Program-made: the position numbers and the translations under genes
The notes under the pieces: model-generated
The model's database searches: none
The model's input: only the letters and a program-made list of their open reading frames with translations
What the model was told of the DNA's origin: nothing
UHGV virus genome: UHGV-0103738
Direction: 5' to 3' (one strand)
Source: a virus
Length of the DNA stretch: 24,037 nucleotides
Part shown: one piece after another, positions 1 through 24,037 of the stretch
Layout of the letters: each line of letters opens with the position of its first letter
Position numbering within the stretch: position 1 is the stretch's first letter

Positions 1-1032
1 ATGGGCGGTGAGTGCTTCATTGTTTTAACCAAAGAAAACAATGAGTTAAATGTTTCTATCCTGTCTGCTGATAAGTGCGACTGGACGCTCAACCGTGAAG
101 TAAGCAAAGAACGTGCGATATATCAAGGTGTGGAGTATGACGTGAACACAATGCGCCCTGTTGCATTTTGGTTTCGTAAAATCAACCTACTGACTCAGAC
201 TTACACAGGTGATAACTATCGCGTAGATGCTTCGCAAGTATGCCATTATTATCAACCACTTGCGGCTGAATCTCTGCGTGGCGTGACTGACTTCCTGCCA
301 GTGATTAAGGATATCGCACATCAAGACGCATTCCGCGAAGCTGTACTGGTCCAGAAACGAATTTCAGCTAGTAGCATGGCGTTCATCGAGCGTCCGAAAG
401 ATTCTGGTGACGATTTTGATACTGGTGAAGATGATGAACAATATCAAGCGCCGGAAGTTATTCACGATTTCGCGCCGGGTACTATTCAGGAATTGCCGGA
501 AGGGGCAACGATCAAGAGTATTCAATCCACGCAAAGCGGCGATGATTTCAATTCATTTAACGCTGGTATGTTCACTAGCATAGCAATGGGTCTTGGCGTG
601 TTCAATCAGGGCTTAACTGGCGATACTAGCCAAATAAATTACAGCGCTGCACGCTACGGCGAATTACTTCAAAGAACGCGCGTTAAAGCACTGCAAAACA
701 AATTAATTGAAACAGTGGTATTGCCAATTTTCGAAGCGTATCTACGCCATTATTCCGCGCGTGGTATTGTTCCGATTCGTATTACGGCAATTCCGCATAT
801 TATCGAGAACACTACTATTATTCGTCCGCGTTTTGAATCCGTCGATCCAATTAAAGACGTAAACGCCGAGATTGCTTTAATTGATAAAGGACTTAAATCA
901 CGTACTGCCGTTATATTAGAACGTGGTGACGATCCTGAAAAAGTATTCTCAGAGATTCAAGCCGAAAAGAGCGCACTAAATATTATCGTTGATGGTGAGG
1001 GTGAAGAAAAAAATTCCCCAGCCGATCCCTAA
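1..1032 (+). CDS. Portal protein, probably C-terminal part (ORF is open to the window start)
   Basis: 343-codon ORF ending 47 nt upstream of the prohead protease/capsid gene, which is the usual portal position. Acidic C-terminal region. No ribosome-binding context can be assessed at position 1, so the true start may lie upstream. Confidence 0.5.
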   Translation: MGGECFIVLTKENNELNVSILSADKCDWTLNREVSKERAIYQGVEYDVNTMRPVAFWFRKINLLTQTYTGDNYRVDASQVCHYYQPLAAESLRGVTDFLPVIKDIAHQDAFREAVLVQKRISASSMAFIERPKDSGDDFDTGEDDEQYQAPEVIHDFAPGTIQELPEGATIKSIQSTQSGDDFNSFNAGMFTSIAMGLGVFNQGLTGDTSQINYSAARYGELLQRTRVKALQNKLIETVVLPIFEAYLRHYSARGIVPIRITAIPHIIENTTIIRPRFESVDPIKDVNAEIALIDKGLKSRTAVILERGDDPEKVFSEIQAEKSALNIIVDGEGEEKNSPADP

Positions 1033-1078
1033 TAACCAACGGGGGGCGCAATGCCCCCAATTAATTAAAGGTGATTAA

Positions 1079-3091
1079 ATGCTTAAATTTCGCCGCGAAC
1101 TTAACGGTTACGGTGGAGTTATTAACGAAGGGCATAACGATCAATACGAATTTGAAATTGCTTTCTCCAGTGAACAGCCTTATCAGCGCCAATTCTGGGA
1201 TGAGCAAAATCAAGAAATGGTGGTATTAGATGAAATTCTGGTACATACACCGGAAGCGGTTGATCTGTCTCGTCTGAATAATAACGCTCCGTTGCTGTTT
1301 AATCATAATTTCGATAATCATTTAGGTGTCGTTTGTAACGCTCGAATCGATGCGGATAAAGTAGGCCGTGCGACCGTTAGATTCTCTAAGCATGGCACTT
1401 TGGCTAATGATATTCGTAATAAAGTCATTGAAGGTACGATGGAAAAAATTTCTGTCGGTTATGACATTAAAGAATATCACATCGATTATGCCAAAGGACA
1501 ATTGATTGTTACTAAGTTTGTTCCTTTCGAATTAAGTTTTGTTACGGTCCCGGCGGACGATTCGGTCGGTTTAAATCGCTCTCTAAATACTATCACAGTT
1601 AATTTGGAGGCTAAACGCGATATGACTAAAGAACAAATTGAAGAAATCAAAGAAGAACAAGAATCCGCTCAGGTTGAAGAAACTCCGGTAGAAGAAAATA
1701 AAGAACCGGAAGTTGAAGAAACTCAAGAGCGCCAAGTTGAAGAGAATAAAGAAGATGAAAATCTCGAAGACGGAAAAGACGCTGAACATCCTGAAAGTGT
1801 TGATGATGATAGTTCAACTGTTCGGGAAACAGAAGAAGTAAAAGAAGAACGTGAAGCTGCTCCGGTTGAAGAAGAAAAAACCGAGGAAGTGGCTGAACGT
1901 TCCGAAGAAGACGAATTAGAAATTCGCGAAATTGCACGCGAGTTAAATATTAACGAAGACGATGAAGAATTTAAACGCGCATTGGCAAATAAAGAAATTA
2001 CGCCGGAAGCATTCCGCACTAAGGCACTAAATAACATTACCAATGCTCAACGTAATAACGAACAAATTAATAAGGAACAAATCATGGAAAAAACTTTCGA
2101 TCTTAATAACGTAATCCGCTCCCTGGTAGATGGCGACGTGCTCGGCGCTAACGAAGCTGAATATTCCGCAATGGCTGCTACTGCAACTATGCAGCGTGGT
2201 CGTGCTGCTCGTGGTGGCTCTGTATTCGTTCCGGCTGCTGCTATGCGTGCTGCTGCTGATGGCAACACCAAAGCTAATCTGGTTGCTATCACTGACGAAA
2301 AACTGATGACTGAATCCTACATCGAAATGCTGTTGCCTCAGAGTGTTTTAGGCCGCCTCGGGGTGACTGTTTATAGTGGCTTGACTTCTCCGACCGCTAT
2401 TCCAAAAATGACTAAATCCAGCGTTGACGCTTTCGGATTCGTTGACGAAAATGGCGCTGCCCCCGAGTCACATGCGGAATTTTCGAACGTGAAACTGTCT
2501 CCGAAAACTTTTGCTGGTGGCAACCCGATCAGCCGTCAGTCGCTGAAAACCGTTCCGGGCATCGCTACCCTGATCACCGATCACATTAACAAATCTGTTC
2601 GGATCAAACTGGAACAACTGATTCTGTCTGATAAAGAAAATGCTCGTGGTCCGGCTGGTCTGGTTAAGCAACTGGTAGACGCTAGCCGCGTTACCAAGAA
2701 AGCTGCTTTCTCTTATAAAGACTTCCTGAAAGAAATTGCAGCACTGACTGACGCTGGCGTTCCTGCTCAGGCGATCAAGTTTGCGATGAGCGGTGCAACT
2801 GCTGCTGAACTGGAATCTACCCTGAAAGATAACGGCGTTTCCGGTTATATCATCGAAAACGGCAAACTGGCTGGTTACGAAGTAGTTACTTCTGGCGTTA
2901 TTCCGGCAGACCACATCGTTCTGGGTGACTTCTCCGGTATTACTATCGGTGAGTGGGGCGGTCTGGAACTGGATATGGATCTAACTACATACCGTGATCG
3001 TGGTGCGGTAGTGCCTCGTATCTTTGTAGATTTGGACTACGTTGTAGCACAGCCGGAAGCTCTGAAAGTTCTTCACATCTCCGCTGAATGA
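1079..3091 (+). CDS. Prohead protease / acidic scaffold-like linker / major capsid protein encoded in one reading frame (670 aa)
   Basis: Shine-Dalgarno AAAGGTGA at 1067-1074, ATG at 1079. N-terminal ~170 aa carry HK97-family prohead protease-like motifs (ISVGY, ELSFVTVPADD). A Glu/Lys-rich low-complexity segment spans ~1620-2080. The C-terminal ~335 codons switch to codons typical of highly expressed genes (ctg, cgt, ggt, gct, ttc), as expected for a major capsid protein. Stop is TGA at 3089-3091. Confidence 0.8.
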   Translation: MLKFRRELNGYGGVINEGHNDQYEFEIAFSSEQPYQRQFWDEQNQEMVVLDEILVHTPEAVDLSRLNNNAPLLFNHNFDNHLGVVCNARIDADKVGRATVRFSKHGTLANDIRNKVIEGTMEKISVGYDIKEYHIDYAKGQLIVTKFVPFELSFVTVPADDSVGLNRSLNTITVNLEAKRDMTKEQIEEIKEEQESAQVEETPVEENKEPEVEETQERQVEENKEDENLEDGKDAEHPESVDDDSSTVRETEEVKEEREAAPVEEEKTEEVAERSEEDELEIREIARELNINEDDEEFKRALANKEITPEAFRTKALNNITNAQRNNEQINKEQIMEKTFDLNNVIRSLVDGDVLGANEAEYSAMAATATMQRGRAARGGSVFVPAAAMRAAADGNTKANLVAITDEKLMTESYIEMLLPQSVLGRLGVTVYSGLTSPTAIPKMTKSSVDAFGFVDENGAAPESHAEFSNVKLSPKTFAGGNPISRQSLKTVPGIATLITDHINKSVRIKLEQLILSDKENARGPAGLVKQLVDASRVTKKAAFSYKDFLKEIAALTDAGVPAQAIKFAMSGATAAELESTLKDNGVSGYIIENGKLAGYEVVTSGVIPADHIVLGDFSGITIGEWGGLELDMDLTTYRDRGAVVPRIFVDLDYVVAQPEALKVLHISAE

Positions 3092-3217
3092 ACTCCTGTA
3101 GAACCATCTGAACCTTCCCCCGATTTGGGGGAAGAAAATCTGATTCCTGAACCGGAAGAAGAATCCCAGACGGTTAAGGCGAAAGCCACAGCTAAAAAAC
3201 AGCGTAAAACTAAAGAA
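3092..3217 (+). other. Putative in-frame TGA read-through extension of the capsid protein (42 codons, TAA at 3218-3220)
   Basis: The frame stays open for 42 codons after the TGA, encoding TPVEPSEPSPDLGEENLIPEPEEESQTVKAKATAKKQRKTKE. It ends 5 nt before a terminator hairpin. A parallel arrangement follows the tail tube gene. Confidence 0.45.
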
Positions 3218-3225
3218 TAATAATT

Positions 3226-3252
3226 AGCCCTGCCTAACGGTGGGGCTTTTTT
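3226..3252 (+). terminator. Rho-independent terminator after the capsid gene
   Basis: Stem AGCCCTGCC / GGTGGGGCT (9 bp, two G-U pairs), loop TAAC, followed by a T-run. Near-identical to the hairpin at 9094-9121. Confidence 0.75.
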
Positions 3253-3282
3253 GTATGTAAATACTCCATAAAGGGGGTAACT

Positions 3283-3573
3283 ATGTTCAAATTATCAGAA
3301 TCACAATTAAATCGAATGTTTAAAAGTGCTCCTGTATTTTCGGTGGAAGGTGGTAAATCAATTCGTGCTTATCATGAAATTACCACTACCGACGAACAAG
3401 GGGTAATTACAGAATCAGAATTTCTATTTTGTCGTGAGGGAGACTTAAATCAGGGTGATGTTGTCATTGTAGACGGTGAACGCTTCAAAGTTCAATACGT
3501 TAAGCGCAATGGTGATAATACTTCTGATTGCTTTATTGCTCGTGCAGGGGGTACACATGCTCGCTACCGTTAA
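3283..3573 (+). CDS. Hypothetical virion protein (head-tail connector or head completion candidate, 96 aa)
   Basis: SD AAAGGGGGTAA directly upstream of ATG 3283. Sits between the capsid and tail genes. No recognisable motif. Confidence 0.5.
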   Translation: MFKLSESQLNRMFKSAPVFSVEGGKSIRAYHEITTTDEQGVITESEFLFCREGDLNQGDVVIVDGERFKVQYVKRNGDNTSDCFIARAGGTHARYR

Positions 3574-3577
3574 TAAT

Positions 3578-3979
3578 ATGCCTAGACTGAAAATCAAACG
3601 CGCCTTGCAGGATATTATCGAACAAGATTTAGGTCTGGCTTTAAACGTAGAACAAACTCAGCAAGGCTTTAGTGATGACGTGGTTTGTTGGATTACCGGA
3701 ATGAATGAGACTTACAATAGGGTCCGTGGTGGTAATGCAATGCAAGCTGAATGCGTTATCGAAATGCAGTTGTATTCTCAGAATCATGAAACCAAAATTC
3801 ATGAGGGTATTTGCCAGATAATCCAGATTCAGCCGGATAATCCACGTTTTAAAGATTTGGGCTTCTCTATTTCAGATATCACTCCAGTAGCTTCTAATAC
3901 CGATTATGACGATGATTCTAGTGATGGGGGTATCGTTGGGACACTTAGCCTTAAATTTTCTTATCTAGCGCGTTTTTAA
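3578..3979 (+). CDS. Hypothetical virion protein (133 aa; start chosen at ATG 3578 rather than the track start 3476)
   Basis: Same frame as track ORF 3476..3979. ATG 3578 lies 4 nt after the upstream TAA (TAATAATATG), consistent with translational coupling. The longer version would overlap the upstream gene by ~100 nt. Confidence 0.45.
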   Translation: MPRLKIKRALQDIIEQDLGLALNVEQTQQGFSDDVVCWITGMNETYNRVRGGNAMQAECVIEMQLYSQNHETKIHEGICQIIQIQPDNPRFKDLGFSISDITPVASNTDYDDDSSDGGIVGTLSLKFSYLARF

Positions 3980-3988
3980 GGGGTAATA

Positions 3989-4822
3989 ATGAATATTACA
4001 CAAGATAACTTAGATATTTTCACGGGGTCACATGTTGAAGTGTCGATCTCTAACCAGATAGACAATCAGGTCGACTTTTTCGATCCTAGCTTTAGTTCCA
4101 TCGAGAACGTTGCAGCATTTCCTACGCTAACCGAATCCACAGAGATAGAAACTCTGGAAGAGTACGATCAGGACGCTACGGGGAAACTTGCTGGTTATCG
4201 TAGACTGGAACCGACAACACTCACGTTAAACCGTGTTCTGGATGACGAACATCAAGCAATGTTGATGAAAGCGGTAGAGGATAAAACACCTTTACGCTTC
4301 CGTATGTTCTATGTTGTGAACTCTGGCTATAGTGCTGCTAACACTGGTTACTATGTCATCTATGATGCTTACGTCACATCACACAAAACCCGTGGTAGTG
4401 ATAACAAAGCTGTAACACTGGAATTTAAACTTGAACCAGATGGCGGGATTTTGGATCGCGGTATTGCAACGGAGGGTCGTCTTCTCCGTCGCGGGGATTA
4501 TGGCGTAGGTGCAGGTGTACATCCATTCACAGGTCCGATTGATAGTGATGCTTTAGCCGGAAACCGTTTCGTAACTTACAAGGGAACTGCTAGCGGTAAT
4601 CCATATTCAGCCGACACATCATTAATTCACCTTCAAGCTAATGAGCATGGCGCATGGCAATTAACCTGTAATACTTCTGGCGCACCACGTTTACGCGTCC
4701 GAAATATTCAGGAAAACGGTCGCTCTGAATGGATCAAGGTATATTCCACCAATGAGAAACCGACACCTAGCGAAATTGGCGCAGTGGCTAAGACTGACCG
4801 GATCGATTTCGGCGAATACTAA
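3989..4822 (+). CDS. Tail-tube-like paralogue with a C-terminal domain carrying a tail-fibre motif (277 aa)
   Basis: SD AAGGGGTAA. N-terminal ~150 aa align by eye with the 157-aa tail tube protein (DIFTG..., AAFPTLTESTEIETLEEY vs AGFPETGIERGTVEVKSF, LRFRMFYVV vs IQIKVEYYV). The C-terminus has KVYSTNEKPTPSEIGAVAKTD, matching KMYHEGDKPTPGEIGAYTKAE in the fibre gene. Confidence 0.6.
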   Translation: MNITQDNLDIFTGSHVEVSISNQIDNQVDFFDPSFSSIENVAAFPTLTESTEIETLEEYDQDATGKLAGYRRLEPTTLTLNRVLDDEHQAMLMKAVEDKTPLRFRMFYVVNSGYSAANTGYYVIYDAYVTSHKTRGSDNKAVTLEFKLEPDGGILDRGIATEGRLLRRGDYGVGAGVHPFTGPIDSDALAGNRFVTYKGTASGNPYSADTSLIHLQANEHGAWQLTCNTSGAPRLRVRNIQENGRSEWIKVYSTNEKPTPSEIGAVAKTDRIDFGEY

Positions 4823-4854
4823 GGATTCTCCTACCTAAATAAAACATGAACGCT

Positions 4855-4885
4855 GGGAGGTTAACGCCTCCCTTATTCCTGTTTT
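4855..4885 (+). terminator. Terminator-like hairpin after the tube-like paralogue
   Basis: Stem GGGAGG / CCTCCC with loop TTAACG, followed by a T-rich tract (TTATTCCTGTTTTA). Confidence 0.4.
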
Positions 4886-4901
4886 ATAGTGAGGTGATTC
4901 G

Positions 4902-7900
4902 ATGCAGTCGATCCAATTTAAACGCACACAAACGGCTGGTAAAAAACCAACGCCGGAACAATTATCACAGGGCGAGATCGCCTTACAACTGGCGGACCAT
5001 GTGATTTACACCAAAGATAAAAATAATAACGTAGTCCAAATTAGTGTTTCTCCAGAAAAACACGCTGAACTGAATACGAAAGTAGACACCAACAAGGTCA
5101 ACACAGATAAAGTCATTTCAGCAAATAAAACCGAAGCCGCTAATAATCTGGCTACGGCTAAAGCTGAACTTAATCAGACTATCACTTCTACCCGTGATAC
5201 TCTCAATGCTTCAATCACTGCTGGCGATACCGCAGCCAACAAGCGAATTGATGCTTTGACTACCACAGTAGGTAACAATAAAACCGAAGCGGCTAACGCT
5301 CTGGCGGCTGCTAAGACTGAACTGAATCAGACTATTACTTCAACCCGCGATACTATCAACGCGACAATTAACAAGAACAAGACAGATATTAATGCGCGAG
5401 TTGATCAGACGAATACCAACGTTACCAACTTAACGAATACTGTCGCAGCAAATAAATCAGCAATAGAAAAGACGGTAGCGGATAATAAGAAAGATGCGGA
5501 CACGAAGATCACCAATCTTACTAGTACGGTCTCTGCGAATAAGACAGCCATTGAAAGAACTGTTGCAAATAACAAGGCCAGTGCCGATGCCGCAATTGCC
5601 GCAGCTAACCAGCGAATTGATTCTATTGAAGGTAGTGCCGATGCTGCTTACATCAAGAAGAATACCAATACTAAGCATGGTGGGTATCTGTTAAGCAAGA
5701 CAGCTAACTATTTGGAAGACCAGACAGCGAGAGATCTTAACTACTTTGGTGCTTTCCGTACCAATGGTCAAGATGGACTCATGGATCTAACTCTTAATGT
5801 TCCTCATTCTGCCGGTAAAGCGCACGGTCGCGGATTTACTTTCCGTTATGCGTCTGGTGGATCTCGTGTTGAAACCTATGGTTTTGATAGAGAAGGACAG
5901 AAGAACTTTAGCTATAAGATGTATCACGAAGGTGATAAGCCGACTCCTGGCGAGATTGGCGCATACACCAAAGCCGAAGTTGATAAGATGTTTGTTAAAA
6001 ACGTCGTTATGTCTGTTCCCAATTCTAGCGAAAACGTATCTGCATATTTCAAATTGGCAACCGCAACAATTCCACAAAACGGGCGTAGTGTGTTTTTCCG
6101 TATTCATGGTGGTAATGGTTACAACGTTACGGCATATGATCAGGTTGACGTAGTAGAAATTCTTCTGCGTAGTGGTAACGATAGACCTAAAGGTCTTAAC
6201 GTAATTGCATACCGTAGAAATACAAACAAAGATTTTGAGGTATTTGCTGTCAATACTTCCGGTGATAACTATGATATCTACGTGAAATATCAGCGTTATA
6301 CCGATAACGTTATTGTCGAATATGGGAAATCTGTTTATGTAAGTTTGACGGTTTATGATACGCCGGAAGCCACGTTAATTAAACCTTCCGTTGGTGTTAT
6401 CGGTGGTCGCAACGTAACTCTTTTTAATACTGAAAATAAACGTGGTGTGTTAAGTTTTGATGATAACACACAAAACAGCTATGACATTGTTCACTTGAGT
6501 AACGATAAAGGTACTGGACGGAAATATATTCGTAAATTCCGTAGCAACTATAACGAAATGGTTTGGCATGAAACCGTTCAGGGTGCTGTATATCGTCTTG
6601 CTACCGGTGCTACAGATTCTACAGAAGTTATTAGAATTGATTCTAATAGTGCAATACCGGGTAATTATAAAGGATATGTAATTACTGGTAAAATGGAATT
6701 GCACGGTAGTGGTAATGCGATGACTTTACATCGCCAGACTGGTCAAGCTGCATATATGGCGTGGTGGGATCGTCGTGATGGTAAAAACCAACGTAGTGGT
6801 TATATCGGTCATGCGGATGGTACTAGTGATGGTTTTGTGTGGCGTAATGATGTTGGTGCTAACTCATTTGATTTGGAAGGTAGTGGACAAGTAAATTTGA
6901 CTACAGGAAAAACAAAAATTGTATATACCAATGGTCAATATTATTCCGCTAACGCTGATGCATTCCGTATGATTTACGGTAAGTATGGTGCATTCTGGCG
7001 AAATGATGGTGGTAAAGTTTATCTGTTGTCTACTGCCGAAAATGATAGATTTGGTGGTTGGAACGGAAACCGACCATTCATTTACGATTTGACTAACGGT
7101 AAAGTTACTTTAGGTGGTGATGGTAACGAAGGCGCATTAGTTCTCGAAAGAGATAGCCGTGCTGCTCGATTTGCTGGCGATACATATATCGAGAAAGGGT
7201 TTTTAACCTTCTCTGCTGGGAGAAGCGGATCTCGTGATTATATTCGATTTAATCATTGGGGTGATAGTAATAATGCCCGTGATAACGTTTTGTACCTAGA
7301 AGATAGTCAAGGTAGACATTTTAGCACAGAGCGTGCGATGGGTACTGGTGCTCTTAAAGCAAACTTCTTAGGCGATCTTGAAGTTGGTGGTAAGTTTACT
7401 TGGGGTAAAAATACAGCTACATCCAGCTTTAATATTCGTGCTTGGGGTAACGATAGTCGTAAACAAGTATTAGAATGTGGTGATGAAAGTGGTTGGCATT
7501 GGTATACCCAACGTCCGGGCGGTCCGGGTACTACGGCAATTGAGTTTGCCATCAACGGTACTGTTAAGCCTCAAGCAATTCACACTGGCGGTAATATCAC
7601 GCTTAACGGTGCTGATATTGAATTTCGTCGCACTGGTAATAAGCATATCTGGTTTAGAGATCCAACTGGATTAGAACTAGGTTTGATGTATTCTGATGAT
7701 GCTGGTGTTATTCGCTTCCGTGGTCAGAAACAAGCCCAGACGTGGAAACTTGCGGATAAGATGATTCATCTTGAATCTGGTAGCGTCGGCGGATCTGATA
7801 AAGGTTTGATTCGTGGTAACGTTTCTGGTGGTAGCTGGTCTAGTTGGCGCGATCGTGCATCCGGCTTGCAAGTTGATTGCCCTCAATCAACCGATTCCGC

Positions 7901-8432
7901 TCATAACATCTGGAAAGCTACTCATTGGGGTAAATATCACATTGCAGCAATGGGTGTACACGTTCCTAGCGGTACTATCGGTAACGCTCTTGTTCGTCTG
8001 CATGTTAACGATACTAACTTTGACTTTAACGCTGCTGGTGACTTTACCGCAGGTCGTAACGGTAGCTTTAACGATGTTTACATTCGCTCTGACTCCCGTT
8101 TGAAGATTAACAAGGAAGAATTACAGGACGGTGCATTAGAGAAAGTAAACTCACTGAAAGTCTACACCTACGATAAAGTTAAATCTCTTTCCGATGACAC
8201 GGTGATTAAACGCGAAGTAGGTATTATTGCTCAGGATCTGGAAAAAGTATTGCCGGAAGCAGTAGGTATTCAATCCACCGAAGATCCAGAAAATCCAGAA
8301 GCAATCAAGACTATTTCTAACTCTGCTGTCAATGCTTTAATCATCAAGGCTATGCAGGAAATGGACGCCAAATATAAAGCACAGATCGAAGCATTACAGA
8401 AAGAAATTGCCGAACTGAAAGCAACTAAATAA
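4902..8432 (+). CDS. Side (L-shaped type) tail fibre with a C-terminal intramolecular chaperone / self-cleaving domain (1176 aa)
   Basis: SD GAGGTGA. N-terminal fibre-type motifs, a repeat-rich N/T/A shaft with 51-aa repeats, and a long Gly-rich beta region. The C-terminal ~114 aa begin RSDSRLKINKEE and end in a coiled coil, as in peptidase S74-type chaperone domains of phage fibres and endosialidases (Ser/Lys spacing S1063/K1068). Confidence 0.8.
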   Translation: MQSIQFKRTQTAGKKPTPEQLSQGEIALQLADHVIYTKDKNNNVVQISVSPEKHAELNTKVDTNKVNTDKVISANKTEAANNLATAKAELNQTITSTRDTLNASITAGDTAANKRIDALTTTVGNNKTEAANALAAAKTELNQTITSTRDTINATINKNKTDINARVDQTNTNVTNLTNTVAANKSAIEKTVADNKKDADTKITNLTSTVSANKTAIERTVANNKASADAAIAAANQRIDSIEGSADAAYIKKNTNTKHGGYLLSKTANYLEDQTARDLNYFGAFRTNGQDGLMDLTLNVPHSAGKAHGRGFTFRYASGGSRVETYGFDREGQKNFSYKMYHEGDKPTPGEIGAYTKAEVDKMFVKNVVMSVPNSSENVSAYFKLATATIPQNGRSVFFRIHGGNGYNVTAYDQVDVVEILLRSGNDRPKGLNVIAYRRNTNKDFEVFAVNTSGDNYDIYVKYQRYTDNVIVEYGKSVYVSLTVYDTPEATLIKPSVGVIGGRNVTLFNTENKRGVLSFDDNTQNSYDIVHLSNDKGTGRKYIRKFRSNYNEMVWHETVQGAVYRLATGATDSTEVIRIDSNSAIPGNYKGYVITGKMELHGSGNAMTLHRQTGQAAYMAWWDRRDGKNQRSGYIGHADGTSDGFVWRNDVGANSFDLEGSGQVNLTTGKTKIVYTNGQYYSANADAFRMIYGKYGAFWRNDGGKVYLLSTAENDRFGGWNGNRPFIYDLTNGKVTLGGDGNEGALVLERDSRAARFAGDTYIEKGFLTFSAGRSGSRDYIRFNHWGDSNNARDNVLYLEDSQGRHFSTERAMGTGALKANFLGDLEVGGKFTWGKNTATSSFNIRAWGNDSRKQVLECGDESGWHWYTQRPGGPGTTAIEFAINGTVKPQAIHTGGNITLNGADIEFRRTGNKHIWFRDPTGLELGLMYSDDAGVIRFRGQKQAQTWKLADKMIHLESGSVGGSDKGLIRGNVSGGSWSSWRDRASGLQVDCPQSTDSAHNIWKATHWGKYHIAAMGVHVPSGTIGNALVRLHVNDTNFDFNAAGDFTAGRNGSFNDVYIRSDSRLKINKEELQDGALEKVNSLKVYTYDKVKSLSDDTVIKREVGIIAQDLEKVLPEAVGIQSTEDPENPEAIKTISNSAVNALIIKAMQEMDAKYKAQIEALQKEIAELKATK
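5124..5429 (+). repeat. Two tandem 153-nt (51-codon) repeat units inside the fibre shaft
   Basis: AATAAAACCGAAGC(C/G)GCTAA...CTGAA(C/T)T(T/G)AATCAGACTAT(C/T)ACTTC recurs at 5124 and 5277. Protein units are NKTEAANNLATAKAELNQTITSTRDT... and NKTEAANALAAAKTELNQTITSTRDT... Confidence 0.7.
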
Positions 8433-8488
8433 TAAAAGTCGGGGGACTAGTTCCCCCGTAATAACAATTTTAATTAAGGGGTAATTCT

Positions 8489-8962
8489 ATGTCTCAGCAA
8501 TTCAAAGATATTTTTACTGGTGGTCTGGTAAGTCTGTTCTATCACGCCGATACCACTAACACCGACCTTGCCGATGAAGCATACGAAGAAATTAAAGAGT
8601 GTGCTGGTTTTCCTGAAACTGGTATCGAGCGCGGTACTGTAGAAGTTAAATCCTTCTCTTCTCAGTATAACCGTAAACTGGTAGGTAAACTGAACGTTCC
8701 TGATCTGACTCTGACCGTTAACTACATTCCTGGTGATGCGGTACATGAGAAGCTCATAAAGGCTGCCGAAGACGGTACGCGTATTCAAATCAAAGTTGAA
8801 TACTATGTTGACGCCGGAAAACAGACTGGTATTCGCACTGCTTTCAACGGCTTTATTTCTAAAGTTGCTATGAACGGTGGCGATGAAGAAGTGGTAACGA
8901 AAGAGTTTACCTTTGCTGTTGATGGTGCTCCGCTGAAACAGCAAATCTTCACTGCCGGATGA
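8489..8962 (+). CDS. Major tail tube protein (157 aa)
   Basis: SD AAGGGGTAA. Strongly biased highly-expressed codon usage. Lies upstream of the chaperone and tape-measure genes and is followed by a strong terminator. Stop is TGA at 8960-8962. Confidence 0.7.
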   Translation: MSQQFKDIFTGGLVSLFYHADTTNTDLADEAYEEIKECAGFPETGIERGTVEVKSFSSQYNRKLVGKLNVPDLTLTVNYIPGDAVHEKLIKAAEDGTRIQIKVEYYVDAGKQTGIRTAFNGFISKVAMNGGDEEVVTKEFTFAVDGAPLKQQIFTAG

Positions 8963-9085
8963 ACTAACGAAGAACTTCCTTTACCAGAACCGGAACCACT
9001 GCCGGAACATGAAGCGGTGGTGATTCCAGAAGTAGAAGAAGTTACGGCGAAAGCCACAGCAAAACGAGGCCGCAAGGCTAAGAAT
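8963..9085 (+). other. Putative in-frame TGA read-through extension of the tail tube protein (41 codons, TAA at 9086-9088)
   Basis: Open in frame after the TGA, encoding TNEELPLPEPEPLPEHEAVVIPEVEEVTAKATAKRGRKAKN. Same TGA-ACT context and same Pro/Glu-linker plus basic-tail architecture as the capsid extension. Ends 5 nt before the terminator. Confidence 0.45.
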
Positions 9086-9093
9086 TAATTTTA

Positions 9094-9121
9094 AGCCCTG
9101 CCTTAATGGTGGGGCTTTTTT
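9094..9121 (+). terminator. Rho-independent terminator after the tail tube gene
   Basis: Stem AGCCCTGCC / GGTGGGGCT, loop TTAAT, then a T-run. Same stem as the terminator at 3226-3252. Confidence 0.75.
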
Positions 9122-9136
9122 ATTGGAGTAATCAAA

Positions 9137-9643
9137 ATGGCAAATGTCGTTAAAGTTCCTGGCTGGATCGGGTCATCTGCTGTATCGGTGACGGGTAAGC
9201 GATGGATGAAAGAAGCATTAACAGCTTTAAAAGTTCCGGCTCCGCGTAATATGTCGGCAATGGCTGGTCGTGGTATGGATACGGTTGTAGCTACTGCATC
9301 GTGGTCTACTTCATTGGGTAATAACTGGGGTGTAACTGCTTCAAACTATCCTGTTTCCGGTATGCAAAGCAAAGGATCTATGGAGAACCCCGAAAACGTG
9401 GGCGTAGGGCGTCTGGTTGGCGTTATCGTTGGTCAATTCAATGGCGGTACTCCTACTATGGCTGTATATCTCCAGAACGGTAGAGCGGGGAATATAACCG
9501 TTAATTTGGGTGGTGCTGCTGTCACTGTTCCTTATAACAGTATGCAAAGTGGTTTTCATTACTATTGGTTAAGCAATCCTCCGGCTGCTTTCCTTACCAA
9601 CATTAAGAAGACTGGCACTAAGCAGACTTTGAAAATCTCTTAA
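9137..9643 (+). CDS. Hypothetical tail-associated protein (168 aa, Gly/Ser/Thr/Asn-rich)
   Basis: ORF with upstream GGAG, located between the tube gene and the chaperone genes. Composition suggests a beta-rich structural protein. No specific motif recognised. Confidence 0.45.
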   Translation: MANVVKVPGWIGSSAVSVTGKRWMKEALTALKVPAPRNMSAMAGRGMDTVVATASWSTSLGNNWGVTASNYPVSGMQSKGSMENPENVGVGRLVGVIVGQFNGGTPTMAVYLQNGRAGNITVNLGGAAVTVPYNSMQSGFHYYWLSNPPAAFLTNIKKTGTKQTLKIS

Positions 9644-9685
9644 ATTCTAAATAAACATATCGAATTAACTTAAGAGGAAACAAGA

Positions 9686-9994
9686 ATGAATATTAATGAA
9701 ATGCTGAAAGCTCTTTCTCCGAAACGTGAATCTCTGACCATCGGCGGATTCACGTTCTATGCTCGCCCTATGTCAGTAAAAGAATTTAACGAACATGTTT
9801 TCAATACTGATAAAGAAGACCGTGATGAACGTTCGATTCTTCGTTGTATTGAAGATGAAGACGGTAAACCGGTATTTGAATCTATGGAACAAGTTAAGGC
9901 ACTGTATACTAACGTCCGCAGTGAATTAATCGGTTTGGTTGCTCAAGCGTCATTGATGCAAGATCCGGCAGTAATTGAAAACGAGGTAAAGTAA
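9686..9994 (+). CDS. Tail assembly chaperone (lambda gpG-like by position, 102 aa)
   Basis: SD AGAGGAAA. Small acidic protein immediately upstream of the tape measure gene, with a second ORF in the -1 frame overlapping its 3' end. Confidence 0.55.
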   Translation: MNINEMLKALSPKRESLTIGGFTFYARPMSVKEFNEHVFNTDKEDRDERSILRCIEDEDGKPVFESMEQVKALYTNVRSELIGLVAQASLMQDPAVIENEVK

Positions 9995-10023
9995 ACCCGC
10001 TTCTGAATTTCTATTTTCGGCAA

Positions 10024-10374
10024 ATGATGCGATCGGGGCTTAGTAAAGATGAAATGGATAATATGCCAATCACTCTGTTTTGGAAATTATACATTTTCGA
10101 CACCTACTTAGAACCACAAAGCCCCGCGTTTCATGATATGCAGAATGCGATGTTGCAATATTCCATGTATATGACGTCGCAAGGAATGACTCGTGAAACT
10201 GCAAAGAAACTCAAGCCTAGCCAATTCCAATTAATTAGAGAAGAAAAACTCTTTAAAACTAAAGAAGAACTGGAAGAACTTGCACGCAAGAAAGAAGAAG
10301 AACGTAAAGCTGCAACATTGAGCATGTTCGATCCATCTTTGCTTGAGAAACTCAGAAGCGCACAAACGGGGTAA
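10024..10374 (+). CDS. Tail assembly chaperone -1 frame segment (gpT-like; frame open from 9979)
   Basis: ORF in the -1 frame relative to 9686..9994. No SD upstream of ATG 10024, and the frame is open back to 9979, overlapping the last five codons of the upstream gene. This fits expression as a frameshift fusion. Confidence 0.5.
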   Translation: MMRSGLSKDEMDNMPITLFWKLYIFDTYLEPQSPAFHDMQNAMLQYSMYMTSQGMTRETAKKLKPSQFQLIREEKLFKTKEELEELARKKEEERKAATLSMFDPSLLEKLRSAQTG

Positions 10375-10377
10375 TTT

Positions 10378-12810
10378 ATGACAAAACATATAGTAACAAT
10401 AGAAGGGGATAATAAAGGTCTAAGGAGAAGTACCAGTGAAGCCGCCGACCTTCTCGATAGTTTGTCTGAAAAGGCAAGTGGTATTGATTTTGGTGGTGGC
10501 TTGTCTGGTTTGACTGGATCTCTTCGTGGGATCGCTGGCTCTGCTGGTTTGGCTGCTGGTGGTATCGGCTTAGTTGCGACCGCAGTGGTTGCAGCCGCTA
10601 AAGCTGGTGCGGAATACGTTAAACAGTATTCAGAAGTATCTAAGGCGACCGGACTCTCGATTGAATCCCTTCAAAGACTAGAAAAGGAATTTTCTGGTAC
10701 TGGCCTAACAGTTGAAAAATTCGGTGATATCAACAAAGACACCTTAGATAAGATGGGTGATGCATGGGCTAACGGTGGTGGTATTGCTGATGACTTAGAA
10801 TCGGTTGGTCTTAAGTTAGAAAACTATGCTCACTTCATGACAGATCCGCAAGGTGGTATGAAAGCGGCGATCCAAGTGTTCTATGACATGAAGAAAGCCG
10901 GAAAATCAATGGCTGAAATCAAGTTCATGATGGAATCTTTAGCCAGTGATTCAAGCCATATGACCAGCCAGCTTGAGAAATATAATAGTGCTCAAGAGGC
11001 GATGATCGCTATTCAGAATCAATCTGTTAACGTCACCGAAGAAAACGCTAAAAAATATGATAAATTTTCTCAGAATATTAATAAGCTGGAAAATAACCTG
11101 AAAGGCGCAGCCATGACCATTACTGGTCCTTTGGTTGATAGCTTAAACTGGTTATTTGAATGGTTTAATATTGATTGGGAAAAGAGTTCTCTATTCAGGG
11201 CATTAGATCGACTGAATAAAGAAGGCAAGACCGCAACTGGTGGTATTCTTAACGCCAACCATAAAGACGCTCAAAAGATTATTGACAAGTACAATAAAGA
11301 AAAGCGTTGGAATAATCTAGCAGATTGGGAAAAGGCCGCGATCCGTGGTGCTGGTGTCGATCCTCGTACTGCTGGCTTTGATGTTGAAGGATTTAAGAAA
11401 CGTTTTGGTGGGTCTTATAAAACTTCAAGTGGTGCTCTGATTGTCGTAGATGCAGGTGAACATCTGACACGCAAGGCAGATCCTAACACTGATTTGACTA
11501 TACCAAATAAACCAGTAAGACCAGAATCATTGGGTAAGTCTGGCAACGAGAAGAAAGCCGAGGAAGAAGCCAAAAAGAAAGCGGAAGAGGCAGCTAAAAA
11601 GGCTAAGGAAGCCGCAGAAAAAGCACAGAAAGCACGCGAGGATGCAATCAAGCGACTGAATGCACTTGATGTTAAATTGCAAGGGCAAGTTGCAGCGTCT
11701 ATCACTTCTCAAAATAGCCAGTTGCAAAACAGCTTAAAAGATGTGAACGACGCGTTAGCTCTGGGCTTAATCTCTCAGGAAGACGCAGCCGCGAAACGCC
11801 AGGCGCTAATCGATCAGAATACTGAAAACGTTTATAAAATGATGTTGGGTGCTGATCCGATTGATGCTCTGAATGCTTTAACACAATTGCAACAAATCAG
11901 GGACAACGAGCTAGAAAGCCATAAACGGTTACTTGATGGTAAAGCTATCTCCTACGAAGAATATATGCGTCGTGTGAACGATACCGAGCAAAACTATTCT
12001 CAGATTGAAAATTCTTTACAGGGAATGGATGGTTATAAAACCAATCAATTAACTAGTGGTTATGATTATCAAGACTCAAATAATCCGTTTGCTAAATTTA
12101 ATGCAATCGATAAAGAGAAATCGGATGCTGAACAAGATTATAAGACCGATAAACTCAAGATTGACGGTATTAATGATCCGGCTAAACGGATGGAAGCATT
12201 AGAAAAACTCAATGAAAACCATCAAAAACGGATGGCTGCAATTGAAAAGAAATATGCTGATGCTCGTCAGTCAATAGCTGATGATATGTACGGCGGTTTT
12301 GCTGCTGCAATGACTCTCTTCGGGCAGGAAAACACAAAAGCTATGCAGATGGCTTTCAATGCTCATAAAGCATTCTCAATTGGACAAGCGACGGTGAACA
12401 TGTGGACGGCTGCTACCGATGCATGGAACGATCCGACCAACGTAACCACAGGTCAAAAGATCGCTGCTGCTGCATTGGCTGTTTCTCAGAACATGGGGAA
12501 CATTGCAAACATCAAGTCTACTAATGTTAGCGGTATGGCTCATGATGGTATCGATAACATCCCGCGTGAGGGTACATGGTTGCTTGATAAGGGTGAACGA
12601 GTAGTTGATCAGCGTACTAACGGTGATTTGAAAGACTTCTTATCTGCTCAAAAATCAGGCGGTGGTAACTCTCAGCCGATTGAAGTTAATGCGCCTTTGA
12701 ACATTAACGGCAACGTTAATAGCTCAGACAAGATGGTTATGGATGCTATCAAACGTCACGCTAAGTTAGTTGCTCAGGCGGTAGAAGACGCACAGCGTCG
12801 TAAGATGTAA
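10378..12810 (+). CDS. Tail tape measure protein (810 aa)
   Basis: Position after the chaperone pair. N-terminal Gly-rich hydrophobic segment, long coiled-coil and Lys/Glu/Ala-rich stretches, C-terminal Gly-rich region. Confidence 0.85.
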   Translation: MTKHIVTIEGDNKGLRRSTSEAADLLDSLSEKASGIDFGGGLSGLTGSLRGIAGSAGLAAGGIGLVATAVVAAAKAGAEYVKQYSEVSKATGLSIESLQRLEKEFSGTGLTVEKFGDINKDTLDKMGDAWANGGGIADDLESVGLKLENYAHFMTDPQGGMKAAIQVFYDMKKAGKSMAEIKFMMESLASDSSHMTSQLEKYNSAQEAMIAIQNQSVNVTEENAKKYDKFSQNINKLENNLKGAAMTITGPLVDSLNWLFEWFNIDWEKSSLFRALDRLNKEGKTATGGILNANHKDAQKIIDKYNKEKRWNNLADWEKAAIRGAGVDPRTAGFDVEGFKKRFGGSYKTSSGALIVVDAGEHLTRKADPNTDLTIPNKPVRPESLGKSGNEKKAEEEAKKKAEEAAKKAKEAAEKAQKAREDAIKRLNALDVKLQGQVAASITSQNSQLQNSLKDVNDALALGLISQEDAAAKRQALIDQNTENVYKMMLGADPIDALNALTQLQQIRDNELESHKRLLDGKAISYEEYMRRVNDTEQNYSQIENSLQGMDGYKTNQLTSGYDYQDSNNPFAKFNAIDKEKSDAEQDYKTDKLKIDGINDPAKRMEALEKLNENHQKRMAAIEKKYADARQSIADDMYGGFAAAMTLFGQENTKAMQMAFNAHKAFSIGQATVNMWTAATDAWNDPTNVTTGQKIAAAALAVSQNMGNIANIKSTNVSGMAHDGIDNIPREGTWLLDKGERVVDQRTNGDLKDFLSAQKSGGGNSQPIEVNAPLNINGNVNSSDKMVMDAIKRHAKLVAQAVEDAQRRKM

Positions 12811-12815
12811 TTAAA

Positions 12816-12859
12816 AGCCCCCATAGTCATAAATAATCATAAAACTATGGGGGCTTTTC
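12816..12859 (+). terminator. Hairpin with T-run after the tape measure gene
   Basis: Stem AGCCCCCATAG / CTATGGGGGCT (11 bp) with an 18-nt A/T-rich loop TCATAAATAATCATAAAA, followed by TTTT. Confidence 0.55.
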
Positions 12860-12860
12860 T

Positions 12861-13421
12861 ATGTTCAAATCCAAGAATATTAAAATCACAGATTTTACTC
12901 TTAAATCAAAACAACCTTTCTTCAAGGCGCAATCTATTTCTGGTAAGTTCCAGCGTCGCTTTACTGGCATTCATTTTTATGAAGCAGAATTTACAGCTAA
13001 TTTCATGGCTCAGGATATTAACGAAGTAAAAGAATTTGTAGCACGTCACCTTTTTGGTCGTCCTTTTAGTGTGCCACTGTCTTACTTTTCAAAATATACA
13101 GGTGATGTACGCCAGATGGTTACGGCTGCTGCTGGTACTGCTCGCGGTGGGCGTAAGGTGAGAATCTCCAACTTCACCGGAACACTGAAAGCGGGAACTA
13201 TCATCCAGTTTGAGAACCACAAGAAAATCTACACGATCACCGAAGACGTGAAATCAGGTGGTGAAATGAAACTCTTCCCTAACTTGCGTCAAAACGTCCT
13301 GGCTGGTGAGGTGATCAAGTATCAGAACGTAGAAGGCGAATTTGTTCTCAAAACTGAAAATATCGATTGGAAGATCGCCCAGATTGGCAAGATGAAATTC
13401 GAATTAGTGGAGAATGTATAA
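12861..13421 (+). CDS. Minor tail protein (distal tail protein candidate, 186 aa)
   Basis: First gene after the tape measure protein. Stop TAA overlaps the next start (TAATG at 13419-13423). Confidence 0.5.
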   Translation: MFKSKNIKITDFTLKSKQPFFKAQSISGKFQRRFTGIHFYEAEFTANFMAQDINEVKEFVARHLFGRPFSVPLSYFSKYTGDVRQMVTAAAGTARGGRKVRISNFTGTLKAGTIIQFENHKKIYTITEDVKSGGEMKLFPNLRQNVLAGEVIKYQNVEGEFVLKTENIDWKIAQIGKMKFELVENV

Positions 13422-14074
13422 TGGCAACTATTCAGGAATCATTCAGCAAACTATGCACTAATCTGGACTTCATCGAGGTCTACAACGACCAGACAGGTCA
13501 GAATGTGTCTAGATTGACTCTACCGCAGCTTTTCTCTACTGGATCGATGTTTCACATTATCGAAGTAGTAACCGCGTCAGGGGACGTTCTACGGCTTACA
13601 GATGGGTATTTCGATCTGGACTATAACGGATTTACGTATCTCGCAACGGGTGATTTTCTTCAAATCTCATCGAATACCGAAGAGAAGGAGATCAACAACA
13701 ACGGGATCAACGTAACTGTTTCTAACGTTCGCGAAGAATACATTACCCTGATTCGAAACAAGCAATTCGATAAATCTGATGTGAAAATCGAGATGGTTTT
13801 CCTTAACCCCAACACGGGCAAGGTTGAAACTACTTACCCTGTTTTCCGTGGGGTAGTCGATTCCATCGGTATTAACATCGAACATGAAGATGATGAGTGT
13901 AAAAACGAATCAGAATTTCAGCTTAATAGTATCTGGGAAGTTCTAGATAAAAACGCTCGTAGTCATGCCTCCGATGGTATCCACCGATCCTATGTTGGAA
14001 ACGAGAACGATCTATTCTTCTCCCGTGCCGGGAAGTGGCAAAGCGAAAGCAAGTGGCATTCATCGAAGAAATAA
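13421..14074 (+). CDS. Minor tail protein (217 aa; start at ATG 13421 rather than track start 13367)
   Basis: Same frame as track ORF 13367..14074. ATG 13421 overlaps the upstream stop by 1 nt. Sits at the lambda gpL-like position of the tail-tip cluster. Confidence 0.5.
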   Translation: MATIQESFSKLCTNLDFIEVYNDQTGQNVSRLTLPQLFSTGSMFHIIEVVTASGDVLRLTDGYFDLDYNGFTYLATGDFLQISSNTEEKEINNNGINVTVSNVREEYITLIRNKQFDKSDVKIEMVFLNPNTGKVETTYPVFRGVVDSIGINIEHEDDECKNESEFQLNSIWEVLDKNARSHASDGIHRSYVGNENDLFFSRAGKWQSESKWHSSKK

Positions 14075-14120
14075 TCCCTTCTCCCTAAGCCTAGTAAATA
14101 ACAGCATGGAGGTATTCAAC

Positions 14121-14540
14121 ATGCTAAAAACTAGGCTTATCACCGATTACATCAATTCTTTAATAGGTCAGGAGTTCGTTCAAGGCGAGAATGATTGCAA
14201 TCTCATTGCATGTAAGATCATCGATATTCTCGCTGGTACTGACCTATATAATTCTCTTTATAAAAAATATTCAACTAAAGAAGAAGGCTTGAAAATCTGC
14301 AAAGAATTAAGCGGATATTCAAACATCCTTCAACCAATTAAGAAACATTTCAAATTAGTCACTGATGATTTACAGGACGGCGACTTACTGGTCACAGCCC
14401 ACAAATTAGGAAACCGTAATTATTATTCCGTAGTTCCTCATTATTCCGGTTATGGCCTCGTTGAAGAAGATGGTATCTGGATGACCATTCCTGTTTCAGA
14501 CATTGACTATGAACAAGTTTATAGATTCGGGGGTGAATAA
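14121..14540 (+). CDS. Tail assembly protein, gpK-like with possible NlpC/P60-type Cys motif (139 aa)
   Basis: GGAGG at 14108-14112 sits 8 nt before ATG 14121. ENDCNLIAC resembles the catalytic Cys motif of NlpC/P60 domains. Located immediately upstream of the J-like gene, with a TAATG overlap at 14538-14542. Confidence 0.5.
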   Translation: MLKTRLITDYINSLIGQEFVQGENDCNLIACKIIDILAGTDLYNSLYKKYSTKEEGLKICKELSGYSNILQPIKKHFKLVTDDLQDGDLLVTAHKLGNRNYYSVVPHYSGYGLVEEDGIWMTIPVSDIDYEQVYRFGGE

Positions 14541-17500
14541 TGGGATTTGAAATATTGGTAGGCGCGGTTATTGCTGGTGCGTCTGCTGGGATGGCTGCTG
14601 CTGCAACATTTTCTGTTATGACCGCAGTCGCTATCGGTATGGCTGCTGGTGCAATGACCTTGATCGCTTCCACTGTAGGCGCACCAAAAACACCGAAAGT
14701 ACAAAGCCCAGATAATGCGGTGACACTAGGAACATCAAACGATCCGAAGACAGTATTACCCGTTCTTTTCGGTACTACCCGCACGGGTGCAATCTGCGTT
14801 TACAAAGCAATTTCTAAGCAAGAAAACAATAAGTTAGTGCAAATCTTCGCAATTGCAGAGGGTGAAATCGACCATTACAAAGCACTATTCATCGATAACA
14901 AAAATGTTCTTGTTGGTAAGAACATGACGATCCGTGATGGTGTACTGGACAAAGGCAACATTAAAGAAGAATACCGGAAAGTTTTAGAGGTTGAGTTCCG
15001 CACTGGTAAGAATCCTAACACCGCTTTGTCACTGGCAAAACGTCACTTAGGGTCAGACTGGAACGACAACTACAAAGGCAATGGTATTGCGACCATGTGT
15101 ATTGTGTTGCGTCGTGATGACAAATCTCTTGCTGCTGGTGTTGATATTCTCCAACCAAATAGCCAGGTAGCGGTAGACGTTTGCGGGTTAAAGATTCGTA
15201 ACCTTGAAACCAATGCTATTGAGGCTAGCACTAACGGCGTGGACCAGATTTTCCATTATCTGACAAATACAAAATATGGTCTTAGTGTACCAATTGAAAA
15301 CATCAACGTTGATTCATTCCTGAAAGTACGTAAGCAAGTACGCCAGATGGATTTGCATTCAAACGGTGCATGTGATCCGAACGCCAGCTTTAAAGAGAAC
15401 TTGACTAGCCTTATGCAGACTTTCGGCGGGGTGATGTTCGAATCCTTTGGACGTATTACGCTGAAACTGGATGCTCCTGATATTGTTAAGCATACCTTCA
15501 ATGAAGACAATATCATGATGGGTAAGGTATCACTGAAAACAGGTGGCACTAACGGTTATTTCAATACCATTAACGCGATGTATCAAGAACCATCAATCGA
15601 CTATTCAGAGCAAATGCTACGTTATCCGGCTGATGCTGAAAACGATGCTACTATTCGTCAAGATGGTCGAATTATCGCTAAAGATATTGAATATCGTTTT
15701 GTTAAGTCTAAAGCCCAGATTGATAAACTTGCGAGTATTGAGCGAAATAAATCTCGTATCACTCAGGTTATCAGCTTTATGACTACTGACGCATTCACTG
15801 CCGAAGTTTGGGACGTTATCAGCGTAACCTATGATGAATTGAAGCTGAATAATTCCTTATGGCGTATTACTGCAATTGATCGCTCGATTGATTCTGGTAT
15901 TGCTGGGATGATGACTATCACCGCTACAGAATATAATTCTCAGGTTTATACTGACCTGAACTATGCGGCTAACCCAGATAACCGACCAAGTGGTTTACCG
16001 GATTCAATGACAGTACAGAAGCCTACTAATTTCAGAATTAAGGCAACTGGCGAGACGATTTACGGTAAAAACGTTACTTTGACATGGGATGCACCAGAAG
16101 ATTTTAACCGCTACGGCTTCCAGATTGATTACCGTGTAAGCGGATCACCTAACTGGATTAAGTTGGGACAGACTTCACAGCAAATTTTCAGTGTCAATGC
16201 ACTGGCAAAAGATCGTTCCTACGATTACCGAGTTTGTGCTTTCGGTATCATCGCGAGATCCGATTGGGTAGAACTGATTAACCAGAATCCTACTGTTACC
16301 TATGAATTGCCGACTCCGGTTATTCGAATCAAAAATCAGGGTAGCACGCCAGGAACTTTCGAAGGTAATGATCTGATTATCGAATGGGAAAATCAGCAAC
16401 AATTAGATGTTGAGATCAACGGTGAAACTAACAAGTTTAGTGACCTGTTTGAAGCATACATTATCAAGGTGACTAACAAGGCTGGTAAGTCTATTCAGTA
16501 CCGTACCCGCGATCCTGAATCATGGACTTATACGCTTGATATGAACCAGTTTAACGGCCTTTCGCGTCAACTTACGGTAGAAGTATCAGCTAAGGGCTAT
16601 AACAACTCAGAGAGCGCCCCAGCGCGTTTAGTGGCTATCAACCCACAACATAAGCCAATGAAAGGTTTTAGTGCGCGTGGTGGCTTTAATACTGCGTTTG
16701 TTAGCTGGGCGGATGACGTAGAACATGACTATGCAGGGTCAATCATCCAGTATGCAACCGACAACACTTTCTCAGATGCAAGGGCAGTAAGTACGAATAG
16801 TGTTAGCCATACTTCCTTTGATATTGCTGACGGTGATTATTATATCCGTGGTGCTCACTACGATATTTTCGGTATGGATGATGCTGTTTGGTCTGAACCG
16901 TATTTCATGCAAATGAAGTCTACGATTAGTTGGGACGATCAGGACAAAGAAGCACTGGAAGACCTGATCGGTTTACAAGATCGCTTAGATGAAACTATCG
17001 CGGATGCTATTAAGCAAGCTGGCGCTAATGCCGATGCTAAAATTGATGCAATGCATAAGCAAATCACTACCGAGACGGGTAAAACTGTTCAAGCCTCAGC
17101 CGATACCTTAAAGAGTCTGATTGCTTCTGGTGATAAGGCAAGTTCAACTAAGATTGATCAGGTTAAAGCTGAACTGAAAGGCGATATCACCAAAGAAGTT
17201 AGCGCCTCCGCTACAACCCTGAAACAAGCAATTGCAACCAGTGAGGCAGCAAGCGCAAGTAAGATTGATCAAGTTCGGGTAGAAATGGATGGCAAGATTG
17301 CTGGTGTGAATCAGGAAGCAGATGTAAAAATCGATGCTTTGAAAGGAACCATTAACAGCAAATACAATCTGGCGGTTAATGCAGATGGTCGCGTGGCTGG
17401 TATTCATATGAGCGCAACCAATGATCCGGCAGAACCGACAAGAATCATCTTTACGGCTGATAAAATCGCGGTAGCTCCACAGAATGGATCGGGGGTATGT

Positions 17501-18316
17501 CCGTTTGGTATCGAAGGTAACAAGGTTTATCTCGATAATGCGATGATTCGTAATGCTGCAATTGGTACAGCCCAGATTAATGATGCGGCGATTACTACTG
17601 CCAAGATCGGCAATGCCGCAATTAACAGCGCGAAGATTCAGGACGGGGCAATCACTAACGCCAAGATCGTAAACGGTGCAATTGATAACGCCAAAATTGG
17701 TAACTATATCCAGTCTTCCAACTGGAACGGATCAACCGGATGGCATATCAACAAGAACGGGTCCGCTACGTTCATGAACGCTACCGTTAAAGGTAATATC
17801 ACGGCTGATTCTGGTACTCTGAACAACGTCACGATTAACTCTAGCTGTGTTATTAAGGGTATGCTTGAAGCTACTCAGGTTAAGGGTGATTTCGTTAAGG
17901 TGATTGGTCGTAAGTTCCCACACCGTGATGTTAACGTTGATAATGGTTATGGCGGCTATCCGCAAGGTACAGTAACCGTTCGCGTTGAAGATGATCACAA
18001 GTTCGATCGTCAAATCGTTATTCCGGCGATTAGTTTTGGTGGATTGCGAGCGCGTGAAGGGTCGAACAATAATACCTATTACGACACCTGTCGCCTGATT
18101 GTTCGTAAGAATGGGTCAGAGTTGTATAATAGGGCGTATGGCGGTAATACTGGTCTTTACTCAGGTGTTATTGATATGCCAGCGGGTAAAGGTGCTGTGA
18201 CCTTGACCTTTGAAGTGCAATCAAGCGCAATCAACAACTGGACGCCTAGCACATGGATCAGTGATTTAACTGTAATGGTAACTAAAAAAGCCACTACGGG
18301 TATTACTGTTTCTTAA
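14540..18316 (+). CDS. Central tail fibre / tip attachment protein, lambda gpJ-like, with an N-terminal gpI-like hydrophobic domain (1258 aa)
   Basis: C-terminal ~150 aa resemble the remembered lambda J C-terminus (TLNNVTINSSC..., VEDDHKFDRQIVIP, VIDMPAGKGAVTLTF, DLTVMVTKK). Fibronectin III-like segment around 16000-16300. N-terminal Ala/Gly-rich hydrophobic region followed by APKTPKVQ...VLPVLFG, resembling the lambda gpI C-terminus. Confidence 0.85.
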   Translation: MGFEILVGAVIAGASAGMAAAATFSVMTAVAIGMAAGAMTLIASTVGAPKTPKVQSPDNAVTLGTSNDPKTVLPVLFGTTRTGAICVYKAISKQENNKLVQIFAIAEGEIDHYKALFIDNKNVLVGKNMTIRDGVLDKGNIKEEYRKVLEVEFRTGKNPNTALSLAKRHLGSDWNDNYKGNGIATMCIVLRRDDKSLAAGVDILQPNSQVAVDVCGLKIRNLETNAIEASTNGVDQIFHYLTNTKYGLSVPIENINVDSFLKVRKQVRQMDLHSNGACDPNASFKENLTSLMQTFGGVMFESFGRITLKLDAPDIVKHTFNEDNIMMGKVSLKTGGTNGYFNTINAMYQEPSIDYSEQMLRYPADAENDATIRQDGRIIAKDIEYRFVKSKAQIDKLASIERNKSRITQVISFMTTDAFTAEVWDVISVTYDELKLNNSLWRITAIDRSIDSGIAGMMTITATEYNSQVYTDLNYAANPDNRPSGLPDSMTVQKPTNFRIKATGETIYGKNVTLTWDAPEDFNRYGFQIDYRVSGSPNWIKLGQTSQQIFSVNALAKDRSYDYRVCAFGIIARSDWVELINQNPTVTYELPTPVIRIKNQGSTPGTFEGNDLIIEWENQQQLDVEINGETNKFSDLFEAYIIKVTNKAGKSIQYRTRDPESWTYTLDMNQFNGLSRQLTVEVSAKGYNNSESAPARLVAINPQHKPMKGFSARGGFNTAFVSWADDVEHDYAGSIIQYATDNTFSDARAVSTNSVSHTSFDIADGDYYIRGAHYDIFGMDDAVWSEPYFMQMKSTISWDDQDKEALEDLIGLQDRLDETIADAIKQAGANADAKIDAMHKQITTETGKTVQASADTLKSLIASGDKASSTKIDQVKAELKGDITKEVSASATTLKQAIATSEAASASKIDQVRVEMDGKIAGVNQEADVKIDALKGTINSKYNLAVNADGRVAGIHMSATNDPAEPTRIIFTADKIAVAPQNGSGVCPFGIEGNKVYLDNAMIRNAAIGTAQINDAAITTAKIGNAAINSAKIQDGAITNAKIVNGAIDNAKIGNYIQSSNWNGSTGWHINKNGSATFMNATVKGNITADSGTLNNVTINSSCVIKGMLEATQVKGDFVKVIGRKFPHRDVNVDNGYGGYPQGTVTVRVEDDHKFDRQIVIPAISFGGLRAREGSNNNTYYDTCRLIVRKNGSELYNRAYGGNTGLYSGVIDMPAGKGAVTLTFEVQSSAINNWTPSTWISDLTVMVTKKATTGITVS

Positions 18317-18334
18317 AAATTTAATTTTAATAAT

Positions 18335-18375
18335 TAATCCCGCTTAATTCTTTTGAGTTAGGCGGGATTATTTTT
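18335..18375 (+). terminator. Terminator after the tail-tip gene
   Basis: Stem TAATCCCGC / GCGGGATTA (9 bp) with a long loop, followed by TTTTT. Confidence 0.6.
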
Positions 18376-18420
18376 ATCTAAATAATTCTGCCATGAAATT
18401 ATAAAAATATCGGGGGCGTA

Positions 18421-18699
18421 ATGACTGAAATTATATATGGCGGTATCGGTGTTATCGCCTTAATTTGCGGTGGTCTTTGGAGACTTCACCGAAATCAATT
18501 AGCAACTGAAAATAGATTGTCGAAATTGGAATCCAGCGACGCATTGTTAAACCAGAAGTTTGAGACGATGCAGAATAACCATACTCAGATTGCTGAACGT
18601 GTTTACCAAATGGAACAAACACTACACGGTATAGAGAAGAAAGTGGTTGCGATGGACGCCAAATTTGACCAAGTTCTCGACATACTCAAACAAAAATAA
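18421..18699 (+). CDS. Membrane-anchored coiled-coil protein (92 aa; holin/lysis-regulator or exclusion candidate)
   Basis: SD-like CGGGGGCGTA before the ATG. One N-terminal transmembrane segment (IIYGGIGVIALICGGLW) followed by RLHR and a coiled-coil tail. Confidence 0.5.
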   Translation: MTEIIYGGIGVIALICGGLWRLHRNQLATENRLSKLESSDALLNQKFETMQNNHTQIAERVYQMEQTLHGIEKKVVAMDAKFDQVLDILKQK

Positions 18700-18717
18700 T
18701 AATAAAGGGGTGAATAT

Positions 18718-18888
18718 ATGAAGAATAAACTTAAGAAATATTTTGGTTATCTCTTGATTATCGCCCTCACTTATAACGTAGCAATTAGACCTCTGCTTAC
18801 GTCCTTTGGGCTTGAACTCCCGGCTATGGCCGTGGATGAACAATTGCTAAGGACACTGGCGGGGGTCTTTTCGTTATTAGGGGGCTAA
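18718..18888 (+). CDS. Small membrane protein (56 aa), not in the supplied ORF track
   Basis: SD AAAGGGGTGAA 8 nt before ATG 18718. Sequence MKNKLKKYFGYLLIIALTYNVAIRPLL... has a basic N-terminus and one transmembrane helix. The stop sits 1 nt before the next gene's ATG. Confidence 0.35.
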   Translation: MKNKLKKYFGYLLIIALTYNVAIRPLLTSFGLELPAMAVDEQLLRTLAGVFSLLGG

Positions 18889-18889
18889 C

Positions 18890-19573
18890 ATGGCAACCAG
18901 TACCAATAAACGAAACGCTCTAAGGACTAAGAAAGCGTTACGGCAATGGTCTGAAAAGGCAACCGATACATTCGAAAGGGCGATAGGGGAAGGGGCGATC
19001 TTTGCTGCTCGTGCACTACAGAAGAAGATTAACAAGAATGTTGATAGACCTACTCGCTGGACTCAGCAAGCTGTAGGTAATACCAACTACAAGAACCGAT
19101 CAGGGACCAGACACCAAATCTTCATCAAGGGCGCAAGGGATAAGGACAAGAAGATCGGCAGTCAGGATGACTATCTGAAACACTATTTCGATGGCGGCAA
19201 AATCAATAAGCTAGTGCCAATCGCCAACGGTAAGGTCTTAGACTCCCACGGGAACATTAAGGCCATCAAAGGCGGTAAGATGATGCGTAACATCGAAAAC
19301 GGCAACTTCATCAAGGTAGAGAACAAGGAAGGGACTTTTATCATGAAGAAGTACAAGCCTAAGAAATCCCGAACCAAACGCGCTAAGAATGGATCGGCGG
19401 TGGCAAAACGTCGCTTAGAGAAACGCATCCAGAAACAGAGTAAGCGAATTGTTGCCGTTAAGTCGGATAAAATTTCTACTCGTTATTCGACGCTAGGATC
19501 GTGGGAAAGCAACGAGGAAATGATGCTTAAGAACATTAATAAGCACATTAAATCGCGCATGAGATACGTTTAA
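18890..19573 (+). CDS. Highly basic Lys/Arg-rich protein (227 aa), function unknown
   Basis: ORF tightly coupled to the upstream small gene. Very high K/R content throughout, with no transmembrane segment. Confidence 0.5.
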   Translation: MATSTNKRNALRTKKALRQWSEKATDTFERAIGEGAIFAARALQKKINKNVDRPTRWTQQAVGNTNYKNRSGTRHQIFIKGARDKDKKIGSQDDYLKHYFDGGKINKLVPIANGKVLDSHGNIKAIKGGKMMRNIENGNFIKVENKEGTFIMKKYKPKKSRTKRAKNGSAVAKRRLEKRIQKQSKRIVAVKSDKISTRYSTLGSWESNEEMMLKNINKHIKSRMRYV

Positions 19574-19611
19574 TCCATAAATACCCTCATAGAATCTTAT
19601 GGGGGTATAAC

Positions 19612-19959
19612 ATGGCTAAAAATATTTTCACTGAATTTCCTACTTATCCGGTCGATCAGCTTTCCGGTATTTTTATTAATGGCATTAGCCCAGAATCAAT
19701 GACCTATGATTTTGAGGCGAAGAGAGTTAAACATAAACAATATAAAGAATGTATCCGCGATCATGAAAAAGGGACCGTGTTTTGTGTCGCTACATTGGCT
19801 AAACGTCCTAAATATCGTTTTCGTGTAGGGCAAGAAGTTGATGTGGTTAATCCTTATAGCTTTAACTGTCTGGGCGATGCACGCGCGGTGTGTGTAGGTA
19901 CTGCTCCTTATTACATCAAGGGTATGCGCTTTATTGGTTATATCTTCGAAATGATCTAA
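19612..19959 (+). CDS. Hypothetical protein (115 aa, Cys-containing)
   Basis: SD TGGGGGTATAA before ATG 19612. No recognised motif. Confidence 0.5.
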   Translation: MAKNIFTEFPTYPVDQLSGIFINGISPESMTYDFEAKRVKHKQYKECIRDHEKGTVFCVATLAKRPKYRFRVGQEVDVVNPYSFNCLGDARAVCVGTAPYYIKGMRFIGYIFEMI

Positions 19960-19968
19960 GGGGGTAAT

Positions 19969-20322
19969 ATGTTAAGCAAACATTTTTCTCGCAAGGAATT
20001 TAAATGTAAATGTGGAAAATGTGATTATGATACAATCGACGCTGAATTACTGGTAATTCTTGAGGATGTACGAGAGCACTTCGGGAAGCCAGTAATTATT
20101 AACAGTGGGAACCGTTGTCCGACTCATAATAAGAATGTTGGCGGCGCAACCAATAGCTATCATGTTCGAGGCCGTGCGGCTGACATTGTTATCAAGGGTG
20201 TCTCGCCTGATATTGTTCATGCTTATCTTGATGGGAAATATCCTACTCAATACGGCTTAGGAAAATATAAAACCTTTACGCATATTGATTCCAGATCAAA
20301 AAAATCACGGTGGAATGGATAA
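19969..20322 (+). CDS. Peptidase M15-family zinc peptidase, probable endolysin (117 aa)
   Basis: SD AAGGGGGTAA. Motifs SYHVRGRAADI and FTHID match the His/Asp zinc-binding signature of M15-type cell-wall peptidases. No signal peptide. Confidence 0.65.
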   Translation: MLSKHFSRKEFKCKCGKCDYDTIDAELLVILEDVREHFGKPVIINSGNRCPTHNKNVGGATNSYHVRGRAADIVIKGVSPDIVHAYLDGKYPTQYGLGKYKTFTHIDSRSKKSRWNG

Positions 20323-20328
20323 AACAAA

Positions 20329-20352
20329 AGCGCCTCTGGTGGGCGCTTTTTT
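20329..20352 (+). terminator. Rho-independent terminator ending the + strand late operon
   Basis: Stem AGCGCC / GGCGCT, loop TCTGGTG, followed by TTTTTT, starting 7 nt after the lysin stop. Confidence 0.7.
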
Positions 20353-20536
20353 GTTAGAATATGCTGGCGACGTTAGCTATATTTCTGACCATTTTTTCAT
20401 TATAGACAAATATACCGCAGACGATAAAGTCGTTTTTGACGAAGTAGATCCGTCTCTGGTTGAAGTAATGAAAGAACCGGAAGACCTAGAGCTTGATTTA
20501 AGCCAATTATAGACTCTCTAACGCAATTAAATTAAA

Positions 20537-20558
20537 AAGGGGTACAAATGTACCCCTT
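20537..20558 (-). terminator. Terminator for the convergent – strand unit
   Basis: Perfect 9-bp palindrome AAGGGGTAC / GTACCCCTT with a 4-nt loop. On the – strand it is followed by a T-rich tract (TTTAATTT) and lies 37 nt downstream of the stop at 20595. Confidence 0.6.
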
Positions 20559-20594
20559 AAAGCGTTTGGTTCGTTATACGGCGATTTAGGCCGC

Positions 20595-20852
20595 CTATGA
20601 TTTATTTTCTTGTTCTATGAAAATCTTTCTCACCTCATCAGAATAAATGTCTAGTGATTCCTCATAACATTTTCTGTATTCATCGTAATTACTGGTGGTC
20701 TTTTGACATAGCAATTTCAATGTCTTATGTGCTCCATCAATGAAAGCATCTTCTCTATAGGTTAGCGGTCTACGCATTTCTTGGTCTACGGTTGCCAATG
20801 CCAAGCAAGAATTCATAGATAAAATTAAACCTAAAATCTTAATCATCTTCAT
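20595..20852 (-). CDS. Small secreted protein (85 aa; start at ATG 20852, track gives a TTG start at 20867)
   Basis: N-terminal signal-peptide-like sequence MKMIKILGLILSMNSCLALA followed by a hydrophilic domain with two Cys. The start region overlaps the 3' end of the recombinase gene. Confidence 0.5.
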   Translation of the reverse strand: MKMIKILGLILSMNSCLALATVDQEMRRPLTYREDAFIDGAHKTLKLLCQKTTSNYDEYRKCYEESLDIYSDEVRKIFIEQENKS

Positions 20853-20856
20853 TAGC

Positions 20857-22536
20857 TTAAATTCCAAATTCTTGTAATGGACCTGGTATTTCTTCTTCTG
20901 GTTTCCAGTTCTTATCTGTCAGCATGTCTAAACATGGATGCAGAACAAGCCCGTTACTCTCCAGAATCTGCCTATCATTGATAGTCTTCAAATCAACGAA
21001 GATCCGGCCTTTCCTCGGTCCTCTTGAATTTTCTATTACAACTCTCTGGGTCTTGCCATCGATGTATTCCAGTACAAACAAGTTTTTGTACTTGTCAATC
21101 CTGCTACACCCGATCCGTTTTAGAGCTTGCTTAATCTTAAACCGGACCTTAATGCGATCCTCGTTGTAAACATCTTCTAAATCAAATTCTGCGAGCTTCT
21201 CCCAGCCTTGAGAGTCAACAGAATACATTTCCTCTTCTGCCATCTTAAGTTGATTGTAGAGTGTTTCACGCTCGCTATTGAGGGTAGTAATCTGATCGGC
21301 TAGCTCCTTCGTTGCTCCTGTCATAGCAGAAAGGGTAATCAGGTTATCAATCTTGCGTGATATTTCATCAATCTGTACTTTCAAAGCCGGAACCGGATTA
21401 GCCTTATCTTCAGCAATCCAGATTTTATCAGCCAGCAATTGCAATACAGCTTTCTCTAATTGGTCGCCGCGAAAACTCCAGTTTGTATGCACACATTCAA
21501 TACGACTAGAGCGCATTGCATCGCATGAATAACGATATTGGTTAGGCCGTCTGTTTGTTCCTTTCACCTTAACCATAGCGGAACCGCAATGTTCACATTT
21601 CAATAGACCAACACCACTAAGCAAGGGAATAGGTTTAGCTTCTTCTTTGTCTCCAAAGTTACATGCTCTAACACCAATGCTTTTCTTAAGGTGATAAAAC
21701 TCAGCGTCATCTAGCACACGAGGATAATAATCCTTTAACTCATACTTAACGCCATCTACAGAGATTTCCTTGATACCAATCAAAGCGCGGGTATGGAACA
21801 ACCTTTCAATCATTGCCCGTGACCAGTTTGAATGCCTCTTGTGACTTGCGGCTGGTGGTGGTGTGTATGTCGCGTTAAGGTGATCCAGTATCTCGGCGGT
21901 TGACCGTCCATTCCTGCGTAATTCCACAACTTCCTGAACAATAGGGAAGAAGACCGGATGAGGAAGCACATAACCAGATGTGGTATCAGTCCACCACATA
22001 TTCTTTCCAATTTCCTCGATTGCAACAGCCGGATTTTGTGGATTTTCTTGATGAGCTTTAATCTTAATCAGTGCGCTTGAGTTAGTACGATTGCGCTTAG
22101 TCTGGCTTTCCTCATTACCACGGATGAATAAAAGGATGGAGAACATCAGGTCCATCGGGTTAGCGGTAACAGTATCAAGCGAGTAGATCTTGTTATCCAT
22201 GCCAGTAACAATGGTTATCCCCCTACGGATGATTGAAAGGAATAACTCCTGTGCACTGACAATATCGGCACGGGATAAACGGTCCAAGTTTTCGATGAAT
22301 AGCCAGCTACCAACAGGAACGGATCTACCTATTGCATCAAGGAAACGAGATAGCGCCCCTGTTTTGGAGTTAGCACCCTTAAACGCAGATACACCCAGAT
22401 CCTGATAATCATTTACCAGTTCAAGGTCATACTTTACCGCAATCTCTCTAGCCATCCTGATTTGTCGTTCATAACTCGAACCATCATTCTGACGCATAGA
22501 CGAGAAGCGAATATACGAATACAGTTTAGTTTTCAT
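20857..22536 (-). CDS. Large serine recombinase (integrase/resolvase family, ~559 aa from ATG 22536)
   Basis: N-terminal catalytic motif YIRFSSMRQ (Arg/Ser/Gln spacing of serine recombinases) and ENLDRLSR. Central recombinase region. Cys cluster CEHCGSAMV...YRYSCDAM...ECVH (zinc-ribbon-like), then a coiled coil. Track start is a TTG at 22551; the first ATG is at 22536. Confidence 0.85.
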   Translation of the reverse strand: MKTKLYSYIRFSSMRQNDGSSYERQIRMAREIAVKYDLELVNDYQDLGVSAFKGANSKTGALSRFLDAIGRSVPVGSWLFIENLDRLSRADIVSAQELFLSIIRRGITIVTGMDNKIYSLDTVTANPMDLMFSILLFIRGNEESQTKRNRTNSSALIKIKAHQENPQNPAVAIEEIGKNMWWTDTTSGYVLPHPVFFPIVQEVVELRRNGRSTAEILDHLNATYTPPPAASHKRHSNWSRAMIERLFHTRALIGIKEISVDGVKYELKDYYPRVLDDAEFYHLKKSIGVRACNFGDKEEAKPIPLLSGVGLLKCEHCGSAMVKVKGTNRRPNQYRYSCDAMRSSRIECVHTNWSFRGDQLEKAVLQLLADKIWIAEDKANPVPALKVQIDEISRKIDNLITLSAMTGATKELADQITTLNSERETLYNQLKMAEEEMYSVDSQGWEKLAEFDLEDVYNEDRIKVRFKIKQALKRIGCSRIDKYKNLFVLEYIDGKTQRVVIENSRGPRKGRIFVDLKTINDRQILESNGLVLHPCLDMLTDKNWKPEEEIPGPLQEFGI

Positions 22537-22545
22537 ACCATTTCC

Positions 22546-22585
22546 AAACAAAAACGCCCCTACCGCGTATTATAACGATAGGGGC
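22546..22585 (-). terminator. Hairpin with T-run immediately upstream of the recombinase start (– strand)
   Basis: 10-bp stem whose one imperfect position is a G-U pair only in the – strand transcript, followed on the – strand by GTTTTTGTTT. The loop contains TTATAAT. Confidence 0.5.
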
Positions 22586-22599
22586 TAGGTGATTAAAGA

Positions 22600-23019
22600 T
22601 TAAAGAATTTCACGGCAGCTAATCAGGGAATAAGACGTATCACCTTTTTTAACATCAAATATAGGCGCGCCATCTACAGAATGCAGATATTTGATGTAGG
22701 ATTTACCATCTTCGGAACCATAATATTCTTCTTTCTCGTTCTTATCTTCTTTCAGTTTTGGGCTTTTGATTGTTTTATCAAATACCGGATCGTTGAAAGC
22801 AAATTGACTATTATCATCATTCACTCGAACCTTTACACCGATAAAACCACGGTATTTGCCAGACGGCGCATGATAATAACGGTCGCCATCACTCAGGTAG
22901 CGTGTATCATCTCCTTTATATTCGAAGTAGGAATTGCACACATAATAGGTATAGGTATTAGCATTCGCAGCACCAACCAAACCCAGAGCAAGAACAACAC
23001 CAGCGATAATCTTTTTCAT
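22600..23019 (-). CDS. Secreted (periplasmic) Tyr-rich protein (139 aa)
   Basis: SD AAGAGGAAA. Classic Sec signal peptide MKKIIAGVVLALGLVGAANA. Two Cys in the mature part. Confidence 0.6.
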   Translation of the reverse strand: MKKIIAGVVLALGLVGAANANTYTYYVCNSYFEYKGDDTRYLSDGDRYYHAPSGKYRGFIGVKVRVNDDNSQFAFNDPVFDKTIKSPKLKEDKNEKEEYYGSEDGKSYIKYLHSVDGAPIFDVKKGDTSYSLISCREIL

Positions 23020-23064
23020 AGTAGAATTTCCTCTTGTTGTTTGAATTACGATATATTTATATCA

Positions 23065-23187
23065 TTAAAAGTTAATGCTAATAATCAGCCCAAACACAAC
23101 CGCACCAATCAAATCAATCCAGTTAATACACAGCGAATATTCTTTCTTGAATGTCTTAGATGAAATGCCATCATGAAATTGTTTCAT
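23065..23187 (-). CDS. Small membrane peptide (40 aa), not in the ORF track
   Basis: SD-like GGGGTGAG before the ATG. Sequence MKQFHDGISSKTFKKEYSLCINWIDLIGAVVFGLIISINF has a C-terminal transmembrane helix. Confidence 0.3.
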   Translation of the reverse strand: MKQFHDGISSKTFKKEYSLCINWIDLIGAVVFGLIISINF

Positions 23188-23190
23188 TGC

Positions 23191-23271
23191 TCACCCCATA
23201 CTAACGACAATATAAGAAAGACTAATCATGGTTGTGAGACTACCTCCCACGAATGAGATAAAAGCTAACAT
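23191..23271 (-). CDS. Very small hydrophobic peptide (26 aa), not in the ORF track
   Basis: GGAG 8 nt before the ATG. Sequence MLAFISFVGGSLTTMISLSYIVVSMG. Its stop overlaps the SD of the next small ORF. Could equally be a leader or non-coding. Confidence 0.2.
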   Translation of the reverse strand: MLAFISFVGGSLTTMISLSYIVVSMG

Positions 23272-23285
23272 GTTTGATTCTCCAT

Positions 23286-23313
23286 TTAAAAAGCGGTGGG
23301 AATTACACCCACC
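23286..23313 (-). terminator. Terminator-like hairpin after the 145-aa gene (– strand)
   Basis: Stem GGTGGG / CCCACC with a 7-nt loop, followed on the – strand by GCTTTTT. Confidence 0.5.
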
Positions 23314-23327
23314 AAATTAGAAATTAA

Positions 23328-23765
23328 TTAAGCGCGAACGATGGTCAGAGTATCCAGCAAACCTTTTTCGTATAATTCGAAACACGTTTTATATTGCTCA
23401 ATCTTCCAACCGTAGCGGGTGATCTTATTCAGTAGAATAATCACGGTATTCTCATCTAGGTATTGTCCTTGCTTACCAATTACATATGACTCGCGGGATA
23501 GTCTCAGCTTACGGAAACCTTTAACACCTAATTCCTTAGCCACCGCTTTAATCTCGTTAATCTCACCTTCTGCGGCTACATATTCAGCGTCGATAATCTC
23601 AGTTGATGATCTCAGTGCTACCAGAACTAAGGCCATTGCTTCTTCTTCGGTACGAGCAACACCAGCTTTCTCGAAAGTCATCTCACCAAATTTACGAGTC
23701 ATAATATTGAACATTGTCTGTATTCCGTTTAAATCGGCGGGAATAGTACCCGCCAAATTAGACAT
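23328..23765 (-). CDS. Hypothetical protein (145 aa)
   Basis: ORF whose ATG overlaps the upstream stop (TAATG at 23763-23767). No recognised motif. Confidence 0.55.
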   Translation of the reverse strand: MSNLAGTIPADLNGIQTMFNIMTRKFGEMTFEKAGVARTEEEAMALVLVALRSSTEIIDAEYVAAEGEINEIKAVAKELGVKGFRKLRLSRESYVIGKQGQYLDENTVIILLNKITRYGWKIEQYKTCFELYEKGLLDTLTIVRA

Positions 23766-24037
23766 TACTTCTTGCTGATAAACTCTTTAGCGATAAAGTT
23801 GATTACTTCTTTCAGCTTCTTGTCTGTATCGATGCACGCTGGTAATTCTTCTTTAATATCCTGCGGCAGATACACATTGCCTTTAAAGTGGAGGAAACCA
23901 TCATTACCAATCATGTAGGAGAACATCCATTCACAATCGTTATCCGCTTCCCAGAACGCCACGGTCTCATCCCCAATCAAGGTAATGTCCATGTTGCGAC
24001 GCGCTGCGTAGTTGATGATTGCTTTACCGATGTTCAT
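23765..24037 (-). CDS. Hypothetical protein (90 aa as seen; ATG falls exactly at the window edge, so it may extend upstream)
   Basis: ORF ending in a TAATG overlap with the next gene. No recognised motif. Confidence 0.45.
   Translation of the reverse strand: MNIGKAIINYAARRNMDITLIGDETVAFWEADNDCEWMFSYMIGNDGFLHFKGNVYLPQDIKEELPACIDTDKKLKEVINFIAKEFISKK

Follow-up and report, generated by a model that had tools for sequence, protein, structure and literature searches.

A repeated cassette of UGA stop, in-frame extension and predicted terminator behind the capsid and tail tube genes of an Escherichia coli prophage

The window analysed here, the whole 24,037-nt stretch of the virus genome UHGV-0103738, is the late region of an uncharacterised, lambda-like siphovirus integrated as a prophage in Escherichia coli, in which head-completion genes, a gene for a 277-aa protein and a fibre gene lie between the major capsid gene and the tail tube gene (Table 1). 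Stop codon usage sets these two genes apart from the rest of the window, since 20 of the 24 predicted genes end in TAA and two in TAG, and the only two that end in TGA are those for capsid and tube. Neither of the two regions matched any of 50,697 phage records by blastn, and a tblastn search with the capsid protein returned distant relatives only (Escherichia phage DCP80 at 43% identity, phiHAP-1 and VP882 at about 30%), so that no characterised phage can be used as a reference. Relatives at 80 to 95% identity are present in 56 of 5,426 complete E. coli genomes, and more distant ones were found in Salmonella, Edwardsiella, Providencia, Hafnia and Yersinia.

Table 1. Genes and sequence features of the window, in order of position
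Feature	Position	Strand	Details
Portal gene	1-1032
Prohead protease fused to HK97-fold major capsid protein	1079-3091	+
Putative leaky stop TGA-A, end of capsid gene	3089-3091	+	Kept in 19/19 distinct capsid-extension variants
Capsid extension	3092-3223	+	42 in-frame codons (TPVEPSEPSPDLGEENLIPEPEEESQTVKAKATAKKQRKTKE); tandem stops TAA TAA at 3218-3223
Predicted structured RNA domain, capsid	3102-3175	+	Helix 3102-3109 / 3168-3175, starting 10 nt after UGA
Strong predicted hairpin inside capsid closing helix	3114-3134	+	CTTCCCCC-GATTT-GGGGGAAG
Shared 15-mer, capsid copy	3178-3192	+	GGCGAAAGCCACAGC; GNRA mini-hairpin GGC-GAAA-GCC at 3178-3187
Predicted intrinsic terminator, capsid cassette	3226-3252	+	9-bp stem with tandem U.G/G.U pairs, TAAC loop, T6
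Head-completion genes	between capsid gene and 3989
277-aa protein, N-terminus resembling tube protein	3989-4822
T4 gp34/gp37-like fibre	4902-8432
Tail tube gene	8489-8962	+
Putative leaky stop TGA-A, end of tube gene	8960-8962	+	Kept in 11/11 distinct tube-extension variants
Tube extension	8963-9094	+	41 in-frame codons (TNEELPLPEPEPLPEHEAVVIPEVEEVTAKATAKRGRKAKN), closed by TAA 9086-9088 and, in the same frame, TAA 9092-9094
Predicted structured RNA domain, tube	8973-9043	+	Helix 8973-8980 (AACTTCCT) / 9036-9043 (AAGAAGTT), starting 10 nt after UGA
Shared 15-mer, tube copy	9046-9060	+	GGCGAAAGCCACAGC; GNRA mini-hairpin at 9046-9055
Predicted intrinsic terminator, tube cassette	9093-9121	+	9-bp stem as in capsid copy, with an additional A-U pair; TTAAT loop, T6
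gp38-like adhesin	9137-9643
Tail chaperone pair, tape measure protein, distal tail and hub proteins	3' of gp38-like adhesin, before 14540
gpJ-like tip protein	14540-18316
M15 endolysin, then serine recombinase	after gpJ-like tip gene	serine recombinase on opposite strand

Each of the two TGA codons is followed by an A and by an in-frame extension that closes with backed-up stops, reading TAA-TTT-TAA in the tube copy. We compared 30 distinct variants of this extension (19 capsid, 11 tube) from complete genomes, metagenomes and IMG/VR contigs, covering E. coli and Providencia, and observe that all of them start with TGA-A and have a stop-free frame 0, with two to seven stops in the other two frames. 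All 30 lengths (81 to 138 nt) are divisible by three, despite indels of 3, 6, 15 and 42 nt. The encoded peptide has 26 to 45 residues, is of low complexity and rich in E, P, K and R, and keeps its design despite sequence drift: an acidic proline-rich linker is followed by AKATAKK/R and then by a K/R-rich end, such as KQRKTKE, KVGRPPKAK, RGRKAKN or, in Providencia, KRRKSK. Relatives that lack the extension carry TAA instead of TGA, with a terminator 7 to 18 nt after it; these are the capsid genes of Salmonella and Hafnia, as well as the tube genes of other E. coli lineages, Salmonella, Providencia and Hafnia.

Two Edwardsiella sequences depart from this scheme in different ways. The tube gene ends in TAA, and its protein has VIPEAVAAKEK, a short related tail, joined to it in frame and with no stop between them. 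The capsid gene has an extension-like open reading frame, VIPTGREEVSVKSGRKPKTDN, that lies in the -1 frame with respect to its stop; GTA AAG, eight nucleotides before this stop, offers a possible A-AAG slip site. These two sequences hint that the peptide itself may matter. The idea of a separate small gene within the extension was also rejected, as there is no ATG in the capsid extension and the tube extension has a single one, which opens an out-of-frame reading frame of 4 codons.

A sense-codon version of the TGA did not turn up in a database of 5.8 billion proteins queried with tube-plus-extension and capsid-plus-extension sequences, and the capsid-plus-extension query retrieved no protein covering the extension. 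A 198-aa "fused" tube protein (P0001) was discarded as a gene-caller artefact, as its contig has TGA at the junction and had been translated with a code that reads TGA as Trp. The retention of the stop suggests that extension is intended for a minority of the subunits only. In E. coli, tRNA-Trp misreads UGA most readily when an A comes next, and UAA is the stop favoured by highly expressed genes (PMC5289835). With a UGA in a leaky context, an open frame in phase with the upstream gene and a stop retained across relatives, the extension looks, on comparative sequence grounds, like the product of programmed UGA readthrough that has been conserved.

The RNA of the extension is predicted to be structured. 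A stable helix shortly after the stop is the placement of readthrough stimulators in eukaryotic viruses. Against dinucleotide shuffles, four of five variants fold with z scores of -3.7 to -5.5, and the fifth, the tube variant of L003, folds no better than its shuffles (z = -1.1). In all 30 variants, nucleotides 14 to 21 (counting the U of UGA as 1) pair with the eight nucleotides immediately upstream of a motif, A(C/A/U)GG(C/A)GAAA(G/U)CC, which forms the GNRA mini-hairpin 3' of this closing helix, and the sequence enclosed by the helix is variable (26 to 74 nt). The pairing of the closing helix holds at 90% in register, compared with 19 to 58% when either arm is slid by 1 to 3 nt (30 variants), and individual pairs co-vary across the same set: pair 4 is U-A in 12, C-G in 15 and A-U in one, and pair 6 is C-G in 15, U-A in 14 and U.G in one. 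The mini-hairpin also varies in a compensatory manner, with GGA-GAAA-UCC in Providencia and in the L003 tube copy keeping the pairing and changing the encoded AKA to EKS. Against the readthrough reading stands that a purely RNA-level role would explain both the strong structure and this nonsynonymous compensatory change from GGC-GAAA-GCC to GGA-GAAA-UCC.

With respect to codon positions, third positions vary in 9 of 42 codons of the capsid extension versus 152 of 270 in the capsid body, and in 11 of 41 codons of the tube extension versus 77 of 157 in the tube body, a smaller drop than that seen for the capsid. Substitutions at first, second and third positions number 4:8:9 in the capsid extension versus 52:48:152 in the gene body, and 10:6:11 versus 21:18:77 for the tube. 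The missing third-position excess implies that selection on the amino-acid sequence is weak or that it is masked by RNA constraints, and low third-position variation without such an excess is the pattern that overlapping RNA constraints produce. The same pattern is the chief point in favour of seeing the region as RNA only.

The strongest alternative to translation is that the region from TGA to terminator is an untranslated, structured 3' UTR, serving as an mRNA stabiliser, as a shield against Rho or as the source of a 3'-UTR-derived small RNA whose end is the terminator, with the open reading frame being incidental. The strong conserved folds with their co-varying helix, the suppressed third-position variation with no synonymous excess and the two amino acids altered by the compensatory change in the mini-hairpin would all be expected from such an RNA, and the sub-threshold Rfam matches, weak as they are, all point to families of leaders and small RNAs with a terminator at the end; yet no Rfam 15 family reaches its gathering score in the window. 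Nothing would furthermore oblige an untranslated RNA to share the phase of the upstream gene, to keep exactly one stop-free frame in 30 of 30 variants or to accept indels of 3 to 42 nt in multiples of three only. It also leaves unexplained why TGA-A occurs at just these two genes and TAA in all extension-less relatives, and why the acidic character of the linker and the basic character of the tail are kept across divergent sequences. We therefore judge an untranslated 3' UTR to be improbable.

Much less credit still can be given to the idea that the extension is reached by frameshifting, selenocysteine insertion, a suppressor tRNA or a reassigned code rather than by near-cognate readthrough of UGA. 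The Edwardsiella capsid gene, with its -1-frame reading frame VIPTGREEVSVKSGRKPKTDN and its possible A-AAG slip site, speaks for frameshifting, which is however unneeded in E. coli and Providencia, where the extension is in frame. ARAGORN detected no tRNA, and hence no suppressor tRNA, in the window, Rfam reported no SECIS-like element there, and TAA or TAG closes each of the 22 remaining genes, in line with the standard code.

The two extensions are related to each other beyond their common design. A direct-repeat search reported an ungapped 80-nt repeat (3173-3252 versus 9041-9120, 71% identity), and a gapped alignment of 3170-3255 with 9040-9125, the comparison that the sequence-only reading had proposed as a check, gives 64 identities in 84 positions (76%; z = 24.5 versus 2000 shuffles). 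The 15-mer GGCGAAAGCCACAGC that this reading had named as shared upstream sequence is indeed present at 3178-3192 and 9046-9060. It had further described a duplicated cassette of about 75 nt made up of basic-tail codons and terminator; the duplication stands and the size does not, as the homology spans about 160 nt, starting at the TGA that closes the gene and reaching the T-run. The main content of the cassette is the UGA-readthrough extension, which the earlier reading had mentioned only through its "extension stop".

This extent is plain in the relative L004, whose short capsid cassette aligns with the tube cassette of the same genome at 101 identical positions of 114, with all gaps in frame (z = 21), and the match between the Providencia capsid cassette and the tube cassettes of E. 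coli is just as good. Within the window, the 5' halves of the two copies have diverged (z = 3.4), and the coding part of the two cassettes alone still gives z = 9.2. The flanks are unrelated on both sides, both for the last 19 codons before the TGA (z = 1.3) and for the sequence after the T-run (z = 0.2). The earlier view of the terminators behind capsid and tube as the ends of one duplicated cassette is thus borne out, with alignment scores of z = 21 to 24.5, and we conclude from the alignments that the two sites are paralogous copies of a single cassette.

The cassette is present in 51 of the 5,426 complete E. coli genomes, in at most two places per genome, and no third copy and no plasmid copy was found in these genomes; the search for further copies that had been suggested earlier thus yielded none beyond the two, in the window or in the E. 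coli genomes. Two strains that carry both cassettes, E. coli PI7 (NZ_CP074033) and 39EVA (NZ_CP138416), share the tube cassette of the window without any difference. The capsid cassette occurs in all E. coli relatives examined and in the Providencia relative. The tube cassette is confined to the subclade that has a gp38-like gene after the tube gene (the window, L001-L010 and several IMG/VR contigs), and the tube terminator of this subclade matches the capsid terminator, being identical, loop included, to the capsid terminator of L014, and is unlike the terminator of the extension-less tube genes. This distribution, together with the likeness to the capsid copy, argues for recombinational transfer, an origin that had been offered earlier and that fits these data. 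As judged from the distribution, the extension would have arisen on the capsid gene first, and extension and terminator would later have been copied together to the tube gene by recombination, replacing an older tube terminator.

The 3' end of each copy is a hairpin followed by a T-run. Exactly two stretches of the window, both on the + strand (3226-3247 and 9094-9116), match the pattern AGCCCTGCC-N3-8-GGTGGGGCT, and none does in 100 dinucleotide shuffles. The capsid and tube stems are 9 and 10 bp long with six G-C pairs, the loops measure 4 and 5 nt, and T6 abuts the stem directly in both hairpins (3226-3252 and 9094-9121). The look-alike hairpins had been placed at these positions by the sequence-only reading, each 5 nt after the extension stop, and we find both positions and distances to be correct, with the stops TAA 3218-3220 and TAA 9086-9088 each lying 5 nt before the A that opens the stem. 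RNA folding gives -16.4 kcal/mol for the capsid hairpin and -17.0 kcal/mol for the tube hairpin (z = -3.2 and -3.7), and the opposite strand, where A.C mismatches take the place of the two G.U pairs and open an internal loop, reaches -11.6 kcal/mol at best. This asymmetry points to terminators that work in one direction. With a GC-rich stem and a loop inside the usual size ranges (about 5 to 14 bp and 3 to 8 nt), a U-tract at the stem and a position on the sense strand 3' of the stop that is conserved among relatives, both hairpins are, by their sequence anatomy, taken to be genuine one-directional Rho-independent terminators.

In themselves these terminators are ordinary, and phage late operons often carry a hairpin after the capsid and tail genes. 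In E. coli, Salmonella, Edwardsiella, Providencia and Hafnia, capsid gene and tube gene alike are followed by a hairpin with U5-6; the stems of 14 such hairpins differ and co-vary, with folding energies between -14 and -20.5 kcal/mol throughout. In the L008 capsid terminator, through the variant GGCGGGGCT, a G.U pair becomes G-C. Extension-less tube genes have a different terminator, AGCCATCC-TTCG-GGGTGGCT, for which a compensatory stem change is seen as well, AGCCATCC/GGGTGGCT corresponding to AGCCGTCC/GGGCGGCT. A single Yersinia pekkanenii locus, recovered in the contig scan, has a tube gene with neither terminator nor extension after it. Since terminators are present in five genera, also where the extension is absent (Salmonella, Hafnia and the extension-less E. 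coli tube genes), their position is ancestral and independent of the extension, and it was not introduced by the cassette.

The stem sequence itself is widespread. At least 119 IMG/VR contigs contain the exact 9+9-nt stem followed by T5. The sequences upstream of it represent at least 65 unrelated contexts, 55 different loops occur, and several unrelated major head genes have the stem 3' of them. Control stems gave 20 IMG/VR matches when the tandem G.U step was shifted by one position, 29 for the perfect Watson-Crick stem AGCCCCACC and 110 for the all-GC stem AGCCCCGCC/GGCGGGGCT, so that the exact stem is at least as common as the last of these. The stem is thus a recurrent design, and its identity alone is no proof of duplication; after these scans we rejected it as such, and the earlier use of the near-identical stem as a sign of common descent is weak, given the unrelated contexts that carry the same stem.

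These counts, and the recurrence of the stem behind unrelated head genes, are what favours the explanation that the two hairpins became alike by convergence on a common terminator design, with no duplication or transfer. The homology, however, reaches about 130 nt upstream of the hairpin and covers the whole extension (101/114 in L004, z = 21; z = 9.2 for the coding part), a long open reading frame with TGA and in-frame extension accompanies the stem only in this phage family among the 120 IMG/VR matches listed, and the extension-less tube genes have a different terminator. For the cassette as a whole convergence is refuted, composition-preserving shuffles speak against a compositional artefact, and we give the explanation hardly any weight.

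Downstream of the T-runs, the next start codons lie at 3283 and 9137, leaving gaps of 30 nt (3253-3282) and 15 nt (9122-9136). Both gaps hold ribosome-binding sites and neither contains a promoter-like site, and the same tight spacing between T-run and start codon is found in all relatives examined. As essential genes follow closely with no room for a promoter, the terminators are not absolute stops and should be bypassed often. That they act as full stops, dividing the late region into units with a promoter each, would suit hairpins that are strong by sequence (9 to 10 bp, six U, -16 to -17 kcal/mol) but finds no promoter-like site in either gap, in a spacing common to all relatives, and is very unlikely. 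Beside the terminase end of the prophage in strain H2, on the one flank inspected, only a Rha-family regulator and hypothetical genes are annotated, and no antiterminator; if a Q-type antiterminator is used in late transcription, the hairpins may not terminate during lytic growth.

Taken together, we consider it probable that capsid and tube genes share a two-copy cassette of UGA-A stop, structured RNA, tail codons and partial terminator, which was copied by recombination and through which a few capsid and tube subunits are extended. From 5' to 3', such a cassette would consist of a leaky UGA-A, a 10-nt spacer, a helix-closed RNA domain, a GNRA mini-hairpin and K/R tail codons, followed by strong backed-up UAA stops, five nucleotides and the terminator. 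Most ribosomes would stop at UGA and release the normal protein, and in a small fraction tRNA-Trp would read the UGA, adding 41 to 45 residues that form a proline-rich, acidic stalk ending in a cationic tip. Virions would in that case contain a few extended capsid and tube subunits, with the tails, by analogy only, probably on the outer surface. At the RNA level, the hairpins may act as partial terminators that attenuate transcription or as 3' stabilisers of processed mRNA, and either activity could raise the capsid and tube message relative to the downstream genes. That the hairpins set transcript stoichiometry, and that capsid and tube are the most highly expressed genes, as the sequence-only reading had it, may hold, going by virion copy numbers and by the conserved positions.

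A bolder version of this mechanism would see the cassette as a portable recoding unit of a kind undescribed in bacteria, one that has already moved between two structural genes and in which helix and mini-hairpin stimulate readthrough. A readthrough ribosome at a stop 5 nt from the stem would cover the 5' arm of the hairpin and could in this way couple rare readthrough to transcription into the downstream genes. The AT-hook-like cationic tip (KKVGRPPKAK / KRGRKAK) on its acidic stalk could attach to LPS, capsule, extracellular DNA or similar polyanionic surfaces, an adhesive role suggested by analogy. We offer this version tentatively and regard it as rather unlikely.

The closest known case in mechanism is the A1 protein of coliphage Qbeta, and the closest in biology are the extensions of phages PSA, A118, A500 and A2 and the 10A/10B pair of T7. 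In Qbeta, the UGA that ends the coat gene is occasionally read by tRNA-Trp, giving a minor, C-terminally extended virion protein. Qbeta is a single-stranded RNA phage with a single readthrough gene, whereas here a double-stranded DNA prophage has two structural genes of this type. The extension of A1 is long and folded, in contrast to the short low-complexity tail encoded here by a cassette that a transcription terminator closes.

In the Listeria phages PSA, A118 and A500 and in Lactobacillus phage A2, recoding at the 3' end extends both capsid and tail proteins (PMC5009743), and the likeness lies in the major capsid and major tail genes both giving a second, longer product. These phages differ in using +1/-1 frameshifting at slippery sites, and many of their extensions are Ig-like domains (PMC5009743), whereas the extensions described here lie in frame behind UGA and form paralogous copies, as judged above, of one DNA cassette. 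In both E. coli and Providencia the extension continues frame 0, the one case in the -1 frame being the single Edwardsiella sequence, and, by length and composition, the extension is too short and too low in complexity for an Ig fold.

The T7 terminator T-phi is a strong hairpin just 3' of the capsid gene and boosts the capsid message. T7 differs in using a -1 frameshift, in a terminator that serves the phage RNA polymerase and in having one such site, whereas here the polymerase is presumably that of the host, the stop is a putatively leaky UGA and the arrangement is repeated after the tube gene. Gene 10A/10B of T7 and T3 yields a minor, C-terminally extended capsid form by recoding (PMC5009743), and termination at T7 gene 10 is mentioned in PMC2952870.

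The Ig-like domain of lambda gpV and SPP1 gp17.1* are C-terminal appendages of tube subunits that are dispensable for the tube fold, and in SPP1 only some subunits are extended, the gp17.1* form being made by recoding. The general point of recoded tail-protein appendages is covered by PMC5009743. The appendages of gpV and gp17.1* are folded Ig or FN3 domains, whereas the tail described here would be charged and probably disordered, and would be added by readthrough.

A last likeness concerns the PeSL repeats of T4-type phages, in which a promoter and a stem-loop mediate the shuffling of modules and the promoter is an early one. Short intergenic stem-loops recur in both systems and could serve as recombination joints, and it is a PeSL-like trait of the present repeat that it ends exactly at the T-run and that the same stem recurs in many phages. 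Unlike PeSL, the repeat contains no promoter, and the cassette also carries coding sequence.

In the literature on stop-codon readthrough in the capsid or tail-tube genes of double-stranded DNA phages, we found no description of this arrangement. The interest of the locus thus lies in what the terminators close, namely, a candidate UGA readthrough on both capsid and tail tube through two copies of one cassette. Precedents for the extension of both capsid and tail use frameshifting, and the precedent for readthrough in an E. coli phage is the RNA phage Qbeta; the duplicated cassette of putative readthrough stop, structured RNA and terminator would extend the known recoding strategies. Work on this cassette could reveal whether bacterial ribosomes respond to RNA structure downstream of a stop codon, as well as the function of a charged tail carried by a few subunits of the virion. 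The system is easily tested, with the prophage residing in sequenced E. coli strains and both the UGA and the helix being open to mutation, and if Trp is inserted at UGA, the junction peptides can be predicted as ...HISAE-W-TPVEPSEPSPDLGEENLIPEPEEESQTVK for the capsid and ...IFTAG-W-TNEELPLPEPEPLPEHEAVVIPEVEEVTAK for the tube. The locus also bears on annotation, as gene callers miss the extensions or, in one metagenome, read through the stop by applying the wrong genetic code.

In the loci compared, the presence of an extension cassette on the tube gene goes together with the order of its neighbors. In the window, the tube gene sits between the fibre gene (4902-8432) and the gp38-like adhesin gene (9137-9643), while the Edwardsiella order is fibre, gp38 and then tube. 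Comparing window 8489-9643 with the relative loci L012-L015, L018, L022 and L023, we observed that, within this sample, all sequences with a gp38-like gene after the tube gene, and no others, carry the tube extension cassette.

The 3' ends of these genes vary among the relatives. The tube protein of the Edwardsiella locus L018 (P0023, 9001-9528) has 175 aa and a C-terminus ending ...NVIPEAVAAKEK with no stop in between, and this tail looks like a short version of the extension that is constitutively fused. At the same locus, the capsid gene (3' end in region 2640-2900) finishes with ...GTA AAG CAA GGG TGA, and the -1 frame holds an extension-like open reading frame, ARVIPTGREEVSVKSGRKPKTDN, that stops 8 nt 5' of the terminator; seen in a single sequence, this frame could be reached by a -1 slip at A-AAG, or else it could reflect an assembly error. 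In the Hafnia pair (L020 and L021), one capsid gene ends in ...PAGV-TAA followed in frame by AKSKD-TAA and the other in ...PAGAEAKSKD-TAA, and therefore the stop in the former falls five codons early; this early stop is TAA and not a leaky TGA. Furthermore, in an ENA metagenome contig (L010, 41-640) the public gene call crosses the TGA without stopping and yields a 198-aa tube protein (P0001) with W in place of the stop, the gene caller evidently having applied a code in which TGA is Trp. Records such as this could pass for true fusions.

Outside these relatives, an IMG/VR scan found the exact terminator stem AGCCCTGCC/GGTGGGGCT followed by T5 in at least 119 viral contigs (L024-L142), with at least 65 unrelated contexts and 55 different loops among the matches listed. 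Fewer matches (L143-L272) were obtained for each of the control stems, namely, 20 for a shifted-wobble stem, 29 for a perfect Watson-Crick stem and 110 for an all-GC stem. The stem AGCCCTGCC/GGTGGGGCT itself, common as it is, carries two wobble pairs.

G+C-rich hairpins without a U-tract also precede both genes (see the table), and those at both 5' positions are retained in most relatives, with compensatory changes; no hairpin was found 5' of the capsid gene at the Hafnia locus L020. Given these 5' hairpins and the 3' terminators, the capsid gene and the tube gene are therefore each bracketed by a hairpin and a terminator. Two more terminator-like sites punctuate the late region.

Hairpins and terminator-like sites in the window
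Feature	Sequence	Position	Strand	Location
G+C-rich hairpin, no U-tract	GGGGGCGCAATGCCCCC	1042-1058		just upstream of capsid gene ribosome-binding site
G+C-rich hairpin, no U-tract	CGGGGGACTAGTTCCCCCG	8440-8458		just upstream of tube gene ribosome-binding site
16-bp hairpin + T-run		18335-18370	+	directly 3' of gpJ-like tip gene
Terminator-like site	GGCGCTTTTTTGT	about 20342-20365	+	3' of endolysin gene

Among the other proteins of the window, a conserved 277-aa protein (3989-4822), encoded directly 5' of the side-fibre gene, is a second tube-like paralogue: its N-terminal half matches the major-tail-protein family phrog_158, as does the true tube protein. The protease-capsid fusion contains a highly acidic region between its protease and capsid domains (1630-1890), made up of imperfect repeats on a 33-aa scale with a high content of E, V, K and P. 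The DNA direct repeats D1, D5, D6 and D9 are these same acidic repeats at the nucleotide level.

What the first reader, a model, noticed from the sequence alone, without database searches (positions are those of the whole stretch)
9976..10026. Tail chaperone pair requires a -1 shift but lacks a canonical slippery heptamer
The downstream ORF is in the -1 frame, has no SD, and its frame opens only at 9979, so any shift must occur within 9979-9991 (AAACGAGGTAAAG). No X-XXY-YYZ heptamer is present there. Candidates are GAAAAC or GGTAAAG just before the TAA. This looks like a non-canonical frameshift site.
Basis: partly seen in the sequence, partly recalled or inferred. Interest (0 to 1): 0.5.

Follow-up and report, generated by a model that had tools for sequence, protein, structure and literature searches.

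The report
Tail chaperone frameshift at A_AAG
An E. coli prophage most likely makes its second tail-assembly chaperone by letting a few ribosomes slip back one base on the short sequence A-AAG at the very end of the first chaperone gene, which is a known, minimal kind of slip site rather than a new mechanism.

Summary
ORF G (9686-9994) ends GAG GTA AAG TAA. The downstream T frame is -1, opens at 9979 after TGA 9976-8 and runs to 10374. G contains no X_XXY_YYZ heptamer, and ATG 10024/10027 has no Shine-Dalgarno sequence.

Comparison with 18 further lineages (30-92% identity) places the shift at G_GUA_AAG (9985-9991), core A_AAG. Every lineage has exactly one zero-frame A_AAG in the G/T overlap, at the homologous codon. 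The codon before it varies: GUA, GAA, UCA, or the canonical A_AAA_AAG and U_UUA_AAG. That lysine is AAG in 18/18 lineages, against 27% AAG elsewhere in these genes.

The 10 codons between the site and the first ATG evolve as coding sequence in the T frame. Several relatives have no ATG there. No in-frame G-T fusion was found among database T homologues.

No downstream RNA structure or conserved upstream SD-like element exists. The adjacent stop codon is common but dispensable. GAAAAC is not conserved.

The site differs from lambda's G_GGA_AAG by one base and belongs to the known A_AAG / NNA_AAG class (IS1222, B. subtilis cdd). It is a new member of a known kind. The fusion protein and its yield remain untested.

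The parts
9686..9994 (+). Gene G: tail assembly chaperone, 102 aa, made by ordinary translation ending at TAA 9992-9994
   Evidence: ORF listing and translation. Phage_TAC_13 is hit by 18 of 21 family members (best E 6.1e-6; the window protein scores 1.8e-4, below the Pfam cut-off). PHROG 344 tail assembly chaperone, E 2.3e-7. AlphaFold model with pLDDT 79.7; best PDB match is the HK97 tail assembly chaperone 2OB9 (prob 1.00, TM 0.54-0.60).
9976..9978 (+). TGA in the -1 frame, the upstream limit of the T reading frame
   Evidence: Read directly from the sequence. A stop just upstream of the shift site closes the -1 frame in every relative (overlap with G of 7-106 nt); it lies at the homologous position in the nearer relatives such as L021, L030 and L039.
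9985..9991 (+). Proposed -1 shift site G_GUA_AAG. The core is A_AAG (9988-9991): tRNA-Lys moves from AAG (9989-9991) to AAA (9988-9990).
   Evidence: It is the only zero-frame A_AAG in G. A single zero-frame NNA_AAG is present at the homologous codon in all 19 lineages, including canonical A_AAA_AAG and T_TTA_AAG versions. The lysine codon is AAG in 18/18 lineages, against 27% AAG elsewhere in the same genes.
9992..9994 (+). Zero-frame stop TAA directly 3' of the shift codon. It ends G and may pause the ribosome with tRNA-Lys in the P site.
   Evidence: TAA directly follows AAG in 9 of 19 lineages and comes one codon later in 5. It is 4-11 codons away in L052, L053, L055, L046 and DCP80, so it is frequent but not required.
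9991..10374 (+). T-frame segment read after the shift: 127 codons plus TAA. Together with G codons 1-102 it gives a 229-aa G-T fusion with junction ...IENEVK|VNPLLNFYFRQMMR...
   Evidence: Translation. Phage_tail_T is hit by 8 of 18 family members (best E 1.9e-6; the window protein scores 6e-4, below the cut-off). Protein conservation begins at the junction. Synonymous changes are in excess in the T frame upstream of the ATG.
10024..10029 (+). ATG ATG: internal Met-Met codons of the T frame, not a start site
   Evidence: No SD (anti-SD pairing -1.1 and -1.7 kcal/mol). The first ATG is replaced by ATT or TTA in L039, L046 and L053. Both are absent in L041, L042, L049 and DCP80 (ILRRGL, LILRGL).
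8489..8962 (+). Tail tube protein, the expected partner of the T domain (context)
   Evidence: Phage_TTP_11, E 1.8e-6, and PHROG 158 major tail protein, E 7.5e-22.
10378..12810 (+). Tape measure protein, the expected partner of the G domain (context)
   Evidence: PHROG 13674 tail length tape measure protein, E 2.4e-64.

Best explanation
This is the G/GT tail-assembly-chaperone pair of a lambda-like siphovirus prophage of E. coli.

Most ribosomes translate G (9686-9994) and terminate at TAA 9992, giving the 102-aa chaperone. A small fraction shift -1 at G_GUA_AAG (9985-9991). The single E. coli tRNA-Lys (anticodon mnm5s2UUU), paired with AAG 9989-9991, re-pairs with AAA 9988-9990. The ribosome then reads GUA 9991, AAC and onward to 10374. 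The product is a 229-aa G-T fusion with junction ...ENEVK-VNPLL...

The P-site tRNA-Val on GUA cannot re-pair properly with GGU. The event is therefore a single-tRNA slip of the A_AAG / NNA_AAG type, not tandem slippage.

Shown here:
- the frame geometry;
- conservation of the site at codon level;
- coding constraint in the T frame upstream of any start codon;
- absence of an RNA structure or SD stimulator.

Inferred:
- that the fusion is actually made;
- its yield, expected to be low (a few percent or less);
- whether the slip happens with tRNA-Lys in the A site, or in the P site while UAA waits for a release factor;
- the division of labour, taken from lambda: G binds the tape measure protein and T binds the tail tube protein.
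For: 1. Geometry. T is in the -1 frame, opens 13 nt before the G stop, and has no start codon before 10024 and no SD there.

2. Conservation of the arrangement. In 19 lineages the downstream ORF is always in the -1 frame and always overlaps the end of G. This includes Salmonella, Edwardsiella, Buttiauxella and Rouxiella prophages and phage DCP80, some only about 30% identical in G. Each overlap contains exactly one zero-frame A_AAG, at the homologous codon. The motifs are:
- G_GUA_AAG: window, L021, L037, L039, L052, L053
- A_GUA_AAG: L030, L046
- G_GAA_AAG: L034, L041, L042, L045, L048
- A_GAA_AAG: L049
- G_UCA_AAG: L051
- canonical A_AAA_AAG: L033, L035, L055
- canonical U_UUA_AAG: DCP80

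3. Codon choice. The site lysine is AAG in 18/18 lineages, against 27% AAG (101 of 373 Lys codons) elsewhere in the same G and T genes. Valine at the site is GUA in all eight lineages that have Val, against 33% GUA elsewhere.

4. Background rate. In-frame A_AAG occurs at only 0.3-0.5% of codons.

5. Coding constraint upstream of the ATG. In the 10 codons between the site and the first ATG, codon differences among 8 lineages are 74 synonymous to 106 non-synonymous in the T frame. In the other two frames the counts are 29:171 and 10:192. Protein conservation (K-V-N-P-L-L-x-F-Y-F-R-Q-M-M-R-x-G-L-S) starts at the junction.

6. Missing start codons. The ATG at the MMR position is absent in L041, L042, L049 and DCP80. 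There the first start codon lies 19-38 residues into the T frame.

7. In-frame indel. A 3-nt insertion directly after the site in L014 keeps both frames.

8. No fusions. Nineteen T homologues were found among 1.84 billion representative proteins. All are 62-130 aa, with no in-frame G-T fusion.

9. Identity of the proteins. G is a tail assembly chaperone by Pfam, PHROG and fold (HK97 chaperone 2OB9). T-family members hit lambda's Phage_tail_T. The gene order is tail tube, (gp38), G, T, tape measure.

10. Comparison with lambda. Lambda's site GCG GGA AAG differs from this one by a single base (GGGAAAG vs GGTAAAG).

11. Literature. A_AAG is the most shift-prone tetramer in E. coli. NNA_AAG sites are used by IS1222 and occur in B. 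subtilis cdd (PMC5009743, PMC4066793). X_XXY_YYZ is absent from most annotated tail-chaperone overlaps (PMC10885494).
Against: - No protein evidence is available. The fusion and its yield are untested.
- In reporter assays, bare Z_ZZN tetramers without a stimulator were barely above background (0.147% vs 0.112%). A_AAG reached 5.6% only with the IS3 pseudoknot (PMC4066793).
- No stimulator was found here. RNA 9985-10075 folds worse than shuffles (z = +1.58). The 70 nt downstream give z from -1.5 to +1.9 across 19 lineages. The alignment consensus structure is -0.73 kcal/mol. No Rfam family reaches its threshold.
- GAGG at 9983-9986 sits immediately 5' of the site. At such short spacing an SD-like sequence is expected, from my own recollection of dnaX and prfB work, to disfavour rather than favour -1 shifting. 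It is not conserved.
- The Pfam hits of the window's own G and T proteins are below the curated cut-offs. A profile comparison of the T family with lambda T found nothing.
- The lineages are related by descent, so the counts overstate the number of independent observations.
Confidence: 0.85

Rival explanations
1. T is made on its own, without a frameshift. Ribosomes either initiate independently, or terminate at TAA 9992 and re-initiate at ATG 10024/10027 or at the downstream ATGs 10054/10063. The product would be a free 100-116-aa T protein.
For: ATG ATG lies 30 nt after the G stop. PGAP annotates the homologous ORF as a separate 100-aa gene starting at the ATG equivalent to 10063, with no slippage. 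Gene callers start most database homologues at the Met of MMR. Weak purine-rich stretches precede ATG 10054 (-5.0 kcal/mol) and ATG 10063 (-3.1 kcal/mol).
Against: ATG 10024/10027 has no SD. The 10 codons upstream of the ATG are under T-frame coding constraint. Protein conservation begins at the junction. The ATG is missing in L041, L042, L049 and DCP80, and half-missing in L039, L046 and L053. The -1 frame relation, the overlap and an in-frame A_AAG are kept in all 19 lineages, which free initiation would not require.
Confidence: 0.07
2. The shift is real but happens at the reader's other candidate, GAA_AAC (9977-9982), with tRNA-Asn slipping from AAC to AAA.
For: It lies inside the permitted window, and the run AAAA allows partial re-pairing.
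Against: It is not conserved. The homologous positions read GAA GAA, GAA CAA, GTC GAA, GAA CTG and so on in relatives that keep NNA_AAG. [quoted passage not shown] Per the review, E. coli tRNA-Asn promotes only double-type slippage, not single slippage (PMC5009743).
Confidence: 0.03
3. The frame change is a +5 hop rather than a -1 slip. Peptidyl-tRNA-Val detaches from GUA 9986-9988 and lands on GUA 9991-9993, skipping the Lys codon. The junction would be ...ENEV-NPLL...
For: GUA AAG UAA contains matched take-off and landing GUA codons 5 nt apart. These are conserved in the GUA lineages whose stop is adjacent (window, L021, L030, L037, L039) and in L014.
Against: Lineages with GAA_AAG UAA UAC, UCA_AAG UAA GAA or UUA_AAG CCG have no matching landing codon, and neither do the GUA lineages L046, L052 and L053 (GUA AAG GAA / AAA), yet all keep A_AAG. 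The A-site codon AAG is a sense codon decoded by the cell's single tRNA-Lys, not a hungry or stop codon that would favour hopping (inference).
Confidence: 0.03
4. Nothing is programmed. T is a decaying or unexpressed ORF in a defective prophage, and the A_AAG is kept only because G ends in Val-Lys.
For: The element is a prophage. There is no expression data, and bare tetramers are weak in reporters (PMC4066793).
Against: The T frame stays open for 124-159 codons in all lineages, with a conserved protein sequence and a Phage_tail_T signal. The full morphogenesis module around it is intact. The codon-level choice of AAG (18/18 vs 27%) and of an A-ending preceding codon goes beyond conservation of the amino acids.
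Confidence: 0.02

Closest known systems
Phage lambda G / G-T programmed -1 frameshift (slip site G_GGA_AAG; Levin, Hendrix and Casjens 1993; Xu, Hendrix and Duda 2004, as cited in PMC5009743)
   Same: Two small ORFs lie between the tail tube and tape measure genes. The second is in the -1 frame and has no start of its own. The slip is near the end of G on a heptamer ending A_AAG. I found no stimulatory element here, and as I recall lambda needs none either. The A-site event is identical: tRNA-Lys moves from AAG to AAA. The heptamers differ by one base, GGGAAAG vs GGTAAAG. G has the tail-chaperone fold, and T-family members hit lambda's Phage_tail_T.
   Different: The P-site codon is GUA instead of GGA, so tRNA-Val cannot re-pair cognately on GGU, which has a mismatch at the middle position. 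The site is therefore not X_XXY_YYZ. The zero-frame stop follows the shift codon directly, whereas in lambda it comes five codons later. Sequence similarity to lambda G and T is marginal.
NNA_AAG hexanucleotide / A_AAG tetranucleotide -1 sites: IS1222 (G_CGA_AAG), B. subtilis cdd (A_CGA_AAG), IS3 (A_AAG) (PMC5009743, PMC4066793)
   Same: A single tRNA-Lys slips on A_AAG, with a preceding NNA codon that cannot re-pair in the -1 frame. The output is low-level and yields a C-terminally extended fusion.
   Different: As I recall, those sites use CGA (an inosine-containing tRNA-Arg) and have stimulators: a downstream structure in IS1222 and IS3, and an upstream SD-like sequence in cdd. Here the preceding codon is GUA (GAA, UCA, AAA or UUA in relatives), and no structure or conserved SD-like element is detectable.
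E. coli dnaX A_AAA_AAG
   Same: Relatives L033/L040, L035 and L055 carry exactly this heptamer at the homologous position.
   Different: dnaX relies on an upstream SD-like sequence and a downstream hairpin and shifts at high frequency. The window has neither the full heptamer nor the stimulators.

Membership tests
Tailed-phage G/GT tail assembly chaperone frameshift (Xu, Hendrix and Duda 2004 type) | Two ORFs lie between the major tail (tube) gene and the tape measure gene | tested here: met
   Tail tube 8489-8962, (gp38 9137-9643 inserted), G 9686-9994, T frame 9979-10374, tape measure 10378-12810.
Tailed-phage G/GT tail assembly chaperone frameshift (Xu, Hendrix and Duda 2004 type) | The second ORF overlaps the end of the first in another frame and lacks its own start signal | tested here: met
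   It is in the -1 frame with a 13-nt overlap. There is no start codon before 10024 and no SD there. The ATG is absent in several relatives.
Tailed-phage G/GT tail assembly chaperone frameshift (Xu, Hendrix and Duda 2004 type) | The arrangement and a slip-prone sequence in the overlap are conserved among diverged relatives | tested here: met
   19 of 19 lineages have the -1 frame and one zero-frame NNA_AAG in the overlap.
Tailed-phage G/GT tail assembly chaperone frameshift (Xu, Hendrix and Duda 2004 type) | The first ORF is a tail assembly chaperone | tested here: met
   Phage_TAC_13 is hit by 18/21 members. PHROG 344. The best fold match is the HK97 tail assembly chaperone 2OB9, prob 1.00. 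The window protein's own Pfam score (22.3 bits) is below the 28.8-bit cut-off.
Tailed-phage G/GT tail assembly chaperone frameshift (Xu, Hendrix and Duda 2004 type) | The second segment is a T-type domain (Pfam Phage_tail_T) | tested here: inconclusive
   The window scores 20.6 bits against a 25.9-bit cut-off (E 6e-4). 8 of 18 family members hit, with best E 1.9e-6. hhalign against lambda T gives probability 0.3.
Tailed-phage G/GT tail assembly chaperone frameshift (Xu, Hendrix and Duda 2004 type) | A G-T fusion protein is produced at a low fixed ratio to G and is needed for tail assembly | not testable with these tools
   This needs expression, mass spectrometry and genetics.
Canonical tandem-slippage -1 site (X_XXY_YYZ) | A zero-frame heptamer with XXX and YYY triplets allows both the P-site and A-site tRNAs to re-pair | tested here: not met
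   There is no such heptamer in G. In G_GUA_AAG only the A-site half fits. Some relatives do meet the criterion: A_AAA_AAG and U_UUA_AAG.
Z_ZZN tetranucleotide / NNA_AAG hexanucleotide -1 site (PMC4066793, PMC5009743) | A zero-frame A_AAG allows cognate re-pairing of tRNA-Lys on AAA | tested here: met
   GTA AAG at 9986-9991. It is the only such motif in G. AAG is kept in 18/18 lineages against 27% background.
Z_ZZN tetranucleotide / NNA_AAG hexanucleotide -1 site (PMC4066793, PMC5009743) | An accompanying stimulator is present (downstream hairpin or pseudoknot, or an upstream SD-like sequence at about 10-14 nt), as in IS3, IS1222 and cdd | tested here: not met
   Fold z = +1.58. Across 19 lineages z ranges from -1.5 to +1.9, with no conserved anti-SD pairing. 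No conserved structure. No Rfam match reaches its threshold. An adjacent UAA is the only candidate enhancer, and it is dispensable.

The most novel reading that the evidence does not exclude
This prophage family may run an essential programmed -1 frameshift on a bare A_AAG. There would be no P-site re-pairing, no RNA structure and no SD-like stimulator, only a frequently adjacent UAA acting as a 'shifty stop' that lets P-site tRNA-Lys slip backwards. If so, the family's natural series forms an evolutionary titration of how much the P-site codon and the stop contribute to bacterial -1 frameshifting. The series runs GUA, GAA, UCA, UUA and AAA before AAG, with the stop 0, 1 or 4-11 codons away. 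It would also show that reporter-measured 'background' tetramers can be biologically sufficient in their native context.
Probability: 0.3. Interest if true: 0.4.

Novelty: new member of a known kind. Interest (0 to 1): 0.27.

Why it matters
There are three practical consequences.

1. Annotation. In RefSeq E. coli genomes the pair is annotated as two unrelated small ORFs. G is sometimes named 'cytochrome', and T is started at an internal ATG. Heptamer-based frameshift finders will miss it. The fusion CDS should be join(9686..9991, 9991..10374).

2. The rule for finding such sites. The family illustrates that for tail-chaperone frameshifts the conserved element is the A-site A_AAG, not the heptamer.

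3. Experimental material. The family supplies a ready set of natural variants for measuring P-site and stop-codon context effects.

It does not reveal a new recoding mechanism.

Tried and rejected
- Megablast of 9100-12900 against GenBank phages found no match. tblastn found only phage DCP80, at 33% identity.
- The genome-contig scan returned only 3 loci.
- Searching the 5.8-billion-protein collection with the hypothetical 229-aa fusion returned no hit at all, although G alone gave 31. I treat this as uninformative, not as evidence against fusions. The HMMER scan of representatives with the T segment answered the question instead: there are no long fusions.
- Downstream hairpin or pseudoknot: rejected.
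- Known frameshift RNA elements in Rfam: none. All 8 listed matches are far below their gathering scores.
- Upstream SD-like stimulator: GAGG 9983-9986 exists in the window but is absent from L030, L037, L039 and most others. It is also too close to the site.
- Requirement for the adjacent stop codon: rejected, because L052, L053, L055, L046 and DCP80 lack it.
- Transcriptional slippage: rejected for the window, because the A run is only 3 nt. This rests on the sequence plus general knowledge that longer homopolymers are needed.
- +1 frame: open for only 17 codons.
- hhalign of the T family against lambda T found no significant match.
- Literature searches for GUA_AAG or GGTAAAG as a phage tail slip site found nothing relevant. 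Licznar et al. 2003, which holds data on NNA_AAG efficiencies, is not held in the library.

Full report
**1. The observation**

The window carries a siphovirus-type morphogenesis module. In order, the genes are:

| Coordinates | Gene |
|---|---|
| 1-1032 | portal |
| 1079-3091 | protease/major-head fusion |
| 3989-4822 | tail-tube-like ORF |
| 4902-8432 | gp37-like long tail fibre |
| 8489-8962 | tail tube protein |
| 9137-9643 | gp38-type adhesin |
| 9686-9994 and 10024-10374 | two small ORFs |
| 10378-12810 | tape measure protein (810 aa) |
| downstream of 12810 | distal tail and hub proteins, 1258-aa fibre, endolysin |

The first small ORF, G (9686-9994, 102 aa), ends GAA AAC GAG GTA AAG TAA. 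The second lies in the -1 frame. TGA 9976-9978 closes that frame, so it is open from 9979 to TAA 10372-10374. Its first ATG/GTG/TTG is ATG 10024.

G contains no zero-frame X_XXY_YYZ. The 17 nt before ATG 10024 and 10027 pair with the anti-SD at only -1.1 and -1.7 kcal/mol.

**2. What the two ORFs are**

- G hits Pfam Phage_TAC_13 weakly (E 1.8e-4, below the cut-off) and PHROG 344 'tail assembly chaperone'.
- 18 of 21 family members hit Phage_TAC_13.
- An AlphaFold model of G (pLDDT 79.7) has the HK97 tail assembly chaperone 2OB9 as its only meaningful PDB match (prob 1.00, TM 0.54-0.60).
- The T-frame product hits lambda's Phage_tail_T weakly (E 6e-4). 8 of 18 family members hit it, with best E 1.9e-6.

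Position, size and family all fit a lambda-type G/T pair.

The element is a prophage of E. coli and its relatives. There are 53 complete E. coli genomes with DNA matches at mostly 90-99% identity. Protein relatives occur in Shigella, Salmonella, Proteus and Edwardsiella. In RefSeq the two ORFs are annotated separately. T is started at an internal ATG (equivalent to 10063), and G is often named 'cytochrome'.

**3. Where the shift occurs: comparative evidence**

I collected relatives from several sources:
- IMG/VR;
- species-representative genomes;
- phage DCP80;
- three contigs chosen because their G proteins carry a 4-residue C-terminal extension.

In all 19 lineages compared (G identity to the window from 92% down to about 30%), the downstream ORF is in the -1 frame and overlaps the end of G. 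The overlap contains exactly one zero-frame A_AAG, at the homologous codon.

| Heptamer | Lineages |
|---|---|
| G_GUA_AAG | window, L021, L037, L039, L052, L053 |
| A_GUA_AAG | L030, L046 |
| G_GAA_AAG | L034, L041, L042, L045, L048 |
| A_GAA_AAG | L049 |
| G_UCA_AAG | L051 |
| A_AAA_AAG (canonical) | L033/L040 Buttiauxella, L035 Rouxiella, L055 |
| U_UUA_AAG (canonical) | DCP80 |

The invariant element is therefore A_AAG. The first three bases are free, and some relatives have a textbook heptamer exactly there.

Codon usage shows that this is selection on nucleotides, not only on the Val-Lys C-terminus:
- The site lysine is AAG in 18/18 lineages, against 27% AAG elsewhere in the same genes.
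- Valine at the site is always GUA, against 33% elsewhere.
- In-frame A_AAG occurs at only 0.3-0.5% of codons. That gives about 1.2% chance of finding one in the window's 4-codon overlap.

The lineages share ancestry, so these numbers overstate independence. Synonymous sites elsewhere in G are nonetheless well shuffled among the same sequences.

**4. Evidence that T is read from the shift site, not from the ATG**

- The T-frame protein alignment is conserved from the junction onward: K|V-N-P-L-L-x-F-Y-F-R-Q-M-M-R-x-G-L-S.
- Among 8 lineages, the 10 codons between the site and the first ATG differ by 74 synonymous and 106 non-synonymous codon changes in the T frame. The other two frames give 29:171 and 10:192.
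- The first ATG is replaced by ATT or TTA in L039, L046 and L053.
- Both Met codons are absent in L041, L042, L049 and DCP80. There the first possible start lies 19-38 residues into the T frame, and none has an SD.
- L014 carries a 3-nt insertion immediately after the site that preserves both frames.
- An exhaustive HMMER scan of 1.84 billion representative proteins found 19 T homologues. All are 62-130 aa, so no lineage has resolved the arrangement into an in-frame fusion.

**5. Stimulators**

None was found.
- RNA 9985-10075 folds less well than its shuffles (-11.6 kcal/mol, z = +1.58).
- The 70 nt downstream of the site give z between -1.5 and +1.9 across 19 lineages.
- The alignment consensus structure is negligible (-0.73 kcal/mol).
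- No Rfam family reaches its threshold.
- The window's GAGG (9983-9986) is not conserved. It sits directly against the site, a spacing that I recall favours +1 rather than -1 shifting.
- The zero-frame UAA follows AAG directly in 9 lineages and after one codon in 5. It is 4-11 codons away in L052, L053, L055, L046 and DCP80. It may help, but it is not required.

**6. Mechanism**

The best-supported reading is a programmed -1 frameshift by single-tRNA slippage. E. coli's only tRNA-Lys pairs less well with AAG than with AAA (PMC5009743). It moves from AAG 9989-9991 to AAA 9988-9990, and decoding continues at GUA 9991. The product is a 229-aa G-T fusion, ...IENEVK-VNPLLNFYFRQMMR...

tRNA-Val on GUA would face GGU, with a G:A clash at the middle position. 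Relatives with AGU or GUC in that place are worse still. P-site re-pairing therefore cannot be part of the conserved mechanism.

Sequence cannot tell whether the slip occurs with tRNA-Lys in the A site, or in the P site while UAA awaits a release factor. Both routes give the same protein.

The likely yield is low. In reporters, bare tetramers were near background (0.147% vs 0.112%), and A_AAG reached 5.6% only with a pseudoknot (PMC4066793). Lambda needs only about 1 GT per 30 G (PMC5009743). Whether the native context here reaches a useful level is the main open point.

**7. Comparison with what is known**

The closest system is lambda G/G-T. Lambda's site is GCG GGA AAG, followed by five codons and then the stop. 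The window's heptamer differs from it by one base.

By site type it belongs with the Z_ZZN / NNA_AAG class, described for IS3, for IS1222 (G_CGA_AAG) and for B. subtilis cdd (A_CGA_AAG) (PMC5009743, PMC4066793).

Non-heptamer motifs are already reported to be common in annotated tail-chaperone overlaps (PMC10885494).

The finding is therefore a correctly spotted, previously unannotated member of a known kind. It is interesting mainly for annotation and as a natural series of P-site and stop-codon contexts.

**8. Rivals**

| Rival | Weight |
|---|---|
| Independent initiation or re-initiation of T | 0.07 |
| Slip at GAA_AAC | 0.03 |
| +5 hop from GUA to GUA | 0.03 |
| No expression of T | 0.02 |

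The rival entries give the evidence against each. Mass spectrometry of the junction peptide would discriminate all of them.

Noticed in passing
window 4902-8432 and 9137-9643; L052 1-823; L055 1-889; L036: A T-even-type long tail fibre (gp37-like, 1176 aa) and a gp38-type adhesin sit inside this siphovirus tail module. Their order relative to the tail tube gene differs among relatives. The window and E. coli have fibre, tube, gp38, G. Edwardsiella (L052) and L055 have fibre, gp38, tube, G.
   Followed up: partly
window 3989-4822: A second tail-tube-like ORF (277 aa, PHROG 158 major tail protein, E 5.8e-9) lies upstream of the fibre gene, in addition to the 157-aa tube protein at 8489-8962.
   Followed up: no
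window 9686-9994 (homologues P0001, P0005-P0027): NCBI and UniRef records name this tail assembly chaperone 'cytochrome'. This appears to be a propagated misnomer, since there is no cytochrome signal in Pfam.
   Followed up: partly
L032 (Escherichia phage DCP80, PQ671644.1 9777-18342): This 141-kb record is filed under Straboviridae/Gaprivervirus. It carries a siphovirus-like module of a 164-aa ORF (possibly the tail tube, not tested), G, T and an 804-aa ORF at the tape-measure position, with a canonical T_TTA_AAG slip site. All genes are annotated 'hypothetical', and G and T are annotated as separate genes.
   Followed up: partly
L014 3300-3315: A 3-nt insertion lies directly after the slip site (GTAAAGTAGTAAAC against GTAAAGTAAAC). 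It changes the G stop to TAG and adds one Val to the T frame, and it keeps both reading frames.
   Followed up: partly
L029 3001-3222: In this UViG, similarity to G stops at residue 74 and the sequence then diverges completely. This suggests an insertion or rearrangement inside the chaperone gene.
   Followed up: no
window 1079-3091: The 670-aa head gene matches both major head protein families and a 'major head and protease' family. It is therefore probably a fused protease/scaffold and capsid gene.
   Followed up: no
window 12861-13421 / 13367-14074: The distal tail protein ORF and the next ORF overlap by 55 nt in different frames. The second ORF is listed from a TTG start and matches a hub N-terminal domain. 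Its true start was not examined.
   Followed up: no

Follow-up and report, generated by a model that had tools for sequence, protein, structure and literature searches.

A probable gpI-like plug/penetration module at the N-terminus of the J-like tail-tip protein of an Escherichia coli prophage

Nucleotides 14540-14830 of the 24,037-nucleotide window (the whole stretch of DNA analyzed) very probably encode a genuine N-terminal plug/penetration module of a tail-tip hub protein, homologous to the C-terminal half of phage lambda gpI. These coordinates agree well with the boundary of the module, which contains two Ala/Gly-rich hydrophobic helices, a APKTPKVQSPDN stretch and a VLPVLFGTTRTG strand. 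The module is homologous to gpI, is read in a single frame with the remainder of the J-like protein, is conserved, and is general in the family to which this protein belongs (features are listed in Table 1). The feature is real but ordinary, since tip proteins that carry such a module are the rule in a large family of phage tail hubs; the separate gpI of lambda, with its ubiquitin-like (Ubl) domain, is the special arrangement.

Table 1. Coordinates of the tail-tip genes and of the parts of the J-like protein
Feature	Position	Strand	Extent	Assignment or remark
Tape measure protein	10378..12810	+	810 aa	Position, size, coiled repetitive sequence
Distal tail protein	12861..13421	+	186 aa	phrog_1302 'distal tail protein', 2.6e-16
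L-position hub protein	13421..14074	+	217 aa	RcGTA g13 / phiJL001 gp84 type
K-position gene	14121..14540	+	139 aa	DUF6950, NlpC/P60 fold, no JAB/MPN domain; stop overlaps J start
J-like protein ORF	14540-18316	+	1258 aa	
gpI-like module	14540-14830	+	Residues 1-97	Part of the 1258-aa J-like protein
Two Ala/Gly-rich hydrophobic helices	14540..14680	+	Residues 1-47	
Polar segment APKTPKVQSPDNAVTLGTSNDPKT	14681..14752	+	Residues 48-71	
Strand VLPVLFGTTRTGAICVYKAIS	14753..14815	+	Residues 72-92	Counterpart of gpI 192-212
Predicted turn KQENN	14816..14830	+	Residues 93-97	Point where lambda splits into gpI/gpJ
Rest of J-like central hub/fibre protein	14831..18316	+		Pfam, BLASTP, Foldseek

Tail-tip genes and spread of the fused layout

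The prophage tail-tip set is GTA-like (distal tail protein, DUF2163-type hub, small NlpC/P60 peptidase and megatron-like J), and can therefore dispense with gpI's ubiquitin-like domain and gpK's JAB domain, two domains that occur together in lambda-type phages. The L-position hub matches Phage_phiJL001_Gp84_N in Pfam (8.1e-6) and phrog_2048 (7.7e-28). Pfam finds DUF6950 and no Prok-JAB match in the K-position protein; a PDB sequence search with this protein and a literature search on DUF6950 both returned nothing. The label 'K-like', proposed in the sequence-only reading, fits the NlpC/P60 half of gpK and fails for the JAB half, which is absent here. A homolog of the tape measure protein occurs in phage DCP80, and its C-terminus is conserved; from the contacts between lambda gpH and gpI (PMC10721106, PMC12617516) we infer that the C-terminus of the tape measure protein is the partner resting on the plug.

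A separate gene I is indeed lacking between the K-position gene and the J-like gene, as had been claimed: the stop codon of the former overlaps the ATG of the latter (TAATG, 14538-14542), with GGGGGTGA upstream of the start. The N-terminal, ubiquitin-like domain of gpI is likewise absent (no PF06805 match at E ≤ 1 with Pfam in residues 1-110 or in the whole J-like protein; no tblastn match of gpI 1-100 to the window, best E = 1.5), and there is neither a remnant of this domain nor an I-J spacer. Nor do other frames conceal a Ubl or JAB coding region, as judged by tblastn (for gpK against the window, best E = 2.6).

The sequence-only reading suggested a fusion or a loss of the I N-terminal domain; taken as an unusual, recent and lineage-specific fusion, this would mean that a lambda-like ancestor lost the Ubl domain together with the stop codon of gene I, the remainder being welded to J. 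Prophages with TAPI fused to TAPJ, accompanied by JAB-less peptidases, are on record (Iyer et al. 2006, PMC1779556), and the receptor-binding C-terminal part of the present protein is lambda-J-like, from which it follows that exchange with lambdoid phages has occurred; both points favor this origin, which we nevertheless consider unlikely given how widespread the layout is. The same module stands at the N-terminus, starting at residue 1-50, in 139 of 150 J-like relatives (the best 150 of the 50%-identity representatives, down to 22-30% identity) and heads a long ORF in all 80 distant environmental viral loci examined, and phage DCP80 has the same five-gene layout as the prophage. In a sample of 22 distant loci, the genes preceding J encode DUF6950, hub or HlyC-like proteins, never JAB or Lambda_tail_I. 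RcGTA g15 aligns in the same way, though weakly, and the adjoining hub, Dit and peptidase genes are of GTA type, with no tblastn match in the window to lambda gpL, gpM or gpK; the missing Ubl remnant and I-J spacer also argue against a recent weld. The N-terminus is not the product of a peculiar local event: it matches the standard N-termini of this branch of the J family, an outcome that the sequence-only reading had itself named as a refutation.

Several searches returned few relatives or none: megablast with the tail-tip region found no match among phages and plasmids, tblastn with the N-terminus found DCP80 only in the phage collection, and a word-index protein search with residues 1-130 gave six truncated close relatives only. 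When lambda gpI was included in the alignment, the protein search and the viral-contig scan were swamped by E. coli gpI and were uninformative on fused forms. For the pattern-based locus search the diversity of the broad alignment (A2) was too great, and a narrower subfamily alignment (A4) worked.

Similarity to lambda gpI and predicted fold

The resemblance to the C-terminal part of gpI that had been suspected from the letters proves, on alignment, to be significant and to reflect homology. J-like residues 48-107 match gpI 156-223 with 35% identity in BLASTP (E = 6e-7), and an hhalign comparison with the gpI-family alignment pairs J-like residues 49-95 with gpI 159-211 (probability 94.9%, E = 4.3e-8). 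The gpI family profile phrog_32 matches the module at profile positions 100-200 of 203 (E = 1.5e-3), and a profile built from fused forms only recovers 116 of 116 gpI relatives. A PDB sequence search with residues 1-130 returned gpI chains only (E = 0.03); with the family profile, the PDB search returned gpI 118-222 (1.5e-5), T5 pb3 260-314 (1e-7) and also the F2-pyocin I-like protein. On phrog_31 the matches are colinear (gpI 54-209 at 132-276, gpJ 1-300 at 263-562, and J-like residues 6-121 at 182-311), and in these coordinates the lambda I|J boundary maps to about residue 94-98 of the J-like protein.

[quoted passage not shown] They have an Ala+Gly content of 45% and one charged residue, as does gpI 98-155, and a Kyte-Doolittle 19-residue mean of 1.83-1.88, the upper value being the maximum of the whole J-like protein. 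HMMER aligns them to gpI 118-155; the significant profile-profile match is confined to residues 49-95, and, as judged from sequence, homology of residues 1-47 to the gpI helices cannot be separated from common composition. Residues 48-71 are the counterpart of the gpI 'plug' (159-175) and of the loop that follows it; their APK--TPKVQSPDN pairs with gpI APKARTPRIQTTDN in BLASTP, and the segment lies within the hhalign match. The strand that comes next bears an xPVxYG..R.G motif found family-wide, includes the sole invariant column among 33 diverse N-termini (G78), and matches both T5 pb3 from residue 260 and gpI VLPVLYGEMRVGS in profile searches.

Ala/Gly-rich segments readily align, the single-sequence PDB match is a marginal one, and Pfam finds no gpI match in residues 1-110, all of which would suit a low-complexity hydrophobic anchor or signal-like segment unrelated to gpI. 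We regard such a chance resemblance as very improbable. The Pfam model PF06805 (Lambda_tail_I) spans gpI 14-97 only, where it matches lambda gpI at 1.1e-28, so that no match to the N-terminus was possible and its absence is uninformative. The significant matches fall in the non-hydrophobic part and are colinear on phrog_31, and gpI matches survive masking of the hydrophobic part in profile searches. Among 2000 composition-matched shuffles, 1 reached E ≤ 10, with 15.0 bits, below the 19.7 bits of lambda gpI.

Beyond the module, the J-like protein comprises hub domains, FN3-like repeats, a coiled region, and a lambda-J-like tip and receptor-binding domain. Pfam matches Ig_GpJ_C (7.6e-34) and Phage_Tail_Tip (1.7e-19); Phage-tail_3 scores 19.9 bits, under the cut-off of 23, and FNIII-A_GpJ, Ig_J and Ig_J_second, all of which lambda J matches, are not found. 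The C-terminus matches lambda J 872-1131 (BLASTP E = 3e-35; PDB 9wca_J, 1.4e-53).

Structure prediction is in keeping with a homologous module joined to a hub. In a Foldseek search, residues 1-400 resemble T5 pb3 (E = 2.9e-18, the best match), lambda gpJ (5.7e-9) and RcGTA g15 (1.3e-8), and the predicted strands 79-91 (pLDDT 86-89) and 98-107 flank the lambda break point, which falls between them. According to the prediction, the first conserved strand of the J-like body, LVQIFAIAEGEI, comes immediately after the module strand VLPVLFGTTRTG; a hairpin of the two strands is presumed because they are neighbors, the model being read for secondary structure only and not for contacts. Residues 1-56 are disordered in the AlphaFold monomer, with no confident structure there (pLDDT <50 in residues 1-47).

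The reading frame

The gpI-like part is translated as the start of J in one uninterrupted frame, as first described, and the small ORF or frameshift that might have been hidden near 14400-14600 did not materialize: the frame is unbroken in the window, in 29 IMG/VR loci (residues 1-400 continuous) and in DCP80. E. coli EC416, in which the prophage lies at 3138-3169 kb of NZ_AP027404, has the same 3777-nt CDS, as annotated by PGAP; matches occur in 56 of 5426 E. coli genomes, and in the 10 listed one tail-tip CDS lies under the match. The ratio pN/pS is 0.08-0.25 for codons 1-97, compared with 0.09-0.11 for codons 98-400. Residues 41-131 hold no in-frame start codon with a Shine-Dalgarno-like sequence, which led us to reject an internal restart near the junction; post-translational cleavage of the module from the body may occur, being compatible with the sequence. 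An artefact of annotation or assembly (a small I gene concealed by a frameshift or an overlooked stop, or a true J start downstream), for which the overlapping reverse-strand ORFs at 14392-14784 and 14519-14704 might be cited, is scarcely credible against the unbroken frame, the EC416 CDS, the single CDS in the listed genomes, the pN/pS values in the J frame and the lack of an internal start, those reverse-strand ORFs being most simply taken for chance ORFs opposite a GC-rich Ala/Gly coding stretch.

Proposed function and comparison with known systems

The plug and membrane-insertion roles of the module are ones that we infer from other phages, by way of the cryo-EM of lambda, RcGTA, R4C, T5 and Avs-1 (PMC11101478, PMC10721106, PMC12617516, PMC7296036, PMC10276861, PMC13612043, bioRxiv 10.1101/2022.09.20.507954); the role of the N-terminal hydrophobic helices comes from two of these sources (PMC11101478, PMC7296036). 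By analogy, three copies of the module would form a trimeric plug that shuts the tail lumen under the C-terminus of the tape measure protein. Once the C-terminal receptor-binding domain met its receptor, the hub domains would swing open and free the plug, and the hydrophobic helices would then enter the outer membrane, where they may contribute to opening the way out for the DNA and the tape measure protein.

More tentatively, at somewhat less than an even chance, plug and hub may ancestrally have formed a single-chain protein, of which the lambda layout (Ubl-gpI and gpJ, JAB being on gpK) would be a derived, split form. The point of fission would then lie in the turn between strands 79-91 and 98-107, the first strand of gpJ would be paired in trans with the last strand of gpI, and the Ubl/JAB pair would have been recruited for handling the freed hydrophobic fragment. 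If so, the prophage would serve, in the host that it shares with lambda, as a natural 'unsplit' control for the role of the Ubl and JAB domains in lambda tail assembly, a question standing since 2006.

Whatever its history, the N-terminal plug/penetration module is of importance chiefly for annotation. Because the Pfam gpI model describes the ubiquitin-like half only, the module is unlabelled in many J-like proteins (the PGAP name of this one is "phage tail tip domain-containing protein", nothing more). Once recognized, it accounts for the missing gene I in such prophages and for the K-position gene being a bare NlpC/P60 domain, and it connects by sequence, weakly in the case of RcGTA, what has been described structurally as the plug of lambda gpI, as the iris/penetration domain of RcGTA and as the region that follows the T5 plug. 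It gives a modest experimental handle on the unexplained lambda Ubl-JAB pair and reveals no new mechanism.

In the C-terminal half of lambda gpI ('TAPI-C'; PDB 8IYK chain I, 8XCG, 9E7M) the same parts occur in the same order as in the module: a pair of hydrophobic helices rich in Ala and Gly, then a plug segment (APK..TP+.Q..DN), then a strand (VLPVLYG.R.G). This part of gpI makes up the trimeric plug beneath gpH, and its entry into the outer membrane has been proposed. Lambda gpI, however, is a protein of its own (223 aa), has a ubiquitin-like domain (PF06805) at its N-terminus and is encoded between K and J, and gpK has a JAB domain, whereas the prophage has neither domain and its module is covalently part of the J-like chain. 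With lambda gpJ the J-like protein shares the C-terminal fibre/receptor-binding domain, but the lambda-type N-terminal domains (FNIII-A_GpJ, Ig_J, and Phage-tail_3 above the cut-off) are not found in it. The TAPI-TAPJ fusions of Iyer et al. (2006) were detected through their Ubl domain, which the J-like protein does not have. Aeromonas phage Avs-1 gp23, as described in the literature (PMC13612043), is also counted among the nearest known systems.

In T5 pb3 (PDB 7ZHJ), residues 260-314 (IPVVYG...GEIDGF), just after the plug, match J-like residues of about 68-122 (E = 1e-7). The T5 plug closes the tube and, after opening, anchors in the outer membrane; it is a beta-hairpin inside the chain (an HDII insertion), in contrast to the N-terminal hydrophobic helices of the J-like protein, and the single pb3 chain includes the HDI (gpL-like) hub, which in the prophage has its own gene (13421-14074). 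According to the T5 authors, an N-terminal pore-lining helix 'cannot be a general feature' of siphophages; N-terminal elements that close the lumen have been observed on hub proteins by cryo-EM.

The megatrons, RcGTA g15 and that of roseophage R4C (PDB 6TBA/6TEH), likewise have an N-terminal hydrophobic segment on the J-like chain itself, and this iris/penetration domain has been proposed as a gate of the lumen and as a penetrator of the outer membrane. The g15 N-terminus gives weak, colinear matches to our family profiles, in one stretch with A2 (E = 0.014, residues 6-139) and in two pieces with A4 (E = 0.0011, residues 1-88 and 115-140); the single J-like sequence did not match RcGTA g15 in the PDB. 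The megatron and the J-like protein differ at their C-termini (a fibre-binding domain in the former, a lambda-J-like fibre/receptor-binding part in the latter) and in their hosts (an alphaproteobacterium for RcGTA, E. coli for the prophage). The partner genes of RcGTA type are shared (a DUF2163-type [gp84_N] hub, a small peptidase of roughly 150 aa just upstream, and Dit), as is the megatron-type order of hydrophobic helices at the extreme N-terminus followed by hub domains.

The gpI-like module

The first 97 residues of the J-like protein (14540-14830) had been likened, in a sequence-only reading, to the C-terminal part of lambda gpI, and both the resemblance and its boundaries were borne out. 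Residues 1-47 are 45% Ala plus Gly with one charged residue, contain the top hydrophobic 19-residue windows of the entire protein (Kyte-Doolittle 1.83-1.88) and equal lambda gpI 98-155 in composition; gpI 156-223 aligns with residues 48-107 at 35% identity (E = 6e-7), with APK--TPKVQSPDN over APKARTPRIQTTDN and VLPVLFGTTRTG over VLPVLYGEMRVG. A PDB sequence search with residues 1-130 returned gpI chains as its sole matches, and the gpI family profile phrog_32 is matched through its positions 100-200 of 203. Pfam found no gpI match at this N-terminus, because its Lambda_tail_I model spans only gpI 14-97, the ubiquitin-like half.

We also built a profile from fused J-like N-termini alone (module and J body on one chain), excluding gpI sequences; it recovered lambda gpI and all of the 115 gpI relatives tested, at residues ~100-211. 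One of 2000 composition-matched shuffles reached E <= 10 against this profile, at 15.0 bits, as compared with 19.7 for lambda gpI itself, the only gpI family member used in that comparison. Profile-profile alignment with the gpI family (probability 94.9%, E = 4.3e-8) pairs residues 49-95 with gpI 159-211, in the non-hydrophobic portion of the module; for the hydrophobic helices, homology to gpI is not provable from sequence apart from composition and position.

One continuous gene in a prophage

The window is an Escherichia coli prophage: its 12800-16000 stretch is matched in 56 of 5426 complete E. coli genomes (80-99% identity), chromosomally every time, and in the EC416 copy, which has a serine recombinase, hicB and ydcR border the recombinase side. 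The stop codon of the DUF6950 gene overlaps the J start codon (TAATG), which GGGGGTGA precedes.

A gene I concealed by a missed small ORF or a frameshift can be rejected. PGAP calls the same 3777-nt CDS in EC416, one tail-tip CDS underlies the match in 10 of 10 E. coli genomes among the matches listed, and the frame is intact in 29 IMG/VR loci (92-100% identity) and in the related phage DCP80 (41% identity across the N-terminal 110 residues). Codons 1-97 have a pN/pS of 0.08-0.25, similar to the rest of the gene (0.09-0.11); no in-frame start codon between residues 41 and 131 has a Shine-Dalgarno-like sequence; and tblastn of the window with the gpI ubiquitin-like domain, gpK, gpL and gpM gave no match, only gpI 98-223 matching, in the J frame (14612-14860, E = 4.5e-5). 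Together these results confirm that a separate gene I is absent.

Upstream, the fibre-like ORF follows the head-tail joining genes and precedes the tail tube gene, an unusual place for a side fibre gene, and the Gp38-like ORF interrupts the run from tail tube to tail assembly chaperone genes.

Features of the window and of compared loci, with profile positions around the lambda I|J cut
Feature	Position	Strand	Match or place
Fibre-like ORF, 1176 aa	4902-8432	+	T4 gp34 trimerisation domain (1e-36); C-terminal Peptidase_S74 intramolecular chaperone domain (8e-14)
Tail tube gene	8489-8962
Gp38-like ORF, 168 aa	9137-9643	+	T4 Gp38 adhesin N-terminal domain (3.9e-15)
Tail assembly chaperone genes	9686-9994, 10024-10374
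Tape measure protein	10378-12810	+	First in tail-tip gene order
Distal tail protein	12861-13421	+	Second in tail-tip gene order
Hub protein	13421-14074	+	phiJL001-gp84 / DUF2163 type
DUF6950 protein, 139 aa	14121-14540	+	K-position gene
J-like protein, 1258 aa	14540-18316	+
Receptor-binding region, J-like residues 1067-1258	17738-18313	+	PDB 9wca_J, 'A8 gpJ 713'
HlyC-like ORFs, other loci	L160:1429-1812, L168:1024-1413, L170:3426-3836, L182:1908-2306		Pfam HlyC
Lambda genes I and J	L001:2274-2945 and 3006-3100
DCP80 tail-tip module	L002:3701-11675		Colinear with window
Lambda gpI	Residues 54-209		phrog_31 (PHROG J-family profile) 132-276
Lambda gpJ	Residues 1-300		phrog_31 263-562
J-like protein	Residues 6-121		phrog_31 182-311

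Junction, mosaic and neighbours

By its phrog_31 mapping, the J-like protein is continuous across the lambda I|J cut, which falls close to residue 94-98. Residues 1-400 were modelled with AlphaFold on a 26-row alignment (mean pLDDT 73.7); the model becomes confident at about residue 61, leaves residues 1-56 without structure in the monomer, and places a strand on either side of the cut: 79-91 (the gpI-like YG strand) and, after a short turn, 98-107 (LVQIFAIAEG, the first gpJ-like strand). From their adjacency we infer that the two strands, which the tool reports as secondary structure rather than contacts, would pair as a hairpin. Lambda gpI binds gpJ through beta-sheet augmentation (PMC10721106); the predicted pair fits that structure, and on this reading the gpI-gpJ contact would be made within one chain. 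The best structural matches of the model are T5 pb3 (E = 2.9e-18), lambda gpJ (5.7e-9) and RcGTA g15 (1.3e-8). Lambda gpI ends in GGQVVVIGR, which family profiles place on the strand LVQVFALG, where gpJ ~22-35 (QLLSVIDAISEG) also aligns; this could be what is left of a strand duplicated at an ancient fission site, or a coincidence.

The C-terminal receptor-binding region resembles 9wca_J (E = 1.4e-53) far more closely than it does lambda gpJ (E = 3e-34), and the N-terminal two thirds of the chain is not of lambda type; the J-like protein is therefore a mosaic of megatron-type hub and lambda-type tip. The siphophage-type module of DCP80 (PQ671644.1, Escherichia phage) encodes TMP, Dit, hub, a DUF6950-like protein and fused J, its Dit-like and DUF6950-like ORFs lacking annotation in the record. 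That 141-kb record is filed under Straboviridae/Gaprivervirus, and its taxonomic assignment or assembly looks odd.

DUF6950 is the sole Pfam match of the K-position protein, whereas lambda gpK matches both NLPC_P60 and Prok-JAB; the K-position gene is thus the counterpart of the NlpC/P60 half of gpK, without the JAB half. Among 22 sampled upstream ORFs of distant fused loci (six DUF6950, at least five hub proteins, six HlyC-like acyltransferases), none matched JAB or Lambda_tail_I. HlyC is the RTX-toxin lysine acyltransferase family. In a distant branch of the fused J-like loci, a 128-137-aa HlyC-like ORF (best E = 2.7e-17; similar ORFs in IMG/VR loci L162-166, L171 and L187-189) lies directly upstream of the J-like gene, in the place held by DUF6950 in the window, and its product might acylate a tail-tip protein, aiding membrane insertion. 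The lack of JAB and Lambda_tail_I upstream agrees with the definition of TAPI as Ubl, Gly-rich linker and TAPI-C, with the Ubl predicted to be processed by the JAB domain of K (Iyer et al. 2006, PMC1779556).

The fused layout among known systems

When residues 1-450 were searched exhaustively with HMMER against 1.84 billion representative proteins, 1389 relatives emerged (E <= 1e-3). The best 150 of these include 139 long proteins whose module begins within residues 1-50; of the 11 exceptions, four are fragments and most of the other seven start right at the YG motif, while in one, which lacks a hydrophobic segment, the motif comes ~36 residues into the chain. Among 80 distant environmental viral loci, every one encodes a long ORF in which the motif falls between residues 48 and 136. 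The suggestion of a fusion, or of loss of the gpI N-terminal domain, is half right, holding for the module and the missing gene I, but the layout itself is not unusual: megatron-type J-like proteins are built this way as standard, an already-known kind of arrangement, and the special case is lambda, where I and J are split and accompanied by the accessory Ubl-JAB pair. The feature matters mainly for annotation, and it might also offer a natural unsplit counterpart with which to compare lambda gpI/gpK.

A PDB search with a profile of such N-termini returned T5 pb3 260-314 (E = 1e-7), lambda gpI 118-222 (1.5e-5), the gpI-like F2 pyocin protein and, weakly, RcGTA g15 residues 6-139 (E = 0.014). 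Under a narrower subfamily profile the g15 match splits into residues 1-88 and 115-140 (E = 0.0011); it runs colinearly from residue 1, though it stays weak. In T5, the pb3 segment comes immediately after the plug, the hairpin of which has its tip at pb3 233-236 (bioRxiv 10.1101/2022.09.20.507954).

By homology and position, residues 1-97 should do the gpI-type job while attached to the hub, and would serve as a gpI- or iris-type lumen closure and membrane entry element. In lambda, gpI 101/135-223 forms a trimer in the tip lumen, H1, H2 and the plug (159-175) lying beneath the gpH C-terminal coiled coil and strands passing through gaps in gpJ; after LamB binding the hub domains shift outward and the plug disassembles, and the proposal is that H1 and H2 move into the outer membrane (PMC11101478, PMC10721106, PMC12617516). 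The iris that closes the channel in RcGTA and roseophage R4C is built from roughly the first 45 megatron residues, for which a pore-lining helix is proposed (PMC7296036, PMC10276861). A gpI-like tripod, formed by the N-terminal part of the hub protein gp23, lies beneath the tape measure protein in Aeromonas phage Avs-1 (PMC13612043).

Follow-up and report, generated by a model that had tools for sequence, protein, structure and literature searches.

A lambda gpJ-type receptor-binding domain on a tail-tip protein of a different lineage in a temperate Escherichia coli siphophage

The window analysed here corresponds to the whole stretch of 24,037 nucleotides of the virus genome UHGV-0103738, and contains a long open reading frame coding for a J-like tail-tip protein. 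This protein is built up from a succession of modules, all located on the + strand, which were delineated as follows:

14540..18316, + strand: J-like central tail fibre or tail-tip protein, a complete ORF of 1258 aa plus stop (ORF list, translation)
14540..14860, + strand: N-terminal module like the C-terminal part of lambda gpI, with two hydrophobic helices (aa ~4-45) followed by a plug/strand segment (aa 48-107)
14861..15979, + strand: hub (baseplate) domains, not lambda-like, with approximate boundaries (sub-threshold Pfam, phrog, BLASTP, DCP80)
16007..16924, + strand: fibronectin-III-like repeat region, with approximate boundaries (weak fn3 matches)
16937..17359, + strand: alpha-helical shaft, alanine/lysine-rich and coiled-coil-like (Apolipoprotein low-complexity helical match, aa 844-937)
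17330..17623, + strand: central straight fibre, a beta-prism (PF09327 Phage_Tail_Tip at aa 931-1028, Pfam E 1.7e-19; aligned with lambda J 872-931)
17552..17704, + strand: five 10-residue repeats of consensus xxAAIxxAKI (facing a gap of ~60 aa on the lambda side in BLASTP)
17738..17896, + strand: last fibre layers or neck preceding the receptor-binding domain (aligned to lambda 946-1000 and to A8)
17897..18313, + strand: Ig-like receptor-binding domain, PF12421 Ig_GpJ_C (Pfam, AF2, Foldseek)
17912..17965, + strand: variable loop 1, aa 1125-1142, KFPHRDVNVDNGYGGYPQ (lambda 1012 hot spot; alignment)
18038..18085, + strand: variable loop 2, aa 1167-1182 (lambda 1048/49 hot spot; indels in the alignment)
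18134..18157, + strand: variable loop 3, aa 1199-1206 (lambda 1077/78 hot spot; alignment)
18224..18256, + strand: variable loop 4, aa 1229-1239, SAINNWTPSTW (lambda 1107 hot spot; alignment)

An identical 1258-aa tail-tip protein has been recorded from E. coli (HFJ7001307.1), its 90% cluster comprising 3211 members, and 55 out of the 5426 complete E. coli genomes carry the gene. One lysogen, E. coli CE0007a (NZ_CP119011), has a 97.4% identical copy whose receptor-binding domain is the same. A megablast search of 50,697 phage records returned no match to the gene; its lineage is without any close deposited phage. The host element is a temperate E. coli siphophage residing as a low-GC, uncharacterised prophage with hicB as insertion site; a literature search for a hicB-inserted prophage with a serine recombinase gave nothing relevant. 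GC amounts to 45%, as compared to 55.5% in lambda, and a search for a recent import of the domain from a lambdoid phage revealed no difference in GC or GC3 between the domain and the remaining gene.

At its N-terminal end, the tail-tip protein resembles a distinct lambda protein, since aa 48-107 share 35% identity with lambda gpI 156-223 (BLASTP, pairwise E 4e-7) and the module weakly matches residues 118-214 of 8iyk_I (phmmer). What the helices and plug of gpI do in lambda has been described (PMC11101478), and a comparable role may be proposed for this N-terminal module. The hub region which follows gives a PF13550 Phage-tail_3 match below threshold (Pfam, aa 285-447), and phrog_25032 spans aa 20-785. 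The fibronectin-III-like region rests on a weak Pfam fn3 match at aa 508-570 and several weak PDB FN3 matches at aa 502-582; a Vibrio phage homologue of the protein carries the annotation 'fibronectin type III'. Residues ~812-1046 match fibre-shaft segments of J-like proteins, those of T1 and F2-pyocin among them (PDB phmmer), and the alpha-helical shaft of lambda gpJ occupies the same position (PMC11101478). The 10-residue repeats, which are absent from lambda J and present in the DCP80 homologue, lengthen the fibre, and the neck, with its motif NVTIN..C..G invariant in 40 homologues, ends at a conserved GD(F/I)VK junction. The PF12421 domain comes after PF09327 and the neck and reaches the last residue, in such a way that the order of hub, FN3, helical shaft, PF09327 prism and receptor-binding domain is that of lambda gpJ, whose corresponding domain likewise forms the tip of a PF09327 beta-prism fibre.

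The C-terminal domain is truly homologous to the receptor-binding domain of lambda gpJ. PF12421 is matched at aa 1124-1258 (nt 17909-18313) with an E-value of 7.6e-34 and a score of 117.1 bits, for a gathering score of 26.2 bits, and the match covers model positions 3-135 of 135. Among PDB sequences (phmmer), aa 1067-1257 match lambda gpJ 946-1131 (8iyk_J, E 3.2e-34) and aa 1067-1258 match 'A8 gpJ 713' (9wca_J, E 1.4e-53), while residues 949-1257 align with lambda J 872-1131 in BLASTP (E 3e-35). When the last 194 aa are aligned with MAFFT, 76/187 positions (40.6%) are identical to lambda, over gpJ 944-1131, and 93/184 (50.5%) to A8. The homologous stretch begins at about nt 17738 (aa 1067), with a weaker fibre-shaft similarity from about nt 17384 (aa 949), and thus encloses the segment 17800-18316 (aa 1088-1258), for which the preliminary description had proposed a lambda-J-like C-terminus: the resemblance is real, lies far beyond chance in Pfam, phmmer and BLASTP, and holds upon formal alignment to lambda J. 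Motifs common to both domains comprise NVTI, GD.VK, DD..FDRQ, NG and DMPAG.G.

The predicted fold is in agreement with this homology. The AF2 model of the domain, a single-chain model of medium confidence, is all-beta with a mean pLDDT of 76.8, and values of 46-69 in some neck and loop segments. The best Foldseek matches are 9wca, 9wcb, 8xck and 8xcj (E 5e-17 to 3e-16, TM 0.64-0.66), and the next ones, at 2e-4 or weaker, lie about 12 orders of magnitude below these solved gpJ domains, which have been described as Ig-like (PMC11101478). The lambda domain belongs to the same Pfam family, and the model matches both solved pairs of structures: 8XCK and 8XCJ correspond to the closed form and the open, LamB-bound form of the lambda domain (residues ~1000-1132), 9WCA to the closed form of A8, and 9WCB to the open form of A8 with the OmpC of EDL933 (PDB 9wcb title).

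The resemblance to lambda J is confined to the last ~310 aa, and the rest of the protein stems from another lineage, the remaining ~940 residues being not lambda-like, with no significant BLASTP alignment outside aa 949-1257. The lambda-type domain sits on a tail-tip body unrelated to lambda J. The only deposited phage relatives of the body are Escherichia phage DCP80 (PQ671644) and Vibrio siphophages of ~100 kb. The tail-tip protein of DCP80 shares 40% identity over aa 29-1119, a span that takes in the neck as well as the 10-residue repeats, but its C-terminal domain is unrelated after the GDIV junction and devoid of PF12421. Conversely, the closest domains from deposited phages occur in the J proteins of lambdoid E. 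coli prophages and Stx phages (VT1-Sakai, PPompW, Stx2a phages, vB_EcoS-640R1), with 53-56% identity over 139 aa and none at 60%, and these J proteins possess lambda-like bodies, unlike the body described here. The same holds for A8, which has a lambda-type J body (P0221 being a natural full-length example). All of the 243 phage records with this domain are lambdoid-type enterobacterial phages, and every other locus with it found in GTDB species representatives has a lambda-type J body, no body of the window type having been found among these representatives.

From aa ~1070 or ~1123 on, different alleles occur in sister prophages, with a domain framework 78-87% identical and loops only 26-35% identical. 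In the closest sister allele, P0168, 26/139 positions differ within the domain versus 80/1119 elsewhere (Fisher p = 3e-5); enrichment of these substitutions is limited to the entire domain and the final 258 aa, with no concentration in the loops inside the domain (10/53 vs 16/86, p = 1). The receptor-binding domain is exchanged between alleles as well as between backbones.

Divergence within the domain is concentrated in the four variable loops, which average 27% identity, versus 66% in the remaining domain (40 sequences), and all indels relative to lambda, A8 and the sister alleles fall within them. Among homologues, mean identity amounts to 31% in loop 1 (with 31% gaps, 39 homologues), 19% in loop 2, 16% in loop 3 and 41% in loop 4. 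Three short loops alternate with the variable four, and the invariant motifs DD..F.RQ, NG and MP.G.G occur in or beside them. The variable loops coincide with lambda positions 1012, 1048/49, 1077/78 and 1107, which experiments and phylogeny have both singled out as host-range hot spots (PMC6646904). They presumably correspond to the published lambda loops L1-L4; because the residue numbers of L1-L4 are given neither in the structure paper (PMC11101478) nor in its supplements, this correspondence is based on predicted strands and on the published indel hot spots. As deduced from strand order rather than from coordinates, the four loops would share one face of the domain.

Since every characterised member of the family binds an outer-membrane protein, a receptor of this kind is the best assumption for the present domain, and a well-supported one. 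We estimate at about 0.8 the probability that the receptor is an outer-membrane protein, most likely a trimeric porin engaged via a lambda-like mechanism, and probably not LamB. In lambda, four bottom loops make the contact with LamB (PMC11101478). A8, a J variant occurring naturally in E. coli prophages and obtained by selection on a lamB deletion, uses OmpC, and so does a second natural E. coli variant, 1A2 (PMC11338833). The distal neck and the Ig-like receptor-binding domain are those of a central tail fibre that is presumably trimeric, and are specified by nt 17738-18313. By analogy, the four far-end loops of each of the three copies would touch the extracellular loops of an outer-membrane beta-barrel, and binding would spread the bottom of the domain trimer. 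This change could be relayed upward via the beta-prism fibre and the helical shaft, until the hub opens and frees the plug, which the protein apparently carries as a fusion at its own N-terminus, and DNA ejection would then start.

The preliminary description had also suggested an outer-membrane-protein receptor by way of the LamB-binding domain of lambda; the general suggestion agrees with the binding of LamB or OmpC by members of the family, but any LamB implication finds no support. Compared to lambda, the loops differ in both sequence and length, with 22% identity and all 9 gap columns of the alignment. They represent a distinct allele, which is why LamB is probably not the receptor. The residues that set receptor use in lambda (S1012, V1077, D1107 and neighbours) are not conserved: S1012 is replaced by a gap followed by a 5-residue insertion in loop 1, V1077 by T and D1107 by N, S1012 and D1107 being the two residues critical in the receptor shift of lambda. 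Moreover, four mutations suffice for lambda to gain OmpF use (PMC6646904), so that a domain 40% identical to that of lambda says little on the choice of the receptor. Thus, in spite of the clear homology to the LamB-binding domain, of the presence of LamB in the host E. coli and of its status as a common siphophage receptor, binding to maltoporin in the manner of lambda looks unlikely, the more so as the closest characterised relative uses OmpC. OmpC is indeed the best single guess, because this nearest relative, A8, binds it, and specific binding to OmpC would simply be a sharper form of the preferred reading. A8 is also the best solved match, with a framework 60% identical, and is available in complex with OmpC; its loop 4 (SGANNWTPTTS) is near-identical to loop 4 of the window, which is unlike that of lambda, and SNN is common to loop 2. 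Specific binding to OmpC nevertheless remains a tentative guess, because the loops are only 33% identical to those of A8 overall and loop 1 is 8 residues longer; besides, A8 has unrelated sequences in loops 1 and 3, and NNW.P in loop 4 is not a signature of A8, since most J domains of E. coli prophages have it as their consensus. The enlarged loop 1, which contains NVDNGYGG, might also recognise an outer-membrane protein new for lambda-type J tips, i.e., neither LamB, OmpC nor OmpF, but this is a speculative prospect.

Two further readings dispense with direct binding to an outer-membrane protein. The domain could serve as a docking platform for a separate receptor binder, in the style of the T1-like Drexlerviridae, or bind a non-protein ligand such as the LPS core. 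Drexlerviridae receptor binders are encoded just downstream of J and the J tip co-varies with them, and four small genes of unassigned function do occur between J and the endolysin in the window. Both solved complexes of the domain family, however, show direct porin contact, the lambda tip has little or no homology to the GpJ tips of Drexlerviridae, and the downstream ORFs (18421-19959), which match no receptor-binding or tail family, look like lysis or basic proteins. The 92-aa protein encoded there does not co-vary with the domain allele, WP_021515509 being associated with both alleles. Such a docking role, or a non-protein ligand, is very improbable. It is likewise very improbable that the prophage is decaying and the J-like gene a functionless remnant. 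In some E. coli genomes the gene is interrupted by IS1 or truncated by IS903B, but the ORF of the window is intact over 1258 codons within an uninterrupted head-tail-lysis-integrase module, identical copies of the protein occur on several independent metagenome and genome contigs, and in 54 complete genomes at least 80% of the gene is covered by a match.

The annotation is correct but fairly ordinary. It provides a firm assignment of the host-recognition tip in an uncharacterised temperate phage lineage present in ~1% of complete E. coli genomes, together with the caution that 'lambda-J-like' should not be taken as 'LamB-binding'. The occurrence of a lambda-type receptor-binding domain on a non-lambdoid body shows that the modularity of the J specificity region reaches beyond the lambdoid phages. 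In this respect, retargeting of lambda-derived DNA-delivery particles to OmpC has already been achieved with the natural alleles A8 and 1A2, and the allele of the window, like the two sister alleles of its prophage family, represents a candidate part for retargeting. Should recognition of a new outer-membrane protein prove true, the J specificity region would be a cassette exchangeable between unrelated siphophage tail lineages, and the allele a ready-made part for retargeting lambda-based delivery particles.

The ORFs located 3' of J encode proteins of 92 aa (a membrane helix and a coiled coil), 56 aa (a membrane helix), 227 aa (very basic) and 115 aa. A Drexlerviridae-type arrangement, with a receptor binder encoded downstream of J, was considered and rejected since no candidate gene was available. 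The small ORFs neighbouring J and the integrase were also inspected for a receptor-blocking or superinfection-exclusion gene, as a hint to the receptor, and showed no family matches. The side fibre (4902-8432) had been thought to bind a surface polysaccharide, a proposal which finds no support: over 912 aa it shares 76% identity with gp37 of the T-even phage RB49, assigned to OmpA by a 2026 preprint, and an accompanying gene encodes a protein with a Gp38_N adhesin domain, which gave no match in a PDB sequence search.

As a separate observation, the J protein of Gifsy-1, with a C-terminus only 18% identical to that of lambda, has been reported to bind several unrelated outer-membrane proteins, so that J tips are not restricted to porins.

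The receptor-binding domain at the C-terminus of the tail-tip protein belongs to a known family, in which it is a new allele, and is borne by an unusual, non-lambdoid carrier; its interest, which is modest, lies mainly in the study or engineering of phage host range. The window spans that arm of a temperate siphophage which carries the structural, lysis and integration genes, organized as follows:

1-1032, portal
1079-3091, capsid protein
3989-4822 (+), tail-tube gene, longer paralogue
4902-8432 (+), long side-fibre gene
8489-8962 (+), tail-tube gene, shorter paralogue
9137-9643 (+), gene of the Gp38_N-domain protein
10378-12810, tape measure
between the tape measure and the tail-tip gene, distal tail protein, DUF2163 hub protein and DUF6950 protein
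14540-18316 (+), 1258-residue tail-tip protein, with the lambda-J-like part at the 3' end
after the tail-tip gene, small lysis-region genes
19969-20322, M15 endolysin
20857-22551 (-), large serine recombinase

The annotation as a lambda-J-type receptor-binding domain is secure. The Pfam family PF12421 (Tip attachment protein J, C-terminal receptor binding domain) is matched over its full length at aa 1124-1258 (117 bits, E 7.6e-34, for a cut-off of 26.2 bits), and PF09327 (tail tip fibre) at aa 931-1028. A direct BLASTP comparison of the tail-tip protein with lambda J gave an E-value of 3e-35. In the PDB sequence search, aa 1067-1257 align to lambda gpJ 946-1131 (E 3.2e-34), and aa 1067-1258 align much better still (E 1.4e-53) to the A8 gpJ 713 construct, derived from a natural E. 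coli prophage J variant. Formal alignment of the last 194 residues with MAFFT yields 76/187 identical positions (40.6%) with lambda and 93/184 (50.5%) with A8. With 39 homologues as input, AlphaFold2 gave an all-beta model of aa 1067-1258 (mean pLDDT 76.8), and its four leading Foldseek matches in the PDB (E 5e-17 to 3e-16, TM 0.64-0.66) are all gpJ structures, namely A8 closed (9wca), A8 open with OmpC of E. coli EDL933 (9wcb), lambda closed (8xck) and lambda bound to LamB (8xcj); matches beyond these are at 2e-4 or weaker. The lambda-J-like C-terminus that the preliminary description had placed at 17800-18316 (aa 1088-1258) is thus borne out, and lies inside a homologous stretch starting at about nt 17738.

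The tail-tip protein also follows lambda gpJ in the order of its parts, i.e., hub, FN3 region (weak matches), alanine/lysine-rich helical shaft, PF09327 β-prism and receptor-binding domain. The β-prism is lengthened by five tandem 10-residue repeats (xxAAIxxAKI; 17552-17704, +), which are absent from lambda J but occur in the homologue from Escherichia phage DCP80. The N-terminal ~107 residues (14540-14860, +) resemble the C-terminal part of lambda gpI and consist of two hydrophobic helices followed by a segment that shares 35% identity with gpI 156-223 (pairwise E 4e-7). In lambda, this part of gpI comprises the plug and the strands threading through the hub (PMC11101478), and the same module seems to be fused here to the J-like protein. 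On the basis of the shared order of parts and the gpI-like N-terminus, the lambda mechanism can be proposed: binding of the loops to a receptor trimer would spread a putative trimer of the domain, the change would travel up the prism and shaft, and the hub would then open and release the plug.

The AlphaFold2 model shows an alternation of strands and loops. The positions that do not vary across 40 homologues include the motifs DD..F.RQ, NG and MP.G.G, which lie within or next to three short loops, as well as the neck motif NVTIN..C..G. Four variable loops occur between the short ones and correspond in the alignment to the following lambda J residues:

aa 1125-1142, variable loop 1 (lambda 1012)
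aa 1167-1182, variable loop 2 (lambda 1048/49)
aa 1199-1206, variable loop 3 (lambda 1077/78)
aa 1229-1239, variable loop 4 (lambda 1107)

The mean identity of the homologues to the window is 27% in these loops versus 66% in the rest of the domain, and all gap columns relative to lambda, A8 and the sister alleles fall within them. The same lambda positions were described by Maddamsetti et al. as the indel-rich sites marking J host-range diversification, residues 1012 and 1107 being needed for the laboratory shift to OmpF (PMC6646904). Cryo-EM of lambda revealed four bottom loops, L1-L4, described without residue numbers, which insert into LamB (PMC11101478); strand order and the hot spots suggest that the variable loops are their counterparts.

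With respect to the receptor, an outer-membrane protein, as initially put forward, is well supported by analogy, since the characterized members of the family bind outer-membrane porins directly, and a trimeric porin would be the likeliest class. The lambda domain binds LamB (PMC11101478), whereas A8 (a naturally occurring J C-terminus from an E. coli prophage, grafted onto lambda), which was selected on a strain deleted for lamB, requires OmpC (PMC11338833), with which its domain has also been solved in complex. A8 is a nearer relative of the window domain than lambda is, by framework (60% versus 51% identity) and by loops (33% versus 22%) alike, and loop 4 has almost the A8 sequence (SAINNWTPSTW versus SGANNWTPTTS). 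However, loops 1 and 3 show no relation to their A8 counterparts, loop 1 being longer by 8 residues, and the NNW.P of loop 4 is not diagnostic because it is the consensus in most E. coli prophage J tips. OmpC is accordingly the best single guess, with about one chance in three. LamB, which the likeness to lambda might imply, is not supported and should be considered unlikely, given the low loop identity to lambda, the closeness of A8 and the loss of key lambda residues (S1012 replaced by a gap, D1107 by N, V1077 by T).

Only the last ~310 residues of the tail-tip protein are lambda-J-like, and BLASTP detected no significant similarity to lambda J in the remainder. The deposited phage relatives of this body are limited to the DCP80 protein and to proteins from Vibrio siphophages of ~100 kb, at about 23% identity. 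The DCP80 protein is 40% identical over aa 29-1119 and shares the repeats and the neck, but carries an unrelated C-terminal domain directly after the GDIV junction. Conversely, the phage records with a window-like domain (identity ≤56%) are all lambdoid-type E. coli, Stx or Salmonella phages (243/243). The 19 loci found in GTDB species representatives belong to Escherichia, Shigella or Citrobacter, except for a partial match in Enterobacillus tribolii (query residues 1-70) and three metagenome bins with implausible labels. A lambda-type J body lies upstream in 18 of the 19, the last locus holding no upstream sequence, and a window-type body in none. Across 1.84 billion representative proteins, all of which were scanned, only 111 clusters have the domain, so that the family is small and narrow.

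The domain is a mobile module on a foreign body, and the tip is swapped within the window's own prophage family as well. Some genomes match the gene only to nt 3210 or 3369 and continue into a different allele (HRQQNWPDG...), 78-87% identical to the window in the framework versus 26-35% in the loops. P0168, the commonest allele, differs at 26/139 domain positions versus 80/1119 elsewhere (p = 3e-5), with 66 of its 106 differences in the last 258 residues; within the domain, its substitutions show no loop enrichment (p = 1). The GC (44.8%) and GC3 (39.6%) of the domain are the same as elsewhere in the gene and are far from lambda (55.5% and 62%), and thus give no sign of a recent import.

DCP80 (PQ671644; 141 kb) is labelled Straboviridae/Gaprivervirus and bears T4-type genes (motA, endonuclease VII) beside its capsid and tail-tip relatives; the record may be chimeric or mislabelled. 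It is the only deposited phage with a relative of the capsid (43%) alongside one of the tail-tip protein (40%). The next capsid relatives, phiHAP-1 and phages of Rhodobacter, Roseobacter and related hosts, share 28-30% identity.

The side-fibre protein had been suggested to bind a surface polysaccharide, a view which finds no support; its receptor is at least as likely to be a protein as a sugar. The C-terminal end of the fibre is a Peptidase_S74 intramolecular chaperone. Over 912 residues, the fibre shares 76% identity with gp37 of RB49 (Krischvirus), a virulent T-even phage, including a stretch of 120 residues (aa 562-681) at 100%, which points to a fibre having been exchanged recently between a prophage and a lytic myovirus. 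RB49, in which no gp38 is annotated, was assigned to OmpA in a screen of 255 E. coli phages (2026 preprint). Two genes downstream of the fibre, a separate 168-residue protein with a Gp38_N adhesin domain lacks the long glycine-rich C-terminal part usual in T2-type adhesins. Among phages, its best matches are Stx2 phage proteins (P13374, phi191) called tail fibre adhesin, at 45% identity. The side-fibre protein is alone in its 90%-identity cluster, that of the J protein having 3211 members. The tail-tube paralogues flanking the fibre gene (277 and 157 aa) are 30% identical (E 8e-17), the longer with a C-terminal extension of ~120 residues, and one of them may form a ring carrying the side fibres.

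The host is E. coli in spite of the low GC of the element (42%), as indicated by an identical tail-tip protein recorded from E. coli as well as from metagenome contigs, by the ydcR-ydcS-ydcT genes adjoining the prophage on these contigs, and by the insertion of the prophage, in a complete genome, into the antitoxin gene hicB next to ydcR, which leaves hicB truncated (locus L004, 29538-29654). Of 5426 complete E. coli genomes, 55 carry the tail-tip gene; at the nucleotide level, the gene matches none of 50,697 deposited phage genomes. In some lysogens, it is interrupted by IS1 (NZ_CP024131 and NZ_CP024134, matches H3 and H8), and in one genome (locus L008, 5025-5972) it is cut to the last 315 codons with IS903B directly upstream, so that part of the population consists of decaying prophages. 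Between the lysis genes and the recombinase, a small ORF (20595-20867, -) encodes 90 residues, or 85 as called on a metagenome contig; no family match was found for its product, which displays a signal-peptide-like hydrophobic N-terminal stretch (MKMIKILGLILSMNSCLALATV) and could be a secreted or lipoprotein moron, e.g., an exclusion factor.

Follow-up and report, generated by a model that had tools for sequence, protein, structure and literature searches.

Two conserved small membrane proteins encoded upstream of a soluble M15 endolysin are candidates for the inner-membrane step of lysis in an enterobacterial prophage

The window analysed here, a stretch of 24,037 nucleotides of the virus genome UHGV-0103738, is the right arm of a temperate siphovirus-like E. 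coli prophage of about 36 kb. The prophage encodes a serine integrase and is not Mu-like, and it has capsid and tail modules of the Rhodobacter-phage or gene transfer agent (GTA)-like type. This lineage is present in 56 of 5,426 complete E. coli genomes and in many Salmonella genomes too. Beyond the tail-tip gene (14540-18316), five plus-strand genes follow one another in the order p92, p56, polycationic protein, p115 and soluble M15 endolysin. The p92 gene (18421-18699) begins with ATG and encodes a bitopic inner-membrane protein of 92 residues with a predicted N-out/C-in topology; p56 (18718-18888), also with an ATG start, encodes a 56-residue small membrane protein that is a member of phrog_2024, a PHROG of unknown function. 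The polycationic protein (18890-19573), whose gene starts 1 nt after the p56 stop codon, has 227 residues, 25% of them Lys or Arg, and no membrane helix; it matches phrog_1924. The p115 gene (19612-19959) encodes a soluble 115-residue protein of no known family, and the endolysin gene (19969-20322) completes the unit. The p92 and p56 genes lie 1.1-1.3 kb upstream of the lysin, p92 being four genes away from it.

The unit is bounded on both sides. An intrinsic terminator on the plus strand (18335-18370; a 16-bp stem followed by a T run) lies between the tail-tip gene and p92 and forms the 5' boundary. The hairpin keeps this position in relatives from Salmonella and Providencia although its stem sequence differs there, which implies compensatory changes. 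At the 3' boundary, a GC-rich hairpin with A and T runs on its flanks (20326-20350) directly follows the lysin stop codon; the variable cargo region starts after it, and what lies between lysin and integrase is different in each genus. We found no sigma-70-like promoter between the tail genes and the unit. All five genes have strong, matching ribosome-binding sites, those of p92 and p56 being GGGG-type Shine-Dalgarno sequences placed 6-10 nt before the start codon. The GC content of the unit is that of the structural genes, so that it is not a recent moron. We propose that the five genes are a lysis-associated operon of the phage.

The p92 and p56 genes are real and under purifying selection. 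For pairs of relatives with substantial but unsaturated dS, pairwise dN/dS is about 0.09-0.14 for p92 and 0.10-0.41 for p56, compared with 0.05-0.16 for the neighbouring lysin. An earlier note on this DNA had placed both reading frames exactly, but had described p56 as untracked; RefSeq in fact annotates the pair in the same prophage (p92, WP_021515509.1; p56, WP_001406248.1). The region and both genes, used as DNA and protein queries against 50,697 phage records, gave no usable match, and a plasmid collection gave no match. A search of IMG/VR returned near-identical prophages only, and P0070 and P0071 are absent from that database. The sole match in a scan of genome contigs with the p92 alignment covered 13 residues and was spurious.

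Both genes are present, in the same order, in all 31 related loci examined, and they are conserved across prophages of six enterobacterial genera. Moreover, the association extends to their neighbours. The four non-enzymatic families accompany the M15 peptidase in E. coli, Salmonella, Providencia, Edwardsiella and Proteus. In a Symbiopectobacterium prophage (L040) and the phage DCP80 record their order is rearranged, and the enzyme that accompanies all four is a soluble lysozyme. In the Symbiopectobacterium prophage the p92 relative (P0097) is encoded directly upstream of the lysozyme gene, at a distance of 63 nt. The earlier note had taken the two genes between p56 and the lysin to be unrelated. 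Two genes do lie there, encoding the polycationic protein and p115, but they are found together with p92-like and p56-like genes in all relatives, among them the two lysozyme-bearing ones with shuffled order. Because this co-occurrence persists through shuffling and a swap of endolysin, we regard them as conserved partners. PDB sequence searches with the polycationic protein and with p115 returned nothing, and a single-sequence AlphaFold2 model of p115 was unusable (pLDDT 31).

The enzyme matches Pfam Peptidase_M15_3 (1.1e-27) and phrog_894, labelled endolysin (1.9e-45). Its maximum hydropathy is 0.72 and it has neither a signal sequence nor a SAR segment; to reach the cell wall it must therefore rely on a hole-forming partner. 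The same holds for all three endolysins examined (the M15 peptidase and the two lysozymes of relatives): none has a signal or SAR segment. The earlier note had called the two membrane proteins the only holin candidates, and within the window they are indeed the only non-structural membrane proteins on the late strand, beside the lysin; the claim does not extend to the rest of the prophage, where hydrophobic reading frames of 33 and 57 residues occur.

The p92 protein has a single hydrophobic segment, N-terminal at residues 4-20 (Kyte-Doolittle 2.0 over 17 residues), which contains five glycines. Residues 27-92 keep one continuous heptad frame, in which 79% of the a and d positions are hydrophobic compared with 23% elsewhere. 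The predicted layout is thus three periplasmic residues (MTE), a Gly-rich helix and a 72-residue charged, hydrophilic cytoplasmic coiled coil, with a basic juxtamembrane motif (W-RLHRNQ..TENRL..LE). The orientation is predicted from charge. Among 11 family members the N-terminal flank is acidic, no Lys or Arg precedes the helix and 2-5 of these residues fall within the 15 positions after it (3-5 in 9 of the 11), so that, by the positive-inside rule, the coiled coil of every member is predicted to be cytoplasmic. Hydropathy, heptad frame and charge together bear out the transmembrane segment and cytoplasmic coiled coil suggested in the earlier note.

The p56 protein comprises a basic N terminus (MKNKLKKY), a membrane helix at about residues 9-29 (hydropathy 1.6-1.9) with a conserved LTYNV..RPLL motif, an acidic loop and a short C-terminal helix that ends in SLLGG. 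The AlphaFold2 model (mean pLDDT 78.7) has a long helix at residues 2-29 and a short one at 41-53. There is at most one full membrane span. The C terminus (AGVFSLLGG) is uncharged, and p56 lacks both the charged tail typical of holins and the hydrophilic cytoplasmic domain predicted for p92.

None of the curated holin, releasin or spanin families is matched above its threshold by a member of either family. Below those thresholds, the likeness that recurs for p92 is to the releasin gp25 of phage Mu (DUF2730, PF10805, phrog_736), a 99-residue type I protein with four periplasmic residues and a 73-residue cytoplasmic domain (PMC9239132). The two proteins are similar in length (99 and 92 residues), in their periplasmic (4 and 3) and helical cytoplasmic (73 and 72) parts and in their predicted N-out/C-in topology, and they share the juxtamembrane pattern GG.W..R....TE.R..LE. 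Charge analysis of the 11 p92-family proteins and gp25 gave the releasin-type layout throughout: N-out/C-in, with a minimal periplasmic part and some 70 residues in the cytoplasmic domain. Three p92 relatives match phrog_736 collinearly (1e-4 to 8e-3), and in hhalign the p92 family matched five DUF2730 proteins with P 3.5e-5 and a probability of 72%, a score that none of 200 domain-wise column shuffles reached. Single DUF2730 proteins, however, gave weak and non-collinear matches to the p92 family. Against PF10805 (gathering threshold 24.9 bits) p92 has no match at E ≤ 1 and P0097 scores 17.6 bits, compared with 50.4 bits for gp25. Both genes lie at most five genes from an endolysin gene, but whereas releasin genes belong to transposable, Mu-like phages and lie up to five genes downstream of the endolysin, where gp25 is found, the p92 gene is upstream in a prophage of another kind. 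Furthermore, gp25 releases a SAR endolysin; since the endolysin here is soluble, that demonstrated role cannot apply.

The host phage-shock protein PspB complicates the comparison. PspB is an N-out/C-in protein of 74 residues, in which the only helix precedes the motif W.WLH..R and a leucine zipper in the cytoplasm, a plan similar to that of p92; hhalign gave P 4.4e-4 over 50 columns, and NCBIfam reported no PspB match for p92. PspB is a stress sensor and not a lysis protein, and its likeness to p92 is probably architectural. Because p92 scores nearly as well against PspB, the releasin likeness may likewise be one of shared architecture only, and p92 and gp25 need not be homologous. [quoted passage not shown] Lcc6 has 65 residues, and its gene lies close to the integrase end of LambdaSo, a lambda-like prophage; its likeness to p92 is one of described architecture. 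LambdaSo differs in having a pinholin, a SAR endolysin and nested spanins, where the lysin of the phage here is a soluble M15 enzyme and spanins are absent. The single-helix N-out/C-in 'holin-like' proteins encoded in lysis cassettes of actinophages (for example LysF1b/LysA2b type; 79-145 residues) are like p92 in their tiny exo-cytoplasmic N terminus and charged cytoplasmic C-terminal domain, but they serve mycolata hosts, have no sequence relation to p92 and, in Gordonia, are reported to lack coiled coils. We conclude that p92 appears to have the architecture shared by gp25, Lcc6 and PspB.

A p92 relative matches a PHROG labelled holin (phrog_1296, 5.8e-6). For Holin_LLH (PF09682), whose model is a single N-terminal helix with a hydrophilic tail, P0097 alone matches (E 0.019), at 15.8 bits below the cut-off of 24.9. 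A comparison of p92 with the XhlA-like Orf74 of phiLC3 gave nothing. An exhaustive HMMER search with p92 gave 39 matches, of which those beyond about ten small single-helix proteins were repetitive coiled-coil noise; true p92 relatives are confined to enterobacterial prophages.

Fourteen of the 17 members of the p56 family match phrog_2024 (best 4e-4), and matches to the same PHROG come from the L040 homologue (4e-11), the DCP80 homologue (4e-4) and an open reading frame of the T4-like phage SP18 (1.2e-26). The 97-residue protein of L040 is homologous to p56 (hhalign P 8e-6). The SP18 frame, of 65 residues, is the only full-length, high-scoring phrog_2024 match found here, and it sits between the dCTPase and primase genes, far from the lysis genes. 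A tblastn search with the p56-like sequence gave weaker matches in 338 mostly T4-like phage records. T4-like phages have a holin of their own, T. Similarity to holins is faint: 3 of the 17 p56-family members weakly match the GTA-release holin family PF11351 (E about 0.1, best 0.11), and the 97-residue homologue matches it with E 0.052 and 14.5 bits, against a gathering threshold of 24.8 bits. These sub-threshold matches of p56 and its homologue run collinearly along the C-terminal two thirds of the family model; PF11351 proteins have three helices, whereas p56 has one full membrane helix and half the length. A Foldseek search of the p56 model against viral structures (BFVD) gave no significant match (all E > 0.4); the best were T4-like phage proteins of about 63 residues, one of them labelled 'Holin', and 4 of the top 13 were 'Holin of 3TMs' proteins (E 2-7). 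Membership of the phiLC3/r1t holin family (Phage_holin_1) was rejected, hhalign against phiLC3 LysA giving P 0.048 and a probability of 1%.

If p92 and p56 act at the inner membrane, what deals with the outer membrane? The earlier note had seen no outer-membrane spanin lipoprotein, and a scan of all frames from 18300 to 20600 found no lipobox reading frame. The lipobox matches across the whole window are antisense TTG frames inside larger genes. As a positive control, the same kind of scan recovered the o-spanin of the Edwardsiella relative, in which a T4-type i-/o-spanin pair lies beside the lysin in addition to the p92 homologue. A 90-residue secreted reading frame on the minus strand beside the integrase (20595-20867) was considered as a spanin remnant and rejected: its cysteine context (MNSC) is off the lipobox consensus, and it has no C-terminal helix and no similarity. 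The E. coli version has no spanin, and its outer-membrane step is therefore either dispensable, done by another protein of the module, or lost.

We considered whether p92 might itself be an i-spanin, N-in/C-out with a periplasmic coiled coil, whose partner is lost or non-canonical. Like the two-component spanins (lambda Rz/Rz1, T4 PseT.3/PseT.2) it is small, with an N-terminal helix and a coiled coil, and weak to moderate matches to phrog_739 ('Rz-like spanin') were found for p92 (0.036), P0097 (3.8e-6) and the 153-residue DCP80 protein (0.001); P0097 also matches phrog_89 and phrog_214 of the same label. However, the charge bias of the family is opposite to that of an i-spanin, and so is the topology predicted from it. 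No frame offers a lipobox partner, the Edwardsiella relative has a complete spanin pair separate from its p92 homologue, and in hhalign the p92 family scored P ≥ 0.2 with both lambda Rz and the i-spanin of Edwardsiella; with Mu gp23 the value was 0.011, over 10 columns. We consider an i-spanin role barely plausible.

On the evidence of sequence and gene order, p92 and p56 are the strongest candidates for the opening of the inner membrane at lysis, though they belong to no characterised holin family. Both are small, each has a predicted transmembrane helix and both genes cluster with the endolysin gene, as is expected of holins. Further holin-like features of p92 are the richness of its membrane helix in small residues and its highly charged C-terminal domain, predicted to be cytoplasmic. 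We put the chance that the two jointly perform the holin-level step at about even. On this model both proteins would accumulate in the membrane late in infection. p56 would lie N-in/C-out, with one membrane helix and a short interfacial helix, and p92 would lie in the opposite orientation, its Gly-rich helix suited to helix-helix packing. The conserved cytoplasmic coiled coil of p92 would oligomerise and set the timing or assembly, as proposed for other type I 'holin-partner' proteins. The lesion so formed would abolish the membrane potential and free the M15 peptidase to reach the cell wall. We infer the timing of expression, the p92-p56 interaction, hole formation and the lysis phenotype.

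What else could two such conserved membrane proteins do? One or both might provide superinfection exclusion or other membrane-level protection by blocking DNA entry or membrane damage from incoming phages, their position beside the lysin being incidental. T4 Imm and HK97 gp15 are small inner-membrane proteins that act in this way. The SP18 match keeps this alternative to a holin alive, as the p56 family occurs in T4-like phages away from the lysis genes; p92 resembles a host stress sensor in architecture, terminators bracket the unit as they do morons, and the unit lies near the integrase end beside a cargo hot spot that holds helicase-type genes in relatives. Yet the GC content is that of the phage core, no promoter of its own was detected, and the genes run in the same direction as the endolysin gene, closely spaced with it, in a linkage that survives rearrangement and endolysin swap, which would be unexpected for a stand-alone exclusion gene. 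PADLOC returned no match for p92 or p56, a weak test as most exclusion proteins have no family model. An exclusion role seems to us unlikely but credible. Alternatively, the true holin may be encoded in the left arm, outside the window, by a 57-residue hydrophobic reading frame with a 33-residue neighbour, leaving p92 and p56 as modulators (antiholin or timing factors) or as proteins unrelated to lysis. The tested proteins of p92 architecture are accessory factors rather than hole-formers (gp25, PMC9239132; Lcc6, bioRxiv 10.1101/2024.01.23.576932). The 57-residue frame, downstream of a TerS-like gene, has a holin-like look, with two hydrophobic stretches and a KKDTK tail; both left-arm frames have good ribosome-binding sites, and the exact sequence of the 57-residue frame occurs on at least 1,000 contigs; some annotators call it a putative membrane protein. 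Nevertheless, this frame follows a terminator at a long distance from the lysin, and its AT-rich surroundings are of the kind in which frames rich in Phe, Leu and Ile readily arise. It has no RefSeq annotation in the reference prophage, and the DCP80 segment has no room for such a frame directly after the TerS-like gene. We regard a holin in the left arm as rather improbable.

Two further proposals concern the unit as a whole. It might serve tail assembly or wall penetration at entry instead of lysis, because it directly follows the tail-tip gene and because the polycationic protein matches phrog_1924, labelled 'minor tail protein', and also the 'minor tail protein' entries of RcCronus and DshS-R4C. 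The operon may therefore mix functions. However, the RcCronus homologue is at the far right end of its record, about 20 genes from the tail genes, and the label appears to be positional. The peptidase is small, free-standing and in an endolysin PHROG, and a conserved terminator splits the unit from the tail operon. The tail module (with DUF6950, Phage-tail_3 and Phage_Tail_Tip domains) may, we presume from its homology to the RcGTA tail, supply a cell-wall-degrading activity of its own. A virion role for the unit is thus very unlikely. The second proposal extends our preferred reading of p92 and p56 as the holin-level pair to a self-contained, spanin-free lysis system, in which the pair would make the inner-membrane lesion and the polycationic protein, possibly with p115, would disrupt the outer membrane in place of spanins. 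Phage phiKT is said to use a cationic 'disruptin' in this way. We see this as a long shot.

In Mu and LambdaSo, genetics has identified small type I membrane proteins with cytoplasmic tails as unexpected essential lysis factors (PMC9239132; bioRxiv 10.1101/2024.01.23.576932), and phages without identifiable spanins are put at about 15% (bioRxiv 10.1101/515445). In the prophage lineage described here, a type I protein of this kind occurs together with another very small membrane protein, and the endolysins, of two different enzyme classes, are soluble. The lineage offers a compact, genetically tractable system for the role of such proteins without a SAR endolysin and for the lysis of enteric bacteria by a spanin-free cassette. 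If the pair is the holin, p92 and p56 would be two new holin-level families, and the lysis genes of this phage group could be annotated. If the spanin-free proposal is true, phrog_2024, present in hundreds of T4-like phages, would gain its first function, and releasin-like proteins would act with soluble endolysins outside Mu-like phages.

The lysis genes are laid out differently in RcCronus, which by capsid is the closest annotated phage: an endolysin and a two-helix protein are encoded after the terminase, and this arrangement was no guide to the present unit. If the ends of the RcCronus record are joined, its homologue of the polycationic protein adjoins the small terminase gene. The polycationic protein occurs in two allelic types, about 30% identical, that are swapped among otherwise near-identical cassettes.

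The two small membrane-protein genes are genuine. The open reading frames p92 (18421-18699, + strand, 92 aa) and p56 (18718-18888, + strand, 56 aa) exist where an earlier note placed them, each behind a G-rich Shine-Dalgarno sequence with proper spacing, and RefSeq annotates both in a near-identical prophage. They are present, in unchanged order, in all 31 related loci that we collected. Pairwise dN/dS, for pairs with unsaturated and substantial dS, is 0.09-0.14 for p92 and 0.10-0.41 for p56, the range of the adjacent lysin.

Both genes lie within a five-gene unit between terminators. A strong intrinsic terminator with a 16-bp stem (18335-18370) separates the tail-tip gene from p92, and a second hairpin (20326-20350) directly follows the lysin; the upstream hairpin keeps its position in Salmonella and Providencia but differs in stem sequence. 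After p56 come a polycationic protein (18890-19573, + strand, 227 aa, 25% K+R), which starts 1 base past the p56 stop, then p115, a soluble 115-aa protein encoded by the third gene after p92, and finally the endolysin, a 117-aa Peptidase_M15_3 enzyme without a signal or SAR segment. The five genes are tightly packed, their ribosome-binding sites are all strong and alike, and the GC content of the unit is that of the structural genes. The stretch from the terminator to p92 showed no sigma-70-type promoter.

The polycationic protein occurs as two allelic types that are about 30% identical to each other (loci L017 and L027), unusually divergent for a core gene; these types swap among E. coli cassettes in which the other four genes are 84-98% identical. 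A very acidic open reading frame (65-75 aa; 20285-20512, + strand) overlaps the 3' end of the lysin gene and is annotated by RefSeq, but the terminator hairpin falls inside its first codons and it is doubtful as a real gene.

True relatives of p92, in word-indexed and exhaustive HMMER searches alike, are confined to enterobacterial prophages of Salmonella, Providencia, Edwardsiella, Proteus and Symbiopectobacterium; matches past about ten small single-helix proteins were rejected as coiled-coil noise. The five-gene block follows the tail-tip gene in E. coli, Salmonella, Providencia, Edwardsiella and Proteus, and is rearranged in two more distant elements. In the Symbiopectobacterium prophage, the p92 relative lies immediately 5' of the gene for a T4-type lysozyme, which is soluble. 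After these come a GIY-YIG endonuclease, homologues of the basic (polycationic) protein and of p115, and a 97-aa protein homologous to p56 in its C-terminal half (hhalign P 8e-6; phrog_2024 4e-11). The DCP80 record has, in this order, a 153-aa protein with a helix plus a coiled coil (hhalign P 1.9e-5 against the p92 family), an endonuclease VII, a p56 homologue of 57 aa, the basic protein, a p115-like protein and an endolysin of lysozyme type. The four non-enzymatic families thus keep their linkage to an endolysin despite reshuffling and replacement of the enzyme class, and we therefore treat the block as one functional module. For the same reason, the two genes between p56 and the lysin, which the earlier note called unrelated, are not so: the basic-protein and p115 families travel with the others even in the rearranged relatives.

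What kind of protein is p92? It consists of MTE, a Gly-rich membrane helix (IIYGGIGVIALICGGLW), RLHRNQ and about 70 residues in a single continuous heptad frame. Among 11 family members, K and R are absent from the N-terminal flank in all and an acidic residue is present there in nine, and 2-5 K/R lie within 15 residues past the helix. By the positive-inside rule, this charge pattern predicts an N-out/C-in topology with a cytoplasmic coiled coil, in agreement with what the earlier note had thought probable. The soluble domain is better conserved than the helix, and 31 positions are invariant across 14 family members down to 53% identity.

This architecture is that of the Mu releasin gp25, a type I protein of 99 aa with 4 periplasmic residues and a 73-aa cytoplasmic domain (PMC9239132), and that of LambdaSo Lcc6 (bioRxiv 10.1101/2024.01.23.576932); it also matches host PspB. 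Neither p92 nor p56 reached a family threshold in Pfam, NCBIfam or PADLOC. When the profile of the p92 family was compared with that of five DUF2730 proteins, P was 3.5e-5 (probability 72%); none of 200 shuffles, with the columns of the helix and those of the soluble part permuted independently, scored as high. Three p92 relatives match the PHROG of gp25 (1e-4 to 8e-3). However, p92 itself does not match PF10805, single DUF2730 proteins align weakly and inconsistently with the family, host PspB reaches P 4.4e-4 against it, and p92 relatives cross-match 'Rz-like spanin' and 'holin' PHROGs. We therefore describe p92 as releasin-like in architecture and claim no membership.

The p56 protein starts with a basic N-terminus (MKNKLKKY). 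LTYNV and PLL are invariant in its single long helix, which is followed by an acidic loop and then by a 13-residue helix that ends in SLLGG; modelling with AlphaFold2 from the family alignment reached a pLDDT of 78.7. It belongs to phrog_2024, of which the sole full-length high-scoring member identified here is a 65-aa product of the T4-like Shigella phage SP18 (1.2e-26). The dCTPase and primase genes flank that unannotated membrane-protein reading frame (L043, the SP18 locus, 2432-2629, + strand), which runs on the opposite strand. Weaker matches to p56-like sequence occur in 338 phage records, mostly T4-like. Searches with p56 repeatedly pointed, always below threshold, to the GTA-release holin family; a supposed likeness to the phiLC3 holin family did not hold up when tested.

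The endolysin and the lysozymes of both rearranged relatives are cytoplasmic and so need a hole-former. The module offers no suitable membrane protein other than p92 and p56, and small N-out/C-in proteins have been reported beside other lysis-cassette genes (PMC9671378). On these grounds, together with the conserved endolysin linkage, our preferred reading, held with middling confidence, is that p92 and p56 act together at the holin level. The p56 family also occurs in phages that have another holin, which speaks against such a role, as does the finding that the tested proteins of p92 architecture are accessory factors (PMC9239132; bioRxiv 10.1101/2024.01.23.576932). It is unlikely, though worth keeping in view, that the pair instead serves superinfection exclusion.

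Somewhat less likely again is a holin elsewhere in the prophage, the remainder of which carries no holin or spanin annotation. Two small hydrophobic left-arm reading frames outside the window are alternative holin candidates. These frames (57 aa, L002 9894-10067, - strand; 33 aa, about 10120-10221, - strand) are very hydrophobic, have good ribosome-binding sites, lie past a terminator that comes after the TerS-like gene, are unannotated by RefSeq in the L002 reference record, and could be a holin or a toxin; at least 1000 contigs carry the exact 57-aa sequence. A virion or entry role for p92 and p56 is improbable, and least probable of all is that p92 is an i-spanin. The interpretation in the earlier note survives in part. 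Of interest here are a releasin-like protein that goes with soluble endolysins outside Mu-like phages, a module conserved without spanins, and a polycationic partner that is conserved too.

The earlier note had seen no lipoprotein spanin. Indeed, no reading frame with a lipoprotein signal was found in any frame of 18300-20600 by a scan that recovered the genuine o-spanin of the Edwardsiella relative; the few pattern matches elsewhere in the window were antisense TTG frames within large genes. The Edwardsiella pair is of T4 type, with an i-spanin of 108 aa and a lipoprotein of 83 aa that matches PF26831. Its genes occupy the opposite strand between lysin and integrase, and the element also has a p92 homologue. 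This lysin-to-serine-integrase stretch (20323-20870 in the window) is a cargo hot spot whose contents differ by genus (L029, L030, L036, L038 and the window): E. coli has a 90-aa secreted reading frame there, Edwardsiella the spanin pair, Salmonella a UvsW-like helicase, Providencia a DEAD helicase and Proteus a T5orf172 protein. Across the whole lineage, therefore, spanins are not conserved.

The window is the right arm of a prophage of about 36 kb inserted in the antitoxin gene hicB of E. coli (NZ_CP080126 2377465-2413268; L001, L002). Of 5426 complete E. coli genomes, 56 have it (80-99% identity), and many Salmonella also carry it. It has no close relative among sequenced phages: within the phage collection, identity to the fused 670-aa capsid protein never exceeds 43%, the closest by capsid being siphophages of Rhodobacter, roseobacter and Ralstonia, and the tail genes contain GTA-type domains. 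The prophage has no recognisable replication module, and its large terminase gene is about 6 kb away from the TerS-like gene (L001, L002). The 1258-aa tail-tip protein begins with two Ala/Gly-rich hydrophobic segments (14540-14670, about 43 residues), unusual for a soluble tail protein. A 1176-aa tail-fibre gene (4902-8432, + strand) sits between head and tail genes. Over 5685-8363, its DNA is 77-82% identical to gp37, the distal long-tail-fibre gene of RB49-like T-even phages, an indication that virulent myoviruses and a temperate siphovirus-like prophage have recently exchanged a receptor-binding module.

Various relatives carry homing-endonuclease-type genes (GIY-YIG, endonuclease VII, NUMOD3) within the tail and lysis module or close to it (L040, the Symbiopectobacterium prophage, 8804-9235; L042, DCP80, 8355-8822; L001 15035-15805); the window has none. 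The DCP80 record (PQ671644.1, Escherichia phage) is classed as T-even and spans 141 kb; its first 26 kb or so consist of siphovirus-like genes related to the window prophage, with a capsid of 43% identity, a tail tip, the lysis module and a TerS-like gene, and the record looks like a chimeric assembly.

Follow-up and report, generated by a model that had tools for sequence, protein, structure and literature searches.

A strongly basic protein encoded in the lysis cassette is the probable tail completion protein of an Escherichia coli siphovirus prophage

The window analysed here, the whole 24,037-nucleotide stretch of virus genome UHGV-0103738, represents the late part of a siphovirus prophage, and almost identical DNA is found in 57 complete E. 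coli genomes. Its genes run from the portal through a fused protease-capsid protein, an FII-like protein, a U-like protein, the tail tube genes, a T4-like fibre module and the G/T chaperones to the tape measure, distal tail, hub and J-like tip proteins; a lysis cassette follows and, on the opposite strand, a serine integrase. Within the cassette lies an ORF at 18890-19573 (here and below, features are on the plus strand unless stated otherwise) that starts with ATG, ends with TAA and is annotated in E. coli strain H2 as encoding a hypothetical protein. What is a product of 227 residues, extraordinarily rich in lysine and arginine, doing among lysis genes? The earlier note, made from the letters alone, took it for a nucleic-acid-binding protein that is packaged or injected, or for a late regulator. 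We suggest that it most likely serves the prophage as tail completion protein (TCP) and belongs, as a divergent representative, to the 'Ne1' superfamily of lambda gpZ, HK97 gp10, SPP1 gp16.1 and 80alpha gp51, and there to the lineage of PHROG 1924. The identity draws on fold and profile evidence, and the mechanism that we propose on analogy with 80alpha and SPP1.

In strain H2 (NZ_CP028733.1, about 2523565-2559160), the prophage is only about 35 kb long, splits hicB and carries genes for a large serine recombinase, a Rha-family regulator and an LprI-family protein; the annotation shows no small terminase beside the GpA-type terL and no recognisable replication genes. In the region 3989-9643, side-fibre genes sit in an unusual place for a siphovirus, as a T4-type module between two tail-tube-like genes, of 277 aa (3989-4822) and 157 aa (8489-8962), with a gp37-like distal fibre of 1176 aa (4902-8432) and a gp38-like adhesin (9137-9643, PF21721 at 3.9e-15).

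The basic-protein ORF is a real gene under purifying selection: it is kept at full length in homologues from E. coli and Salmonella prophages, and comparison with these, at 57-97% identity, gives a dN/dS of 0.06-0.14. Its GC content of 45% is similar to that of the neighbouring genes. A Shine-Dalgarno-like AGGGGG (18879-18884), read directly from the sequence, stands 5 nt before the ATG, and the upstream 56-aa ORF has its stop at 18888 with the ATG following 1 nt later, an arrangement that suggests translational coupling of the two. The product is as extreme as the earlier note had described it. Lysines (37) and arginines (20) make up 25.1% of the residues and Asp and Glu together 8.4%, with a pI of 10.71, a net charge of +38 and a GRAVY of -1.03; among the 25 ORFs in the window, it is far ahead in charge, the runner-up having a net charge of +11. 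The claim that basic residues are spread through the whole chain was likewise correct, every block of 20 residues containing between two and nine of them. The peptide quoted as an example in that note is residues 153-186 (19346-19447), where 17 of the 34 residues are Lys or Arg, and the net charge of the protein without it is still +22. Neither a membrane segment nor a signal peptide was found in a Kyte-Doolittle analysis (the highest 19-residue mean is 0.44), in agreement with what had been said about membrane segments.

The E. coli and Salmonella relatives keep the order J - 92 aa - 56 aa - basic protein - 115 aa - M15 endolysin. The two small membrane-protein genes occupy 18421-18699 and 18718-18888 and the endolysin gene 19969-20322. 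The lysis cassette (18421-18888 and 20315-20512) is atypical in its own right: the 92-aa protein combines one N-terminal membrane segment with a coiled coil and has a weak Rz-like i-spanin match (E 0.036), the 56-aa membrane protein is a holin candidate, an acidic 65-aa ORF (20315-20512) overlaps the end of the endolysin gene, and the cassette shows no gene for an o-spanin lipoprotein. On the minus strand, terminator-like hairpins are present at 20558-20537 and 20350-20326, where the late operon and the integrase-side genes converge, the second of them falling within the end of the endolysin gene and the acidic ORF. Directly downstream of the basic-protein gene, the 115-aa ORF (19612-19959) is always present in the E. 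coli and Salmonella relatives; it has no match in Pfam, PHROG or NCBIfam, and its product may work together with the completion protein.

PQ671644 likewise has a J-like gene with a homologue of the basic protein behind it, and the ORF after that is 31% identical (E 1.8e-7) to our 115-aa ORF. A tblastn search of the phage collection gave no sign of this homologue, probably owing to the low-complexity filter. The entry (PQ671644.1, 'Escherichia phage DCP80') is 141 kb long and classified as a T4-like Gaprivervirus; its segment 18679-24457 encodes a J-like siphovirus tip protein, 40% identical over 1106 aa to that of window positions 14540-18316, together with the completion-protein homologue, in the vicinity of the endonuclease VII and motA genes. 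Either the genome is a mosaic or its assembly is a chimera.

Immediately past the tail tip gene and ahead of the cassette stands an intrinsic terminator (18335-18370) with a 16-bp stem, a 4-nt loop and a T-run. Its fold is significantly stable (z-score -4.65), and the element is kept in the E. coli and Salmonella relatives, with one compensatory A>C / T>G pair change in Salmonella. No sigma-70-like promoter was found between the terminator and the cassette, and expression of the lysis and completion-protein genes may depend on read-through or antitermination. The gene had been assigned to a late operon and said to be co-transcribed with virion and lysis genes. It does share the strand of the virion genes and lies in close array with the lysis genes; since the terminator splits the cassette from the tail genes, its transcription together with the virion genes is no more than plausible.

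With the protein itself as query, Pfam and NCBIfam gave no match, and PDB sequence searches with its profiles (A1, A2 and A4) gave no useful one; an OXA beta-lactamase and adenovirus pre-protein VI came up in the PDB search at E values of about 0.1 and were judged to be chance hits. The protein does match PHROG 1924, 'minor tail protein', over residues 30-181 (E 0.0017), as do ten of the 14 family members. The immediate subfamily is rare, given that just 12 proteins turned up when 1.84 billion representatives were searched exhaustively in HMMER with a profile of close homologues. Several of these are relatives of 180-230 aa with the motifs DRPTxFT, Q..YL, YGNI and KR.VA.K, and one (P0017) matches PHROG 1924 over its full length (2.4e-33) and PHROG 27, 'tail completion or Neck1', at 0.0055, and further touches PHROG 4688 (minor tail protein) and PF06763 Minor_tail_Z. 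The most conserved motif of the family reads DRPTRWT in our protein (residues 52-58, 19043-19063; consensus D-R-P-T-x-F-T), with P54, T55 and T58 invariant or almost so in alignments A2-A4. A search seeded with a mixed alignment returned 351 proteins, and PF06763 was the sole recurrent Pfam family, matched by 23 of the 127 sampled members of the combined alignment with a best E of 2e-6.

The earlier note had proposed a remote homology search, and profile comparison duly supplied the link: in hhalign, the subfamily of the basic protein aligns with the PHROG-1924-like family at a probability of 98.8% (E 1.2e-16), and HMM scores between the two are 42-49 bits. At the profile level, then, the protein is clearly homologous to PHROG 1924, with a match across the protein and shared motifs. 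The step to lambda gpZ is longer. The wider PHROG-1924-like family aligns with an alignment of eight lambda gpZ sequences over the N-terminal 71 columns (hhalign probability 64%, E 6.4e-5), and lambda gpZ reaches 18 bits against the family HMM. Set directly against gpZ, either the single sequence or the eight-sequence alignment, the subfamily gave nothing in hhalign, and the basic protein has no match to PF06763, PF04883 (HK97 gp10) or PHROG 27; the sequence link from it to gpZ is thus real but transitive, running via the wider family only, and we consider it moderate in strength.

Structure prediction depended on the depth of the alignment. With seven close homologues, AF2 reached a pLDDT of 44 and the model was unusable; an alignment of 127 sequences, dominated by distant relatives, raised this to 78.3 with a pTM of 0.64. 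The resulting model begins with an alpha-helix of 44 residues (7-50, 18908-19039; pLDDT 84-95 over 11-50), the hallmark first element of the TCP fold and the very region of the alignment between the PHROG-1924-like and lambda gpZ families. It ends with an alpha-helix of 22 residues (205-226, 19502-19567; pLDDT 85-93), another element of that fold, preceded by two strands. In between, the model has an ill-defined loop at 111-139, then a second hairpin, and two short basic helices at 159-167 and 170-182 (pLDDT 78-86); confidence is low over residues 81-140 (pLDDT about 58-66). The features of the TCP fold, a long N-terminal helix, a beta-hairpin with an extended loop and a C-terminal helix, are all present in the model, which matches the neck-lumen TCP of 80alpha, gp51 (PDB 9mu2 chain P), at 8% sequence identity. 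Foldseek against the PDB gave no significant match; against BFVD, it listed three unnamed viral proteins at TM 0.5-0.67 and then several named HK97-gp10 putative tail component. A sequence search for lambda gpZ in the PDB was negative, and there is no solved gpZ structure. The Lys/Arg-rich stretch at 153-186, delimited by alignment A2, the AF2 model and the charge count, is gapped in most members outside the E. coli/Salmonella group in that alignment and is short or absent in most distant relatives; by this comparison, it is a variable basic loop that has been enlarged in this lineage specifically.

If the protein is the completion protein, its gene is in an unusual place. The lambda order is FII-Z-U-V. 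In the window, the gene for the FII-like head-tail joining protein (3283-3573; PF05354 Phage_attach, E 2.4e-5, its 25.3 bits just missing the cut-off of 26 bits) overlaps that of the gpU-like tail terminator (3557-3979; a PGAP gene call with 28% identity over 94 aa to lambda gpU in BLASTP, E 5e-5) by 17 nt, and the Z slot is therefore empty. Instead of lying directly upstream of the tail terminator and tube genes, as TCP genes of siphoviruses usually do, the candidate gene follows the tail tip gene in the lysis cassette. It is the single candidate that accompanies the genes for tail terminator, tube, chaperones and tape measure, the family HMMs picking out no second ORF, either in the window or elsewhere in the prophage. 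The neck module is minimal in another respect, too: no adaptor gene is present between the capsid and FII-like genes. In H2, a 164-aa ORF lies between terL and portal, at the position of lambda W; its homologue in a distant relative has 159 aa (E 2e-5).

The displacement is shared with the relatives. In four of the more distant relatives examined, a terS-like gene and GpA-type terL come directly after the homologue or with one ORF in between; in another, the homologue precedes an HNH endonuclease gene at the contig end, and in Rhodobacter phage RcCronus, it is at the right genome end, adjoining cos. On the P0058 contig, the genes run in the complete order known from lambda, terL - W-like - portal - protease/capsid - cement - 101 aa - tail terminator - tube - G/T - tape measure, with the Z slot empty here as well and the homologue upstream of terS. 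Every relative with an informative neighbourhood has the gene at the lysis/terminase junction. As the gene is elsewhere and the Z slot empty in relatives also, these gene orders indicate that the relocation out of the neck module is old and clade-wide, presence elsewhere going with absence from the neck. The clade is characterised by a lambda-type GpA terminase and a lambda-type portal (Phage_portal_2), and, in the prophage and in one relative or more, by the fused protease-capsid gene. Siphovirus TCPs have been recognised by a gene position upstream of the tail terminator, one that the myoviruses P2 and Mu were already known to lack (PMC11099176); we regard it as a rule of thumb for recognition and not as a functional requirement.

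How such a protein might work is best seen from the neck of 80alpha/SaPI1. There, the lumen holds a single TCP, which builds a five-stranded sheet and a helical bundle jointly with the N-termini of three tape measure chains, and the TCP caps the last base pair of the DNA with its positive face toward it (10.1101/2024.12.10.627806). By analogy, one or a few copies of our protein would bind the head-proximal end of the completed tail and be placed in the lumen formed by the gpU-like terminator, its predicted structural neighbour, and the FII-like ring. Its long N- and C-terminal helices and the beta-hairpin would pack on the ends of three chains of the tape measure protein (10378-12810; PHROG 13674, E 2.4e-64), which the 80alpha structure makes the predicted binding partner. 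The strongly positive loop face, enlarged by the insert 153-186, would contact the end of the packaged cos-type DNA; the insert itself probably adds contacts, either with the cos DNA end or with a negatively charged tube lumen. The protein would then help the joining of head and tail and keep the DNA end ready, and at infection, it would exit with the tape measure, the DNA thereby being routed into the cell. Its presence in virions and its DNA binding are what we infer from the known systems.

The same fold could also serve elsewhere, either as a monomer at the tail tip, the site proposed for T5 p143, or in an assembly factor absent from the virion. The gene directly follows that of the tail tip, and the tail has T5-like elements in a distal tail protein with a pb9 B-domain and a tube of lambda/T5 type; T5 moreover demonstrates that a protein called TCP can sit away from the neck, p143 being located at the side of the tail tip (PMC11784142). 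Against this, the basic protein has no similarity to p143 (BLASTP E 0.24, no HMM match, hhalign probability at most 1.5%), the T5 authors themselves state that the predicted fold of p143 is unlike other TCPs (PMC11784142), and our model matches the neck-lumen protein of 80alpha instead; we think a site outside the neck unlikely. We are equally doubtful of a different assembly logic, in which the gene would be expressed on a separate schedule and the protein would enter on or along with the cos DNA end, coming from the side of the head or of packaging and making use of its enlarged insert. Lambda gpZ, in comparison, is described as the last addition on the tail side.

The neighbours of the homologues, the terminase genes in four relatives, an HNH endonuclease gene in another and the cos end in RcCronus, would also suit an accessory factor of DNA packaging or of the cos end, working with the terminase and not forming part of the tail, and so would the strong basicity of the protein and the prophage terL with no terS annotated beside it. 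The fold and profile matches are nevertheless to tail completion proteins and not to small terminases or HNH proteins; the relatives carry a separate terS-like gene (DUF1441) adjacent to the homologue, and a long distance separates the gene from terL in the E. coli/Salmonella lineage. Affinity for a DNA end, finally, does not set a packaging factor apart, as lambda gpZ, a tail protein, has itself been proposed to bind one (10.1101/2024.12.10.627806). A packaging role thus seems to us decidedly improbable.

Charge was the feature that first drew attention to this protein, and it turns out to be a trait of the family. Lambda gpZ has a pI of 12.0, 24% Lys and Arg and a net charge of +37, against +38 for the basic protein, and 118 members of the wider family have a median pI of 10.9 and a median net charge of +31. 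Judged by these compositions, extreme basicity is a normal property of gpZ-type completion proteins and not the mark of a free DNA-binding regulator. The abundance of Lys and Arg and a position after the terminator, which in principle could suit an antiterminator or late activator, are what a DNA- or RNA-binding late regulator or nucleoid-type protein has in its favour; Pfam, NCBIfam, PHROGs and the structure matches contain no helix-turn-helix, zinc-finger, HU-like or other nucleic-acid-binding domain and the first three no regulator match, the fold matches a structural protein, and the gene is located where the late region ends, after the genes that such a regulator would control. We accordingly regard the late regulator of the earlier note as very unlikely. 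A role in lysis, for instance as a regulator of the holin or as a spanin-like factor, suggested by a place amid small membrane-protein genes and the M15 endolysin gene, is scarcely credible for a chain with neither membrane segment nor signal peptide, whose homologues are in some cases remote from lysis genes and whose homology is toward tail proteins.

Some observations do count against the identification as a tail completion protein: the gene is outside the siphovirus TCP position, the Foldseek search of the PDB was negative, and direct searches of Pfam, NCBIfam and PDB sequences gave no match. Furthermore, no member of the family is known from virions; the label 'minor tail protein' of RcCronus gp44 has no experimental support in PMC8601537. 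On balance, the most likely situation is that the basic protein is a rather ordinary virion part of a known superfamily, with an unusual gene position and a lineage-specific basic insert. The packaged or injected nucleic-acid binder envisaged in the earlier note was roughly right, being near to the role that fold and profile evidence suggests; the note missed the gpZ-type homology, the basicity of the family and the terminator ahead of the cassette.

The analysis offers a probable function for a protein found in dozens of E. coli and Salmonella prophages and hypothetical according to RefSeq, and it carries a warning for methods that find neck proteins by gene order, which would score such phages as having no completion protein. 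To our knowledge, understanding of TCPs is still poor: a single structure has been solved, and lambda gpZ has never been located. An E. coli TCP with a large basic insert could serve as a convenient system for studying how the neck holds the DNA end.

Among the known systems, gp51 of Staphylococcus phage 80alpha, which belongs to the HK97 gp10 family, is the only TCP with a solved structure (10.1101/2024.12.10.627806); gp51 is shorter, about 115 aa against 227 aa, the basic protein having extra strands and the Lys/Arg-rich helical insert, the gp51 gene is in the canonical neck position, unlike that of the basic protein, and 80alpha packages by the headful mechanism, whereas the prophage has a GpA terminase of cos type. 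SPP1 gp16.1, functionally the best-studied TCP, aids the joining of tail to head and is needed for routing the DNA to the cytoplasm (PMC11099176). It is our functional model, differing in its 141 aa, its Gram-positive host and its canonical gene position. T5 p143, annotated as TCP/Neck1, resembles the basic protein in size and basicity (255 aa, pI 9.9) and in coming from an E. coli siphovirus with related tail parts, and differs in sequence and profile, in its location at the tail tip and in its predicted fold (PMC11784142). Lambda and the prophage are both E. coli siphoviruses with a GpA terminase and homologues of FII, U, V, G/T and H, and gpZ (PF06763), of 192 aa, is near the basic protein in length and charge and differs in being encoded between FII and U and not in a lysis cassette. 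Lambda particles lacking gpZ are about 500-fold less infectious, and the protein has been proposed to bind a specific DNA end (10.1101/2024.12.10.627806). PHROG 1924, exemplified by RcCronus gp44, has the motifs DRPTxFT, Q..YL and YGNI in common with the basic protein at 17-25% identity, and its gene in RcCronus is likewise outside the neck module, at the right end by cos and the terminase. From that lineage, the E. coli/Salmonella subfamily is set apart by basic inserts of its own, at residues 80-91 and 153-186, and by the position of its gene, after the tail tip gene and by the endolysin gene where the PHROG 1924 relatives have theirs before terS.

What the first reader, a model, noticed from the sequence alone, without database searches (positions are those of the whole stretch)
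20857..22536. Large serine recombinase on the opposite strand of an otherwise lytic-looking late region
This is a full-length large serine recombinase (catalytic domain, recombinase domain, zinc-ribbon-like Cys cluster, coiled coil), with a terminator directly upstream and a secreted-protein gene overlapping its 3' end. It may be an integrase (temperate lifestyle), or a resolvase or invertase acting on the phage genome. Its placement beside the lysis and tail genes is notable either way.
Basis: partly seen in the sequence, partly recalled or inferred. Interest (0 to 1): 0.6.

Follow-up and report, generated by a model that had tools for sequence, protein, structure and literature searches.

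The report
Serine integrase of a hicB-inserting prophage
The gene is a genuine large serine recombinase, and it is the ordinary integrase of a ~36 kb E. coli prophage that inserts into the antitoxin gene hicB, so its position next to the lysis genes simply marks the end of the prophage.

Summary
Confirmed: window 20857-22536 (-) encodes a 559-aa large serine recombinase (LSR). It has the resolvase catalytic domain, recombinase domain, four-Cys zinc ribbon and a coiled-coil hairpin; the catalytic Arg10/Ser12/Asp85/Arg86/Arg89 are present.

The window is the late half of a ~36 kb siphovirus-like provirus, cut at a gene boundary about 44 bp short of its right attachment junction. In complete E. 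coli chromosomes the same element splits hicB. AttL-left plus attR-right rebuild the intact hicB found in 5281 of 5426 genomes. The crossover is bounded to the dinucleotide AA (Lys102 codon, inside the HicB helix-turn-helix). The rebuilt attP has 18/26 dyad symmetry about that AA.

The LSR is the only recombinase in the element and lies 1.5 kb from the junction. Relatives (59-86% identical) sit at the same place in related prophages that split ycdX or codB. In the near-identical allele pairs, the target gene follows the DNA-binding domains rather than the catalytic domain.

No inverted repeats or inversions support an invertase or resolvase role. This layout (late genes, lysis, integrase, att) is the usual temperate-phage layout, not an anomaly. 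It is a new member of a known kind; interest is low to moderate.

The parts
20857..22536 (-). Large serine recombinase (integrase) gene, 559 aa. By residue: catalytic domain 1-125 (nt 22162-22536); long alpha-E helix 126-165; recombinase domain 166-295 (nt 21652-22041); zinc ribbon 296-380 (nt 21397-21651); coiled-coil hairpin 381-440 (nt 21217-21396); return of the zinc-ribbon domain 441-480; clade-specific beta-rich C-terminal extension 481-559.
   Evidence: Pfam and PHROG matches; alignment invariants R10, S12, D85, R86, R89 and four Cys; profile match to A118 integrase, 1e-13; AlphaFold2 model and Foldseek matches to PhiC31/Bxb1/A118 integrases.
22546..22585 (-). Terminator-like hairpin (GCCCCTA..TAGGGGC) with a T-tract, ending 9 nt before the integrase ATG. 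Its loop contains TATAAT.
   Evidence: Consensus scan and sequence. A role in keeping integrase expression low, or a promoter in the loop, is inference only.
20595..20867 (-). Small ORF just downstream of the integrase: 90 aa from TTG, or 85 aa from the ATG at 20852. It has a signal-peptide-like N-terminus. It is a strain-specific passenger in the variable slot between the integrase and the lysis genes.
   Evidence: No family match. Present only in 99%-type loci. Not annotated in RefSeq.
20537..20558 (-). Terminator-like hairpin that closes the integrase/small-ORF transcription unit, between it and the converging lysis genes.
22600..23019 (-). Gene for a 139-aa secreted protein upstream of the integrase. 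Its signal peptide is conserved across prophage variants, but the mature part is replaced in many of them.
23328..24037 (-). Two small conserved genes (145 aa, phrog_14908; 90 aa, phrog_6147) between the integrase and the attachment junction. The window ends exactly at the ATG of the last one. The attR crossover (AA) lies about 43-44 nt beyond the window end (L001 24081-24082).
   Evidence: Homologues occur in the Salmonella and E. fergusonii relatives. Any role in excision is untested.
19969..20322 (+). Peptidase_M15 endolysin, the last clearly assigned late gene, converging on the integrase unit.
   Evidence: Pfam 1.1e-27; phrog_894.

Best explanation
The gene encodes the site-specific integrase of a temperate, cos-type, siphovirus-like phage of about 36 kb.

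**Proposed mechanism**
- After infection the circularised genome carries a ~50-bp attP about 1.5 kb upstream of the integrase gene. The rebuilt sequence is TTATTGTGGGTACATGATATTTGGC-AA-CCCGAATGTAGTCAACCCAAAATAA.
- Integrase dimers bind attP and the attB inside the chromosomal hicB gene (..GCGAATTGGC-AA-ACCTAAACAGG..) and synapse through their coiled coils.
- Ser12 cuts all four strands at the central AA. Half of the complex rotates 180 degrees and the strands are rejoined.
- The product is a prophage flanked by attL and attR.

**Consequences**
- Insertion replaces HicB residues 102-138 (most of its helix-turn-helix) with eight phage-encoded residues. hicA and the HicA-binding N-terminal domain of HicB stay intact.
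- Excision should need a phage-encoded directionality factor that has not been identified.

**Shown here:** protein family and catalytic residues; integrated state; exact junctions; intact empty site; symmetry of attP; co-variation of target gene with the DNA-binding domains in near-identical allele pairs.

**Inferred:** the chemistry; the requirement for a directionality factor; the effect on hicAB regulation.
For: **Protein family**
- All LSR domains and catalytic residues are present.

**Integrated state and junctions**
- In E. coli NZ_CP024232.1 the element (~35.8 kb) lies between a hicB fragment lacking its C-terminus and one lacking its N-terminus.
- AttL-left plus attR-right equals intact hicB. 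This is found uninterrupted in 5281 of 5426 genomes, at up to 100% identity.
- At least 35 complete genomes of unrelated backgrounds carry the phage/hicB attR junction. These include all 18 close matches to the window. None is on a plasmid.

**Crossover and attP**
- The phage arm next to the crossover varies among lysogens: TTGGCAA, TAGGCAA, TAGGGAA, TAGTGAA. The attL arms diverge from hicB immediately after AA in the 99% type, and only after TTGGCAAACCTAAA in the 93% type. Together these bound the exchange to AA.
- The rebuilt attP has 18/26 dyad matches about that AA. The window background is 6.6 +/- 2.3, and 4e-5 of positions reach 18.

**Only recombinase**
- No other recombinase is found in the element.

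**Relatives**
- They occupy the same position in related prophages that split ycdX (Salmonella, Edwardsiella, one E. coli type) or codB (E. fergusonii). Their phage arms are homologous, TT-[GC]CC[AT]AA[TC]AT.
- Two hicB-type enzymes are 99/96% identical in the recombinase and zinc-ribbon domains but 81% in the catalytic domain. Two ycdX-type enzymes show the same pattern.
Against: - No circular or virion form carrying attP was found. An exact 38-nt attP pattern gave no match in IMG/VR, and the IMG/VR copies are proviruses trimmed at gene boundaries.
- Activity, inducibility and excision are untested.
- No repressor, replication gene or directionality factor could be recognised in the element, so some copies may be defective.
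- The tight AA bound combines attL and attR from different lysogens. It assumes that all variants share one crossover point.
- The integrase is 1.5 kb from attP with three genes between them, rather than directly adjacent.
- The 93%-type attP has weaker symmetry, 13/26.
Confidence: 0.9

Rival explanations
1. The protein is a DNA invertase or resolvase acting inside the phage genome, for example switching tail-fibre genes or resolving concatemers or dimers, rather than an integrase.
For: - There is a weak secondary PHROG match to 'DNA invertase' (phrog_125, 6e-11), and JGI names for distant relatives say 'DNA invertase Pin-like'. These reflect the shared catalytic domain.
- Variable tail-fibre genes are present in the window.
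- YbcK-like large serine recombinases (~30% identical) sit in lambdoid coliphage records, about 40 kb into ~49-kb genomes. Lambdoid phages normally integrate with a tyrosine integrase (own knowledge, not checked here), so their role is unknown.
Against: - The longest inverted repeats in the window are 18-33 nt at 72-89% complementarity, scattered at chance level. None brackets a gene segment.
- All full-length matches in 18 genomes are colinear single pieces.
- The protein has recombinase, zinc-ribbon and coiled-coil domains instead of the short C-terminal helix-turn-helix of Hin/Gin/Tn3-type enzymes.
- The element is integrated by a conservative, site-specific event and has no other enzyme to do it.
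Confidence: 0.03
2. The gene is a relic: it once integrated the phage, but the copy and the prophage are now defective and fixed, so the recombinase has no current function.
For: - No recognisable repressor or replication genes.
- Insertion sequences and an mcr-1 transposon sit inside some copies.
- Some genomes carry a disrupted recombinase gene (H49, H56).
- No cultured phage relative is known.
Against: - The window's copy is full length with all catalytic and zinc-binding residues.
- Hundreds of near-identical full-length copies exist in E. coli, Shigella and Salmonella.
- Different phage variants, with different attP arms and different cargo, occupy the same site in unrelated strains. This implies repeated recent integrations.
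- The structural and lysis modules are complete.
Confidence: 0.07

Closest known systems
Phage large serine integrases (PhiC31 Int, Bxb1 gp35, A118/LI Int, TP901-1 Int)
   Same: - Same domain order: catalytic domain, alpha-E helix, recombinase domain, zinc ribbon with embedded coiled coil.
- Same catalytic residues.
- Short att sites with imperfect dyad symmetry about a non-palindromic central dinucleotide.
- Conservative insertion without target duplication.
   Different: - Only 12-16% identical in structural alignments.
- The host is a gamma-proteobacterium.
- It has a clade-specific ~80-residue beta-rich C-terminal extension.
- Three genes separate it from attP.
- No directionality factor has been identified.
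Closest phage-encoded sequences in GenBank phages: Burkholderia phages Bcep176 gp53, JC1 and Bcep22 serine recombinases; YbcK-like recombinases of lambdoid coliphages (for example Perceval, 4A7)
   Same: About 30% identity over 80-85% of the length, with the same three Pfam domains.
   Different: - Too distant to share att specificity.
- The YbcK-like genes sit about 40 kb into ~49-kb records rather than at a record end, and their role is unknown. The gene here lies near a prophage end and is the only recombinase of its element.
Serine-integrase prophages and elements that split host genes and restore them on excision (SPbeta SprA in spsM; Listeria phi10403S in comK; XisF-type elements in Anabaena)
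   Same: - Intragenic attB.
- The conservative reaction means that excision would rebuild hicB exactly.
- Best NCBIfam match is XisF, far below its cut-off (3e-13, 49.5 bits against a cut-off of 375).
- SprA paper: PMC5499854.
   Different: - No evidence here for regulated, non-lytic excision.
- The split gene is an antitoxin whose toxin-neutralising half is retained.

Membership tests
Large serine recombinase / serine integrase | N-terminal resolvase-type catalytic domain with the Ser nucleophile and the conserved Arg/Asp residues | tested here: met
   PF00239 at 2.1e-14, 54 bits against a cut-off of 23. R10, D85, R86 and R89 are invariant and S12 is conserved in at least 90% of 24 homologues.
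Large serine recombinase / serine integrase | Recombinase domain followed by a zinc-ribbon domain with four Cys | tested here: met
   PF07508 at 1.5e-7 and PF13408 at 7e-10. C314, C317, C338 and C348 are invariant. Profile match to the A118 integrase C-terminal domains, 1e-13.
Large serine recombinase / serine integrase | Coiled-coil motif inserted in the zinc-ribbon domain | tested here: met
   The AlphaFold2 model has helices 382-406 and 410-438 forming a hairpin. This region aligns with the A118 coiled coil.
Large serine recombinase / serine integrase | Short attP and attB with imperfect dyad symmetry about a 2-bp crossover; conservative recombination giving hybrid attL and attR | tested here: met
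   AttL, attR and intact attB were compared. The crossover is bounded to AA. AttP symmetry is 18/26, reached by 4e-5 of window positions.
Large serine recombinase / serine integrase | One specific chromosomal target rather than many | tested here: met
   All 18 close matches, and at least 35 junctions in all, are in hicB.
Large serine recombinase / serine integrase | Catalyses attP x attB on its own; attL x attR only with a recombination directionality factor | not testable with these tools
   Needs a recombination assay. No candidate directionality factor could be recognised by sequence.
Small serine invertases and resolvases (Hin/Gin/Cin/Pin, Tn3/gamma-delta) | About 190 aa, C-terminal helix-turn-helix, acting on inverted or direct sites flanking a segment inside the element | tested here: not met
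   The protein is 559 aa with recombinase and zinc-ribbon domains. No flanking inverted repeats. No inversion among 18 genomes.
Phage regulatory switch (active lysogeny) | Prophage splits a functional host gene, and precise excision restores it | tested here: inconclusive
   The split of hicB and the exact reconstruction of the gene from the junctions are shown. Actual excision has not been observed.
Phage regulatory switch (active lysogeny) | Regulated excision without phage production under a defined host condition | not testable with these tools
   Needs culture experiments or read-level data from lysogens.

The most novel reading that the evidence does not exclude
**First reading: a reversible switch on the HicAB toxin-antitoxin system.**
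- Insertion removes the DNA-binding helix-turn-helix of HicB but keeps hicA and the HicA-neutralising domain. This would deregulate hicAB in lysogens.
- Serine-integrase excision would restore the wild-type locus. The phage could use this for its own maintenance or for exclusion of other phages.

**Second reading: a natural retargeting series.**
- The family includes enzymes 82% identical in their DNA-binding domains that choose hicB or ycdX, with catalytic-domain alleles shuffled independently.
- Such a series could expose the residues that set serine-integrase site choice.
Probability: 0.12. Interest if true: 0.55.

Novelty: new member of a known kind. Interest (0 to 1): 0.3.

Why it matters
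- **Scan artefact.** The apparent oddity came from provirus trimming. The att junction lies just outside the window, so an integrase at the end of the late region looked misplaced.
- **Uncommon integrase type.** To my knowledge serine integrases are uncommon among coliphages, and this one now has a defined attP/attB pair. I found no paper describing it. That is a modest gain for the catalogue of integrases usable as genome-engineering tools.
- **Related enzymes with different targets.** Close relatives have different intragenic targets (hicB, ycdX, codB) and shuffled catalytic versus DNA-binding modules. This gives a small natural data set on how site specificity changes.
- **Antitoxin gene.** Insertion into an antitoxin gene raises a testable question about hicAB regulation in lysogens.

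Tried and rejected
- **attP in IMG/VR.** An exact 38-nt attP search gave no match. The 27 IMG/VR loci with this integrase are proviruses trimmed at gene starts, or carry hicB flanks, so they give no evidence of a circular form.
- **Nucleotide search of phage GenBank records.** The integrase region gave only a 42-bp match. The late region gave only the tail-fibre module, shared with RB49-like phages. The major capsid protein is at most 43% identical to any cultured phage.
- **Single-sequence search of solved structures.** It found only a catalytic-domain fragment. A family profile was needed to reach A118 and PhiC31.
- **Literature.** Searches for hicB or ycdX prophage integration and for this protein in the Durrant et al. 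2022 supplements found nothing. The held supplement text may be incomplete, so I cannot exclude that the enzyme is in that catalogue.
- **Rfam.** No matches on the window or on the early region.
- **Neighbouring small proteins.** Pfam, PHROGs and NCBIfam gave no functional names and no directionality-factor candidate.
- **Invertase and resolvase readings.** Rejected for lack of repeats and inversions.
- **Phage-plasmid lifestyle.** Rejected: 0 of 75 places are on plasmids.

Full report
**1. The observation**

The ORF at 20857-22536 on the minus strand is real and encodes 559 aa.
- It matches all three Pfam families that define large serine recombinases, each above the curated threshold: Resolvase 2.1e-14, Recombinase 1.5e-7, Zn_ribbon_recom 7e-10.
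- It matches the PHROG 'integrase' family phrog_95 at 7.4e-58.
- In an alignment with 23 homologues down to 27% identity, Arg10, Asp85, Arg86, Arg89 and four cysteines (314, 317, 338, 348) are invariant. Ser12, in the Y-x-R-x-S motif that holds the nucleophile in this family, is conserved in at least 90%.
- A profile of that alignment finds the C-terminal domains of the Listeria A118 integrase (1e-13) and PhiC31 integrase.
- An AlphaFold2 model (mean pLDDT 80.6) shows the following order:
  - catalytic domain;
  - long alpha-E helix (127-164);
  - recombinase domain;
  - zinc-ribbon domain with an inserted helical hairpin (382-406 and 410-438);
  - a beta-rich C-terminal extension.
- The model's best matches among solved structures are full-length PhiC31, Bxb1 and A118-type integrases (E down to 3e-16).

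The upstream terminator-like hairpin is present (22585-22556, T-tract ending 9 nt before the ATG).

The downstream 'secreted-protein gene' is weaker.
- It overlaps the recombinase gene only from a TTG start. From its ATG it begins 4 nt after the recombinase stop.
- It has no family match and is not annotated in RefSeq copies.
- It exists only in the closest prophage variants.

**2. What the window is**

The plus strand carries these late genes:
- portal;
- a capsid protein with an N-terminal extension;
- tail tube proteins;
- a T4 gp37-like fibre and a gp38-like adhesin;
- tail chaperone;
- tape measure;
- distal tail and tip proteins;
- a Peptidase_M15 endolysin.

No cultured phage is close.
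- The integrase region gives only a 42-bp nucleotide match to GenBank phages.
- The capsid protein is at most 43% identical to any cultured phage.

Proteins 97-100% identical to the recombinase are common in E. coli and Shigella assemblies. Versions 59-86% identical occur in other E. coli, Salmonella, E. fergusonii and Edwardsiella.

**3. It is integrated, and where**

Window 20000-24037 matches 60 of 5426 complete E. coli genomes, always on the chromosome. In 18 of them it matches end to end as a single colinear piece.

In NZ_CP024232.1 the element spans about 35.8 kb. It lies between a hicB fragment 'missing C-terminus' next to hicA and a hicB fragment 'missing N-terminus' next to ydcR.

The junctions are as follows.
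- attL: ..GCGAATTGGCAA|CCCGAATGTAGTCAACCC..
- attR: ..GGGTACATGATATTTGGCAA|ACCTAAACAGG..

Joining the host halves gives a sequence found uninterrupted in 5281 of 5426 genomes, where it is annotated as hicB. The match reaches 100% identity.

A probe across attR shows the phage/hicB junction in at least 35 genomes.
- 22 have the same terminal gene and at least 13 have a variant one.
- They include every close match to the window.
- Hosts are human, pig, cattle and chicken isolates, including O6:H16 and O55:H7.
- In empty sites, homology begins exactly at TTGGCAA.

The window ends at the ATG of the last phage gene, 43-44 nt short of the crossover. IMG/VR copies of this element start at that same ATG.

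**4. The crossover and attP**

The phage-derived arm of attR differs among lysogens right up to the third base before the junction: TTGGCAA, TAGGCAA, TAGGGAA, TAGTGAA.

In the 99% type, attL departs from hicB immediately after ..GGCAA. A 93% variant shares a longer core, TTGGCAAACCTAAA.

If all variants share one crossover point, the exchange is confined to the dinucleotide AA. This is the first two bases of the Lys102 codon of HicB.

The rebuilt attP has 18 of 26 positions in dyad symmetry about that AA. The background across the window is 6.6 +/- 2.3, only 4e-5 of positions reach 18, and shifting the centre abolishes the signal. This is the anatomy expected of a serine-integrase attP. The two-base staggered cut and subunit rotation are established knowledge for the family, not shown here.

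**5. Is it the integrase of this element?**

Nothing else in the element is a recombinase.
- The part outside the window encodes a lambda-gpA-type large terminase, a head-tail joining protein, a Rha/Ant-like regulator, a small-terminase-like protein, an LprI-like protein and unknowns.
- Every sizeable ORF in the window is structural, lytic or of unknown function, and none matches a recombinase family.

Related prophages give independent support.

| Recombinase | Identity to window | Host | Gene split |
|---|---|---|---|
| P0064, P0070, P0055 | 69-75% | Salmonella | ycdX |
| P0077 | 59% | Edwardsiella | ycdX |
| P0049 | 86% | E. coli | ycdX |
| P0067 | 72% | E. fergusonii | codB |

- In the Salmonella (L004) and Edwardsiella loci tested, the split falls at the same codon of ycdX, position 133/134 of the PRK09248 model. 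The E. coli P0049 junction lies at the corresponding place in the gene.
- In each case the recombinase reads inward, 0.2-2.1 kb from the junction.
- In each case the phage arm next to the junction is homologous: TT followed by [GC]CC[AT]AA[TC]AT.

Domain-by-domain identities show a mosaic.
- Two hicB-targeting enzymes are 99% and 96% identical in the recombinase and zinc-ribbon domains but only 81% in the catalytic domain.
- Two ycdX-targeting Salmonella enzymes show the same pattern: 98% and 99% against 81%.
- In these pairs the target gene follows the DNA-binding domains, as expected for a serine integrase.
- The rule is not absolute. P0049 is 82% and 81% identical to the window enzyme in those domains yet uses ycdX. 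Its ycdX site and the hicB site share 11 of 16 bases in the arm next to the TT/AA.

**6. Rivals**

- *Invertase or resolvase.* No inverted repeat longer than 33 nt or better than 89% complementary exists, and none brackets a gene. No inversion is seen among genomes. The domain architecture does not fit a small invertase or resolvase.
- *Fixed relic.* This cannot be excluded for individual copies. Some carry IS elements, an mcr-1 transposon or a broken recombinase gene, and I could not recognise a repressor, a replication gene or a directionality factor. However, the window's copy is intact. Different phage variants occupy the same site in unrelated strains, which argues for recent activity.
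- *Missing evidence.* No circular attP form was found.

**7. Consequence for the host (inference)**

Pfam places the HicA-binding HicB_lk_antitox domain at residues 3-67 and an HTH_3 domain at 88-134 of the 138-aa HicB. Insertion leaves residues 1-101 and adds NPNVVNPK. hicA is annotated intact in all three lysogens examined.

The likely result is loss of HicB DNA binding with toxin neutralisation retained. Excision would restore the gene exactly. Whether the phage exploits this is unknown.

**8. Comparison and verdict**

By every testable defining feature this is a member of the large serine integrase family. The closest phage-encoded sequences in GenBank are only about 30% identical: Burkholderia Bcep176, JC1 and Bcep22 recombinases, and YbcK-like proteins of lambdoid coliphages.

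I found no paper describing a hicB-targeting serine integrase or this prophage lineage. I cannot rule out that it is listed in large computational catalogues.

The finding is a correct gene call with an ordinary explanation: a new member of a known kind. The placement next to the lysis genes is the standard end-of-prophage position. Interest is low to moderate.

Noticed in passing
window 4902-8432 (especially 5685-8363) and 9137-9643: The 1176-aa tail-fibre gene is 77-82% identical at the nucleotide level to the gp37 distal long-tail-fibre genes of RB49-like T-even phages. A gp38-like adhesin gene (phrog_1121) follows about 700 bp downstream. So a temperate siphovirus-like prophage shares a receptor-binding module with virulent myoviruses. 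Other copies of the prophage carry different genes in this slot.
   Followed up: partly
window 3173-3252 and 9041-9120; 3989-4822 and 8489-8962: An 80-nt direct repeat (71% identical) that includes a terminator-like hairpin, plus two major-tail-protein-like genes, bracket the fibre module. This suggests the module was inserted or duplicated as a cassette.
   Followed up: no
window 20323-20856, and the matching slot in L003-L006, L009, L039, L041, L042: The gap between the endolysin and the integrase is a variable cargo slot. In the window it holds only small ORFs. In the Salmonella, E. fergusonii and P0049-type E. coli relatives it holds a UvsW-like helicase. Several of those also carry a UvsY-like gene (Salmonella and P0049 types) or a protein with faint CapR-family hits. 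Other E. coli copies carry GIY-YIG or beta/alpha-barrel proteins.
   Followed up: partly
window 22600-23019 (-): The secreted 139-aa protein upstream of the integrase keeps its 23-residue signal peptide across nearly all variants. The mature part is replaced in many of them.
   Followed up: partly
window 22546-22585 (-): The terminator-like hairpin just before the integrase start codon has a perfect TATAAT in its loop, with only a weak -35 (my reading of the sequence). It could both stop read-through and supply a weak promoter. This is untested.
   Followed up: no
L039 5817-10470 (E. coli PE15, NZ_CP041628.1): A copy of the same hicB prophage type carries an ISApl1 - mcr-1.1 - PAP2 - ISApl1 composite transposon in its early region. 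That is a colistin-resistance gene inside a potentially mobile prophage.
   Followed up: no
L002 8768-10030 (outside the window, early region of the same prophage): A 1.2-kb stretch without annotated genes is conserved as a gap in three genomes. It holds at least six copies of an AGTGTAGG(T/G)TT repeat (9338-9464) and several palindromes, so it may be an origin or operator array. It has no Rfam match. The element has no recognisable repressor or replication gene.
   Followed up: partly
window 20857-22536, compared with P0016, P0049, P0064, P0067, P0070: The integrase family is mosaic. Two catalytic-domain alleles (about 81% identical) are shuffled against several alleles of the DNA-binding domains. 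An enzyme 82% identical to the window's in the DNA-binding domains targets ycdX instead of hicB. The two attB sites share 11/16 bases in one arm.
   Followed up: yes
window 24037 (end): The window, like the IMG/VR copies of this element, ends exactly at the start codon of the terminal phage gene. Provirus trimming at gene boundaries removed the att junction, which lies only about 44 bp further on.
   Followed up: yes

Follow-up and report, generated by a model that had tools for sequence, protein, structure and literature searches.

The integrase end of the prophage

The window analysed here, meaning the whole 24,037-nucleotide stretch of DNA, is from a prophage of E. coli. A search of 5,426 complete E. 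coli genomes found it in about 60, and strains that carry it include E. coli O55:H7 DEC5A and FDAARGOS_946. In strain 2014EL-1346-6, which serves as the reference strain, the prophage is about 36 kb long and splits the hicB gene by its insertion, and its right end lies about 40 bp from the end of the window. The window encodes a large serine recombinase with the Pfam domains Resolvase, Recombinase and Zn_ribbon_recom and a match to PHROG 95, integrase. This protein is the sole site-specific recombinase annotated in the 36-kb prophage of that strain, where the other annotated mobile-element genes are all IS1 transposases, and we refer to its gene as int. No close relative of the region or of the hairpin described below was found in the GenBank phage collection, and scans of one genome per species, using the integrase protein as query and the hairpin as a pattern, gave no match. 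The nearest capsid among deposited phages is only 43% identical, leaving the prophage without a characterised phage as guide.

From the right prophage end to int, all of the features lie on the minus strand, in the order ORF90, ORF145, a hairpin (23314..23294), a 26-aa ORF, a 40-aa ORF, ORF139 and then the hairpin that is the subject of this study. ORF139 has no Pfam or PHROG match, and neither collection gave a function for the upstream ORFs. The 40-aa ORF is the gene directly upstream of the hairpin in relatives that are free of cargo. The 26-aa ORF (about 23191-23271, minus strand) is a second small unannotated reading frame, and both of these small ORFs are hydrophobic. The features that matter for the argument are as follows.

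20857..22536, minus strand: large serine recombinase of 559 aa, the prophage integrase (int), with its ATG at 22536; assigned from domain and PHROG matches
22543..22545, minus strand: GGA, a weak candidate ribosome-binding site 6 nt before the ATG, from reading the sequence
22546..22555, minus strand: T-run GTTTTTGTTT, the predicted U-tract of the terminator
22556..22585, minus strand: predicted terminator stem-loop, with 5' arm GCCCCTATCGT (22585..22575), loop TATAATAC (22574..22567) and 3' arm GCGGTAGGGGC (22566..22556)
22561..22563, minus strand: predicted transcription start, 6-8 nt after the candidate -10 and inside the 3' arm
22569..22574, minus strand: TATAAT, candidate -10 of an int promoter, wholly in the terminator loop
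22592..22597, minus strand: TTTAAT, candidate -35 with a 17-bp spacer, within a conserved TCTTTAATCACCTA block
22600..23019, minus strand: ORF139, a cargo gene whose N-terminus resembles a signal peptide; the TAA (22602..22600) is 14 nt before the stem
23065..23187, minus strand: conserved, unannotated small ORF of 40 aa (MKQFHDGISSKTFKK...ISINF), with homologues of 40 aa in Salmonella and 46 aa in Edwardsiella
23294..23314, minus strand: second terminator-like hairpin, after ORF145 (-11.4 kcal/mol), used as an internal control

The hairpin between ORF139 and int

Read along the minus strand, the junction runs ...CGTGAAATTCTT TAA TCTTTAATCACCTA GCCCCTATCGT TATAATAC GCGGTAGGGGC GTTTTTGTTT GGAAATGGT ATG (22536). 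A preliminary description of this DNA had placed a terminator hairpin at 22546-22585, with a T-run ending about 10 nt before the recombinase ATG, and these positions cover exactly a stem-loop on the minus strand at 22585..22556 and, at 22555..22546, the T-run, which ends 9 nt before 22536. The minus-strand RNA forms 11 contiguous base pairs (7 G-C, 2 A-U and 2 G-U) closed by the 8-nt loop UAUAAUAC, and the 40-mer has a folding energy of -20.8 kcal/mol (z = -4.9, with none of 200 shuffled sequences as stable). The hairpin is the strongest terminator-like site in 20000-24037 and is single-copy in the window. Its terminator shape exists on the minus strand only. In RNA of the plus-strand sequence, A-C mismatches take the place of the two G-U pairs, which reduces the stem to 7+3 pairs with an internal loop between them (-13.7 kcal/mol), and there is no T-run downstream. 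The earlier statement that a clean stem forms only in the minus strand is therefore right with respect to the terminator shape and overstated with respect to pairing, much of which the plus strand keeps.

More than 80 related loci from E. coli, Salmonella and Edwardsiella, with integrases 59-100% identical, were compared; the regions upstream of int came from E. coli (14 annotated loci), from IMG/VR (27 loci), and from contigs of Salmonella, E. fergusonii and Edwardsiella. When the hairpin variants were aligned with MAFFT, there were too many gaps for pairs to be counted formally, and each variant was therefore folded separately. All relatives with an integrase identity of at least 59% keep a stem-loop and T-run, 18-20 nt from the ATG, and their stems differ. 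The E. coli stem has 11 bp. In Salmonella, two versions have a stem of 9 bp (GCCCCTATC/GGTAGGGGC) and an 11-bp version also occurs, and the Edwardsiella stem has 7 bp (GCCCTGC/GCGGGGC, with inner pairs swapped). Loci L013 and L040 have the hairpin GCCTCGC-CTAGC-GCGGGGC with a tail of only 4-5 T, while locus L056 has an unrelated hairpin with a UUCG tetraloop. A T-run follows the stem in every variant, unrelated stems included, and within the E. coli form the stem varies at one base only, where A in place of G22566 makes an A-U pair of a G-U pair. Structure has thus been kept through changes of sequence in six stem versions, which represent few independent events and are supportive rather than strong statistical evidence.

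Two further comparisons extend beyond the individual variants. Such a hairpin was present in 10 of 68 unique regions upstream of int, versus 0.65 expected from shuffles, and a separate integrase clade, only 37-41% identical, has a terminator with a GCAA loop at the same position. The hairpin also lies just downstream of a co-oriented gene, with the stem beginning 14 nt after the ORF139 TAA and, in relatives, 6-16 nt past the stop codon of the gene upstream. The stem, the U-tract, the position after a stop codon and the kept structure are all those of an intrinsic (Rho-independent) terminator, and the minus strand of 22546-22585 is very probably just that, although its activity in termination is deduced from sequence. 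Literature searches on this prophage gave nothing usable, and no transcript start-site or 3'-end mapping was found in them. The element resembles the intrinsic terminators of Enterobacteria in its G+C-rich stem, its loop of no more than 8 nt, the U-tract directly after the stem, the location just past a stop codon and the strand specificity. It differs in that its loop, at 8 nt, is at the upper limit and is conserved in sequence, whereas terminator loops are normally free to vary.

An element that works as DNA was also considered: the inverted repeat might be bound by a dimeric regulator as its operator, or serve the recombinase itself as a site of attachment or inversion. The hairpin adjoins a recombinase gene, and the GCCCCTA...TAGGGGC arms are placed around the -10 hexamer in a geometry typical of operators. 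However, two of the 11 pairs are G-U and would be mismatches in duplex DNA, the T-run is kept even where the stem sequence has been replaced, and in Edwardsiella, L056 and L013 the arms do not keep their sequence. What persists is the shape, the T-run and the position rather than the sequence of the arms; this, like the G-U pairs, argues for a terminator acting at the RNA level rather than a DNA-binding site, and we regard a DNA-level role as extremely improbable. Attachment and inversion sites are excluded, because the prophage-host junction is about 1.5 kb away, in hicB, and because the element occurs as one copy per genome (single in the window and in each viral contig) and hence is not one of a pair of inversion sites.

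The probable terminator and the exchange of upstream genes

The hairpin is kept while the gene upstream of it differs, being ORF139, an 81-aa ORF (ORF81), a third gene (L011), or the 40-aa ORF directly (L039 and Salmonella). Between loci of the ORF139 and ORF81 types, homology stops exactly at the 5' foot of the stem (...CACCTA-GCCCC versus ...ACCAAT-GCCCC, with the hyphen at the foot), and other cargo types share a short conserved block of about 14-20 nt upstream of the stem. In IMG/VR, the hairpin pattern is found only on contigs that bear int, once per contig. Because the hairpin is identical behind differing upstream genes, and because homology breaks at or near the foot of the stem, these alignments assign the hairpin to the integrase side, with a slot just upstream that accepts cargo genes.

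The slot itself (22600-23064, minus strand) runs from the stop codon of the 40-aa ORF to the hairpin. Its occupant is ORF139 in the window and, in relatives, the 81-aa ORF, a lipoprotein of 130 aa (L056) or a protein of 349 aa (L013), and the slot is empty in L039 and Salmonella; all of these relatives keep the hairpin or a functional equivalent. The cargo junction is marked by a repeated TCTTTAA (22592-22605). The second hairpin (23294-23314) likewise marks a break in homology between different upstream genes.

This arrangement recalls the morons of HK97 and HK022, which are promoter-gene-terminator cassettes at cargo boundaries of temperate phages. As at moron boundaries, unrelated genes occupy one slot of similar prophages, and homology breaks at the terminator foot or within about 20 nt upstream of it. 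Unlike the terminator of a moron cassette, the one upstream of int is part of the backbone, on the integrase side: relatives free of cargo have it too, so the cargo did not supply it. Only L056 departs from this, its backbone terminator having given way to the UUCG terminator of the cargo. A terminator carried by a moron cassette was rejected as an explanation for the window, since the same hairpin is found in relatives that lack ORF139 (L039, Salmonella) and behind different cargo genes.

The short distance between the upstream reading frame and the stem raises another question, namely whether termination is regulated, either by a phage antiterminator or by a ribosome that completes the upstream ORF close to the stem, which would make int synthesis depend on how the small ORF upstream is translated or transcribed. 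In cargo-free relatives, 7-15 nt separate the end of the conserved ORF of 40-46 aa from the stem (14-15 nt in those of E. coli and Salmonella, 7 nt in Edwardsiella), the upstream stop codon of L056 is only 6 nt from its stem, and ribosomes so close to a stem can interfere with hairpin formation. Yet the distance from stop to stem is variable (6, 7, 14, 15 and 16 nt), the upstream ORFs are unrelated, and an Rfam search at the hairpin gave no family match at E <= 1. A conserved antiterminator pairing is absent as well, because homology between the upstream-gene types stops at the foot of the stem or within about 20 nt of it. Attenuation of this kind is thus very unlikely, and a riboswitch or attenuator with an antiterminator was rejected because the conserved upstream partner that it calls for is absent.

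The TATAAT hexamer and a candidate int promoter

The preliminary description had also reported that the loop contains TTATAAT, a perfect -10 hexamer with a weak -35. A perfect TATAAT does lie wholly in the loop, while the T that precedes it is the last paired base of the stem. The weakness of the -35 is borne out: TTTAAT (22597..22592), which abuts the ORF139 stop codon and shares no base with it, has 3 of 6 matches, with a 17-bp spacer. The E. coli site consequently falls below a scan criterion of 4/6 in each hexamer. Its -10 has the A at position 2 and the T at position 6 that a sigma-70 -10 hexamer calls for. In a sigma-70 weight matrix made of textbook frequencies, it scores best on the minus strand of 20500-24037 and ranks 20 among the 48,012 positions in the window; the Salmonella version of the site, with 4 of 6 matches in its -35 (TTCACC), scores above every window position. 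TATAAT occurs 16 times on the two strands of the 24-kb window, which gives a chance of about 1e-3 for any given 8-nt loop.

TATAAT is invariant in 15 of 18 unique upstream variants, representing every locus with the hairpin intact, and the other three are the IS911-disrupted L012 and two L013/L040 sequences. Four stem/loop versions retain it across E. coli, Salmonella and Edwardsiella, and their loops are TATAATAC, GATATAAT, GTATAAT and TTATAATA. The third-codon identity of int to the window is 0.36-0.49 in Salmonella and Edwardsiella, corresponding to a neutral hexamer retention of about 0.002-0.014, but the variants are related, so that these conservation statistics are not independent events and the probabilities are indicative only. 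In the fifth version, L056, an extended -10 (TGaTATAAT) is located directly 5' of the replacement stem, with the predicted start inside the 5' arm of that hairpin. This variant comes from one metagenome contig and was not found elsewhere in complete E. coli genomes or IMG/VR, making it a single observation. Furthermore, a TTnnnn sequence is found exactly 17 bp upstream of TATAAT in all seven contexts, several of them non-homologous; the seven -35 hexamers are TTTAAT, TTACTA, TTCACC (twice), TTTATT, TTTTCT and TTCATG.

Locus L012 (E. coli RMDEC332) has suffered an insertion of IS911 inside the hairpin loop. The 5' arm is gone and TATAAT is destroyed, with only its final AT left beside the IS end, and the insertion would disrupt both terminator and promoter.

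Could the hexamer be merely the remnant of an A/T-rich loop, kept by descent in a terminator that has no promoter function, with int expressed by read-through or by means of an antitermination factor? The full set of terminator features and the weak -35, below the standard scan criterion, are consistent with such a simple terminator. So are L013 and L040 (int 82-87% identical), which have a different hairpin, lack TATAAT and are without a good promoter (score 4.2), and whose tail of 4-5 T fits leaky termination. These loci indicate that a nested promoter is not indispensable. With TATAAT absent and the tail so short, int must be expressed another way there, perhaps by read-through, on which int of the L013/L040 type may depend.

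Several observations weigh against a loop without promoter function. TATAAT shows zero variation, in contrast to the varying flanking bases of loop and stem, to synonymous sites, and to the loop of the neighbouring terminator: the loop of the second hairpin is polymorphic, reading TGTAATT or TGCAATT in approximately equal numbers of loci. The hexamer is retained beside the unrelated hairpin of L056, and the 17-bp spacing of TTnnnn recurs in non-homologous upstream contexts. The 8-nt loop is also larger than those of the phage's other strong terminators in the window, which have 4-5 nt. Finally, among 295 entries for terminator-like hairpins in 1.2 Mb of fetched loci, a TATAAT loop is found in 17, all from this element's own family (they are overlapping registers of the same element) and none from an unrelated hairpin. 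A terminator lacking any promoter function thus appears doubtful, though it is the leading alternative.

The reading toward which this evidence leans, and which we regard as somewhat more likely than not, is an intrinsic terminator that stops cargo transcription and has int's own sigma-70 promoter nested inside it. The promoter would consist of the -35 TTTAAT at 22597..22592, a 17-bp spacer spanning the whole 5' arm, and the -10 TATAAT at 22574..22569 in the loop. It resembles those sigma-70 promoters in which a consensus -10 is combined with a weak -35 and a discriminator rich in G+C, sharing with them its TATAAT, its 17-bp spacer, its TT-starting -35 and the purines at +6 to +8. The difference is that spacer and discriminator here are the two arms of a terminator, and the G+C-rich discriminator, ACGCGG, is imposed by the stem. 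Both the promoter activity and the start site are predictions from these motifs and their conservation.

Two other roles for the region were rejected. The minus strand at 22585..22610 (GAAATTCTTTAATCTTTAATCACCTA) has no TTGC repeat, which removes a site for a CII-type activator as at lambda pI. A sigma-dependent pause at a -10-like element, aiding termination, would be expected to place the pause in the 3' arm and not at the release site.

How the nested arrangement would act

The proposed model distinguishes between two populations of RNA polymerase. A polymerase arriving from upstream, on transcripts of the small ORF and the variable cargo genes that lie between the phage attachment site and int, would copy both arms; the hairpin would then form and the transcript would be released at the U-tract, at about 22549-22546. 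A polymerase that starts at the nested promoter would begin at about 22563-22561, inside the 3' arm. Its RNA would have no 5' arm and could not form the hairpin, and would thereby escape termination; consistent with this, RNA from the predicted start folds with only -2.5 to -3.1 kcal/mol and has no hairpin before the U-tract. Such transcripts would pass the T-run and be translated from GGA-N6-AUG, a weak ribosome-binding site that in relatives is replaced, at the same place, by GAGGA or GGAGGG. Expression of int would in this way be insulated from whatever cargo lies upstream.

The preliminary description had envisaged a promoter whose -10 is sequestered in the hairpin. The promoter portion of that proposal gains support from the comparison, given the invariant -10, its relocation in L056 and the fixed 17-bp position of TTnnnn, but sequestration is the wrong mechanism, because polymerase reads the -10 in duplex DNA while the hairpin forms in RNA that comes from upstream. 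Sequestration by a DNA cruciform is unlikely, as the plus-strand arm is imperfect and the structure is worth only -7.3 kcal/mol as DNA. The predicted consequence of nesting is the reverse of sequestration, in that transcripts beginning in the 3' arm would be unable to form the terminator.

Expression of int from the nested promoter would probably be low and constitutive. On its own, a serine integrase does not carry out recombination between attL and attR; a directionality factor is required for excision (PMC5737554, PMC5310728). Low constitutive expression of int should thus be tolerable, because the integrase cannot excise the prophage without that factor.

Phage lambda offers a comparison with both likenesses and differences. 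The int gene of lambda is transcribed from the pI promoter, which is activated by CII, and is subject to retroregulation by tI/sib, a hairpin downstream of int that acts via RNase III. In both cases int has its own promoter with a weak -35 (a candidate in the present case), separate from the long upstream transcript, and a terminator hairpin decides which transcripts express int. Unlike in lambda, the hairpin here is upstream of int, there is no TTGC-N6-TTGC at the -35, and the integrase is a serine rather than a tyrosine enzyme.

A more elaborate version, in which the terminator-embedded promoter works as a switch linking int to upstream transcription and host physiology, seems unlikely. Upstream polymerases would cross the whole nested promoter before their release, leading to promoter occlusion, and int transcription would then be inversely coupled to upstream transcription. 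In addition, the discriminator ACGCGG forced by the stem would render int synthesis sensitive to ppGpp/DksA and to supercoiling. If this version were true, competence for integration would be tied to host physiology.

If the nested promoter is real, it would explain how cargo can be swapped beside int without disturbing int expression, and it would amount to a compact, natural 60-bp insulator made of terminator plus promoter, reusable in synthetic constructs. The element does not bear on a major open question. Both kinds of component, and their overlaps at gene boundaries, are known, and a conserved -10 in a terminator loop would be a neat variant rather than a new principle; literature searches turned up no usable account of an integrase gene preceded by a promoter that sits in the loop of a terminator.

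The prophage family itself may hold more practical interest than the terminator/promoter element. Large serine integrases about 82-99% identical sit in prophages within three E. coli genes, hicB, ycdX and codB (L001, L003-L014), and the Salmonella and Edwardsiella relatives (L042-L053) adjoin ycdY. This set of integrases at hicB, ycdX, codB and ycdY provides a natural series for changes of attachment-site specificity. In L001, an inverted repeat (TGTACCC-N12-GGGGTACA) is present at 23541-23570, about 5-35 bp past the window end, immediately upstream of ORF90 and beside the truncated hicB, and may belong to the attachment site, as part of its phage arm. At the other end of int, the terminator downstream of the gene (20558..20537) is followed by TTAATT-18-TATAAT, with the -10 at 20511..20506 (within 20506-20558, minus strand), a site from which antisense transcription would enter the lysis genes of the plus strand at their end.

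Follow-up and report, generated by a model that had tools for sequence, protein, structure and literature searches.

Two features emerge from the comparison of related prophage loci, that is, a compact cargo slot whose flanks appear to be conserved sites of recombination, and, next to it, a pair of conserved but almost never annotated genes predicted to encode small membrane proteins. Both lie beside the integrase gene in a stretch of 24,037 nt (UHGV virus genome UHGV-0103738, hereafter the window), which is the right arm of a prophage. The best explanation of the locus is that it forms the accessory arm near the integrase of a temperate, so far uncharacterised siphovirus of E. coli and Salmonella. 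In the window the slot is occupied by the gene of an exported protein of 139 amino acids (aa), and this gene together with the two small ones (26 aa and 40 aa) is referred to below as the cassette.

Prophage context and exported cargo

The plus strand of the window carries the capsid, tape-measure, tail-fibre, tail-tip and endolysin genes, and the minus strand carries the arm with the large serine recombinase and the cassette, the latter being located on the strand opposite to the structural genes. The recombinase, i.e., the prophage integrase (20857..22536, minus strand), matches the Pfam families Resolvase, Recombinase and Zn_ribbon_recom as well as the integrase family PHROG 95, and its PGAP name is 'recombinase family protein'. 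Two upstream genes of 145 aa (PHROG 14908) and 90 aa (PHROG 6147) occupy 23328..24037 on the minus strand and belong to the same leftward operon, in which the order of genes is 90aa-145aa-26aa-40aa-(slot)-integrase.

Matches to the window were present in 60 of 5,426 complete E. coli genomes, and prophages in complete E. coli genomes are 99.8% identical to it across 3.6 kb. In strain 2014EL-1346-6, hicB is interrupted by the prophage beside ydcR; the window stops about 40 bp short of the prophage end, and the slot gene has the integrase on one side and the att site of this hicB-inserted prophage on the other. The host target of integration by the serine recombinase is hicB, or ycdX in relatives. 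The 139-aa protein also matches IMG/VR UViG_2778261179_000021 with 100% identity across the match. Among cultured phages there is no close relative, as identity reaches no more than 43% for the capsid and 30% for the integrase, and none of them carries the cassette genes; a literature search found nothing on this prophage family.

Exported proteins accumulate in the integrase arm and at the far prophage end. In addition to the cassette, a second accessory gene downstream of the integrase (20595..20852, minus strand) encodes an 85-aa protein with an N-terminal hydrophobic, signal-like segment; it is followed by a terminator at 20558-20537 and is limited to that subset of relatives which is closest to the window. 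The Salmonella locus L006 has a 105-aa lipoprotein in the same arm, a 113-aa anchored protein is found in one state of the slot (see below), and at the far prophage end there is a gene with a signal peptide whose annotation reads LprI-family lysozyme inhibitor.

The two small membrane-protein genes

The 26-aa small membrane protein (MLAFISFVGGSLTTMISLSYIVVSMG) is encoded at 23191..23271 on the minus strand and has one predicted transmembrane helix. Its ribosome-binding site, the Shine-Dalgarno sequence GGAG, could be read from the sequence 8 nt before the ATG. The protein contains no charged residue and has a mean hydropathy of 1.64; among the related loci it diverges to 35-42% identity, and its length, its SFVG motif and the absence of charge are all kept. 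Only 3 nt separate its stop codon from the ATG of the second gene (23065..23187, minus strand), which has the ribosome-binding site GGGGTGAG directly ahead of the ATG. The 40-aa product of this gene is predicted to be tail-anchored, its polar N-terminus (MKQFHDGISSKTFKK) giving way to a hydrophobic transmembrane helix at the C-terminus. Nineteen of its approximately 40 positions are invariant, and most of them fall within the N-terminal 15 residues (M-K-x-F-H-x-G-I-S-S-K-T-F-K-K).

No related locus lacks an intact 40-aa ORF, not even L055, in which the slot is empty; the 26-aa ORF is intact in all loci but L055, where a different hydrophobic ORF of 29 aa with a basic C-terminus is found. The set extends to Salmonella loci in which the homologue of the 139-aa protein is only 43-60% identical. 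Moreover, a 41-aa variant of the 40-aa protein has arisen through a 3-nt in-frame indel. Within the E. coli loci, pN/pS is 0.16 for the 26-aa gene and 0.10 for the 40-aa gene, compared with 0.21 for the integrase; comparison of all six frames puts the lowest pN/pS of both genes in the annotated one, which is also the sole frame without internal stops, and the second-lowest value belongs to the antisense frame, which shares the wobble positions and contains stops. Since the ORFs are intact across the loci, vary by an in-frame indel and lie in the stop-free frame of lowest pN/pS, both can be regarded, on comparative grounds, as genuine genes under purifying selection, which agrees with the initial annotation, where they had been described as hydrophobic mini-ORFs led by Shine-Dalgarno sequences.

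The contrary view, that this region is the mere 5′ untranslated leader of the 139-aa gene and that its ORFs are due to chance, could appeal to PGAP, which left them out in 4 of 4 E. coli genomes checked, and to searches of family libraries, which gave no significant match (best E 0.089); its probability is nevertheless close to negligible and it is already refuted as far as comparative data allow, because the ORFs stay intact and of conserved length across E. coli and Salmonella despite amino-acid divergence, because the indel and the pN/pS of the frame are those of coding DNA, and because gene callers do sometimes call them (the 26-aa sequence once, and the 40-aa sequence on three contigs, among 15 billion predicted proteins).

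The 139-aa protein and the variable cargo slot

The 139-aa gene (22600..23019, minus strand) has the ribosome-binding site AAGAGGAAA ahead of its ATG, and its codons 1-20 (22960-23019, minus strand) encode a signal peptide, MKKIIAGVVLALGLVGAANA, after which the protein continues with NT. The signal peptide comprises a KK n-region, a hydrophobic core of 13 residues and an A-x-A cleavage site. As there is no Cys at +1, the protein would not be a lipoprotein, and it is predicted to be Sec-exported (type I signal peptide) and periplasmic. The clear Sec signal peptide seen by the initial annotation is upheld in its n-, h- and c-regions, its A-x-A and its lack of a lipobox Cys, and all three cassette products are envelope-targeted by prediction, through the signal peptide or transmembrane segments. 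The mature part of 119 aa is rich in Tyr (14 of 119 residues). Among the invariant residues of the family are C28, C135, D69-N70, F73 and the segment D81-K82-x-I84-x-S86-P87-K88-L89-K90, and the C28-C135 pair, which is conserved family-wide, probably forms a disulfide. The AlphaFold2 model is confidently all-beta, with a pLDDT of 87 for the whole model and values over 90 in most of the mature part, and according to this model the mature protein is predicted to be a beta-barrel of about 8 strands.

The barrel family consists of 8 clusters among 5.8 billion proteins, and a profile search found 8 matches among 1.8 billion representatives, several of which are frameshifted fragments. No relatives of the cassette genes were found in 185,579 species-representative genomes, and tblastn against 50,697 phage records gave no match. 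Judging by these searches, the family is tiny, orphan and limited to this prophage lineage. Foldseek found nothing significant in the PDB for the 139-aa model, and in BFVD it found weak matches to phage 'lipoprotein' and lipocalin-like proteins. Searches of Pfam, PHROGs, NCBIfam and PADLOC gave only sub-threshold matches for the cassette proteins. Three candidates were rejected: DUF4352, with one sub-threshold match (E 0.095) in 1 of 7 family members; PADLOC PDC-M63A, with an E of 0.005 across 50 residues, which was taken as chance; and P0025, a 1752-aa Bacteroidetes-type repeat protein (E 9e-5 in the representative search), which was considered a low-complexity or repeat artefact.

The slot separates the 40-aa ORF from the integrase and lies immediately upstream of the terminator of the latter, and among the relatives five states of it are found between conserved flanks. 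The first is the barrel of 137-139 aa, which occurs as deeply divergent alleles. The second is an unrelated secreted protein of 81 aa that has two Cys and the signal peptide of the barrel; in IMG/VR this allele is the commoner one, and it is present on more than 1,000 contigs. In the third, an extra 113-aa N-anchored coiled-coil protein is encoded ahead of the 81-aa gene; in the fourth (L040), the slot contains a 348-aa CapR-domain, homing-endonuclease-like gene; and in the fifth (L055) it is empty, the barrel gene having apparently been deleted between two short sequences that resemble each other. In locus L058, the flanking genes have 85-95% DNA identity to the window, whereas the mature barrel has 36% protein identity; in L057, the same contrast is seen on the upstream flank (mature barrel 41%), and the integrase itself has diverged to 73%. 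Within one allele class, the barrel has a pN/pS of 0.13, that is, it is under purifying selection. Given this contrast between flank and barrel together with the purifying selection within a class, the pattern is read as exchange of deep alleles and not as rapid drift, and the comparison of the relatives shows the slot contents as swapped by recombination between conserved flanks.

These flanks consist of a 21-nt element, the ribosome-binding site and the signal peptide on one side, and of the hairpin T2 on the other. Since the ribosome-binding site and the signal peptide are common to the 139-aa and 81-aa alleles, the exchanged unit would be mainly the mature domain. The 21-nt element (23043..23063, minus strand; GATATAAATATATCGTAATTC) is AT-rich, contains the palindrome GATATA-AA-TATATC, and lies between the stop codon of the 40-aa gene and the ribosome-binding site of the slot gene. 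It is 100% identical in 25 of 25 distinct cargo-bearing sequence variants, and it is invariant even in Salmonella loci whose adjoining coding DNA has no more than 50-70% identity. A role in recombination as a flank, or in transcription as a promoter or operator, is conceivable. The sigma-70 search gave nothing of 9/12 or better at the element, which occurs as a single copy in the prophage DNA examined (the window and 18 kb of the far arm); a repeated operator was considered for its 14-bp palindrome and rejected, as neither the window nor these 18 kb hold a second copy.

Close relatives exist in which the barrel gene is replaced, deleted or frameshifted and the structural genes in view are 96-100% identical, and those with another slot allele keep the tail, lysis and neighbouring genes at 96-100% identity. 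From this comparison, the 139-aa gene is classed as dispensable accessory cargo and not as an essential virion part, in line with the initial annotation, which had given it no virion role. The GC content differs modestly, being 38.6% in the 139-aa gene, 35.3% in the small ORFs, 43% in the integrase and 42.3% in the window.

Two hairpins with T tracts border the cassette, and both are terminator-like as predicted by a simple scan and folding. T1 (23294..23314, minus strand; dG -12 kcal/mol, z -2.35 vs shuffles) directly follows the 145-aa gene and abuts the Shine-Dalgarno sequence of the 26-aa ORF. It is present in E. coli-type loci only and is absent from the Salmonella loci L005 and L006; in L005, the upstream gene (71 aa), the 26-aa ORF and the 40-aa ORF overlap by ATGA. 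T2 (22556..22585, minus strand), which has TATAAT in its loop, is the stronger fold (dG -20.5 kcal/mol, z -3.5 vs shuffles) and lies between the slot gene and the integrase start, where it directly abuts the ribosome-binding site of the integrase. It is kept in 5 of 6 relatives compared, with the slot holding the barrel allele, the 81-aa allele or nothing, and only a remnant of it is left in L040, where the slot holds the endonuclease-like gene. Because T2 is kept whatever the slot contains and abuts the integrase ribosome-binding site, it is assigned, on this distribution, to the 5′ region of the integrase and not to the cargo.

The ORF list and the hairpin scan place the 139-aa, 40-aa and 26-aa ORFs and both terminators where the initial annotation had them. 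Its further claim, that the three genes form a single terminator-bounded unit, does not stand, in that the small ORFs, which are members of the integrase-proximal operon, are constant with every slot state including the empty one, T2 goes with the integrase, and T1 is lineage-specific; any functional link of the small ORFs to the barrel would be conjectural. As for the envelope-targeted accessory set that it had drawn around the recombinase, the accumulation of exported cargo and the presence of the 85-aa gene in a subset of relatives speak for such a set, but not with the trio as one unit.

Possible roles and comparison with known systems

It is tentatively proposed, at a little under an even chance, that the cassette has an envelope-directed protective role, that is, excluding incoming phages or neutralising a periplasmic enzyme. 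The proposal draws on the predicted targeting of the products, the integrase-proximal position, the deep allelic diversity between conserved flanks and the other exported cargo of the prophage. The products would act on the envelope of the infected or lysogenic cell and not in the virion, and protection against incoming phages or periplasmic enzymes would be their likeliest role. The membrane peptides may have the inner membrane as their site of action, where they could, for instance, block a host membrane protein or the entry of DNA, and the barrel may use its invariant DKxIxSPKLK region to bind a periplasmic target or to inhibit it, with its variable surface tracking variable targets. Among the points that weigh against this proposal, as far as sequence can tell, are the following. 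First of all, superinfection exclusion and receptor masking, both of which the initial annotation had suggested, gained no support from homology: no significant match to a characterised exclusion, defence or inhibitor family was found with Pfam, PHROG, NCBIfam and PADLOC, nor with tblastn against the phage records mentioned above. Secondly, the only sigma-70-like site in the cassette (9/12) lies inside the 26-aa ORF, and the promoter of the operon apparently spans attP.

The second of these points leads to the timing of expression. When the prophage ends were joined to reconstruct attP, the sequence TTGACT-17 nt-TATCAT was found to span the crossover core about 30 nt upstream of the 90-aa gene, and in the lysogen hicB DNA stands in place of its -35 hexamer; in a relative that integrates into ycdX and has another core, the sequence is TTGACT-18-TATCAT (hexamers and core were read by eye). 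This attP-spanning site, a consensus match only, appears to be the best promoter of the operon and to be split by integration. As it spans attP in both attP types and its -35 is lost when the phage integrates, the operon may be driven mainly, perhaps only, from circular phage DNA, and a cassette expressed in lysogens would have to rely on an internal promoter.

Among the other explanations, it is unlikely, although to be taken seriously, that the barrel is a lysogenic-conversion factor that serves the fitness of the host, either by binding or inhibiting something in the periplasm, such as a peptidoglycan hydrolase or, as PliC/MliC do, a lysozyme, or by binding a small ligand; the lysogen would then be shielded from attack by the host or by competitors (lysozyme, bacteriocins, T6SS effectors) and not from phages. 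PliC/MliC proteins (PF09864; with PhiA and Neisseria ACP) are periplasmic or membrane-bound lysozyme inhibitors, and they are, as is predicted for the 139-aa protein, small exported antiparallel barrels of about 8 strands with a Cys near each end; the N-to-C Cys pair of the 139-aa protein recalls that of MliC (YQC...NNC). The LprI-family annotation at the other end of the prophage fits this explanation as well. However, membership in the family, which the fold matches had suggested, failed in every profile test: PF09864 gave no match at E up to 10 for 7 barrel-family members, hhalign of the barrel-family alignment with a 12-sequence MliC alignment gave a probability of 5% with only the signal peptide aligned, and a profile search of PDB sequences returned no MliC or PliC among its matches. 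The lysozyme-inserting loop motifs are also missing. The MliC alignment has invariant S-A-S-G-x-R-Y and Y-V-F-W-S-K-G, but neither motif (SxSGAxY, W-x-K-G region) has an invariant counterpart in the barrel family, in which SG[KE]Y occurs in some members only. In addition, the mature 139-aa protein is about 20-35 residues longer and has the motif DKxIxSPKLK, and the deep allelic diversity would be easier to reconcile with a variable target than with one that is conserved, like lysozyme. By prediction, the protein has the fold class of the PliC/MliC inhibitors, of which it is not a demonstrable member by these comparisons.

Likewise improbable is that the small proteins, and possibly the slot gene, come from a leftward operon transcribed only off circular phage DNA early in infection, and that they modulate some protein of the host membrane (protease, transporter or division protein), biasing lysis-lysogeny or preparing the cell, by analogy with the small proteins CIII and Kil of the lambda pL operon. 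In this direction point the core status of the small ORFs, their co-orientation with the integrase, their translational coupling to the upstream gene in Salmonella L005, the attP-spanning match described above, and the invariant, cytoplasmic N-terminus of the 40-aa protein. On the other side, the small proteins have no similarity to CIII, Kil or known regulators, T1 stands between them and the upstream genes in the E. coli lineages, and the promoter is a consensus match that overlaps the probable integrase-binding arms.

A modular envelope-defence system, in which a fixed pair of inner-membrane peptides would work with swappable periplasmic 'specificity' subunits sharing a signal peptide and a 5′ control element, is a doubtful reading with a slim chance. 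In a specific version of it, the barrel could mimic the beta-hairpin of ExbD through a local resemblance and interfere with TonB-dependent entry; the ExbD-like motif of 28-31 residues in the barrel (HMMER E 0.4, hhalign probability 29%) is a lead only. Very improbable, finally, is that one or both of the small ORFs encode type I toxin-like membrane peptides of an addiction or abortive-infection module, for although they are very short and hydrophobic, and the 29-aa replacement in L055 has a basic C-terminus as in ShoB- or Ibs-like toxins, the 26-aa peptide is uncharged, the ORFs are close or overlapping in an operon and do not stand alone with a long structured leader, PADLOC has no match, and no known antitoxin sRNA or other Rfam family was detected at the gathering threshold in the window, nor at E up to 1 in 22400-23500; a novel antisense RNA would be conceivable.

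If the protective role proposed here holds and the products do exclude phages or neutralise periplasmic enzymes, phage-therapy host range and competition between prophages would be affected; if they do neither, they would be further uncharacterised morons. In either case, two membrane-protein genes and an orphan barrel family are added to the catalogue of prophage accessory genes of pathogenic and commensal E. coli and of Salmonella, and the slot offers a convenient natural experiment on the purpose of envelope-directed prophage cargo.

Taken as a whole, the cassette consists of accessory genes of a familiar general kind with orphan components. Morons are independently transcribed accessory genes inserted between conserved phage genes; examples of morons and cargo hotspots are lambda bor and lom, the morons of HK97 and HK022, and the hotspots of P2 and P4, which swap cargo between conserved flanks. 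Like them, the slot gene is present, absent or replaced among otherwise near-identical relatives, lies at the prophage end beside the integrase, has a lower GC content than the window, is followed by a terminator and is predicted to be envelope-targeted. Unlike in morons, T2 is fixed to the 5′ region of the integrase and stays when the slot is empty, that is to say, the cargo does not own it; directly upstream of the slot gene, the sigma-70 search (matches of 9/12 or more) found no promoter that would belong to this gene alone; exchange affects mainly the mature domain; and the two small ORFs are core genes.

Superinfection-exclusion proteins include the membrane protein Imm of T4 and its periplasm-facing Sp, which inhibits the gp5 lysozyme, as well as Cor, HK97 gp15, P22 SieA and T5 Llp, and the lactococcal Sie2009 and TP-J34 Ltp are encoded beside the integrase. 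The cassette products, as predicted, resemble them in being small envelope-located proteins with no virion role; the combination of membrane peptides with a periplasmic protein recalls Imm and Sp, and the integrase-proximal position recalls Sie2009 and Ltp. From Cor and Llp, which block the phage's own receptor, the slot gene differs in that its allele does not track the receptor-binding region of the tail tip: among the relatives there is no co-variation of slot allele and tail-tip C-terminus, which argues against Cor-like masking.

The small ORFs also invite comparison with KdpF, AcrZ, MgrB, MgtS and CydX, a group of small membrane proteins with which bacteria modulate larger complexes of the membrane. 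The phage proteins differ from these in having no sequence similarity to them, in being phage-encoded and in being confined to one prophage lineage. They are alike in their length of 26-40 aa, in their single transmembrane helix and in being commonly missed by annotation, and the 26-aa peptide is, like KdpF, uncharged and proteolipid-like.

The reconstructed attP and candidate promoters of the operon

When attP was rebuilt by joining the two prophage ends, a sigma-70-like promoter could be read in the joined sequence, directed into the operon that runs leftward from the 90-aa and 145-aa genes, through the 26-aa and 40-aa membrane-protein genes and the variable slot, to the integrase. The sequences concerned are located just past the window end (24037) and, in the related prophage loci, at 23639-23700 of L001, 12215-12250 of L056, 7785-7815 of L059 and 6060-6110 of L003. 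In the reconstructed attP the crossover core is flanked by TTGACT on one side and TATCAT on the other, and the spacer between them is 17 nt in prophages integrated in hicB and 18 nt in those integrated in ycdX. The attB of the former lies within the helix-turn-helix-coding part of hicB (EITQQELARRIGKP). Upon integration, host DNA takes the place of the -35 element; transcription of the operon from this putative attP-spanning promoter may therefore be confined to circular phage DNA.

At the opposite end of this prophage, the gene nearest to the att site (L056 11208-11987, NZ_CP024232.1) codes for a product of 259 aa that bears a Sec signal peptide and to which PGAP gives the name "lysozyme inhibitor LprI family protein"; after circularisation this gene would stand just upstream of the operon that begins with the 90-aa gene and ends with the integrase, in the same orientation.

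A second candidate promoter is found directly upstream of the integrase start, where a perfect TATAAT lies in the loop of a strong terminator hairpin (T2, 22556-22585, minus strand), and this hexamer is retained in the Salmonella relative L006 despite its altered loop and stem. T2 could be a terminator overlapping a putative integrase promoter, in which case transcripts begun inside the hairpin would be without its 5′ arm.

The 21-nt element and the alleles of the slot

The 21-nt element GATATAAATATATCGTAATTC (23043-23063, minus strand), which includes a 6+2+6 palindrome, is invariant 5′ of all cargo genes in the slot, in Salmonella as in E. coli, and its conservation exceeds that of the surrounding coding DNA. 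The commoner slot allele, present in more than 1,000 contigs of E. coli and Shigella, encodes an 81-aa protein (...EQYVQGDSVKRAAVAPSLNQLCTELAQVAGVGDDDDFITACVWSHIEDINKRDAKLTGKKY; L003 4823-5068 and L017-L030), whose signal peptide and ribosome-binding site are exactly those of the 139-aa protein of the window; its mature part carries two Cys, is unrelated to the 139-aa protein, and the 81-aa protein is without family assignment. In L017 and L030, an interval of ~410 bp separates the 40-aa ORF from the 81-aa gene and encodes an N-anchored coiled-coil protein of 113 aa that weakly matches an Rz-like spanin PHROG; in L019 the reading frame in this interval is disrupted. The slot of L040 is occupied by an endonuclease-like gene for a 348-aa CapR-domain protein (578-1624). 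Further cargo of this arm in L006 consists of a 105-aa lipoprotein gene (5253-5570) and a 62-aa ORF between the two mini-ORFs (5649-5837).

Genes downstream of the integrase

Downstream of the integrase, a gene at 20595-20852 (minus strand) that PGAP left unannotated specifies an 85-aa protein whose N-terminus is hydrophobic; a clean terminator comes after it at 20558-20537. Among relatives, this gene is restricted to those nearest the window, which bear the 139-aa allele; in other relatives a GIY-YIG or CapR gene together with a UvsW-like helicase gene is found at the same position. Strain 2014EL-1346-6 carries an IS1 element downstream of the tail-tip gene (L001 18251-18948), a site corresponding to the region of the 227-aa ORF of the window (18890-19573).

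Local likeness of the 139-aa protein to ExbD

Residues 58-86 of the 139-aa protein (22762-22848) are locally similar to residues ~62-88 of the periplasmic domain of E. coli ExbD, although the similarity falls short of significance (hhalign probability 29%; HMMER E 0.4 against PDB). The aligned stretches are GVKVRVNDDNSQFAFSDPVFDKTIKS in the barrel family and PVYLSVKADNSMFIGNDPVTDETMIT in ExbD, and several family-invariant barrel residues fall inside the match. The likeness to ExbD could reflect convergence on a beta-hairpin, or it could be a lead towards mimicry.
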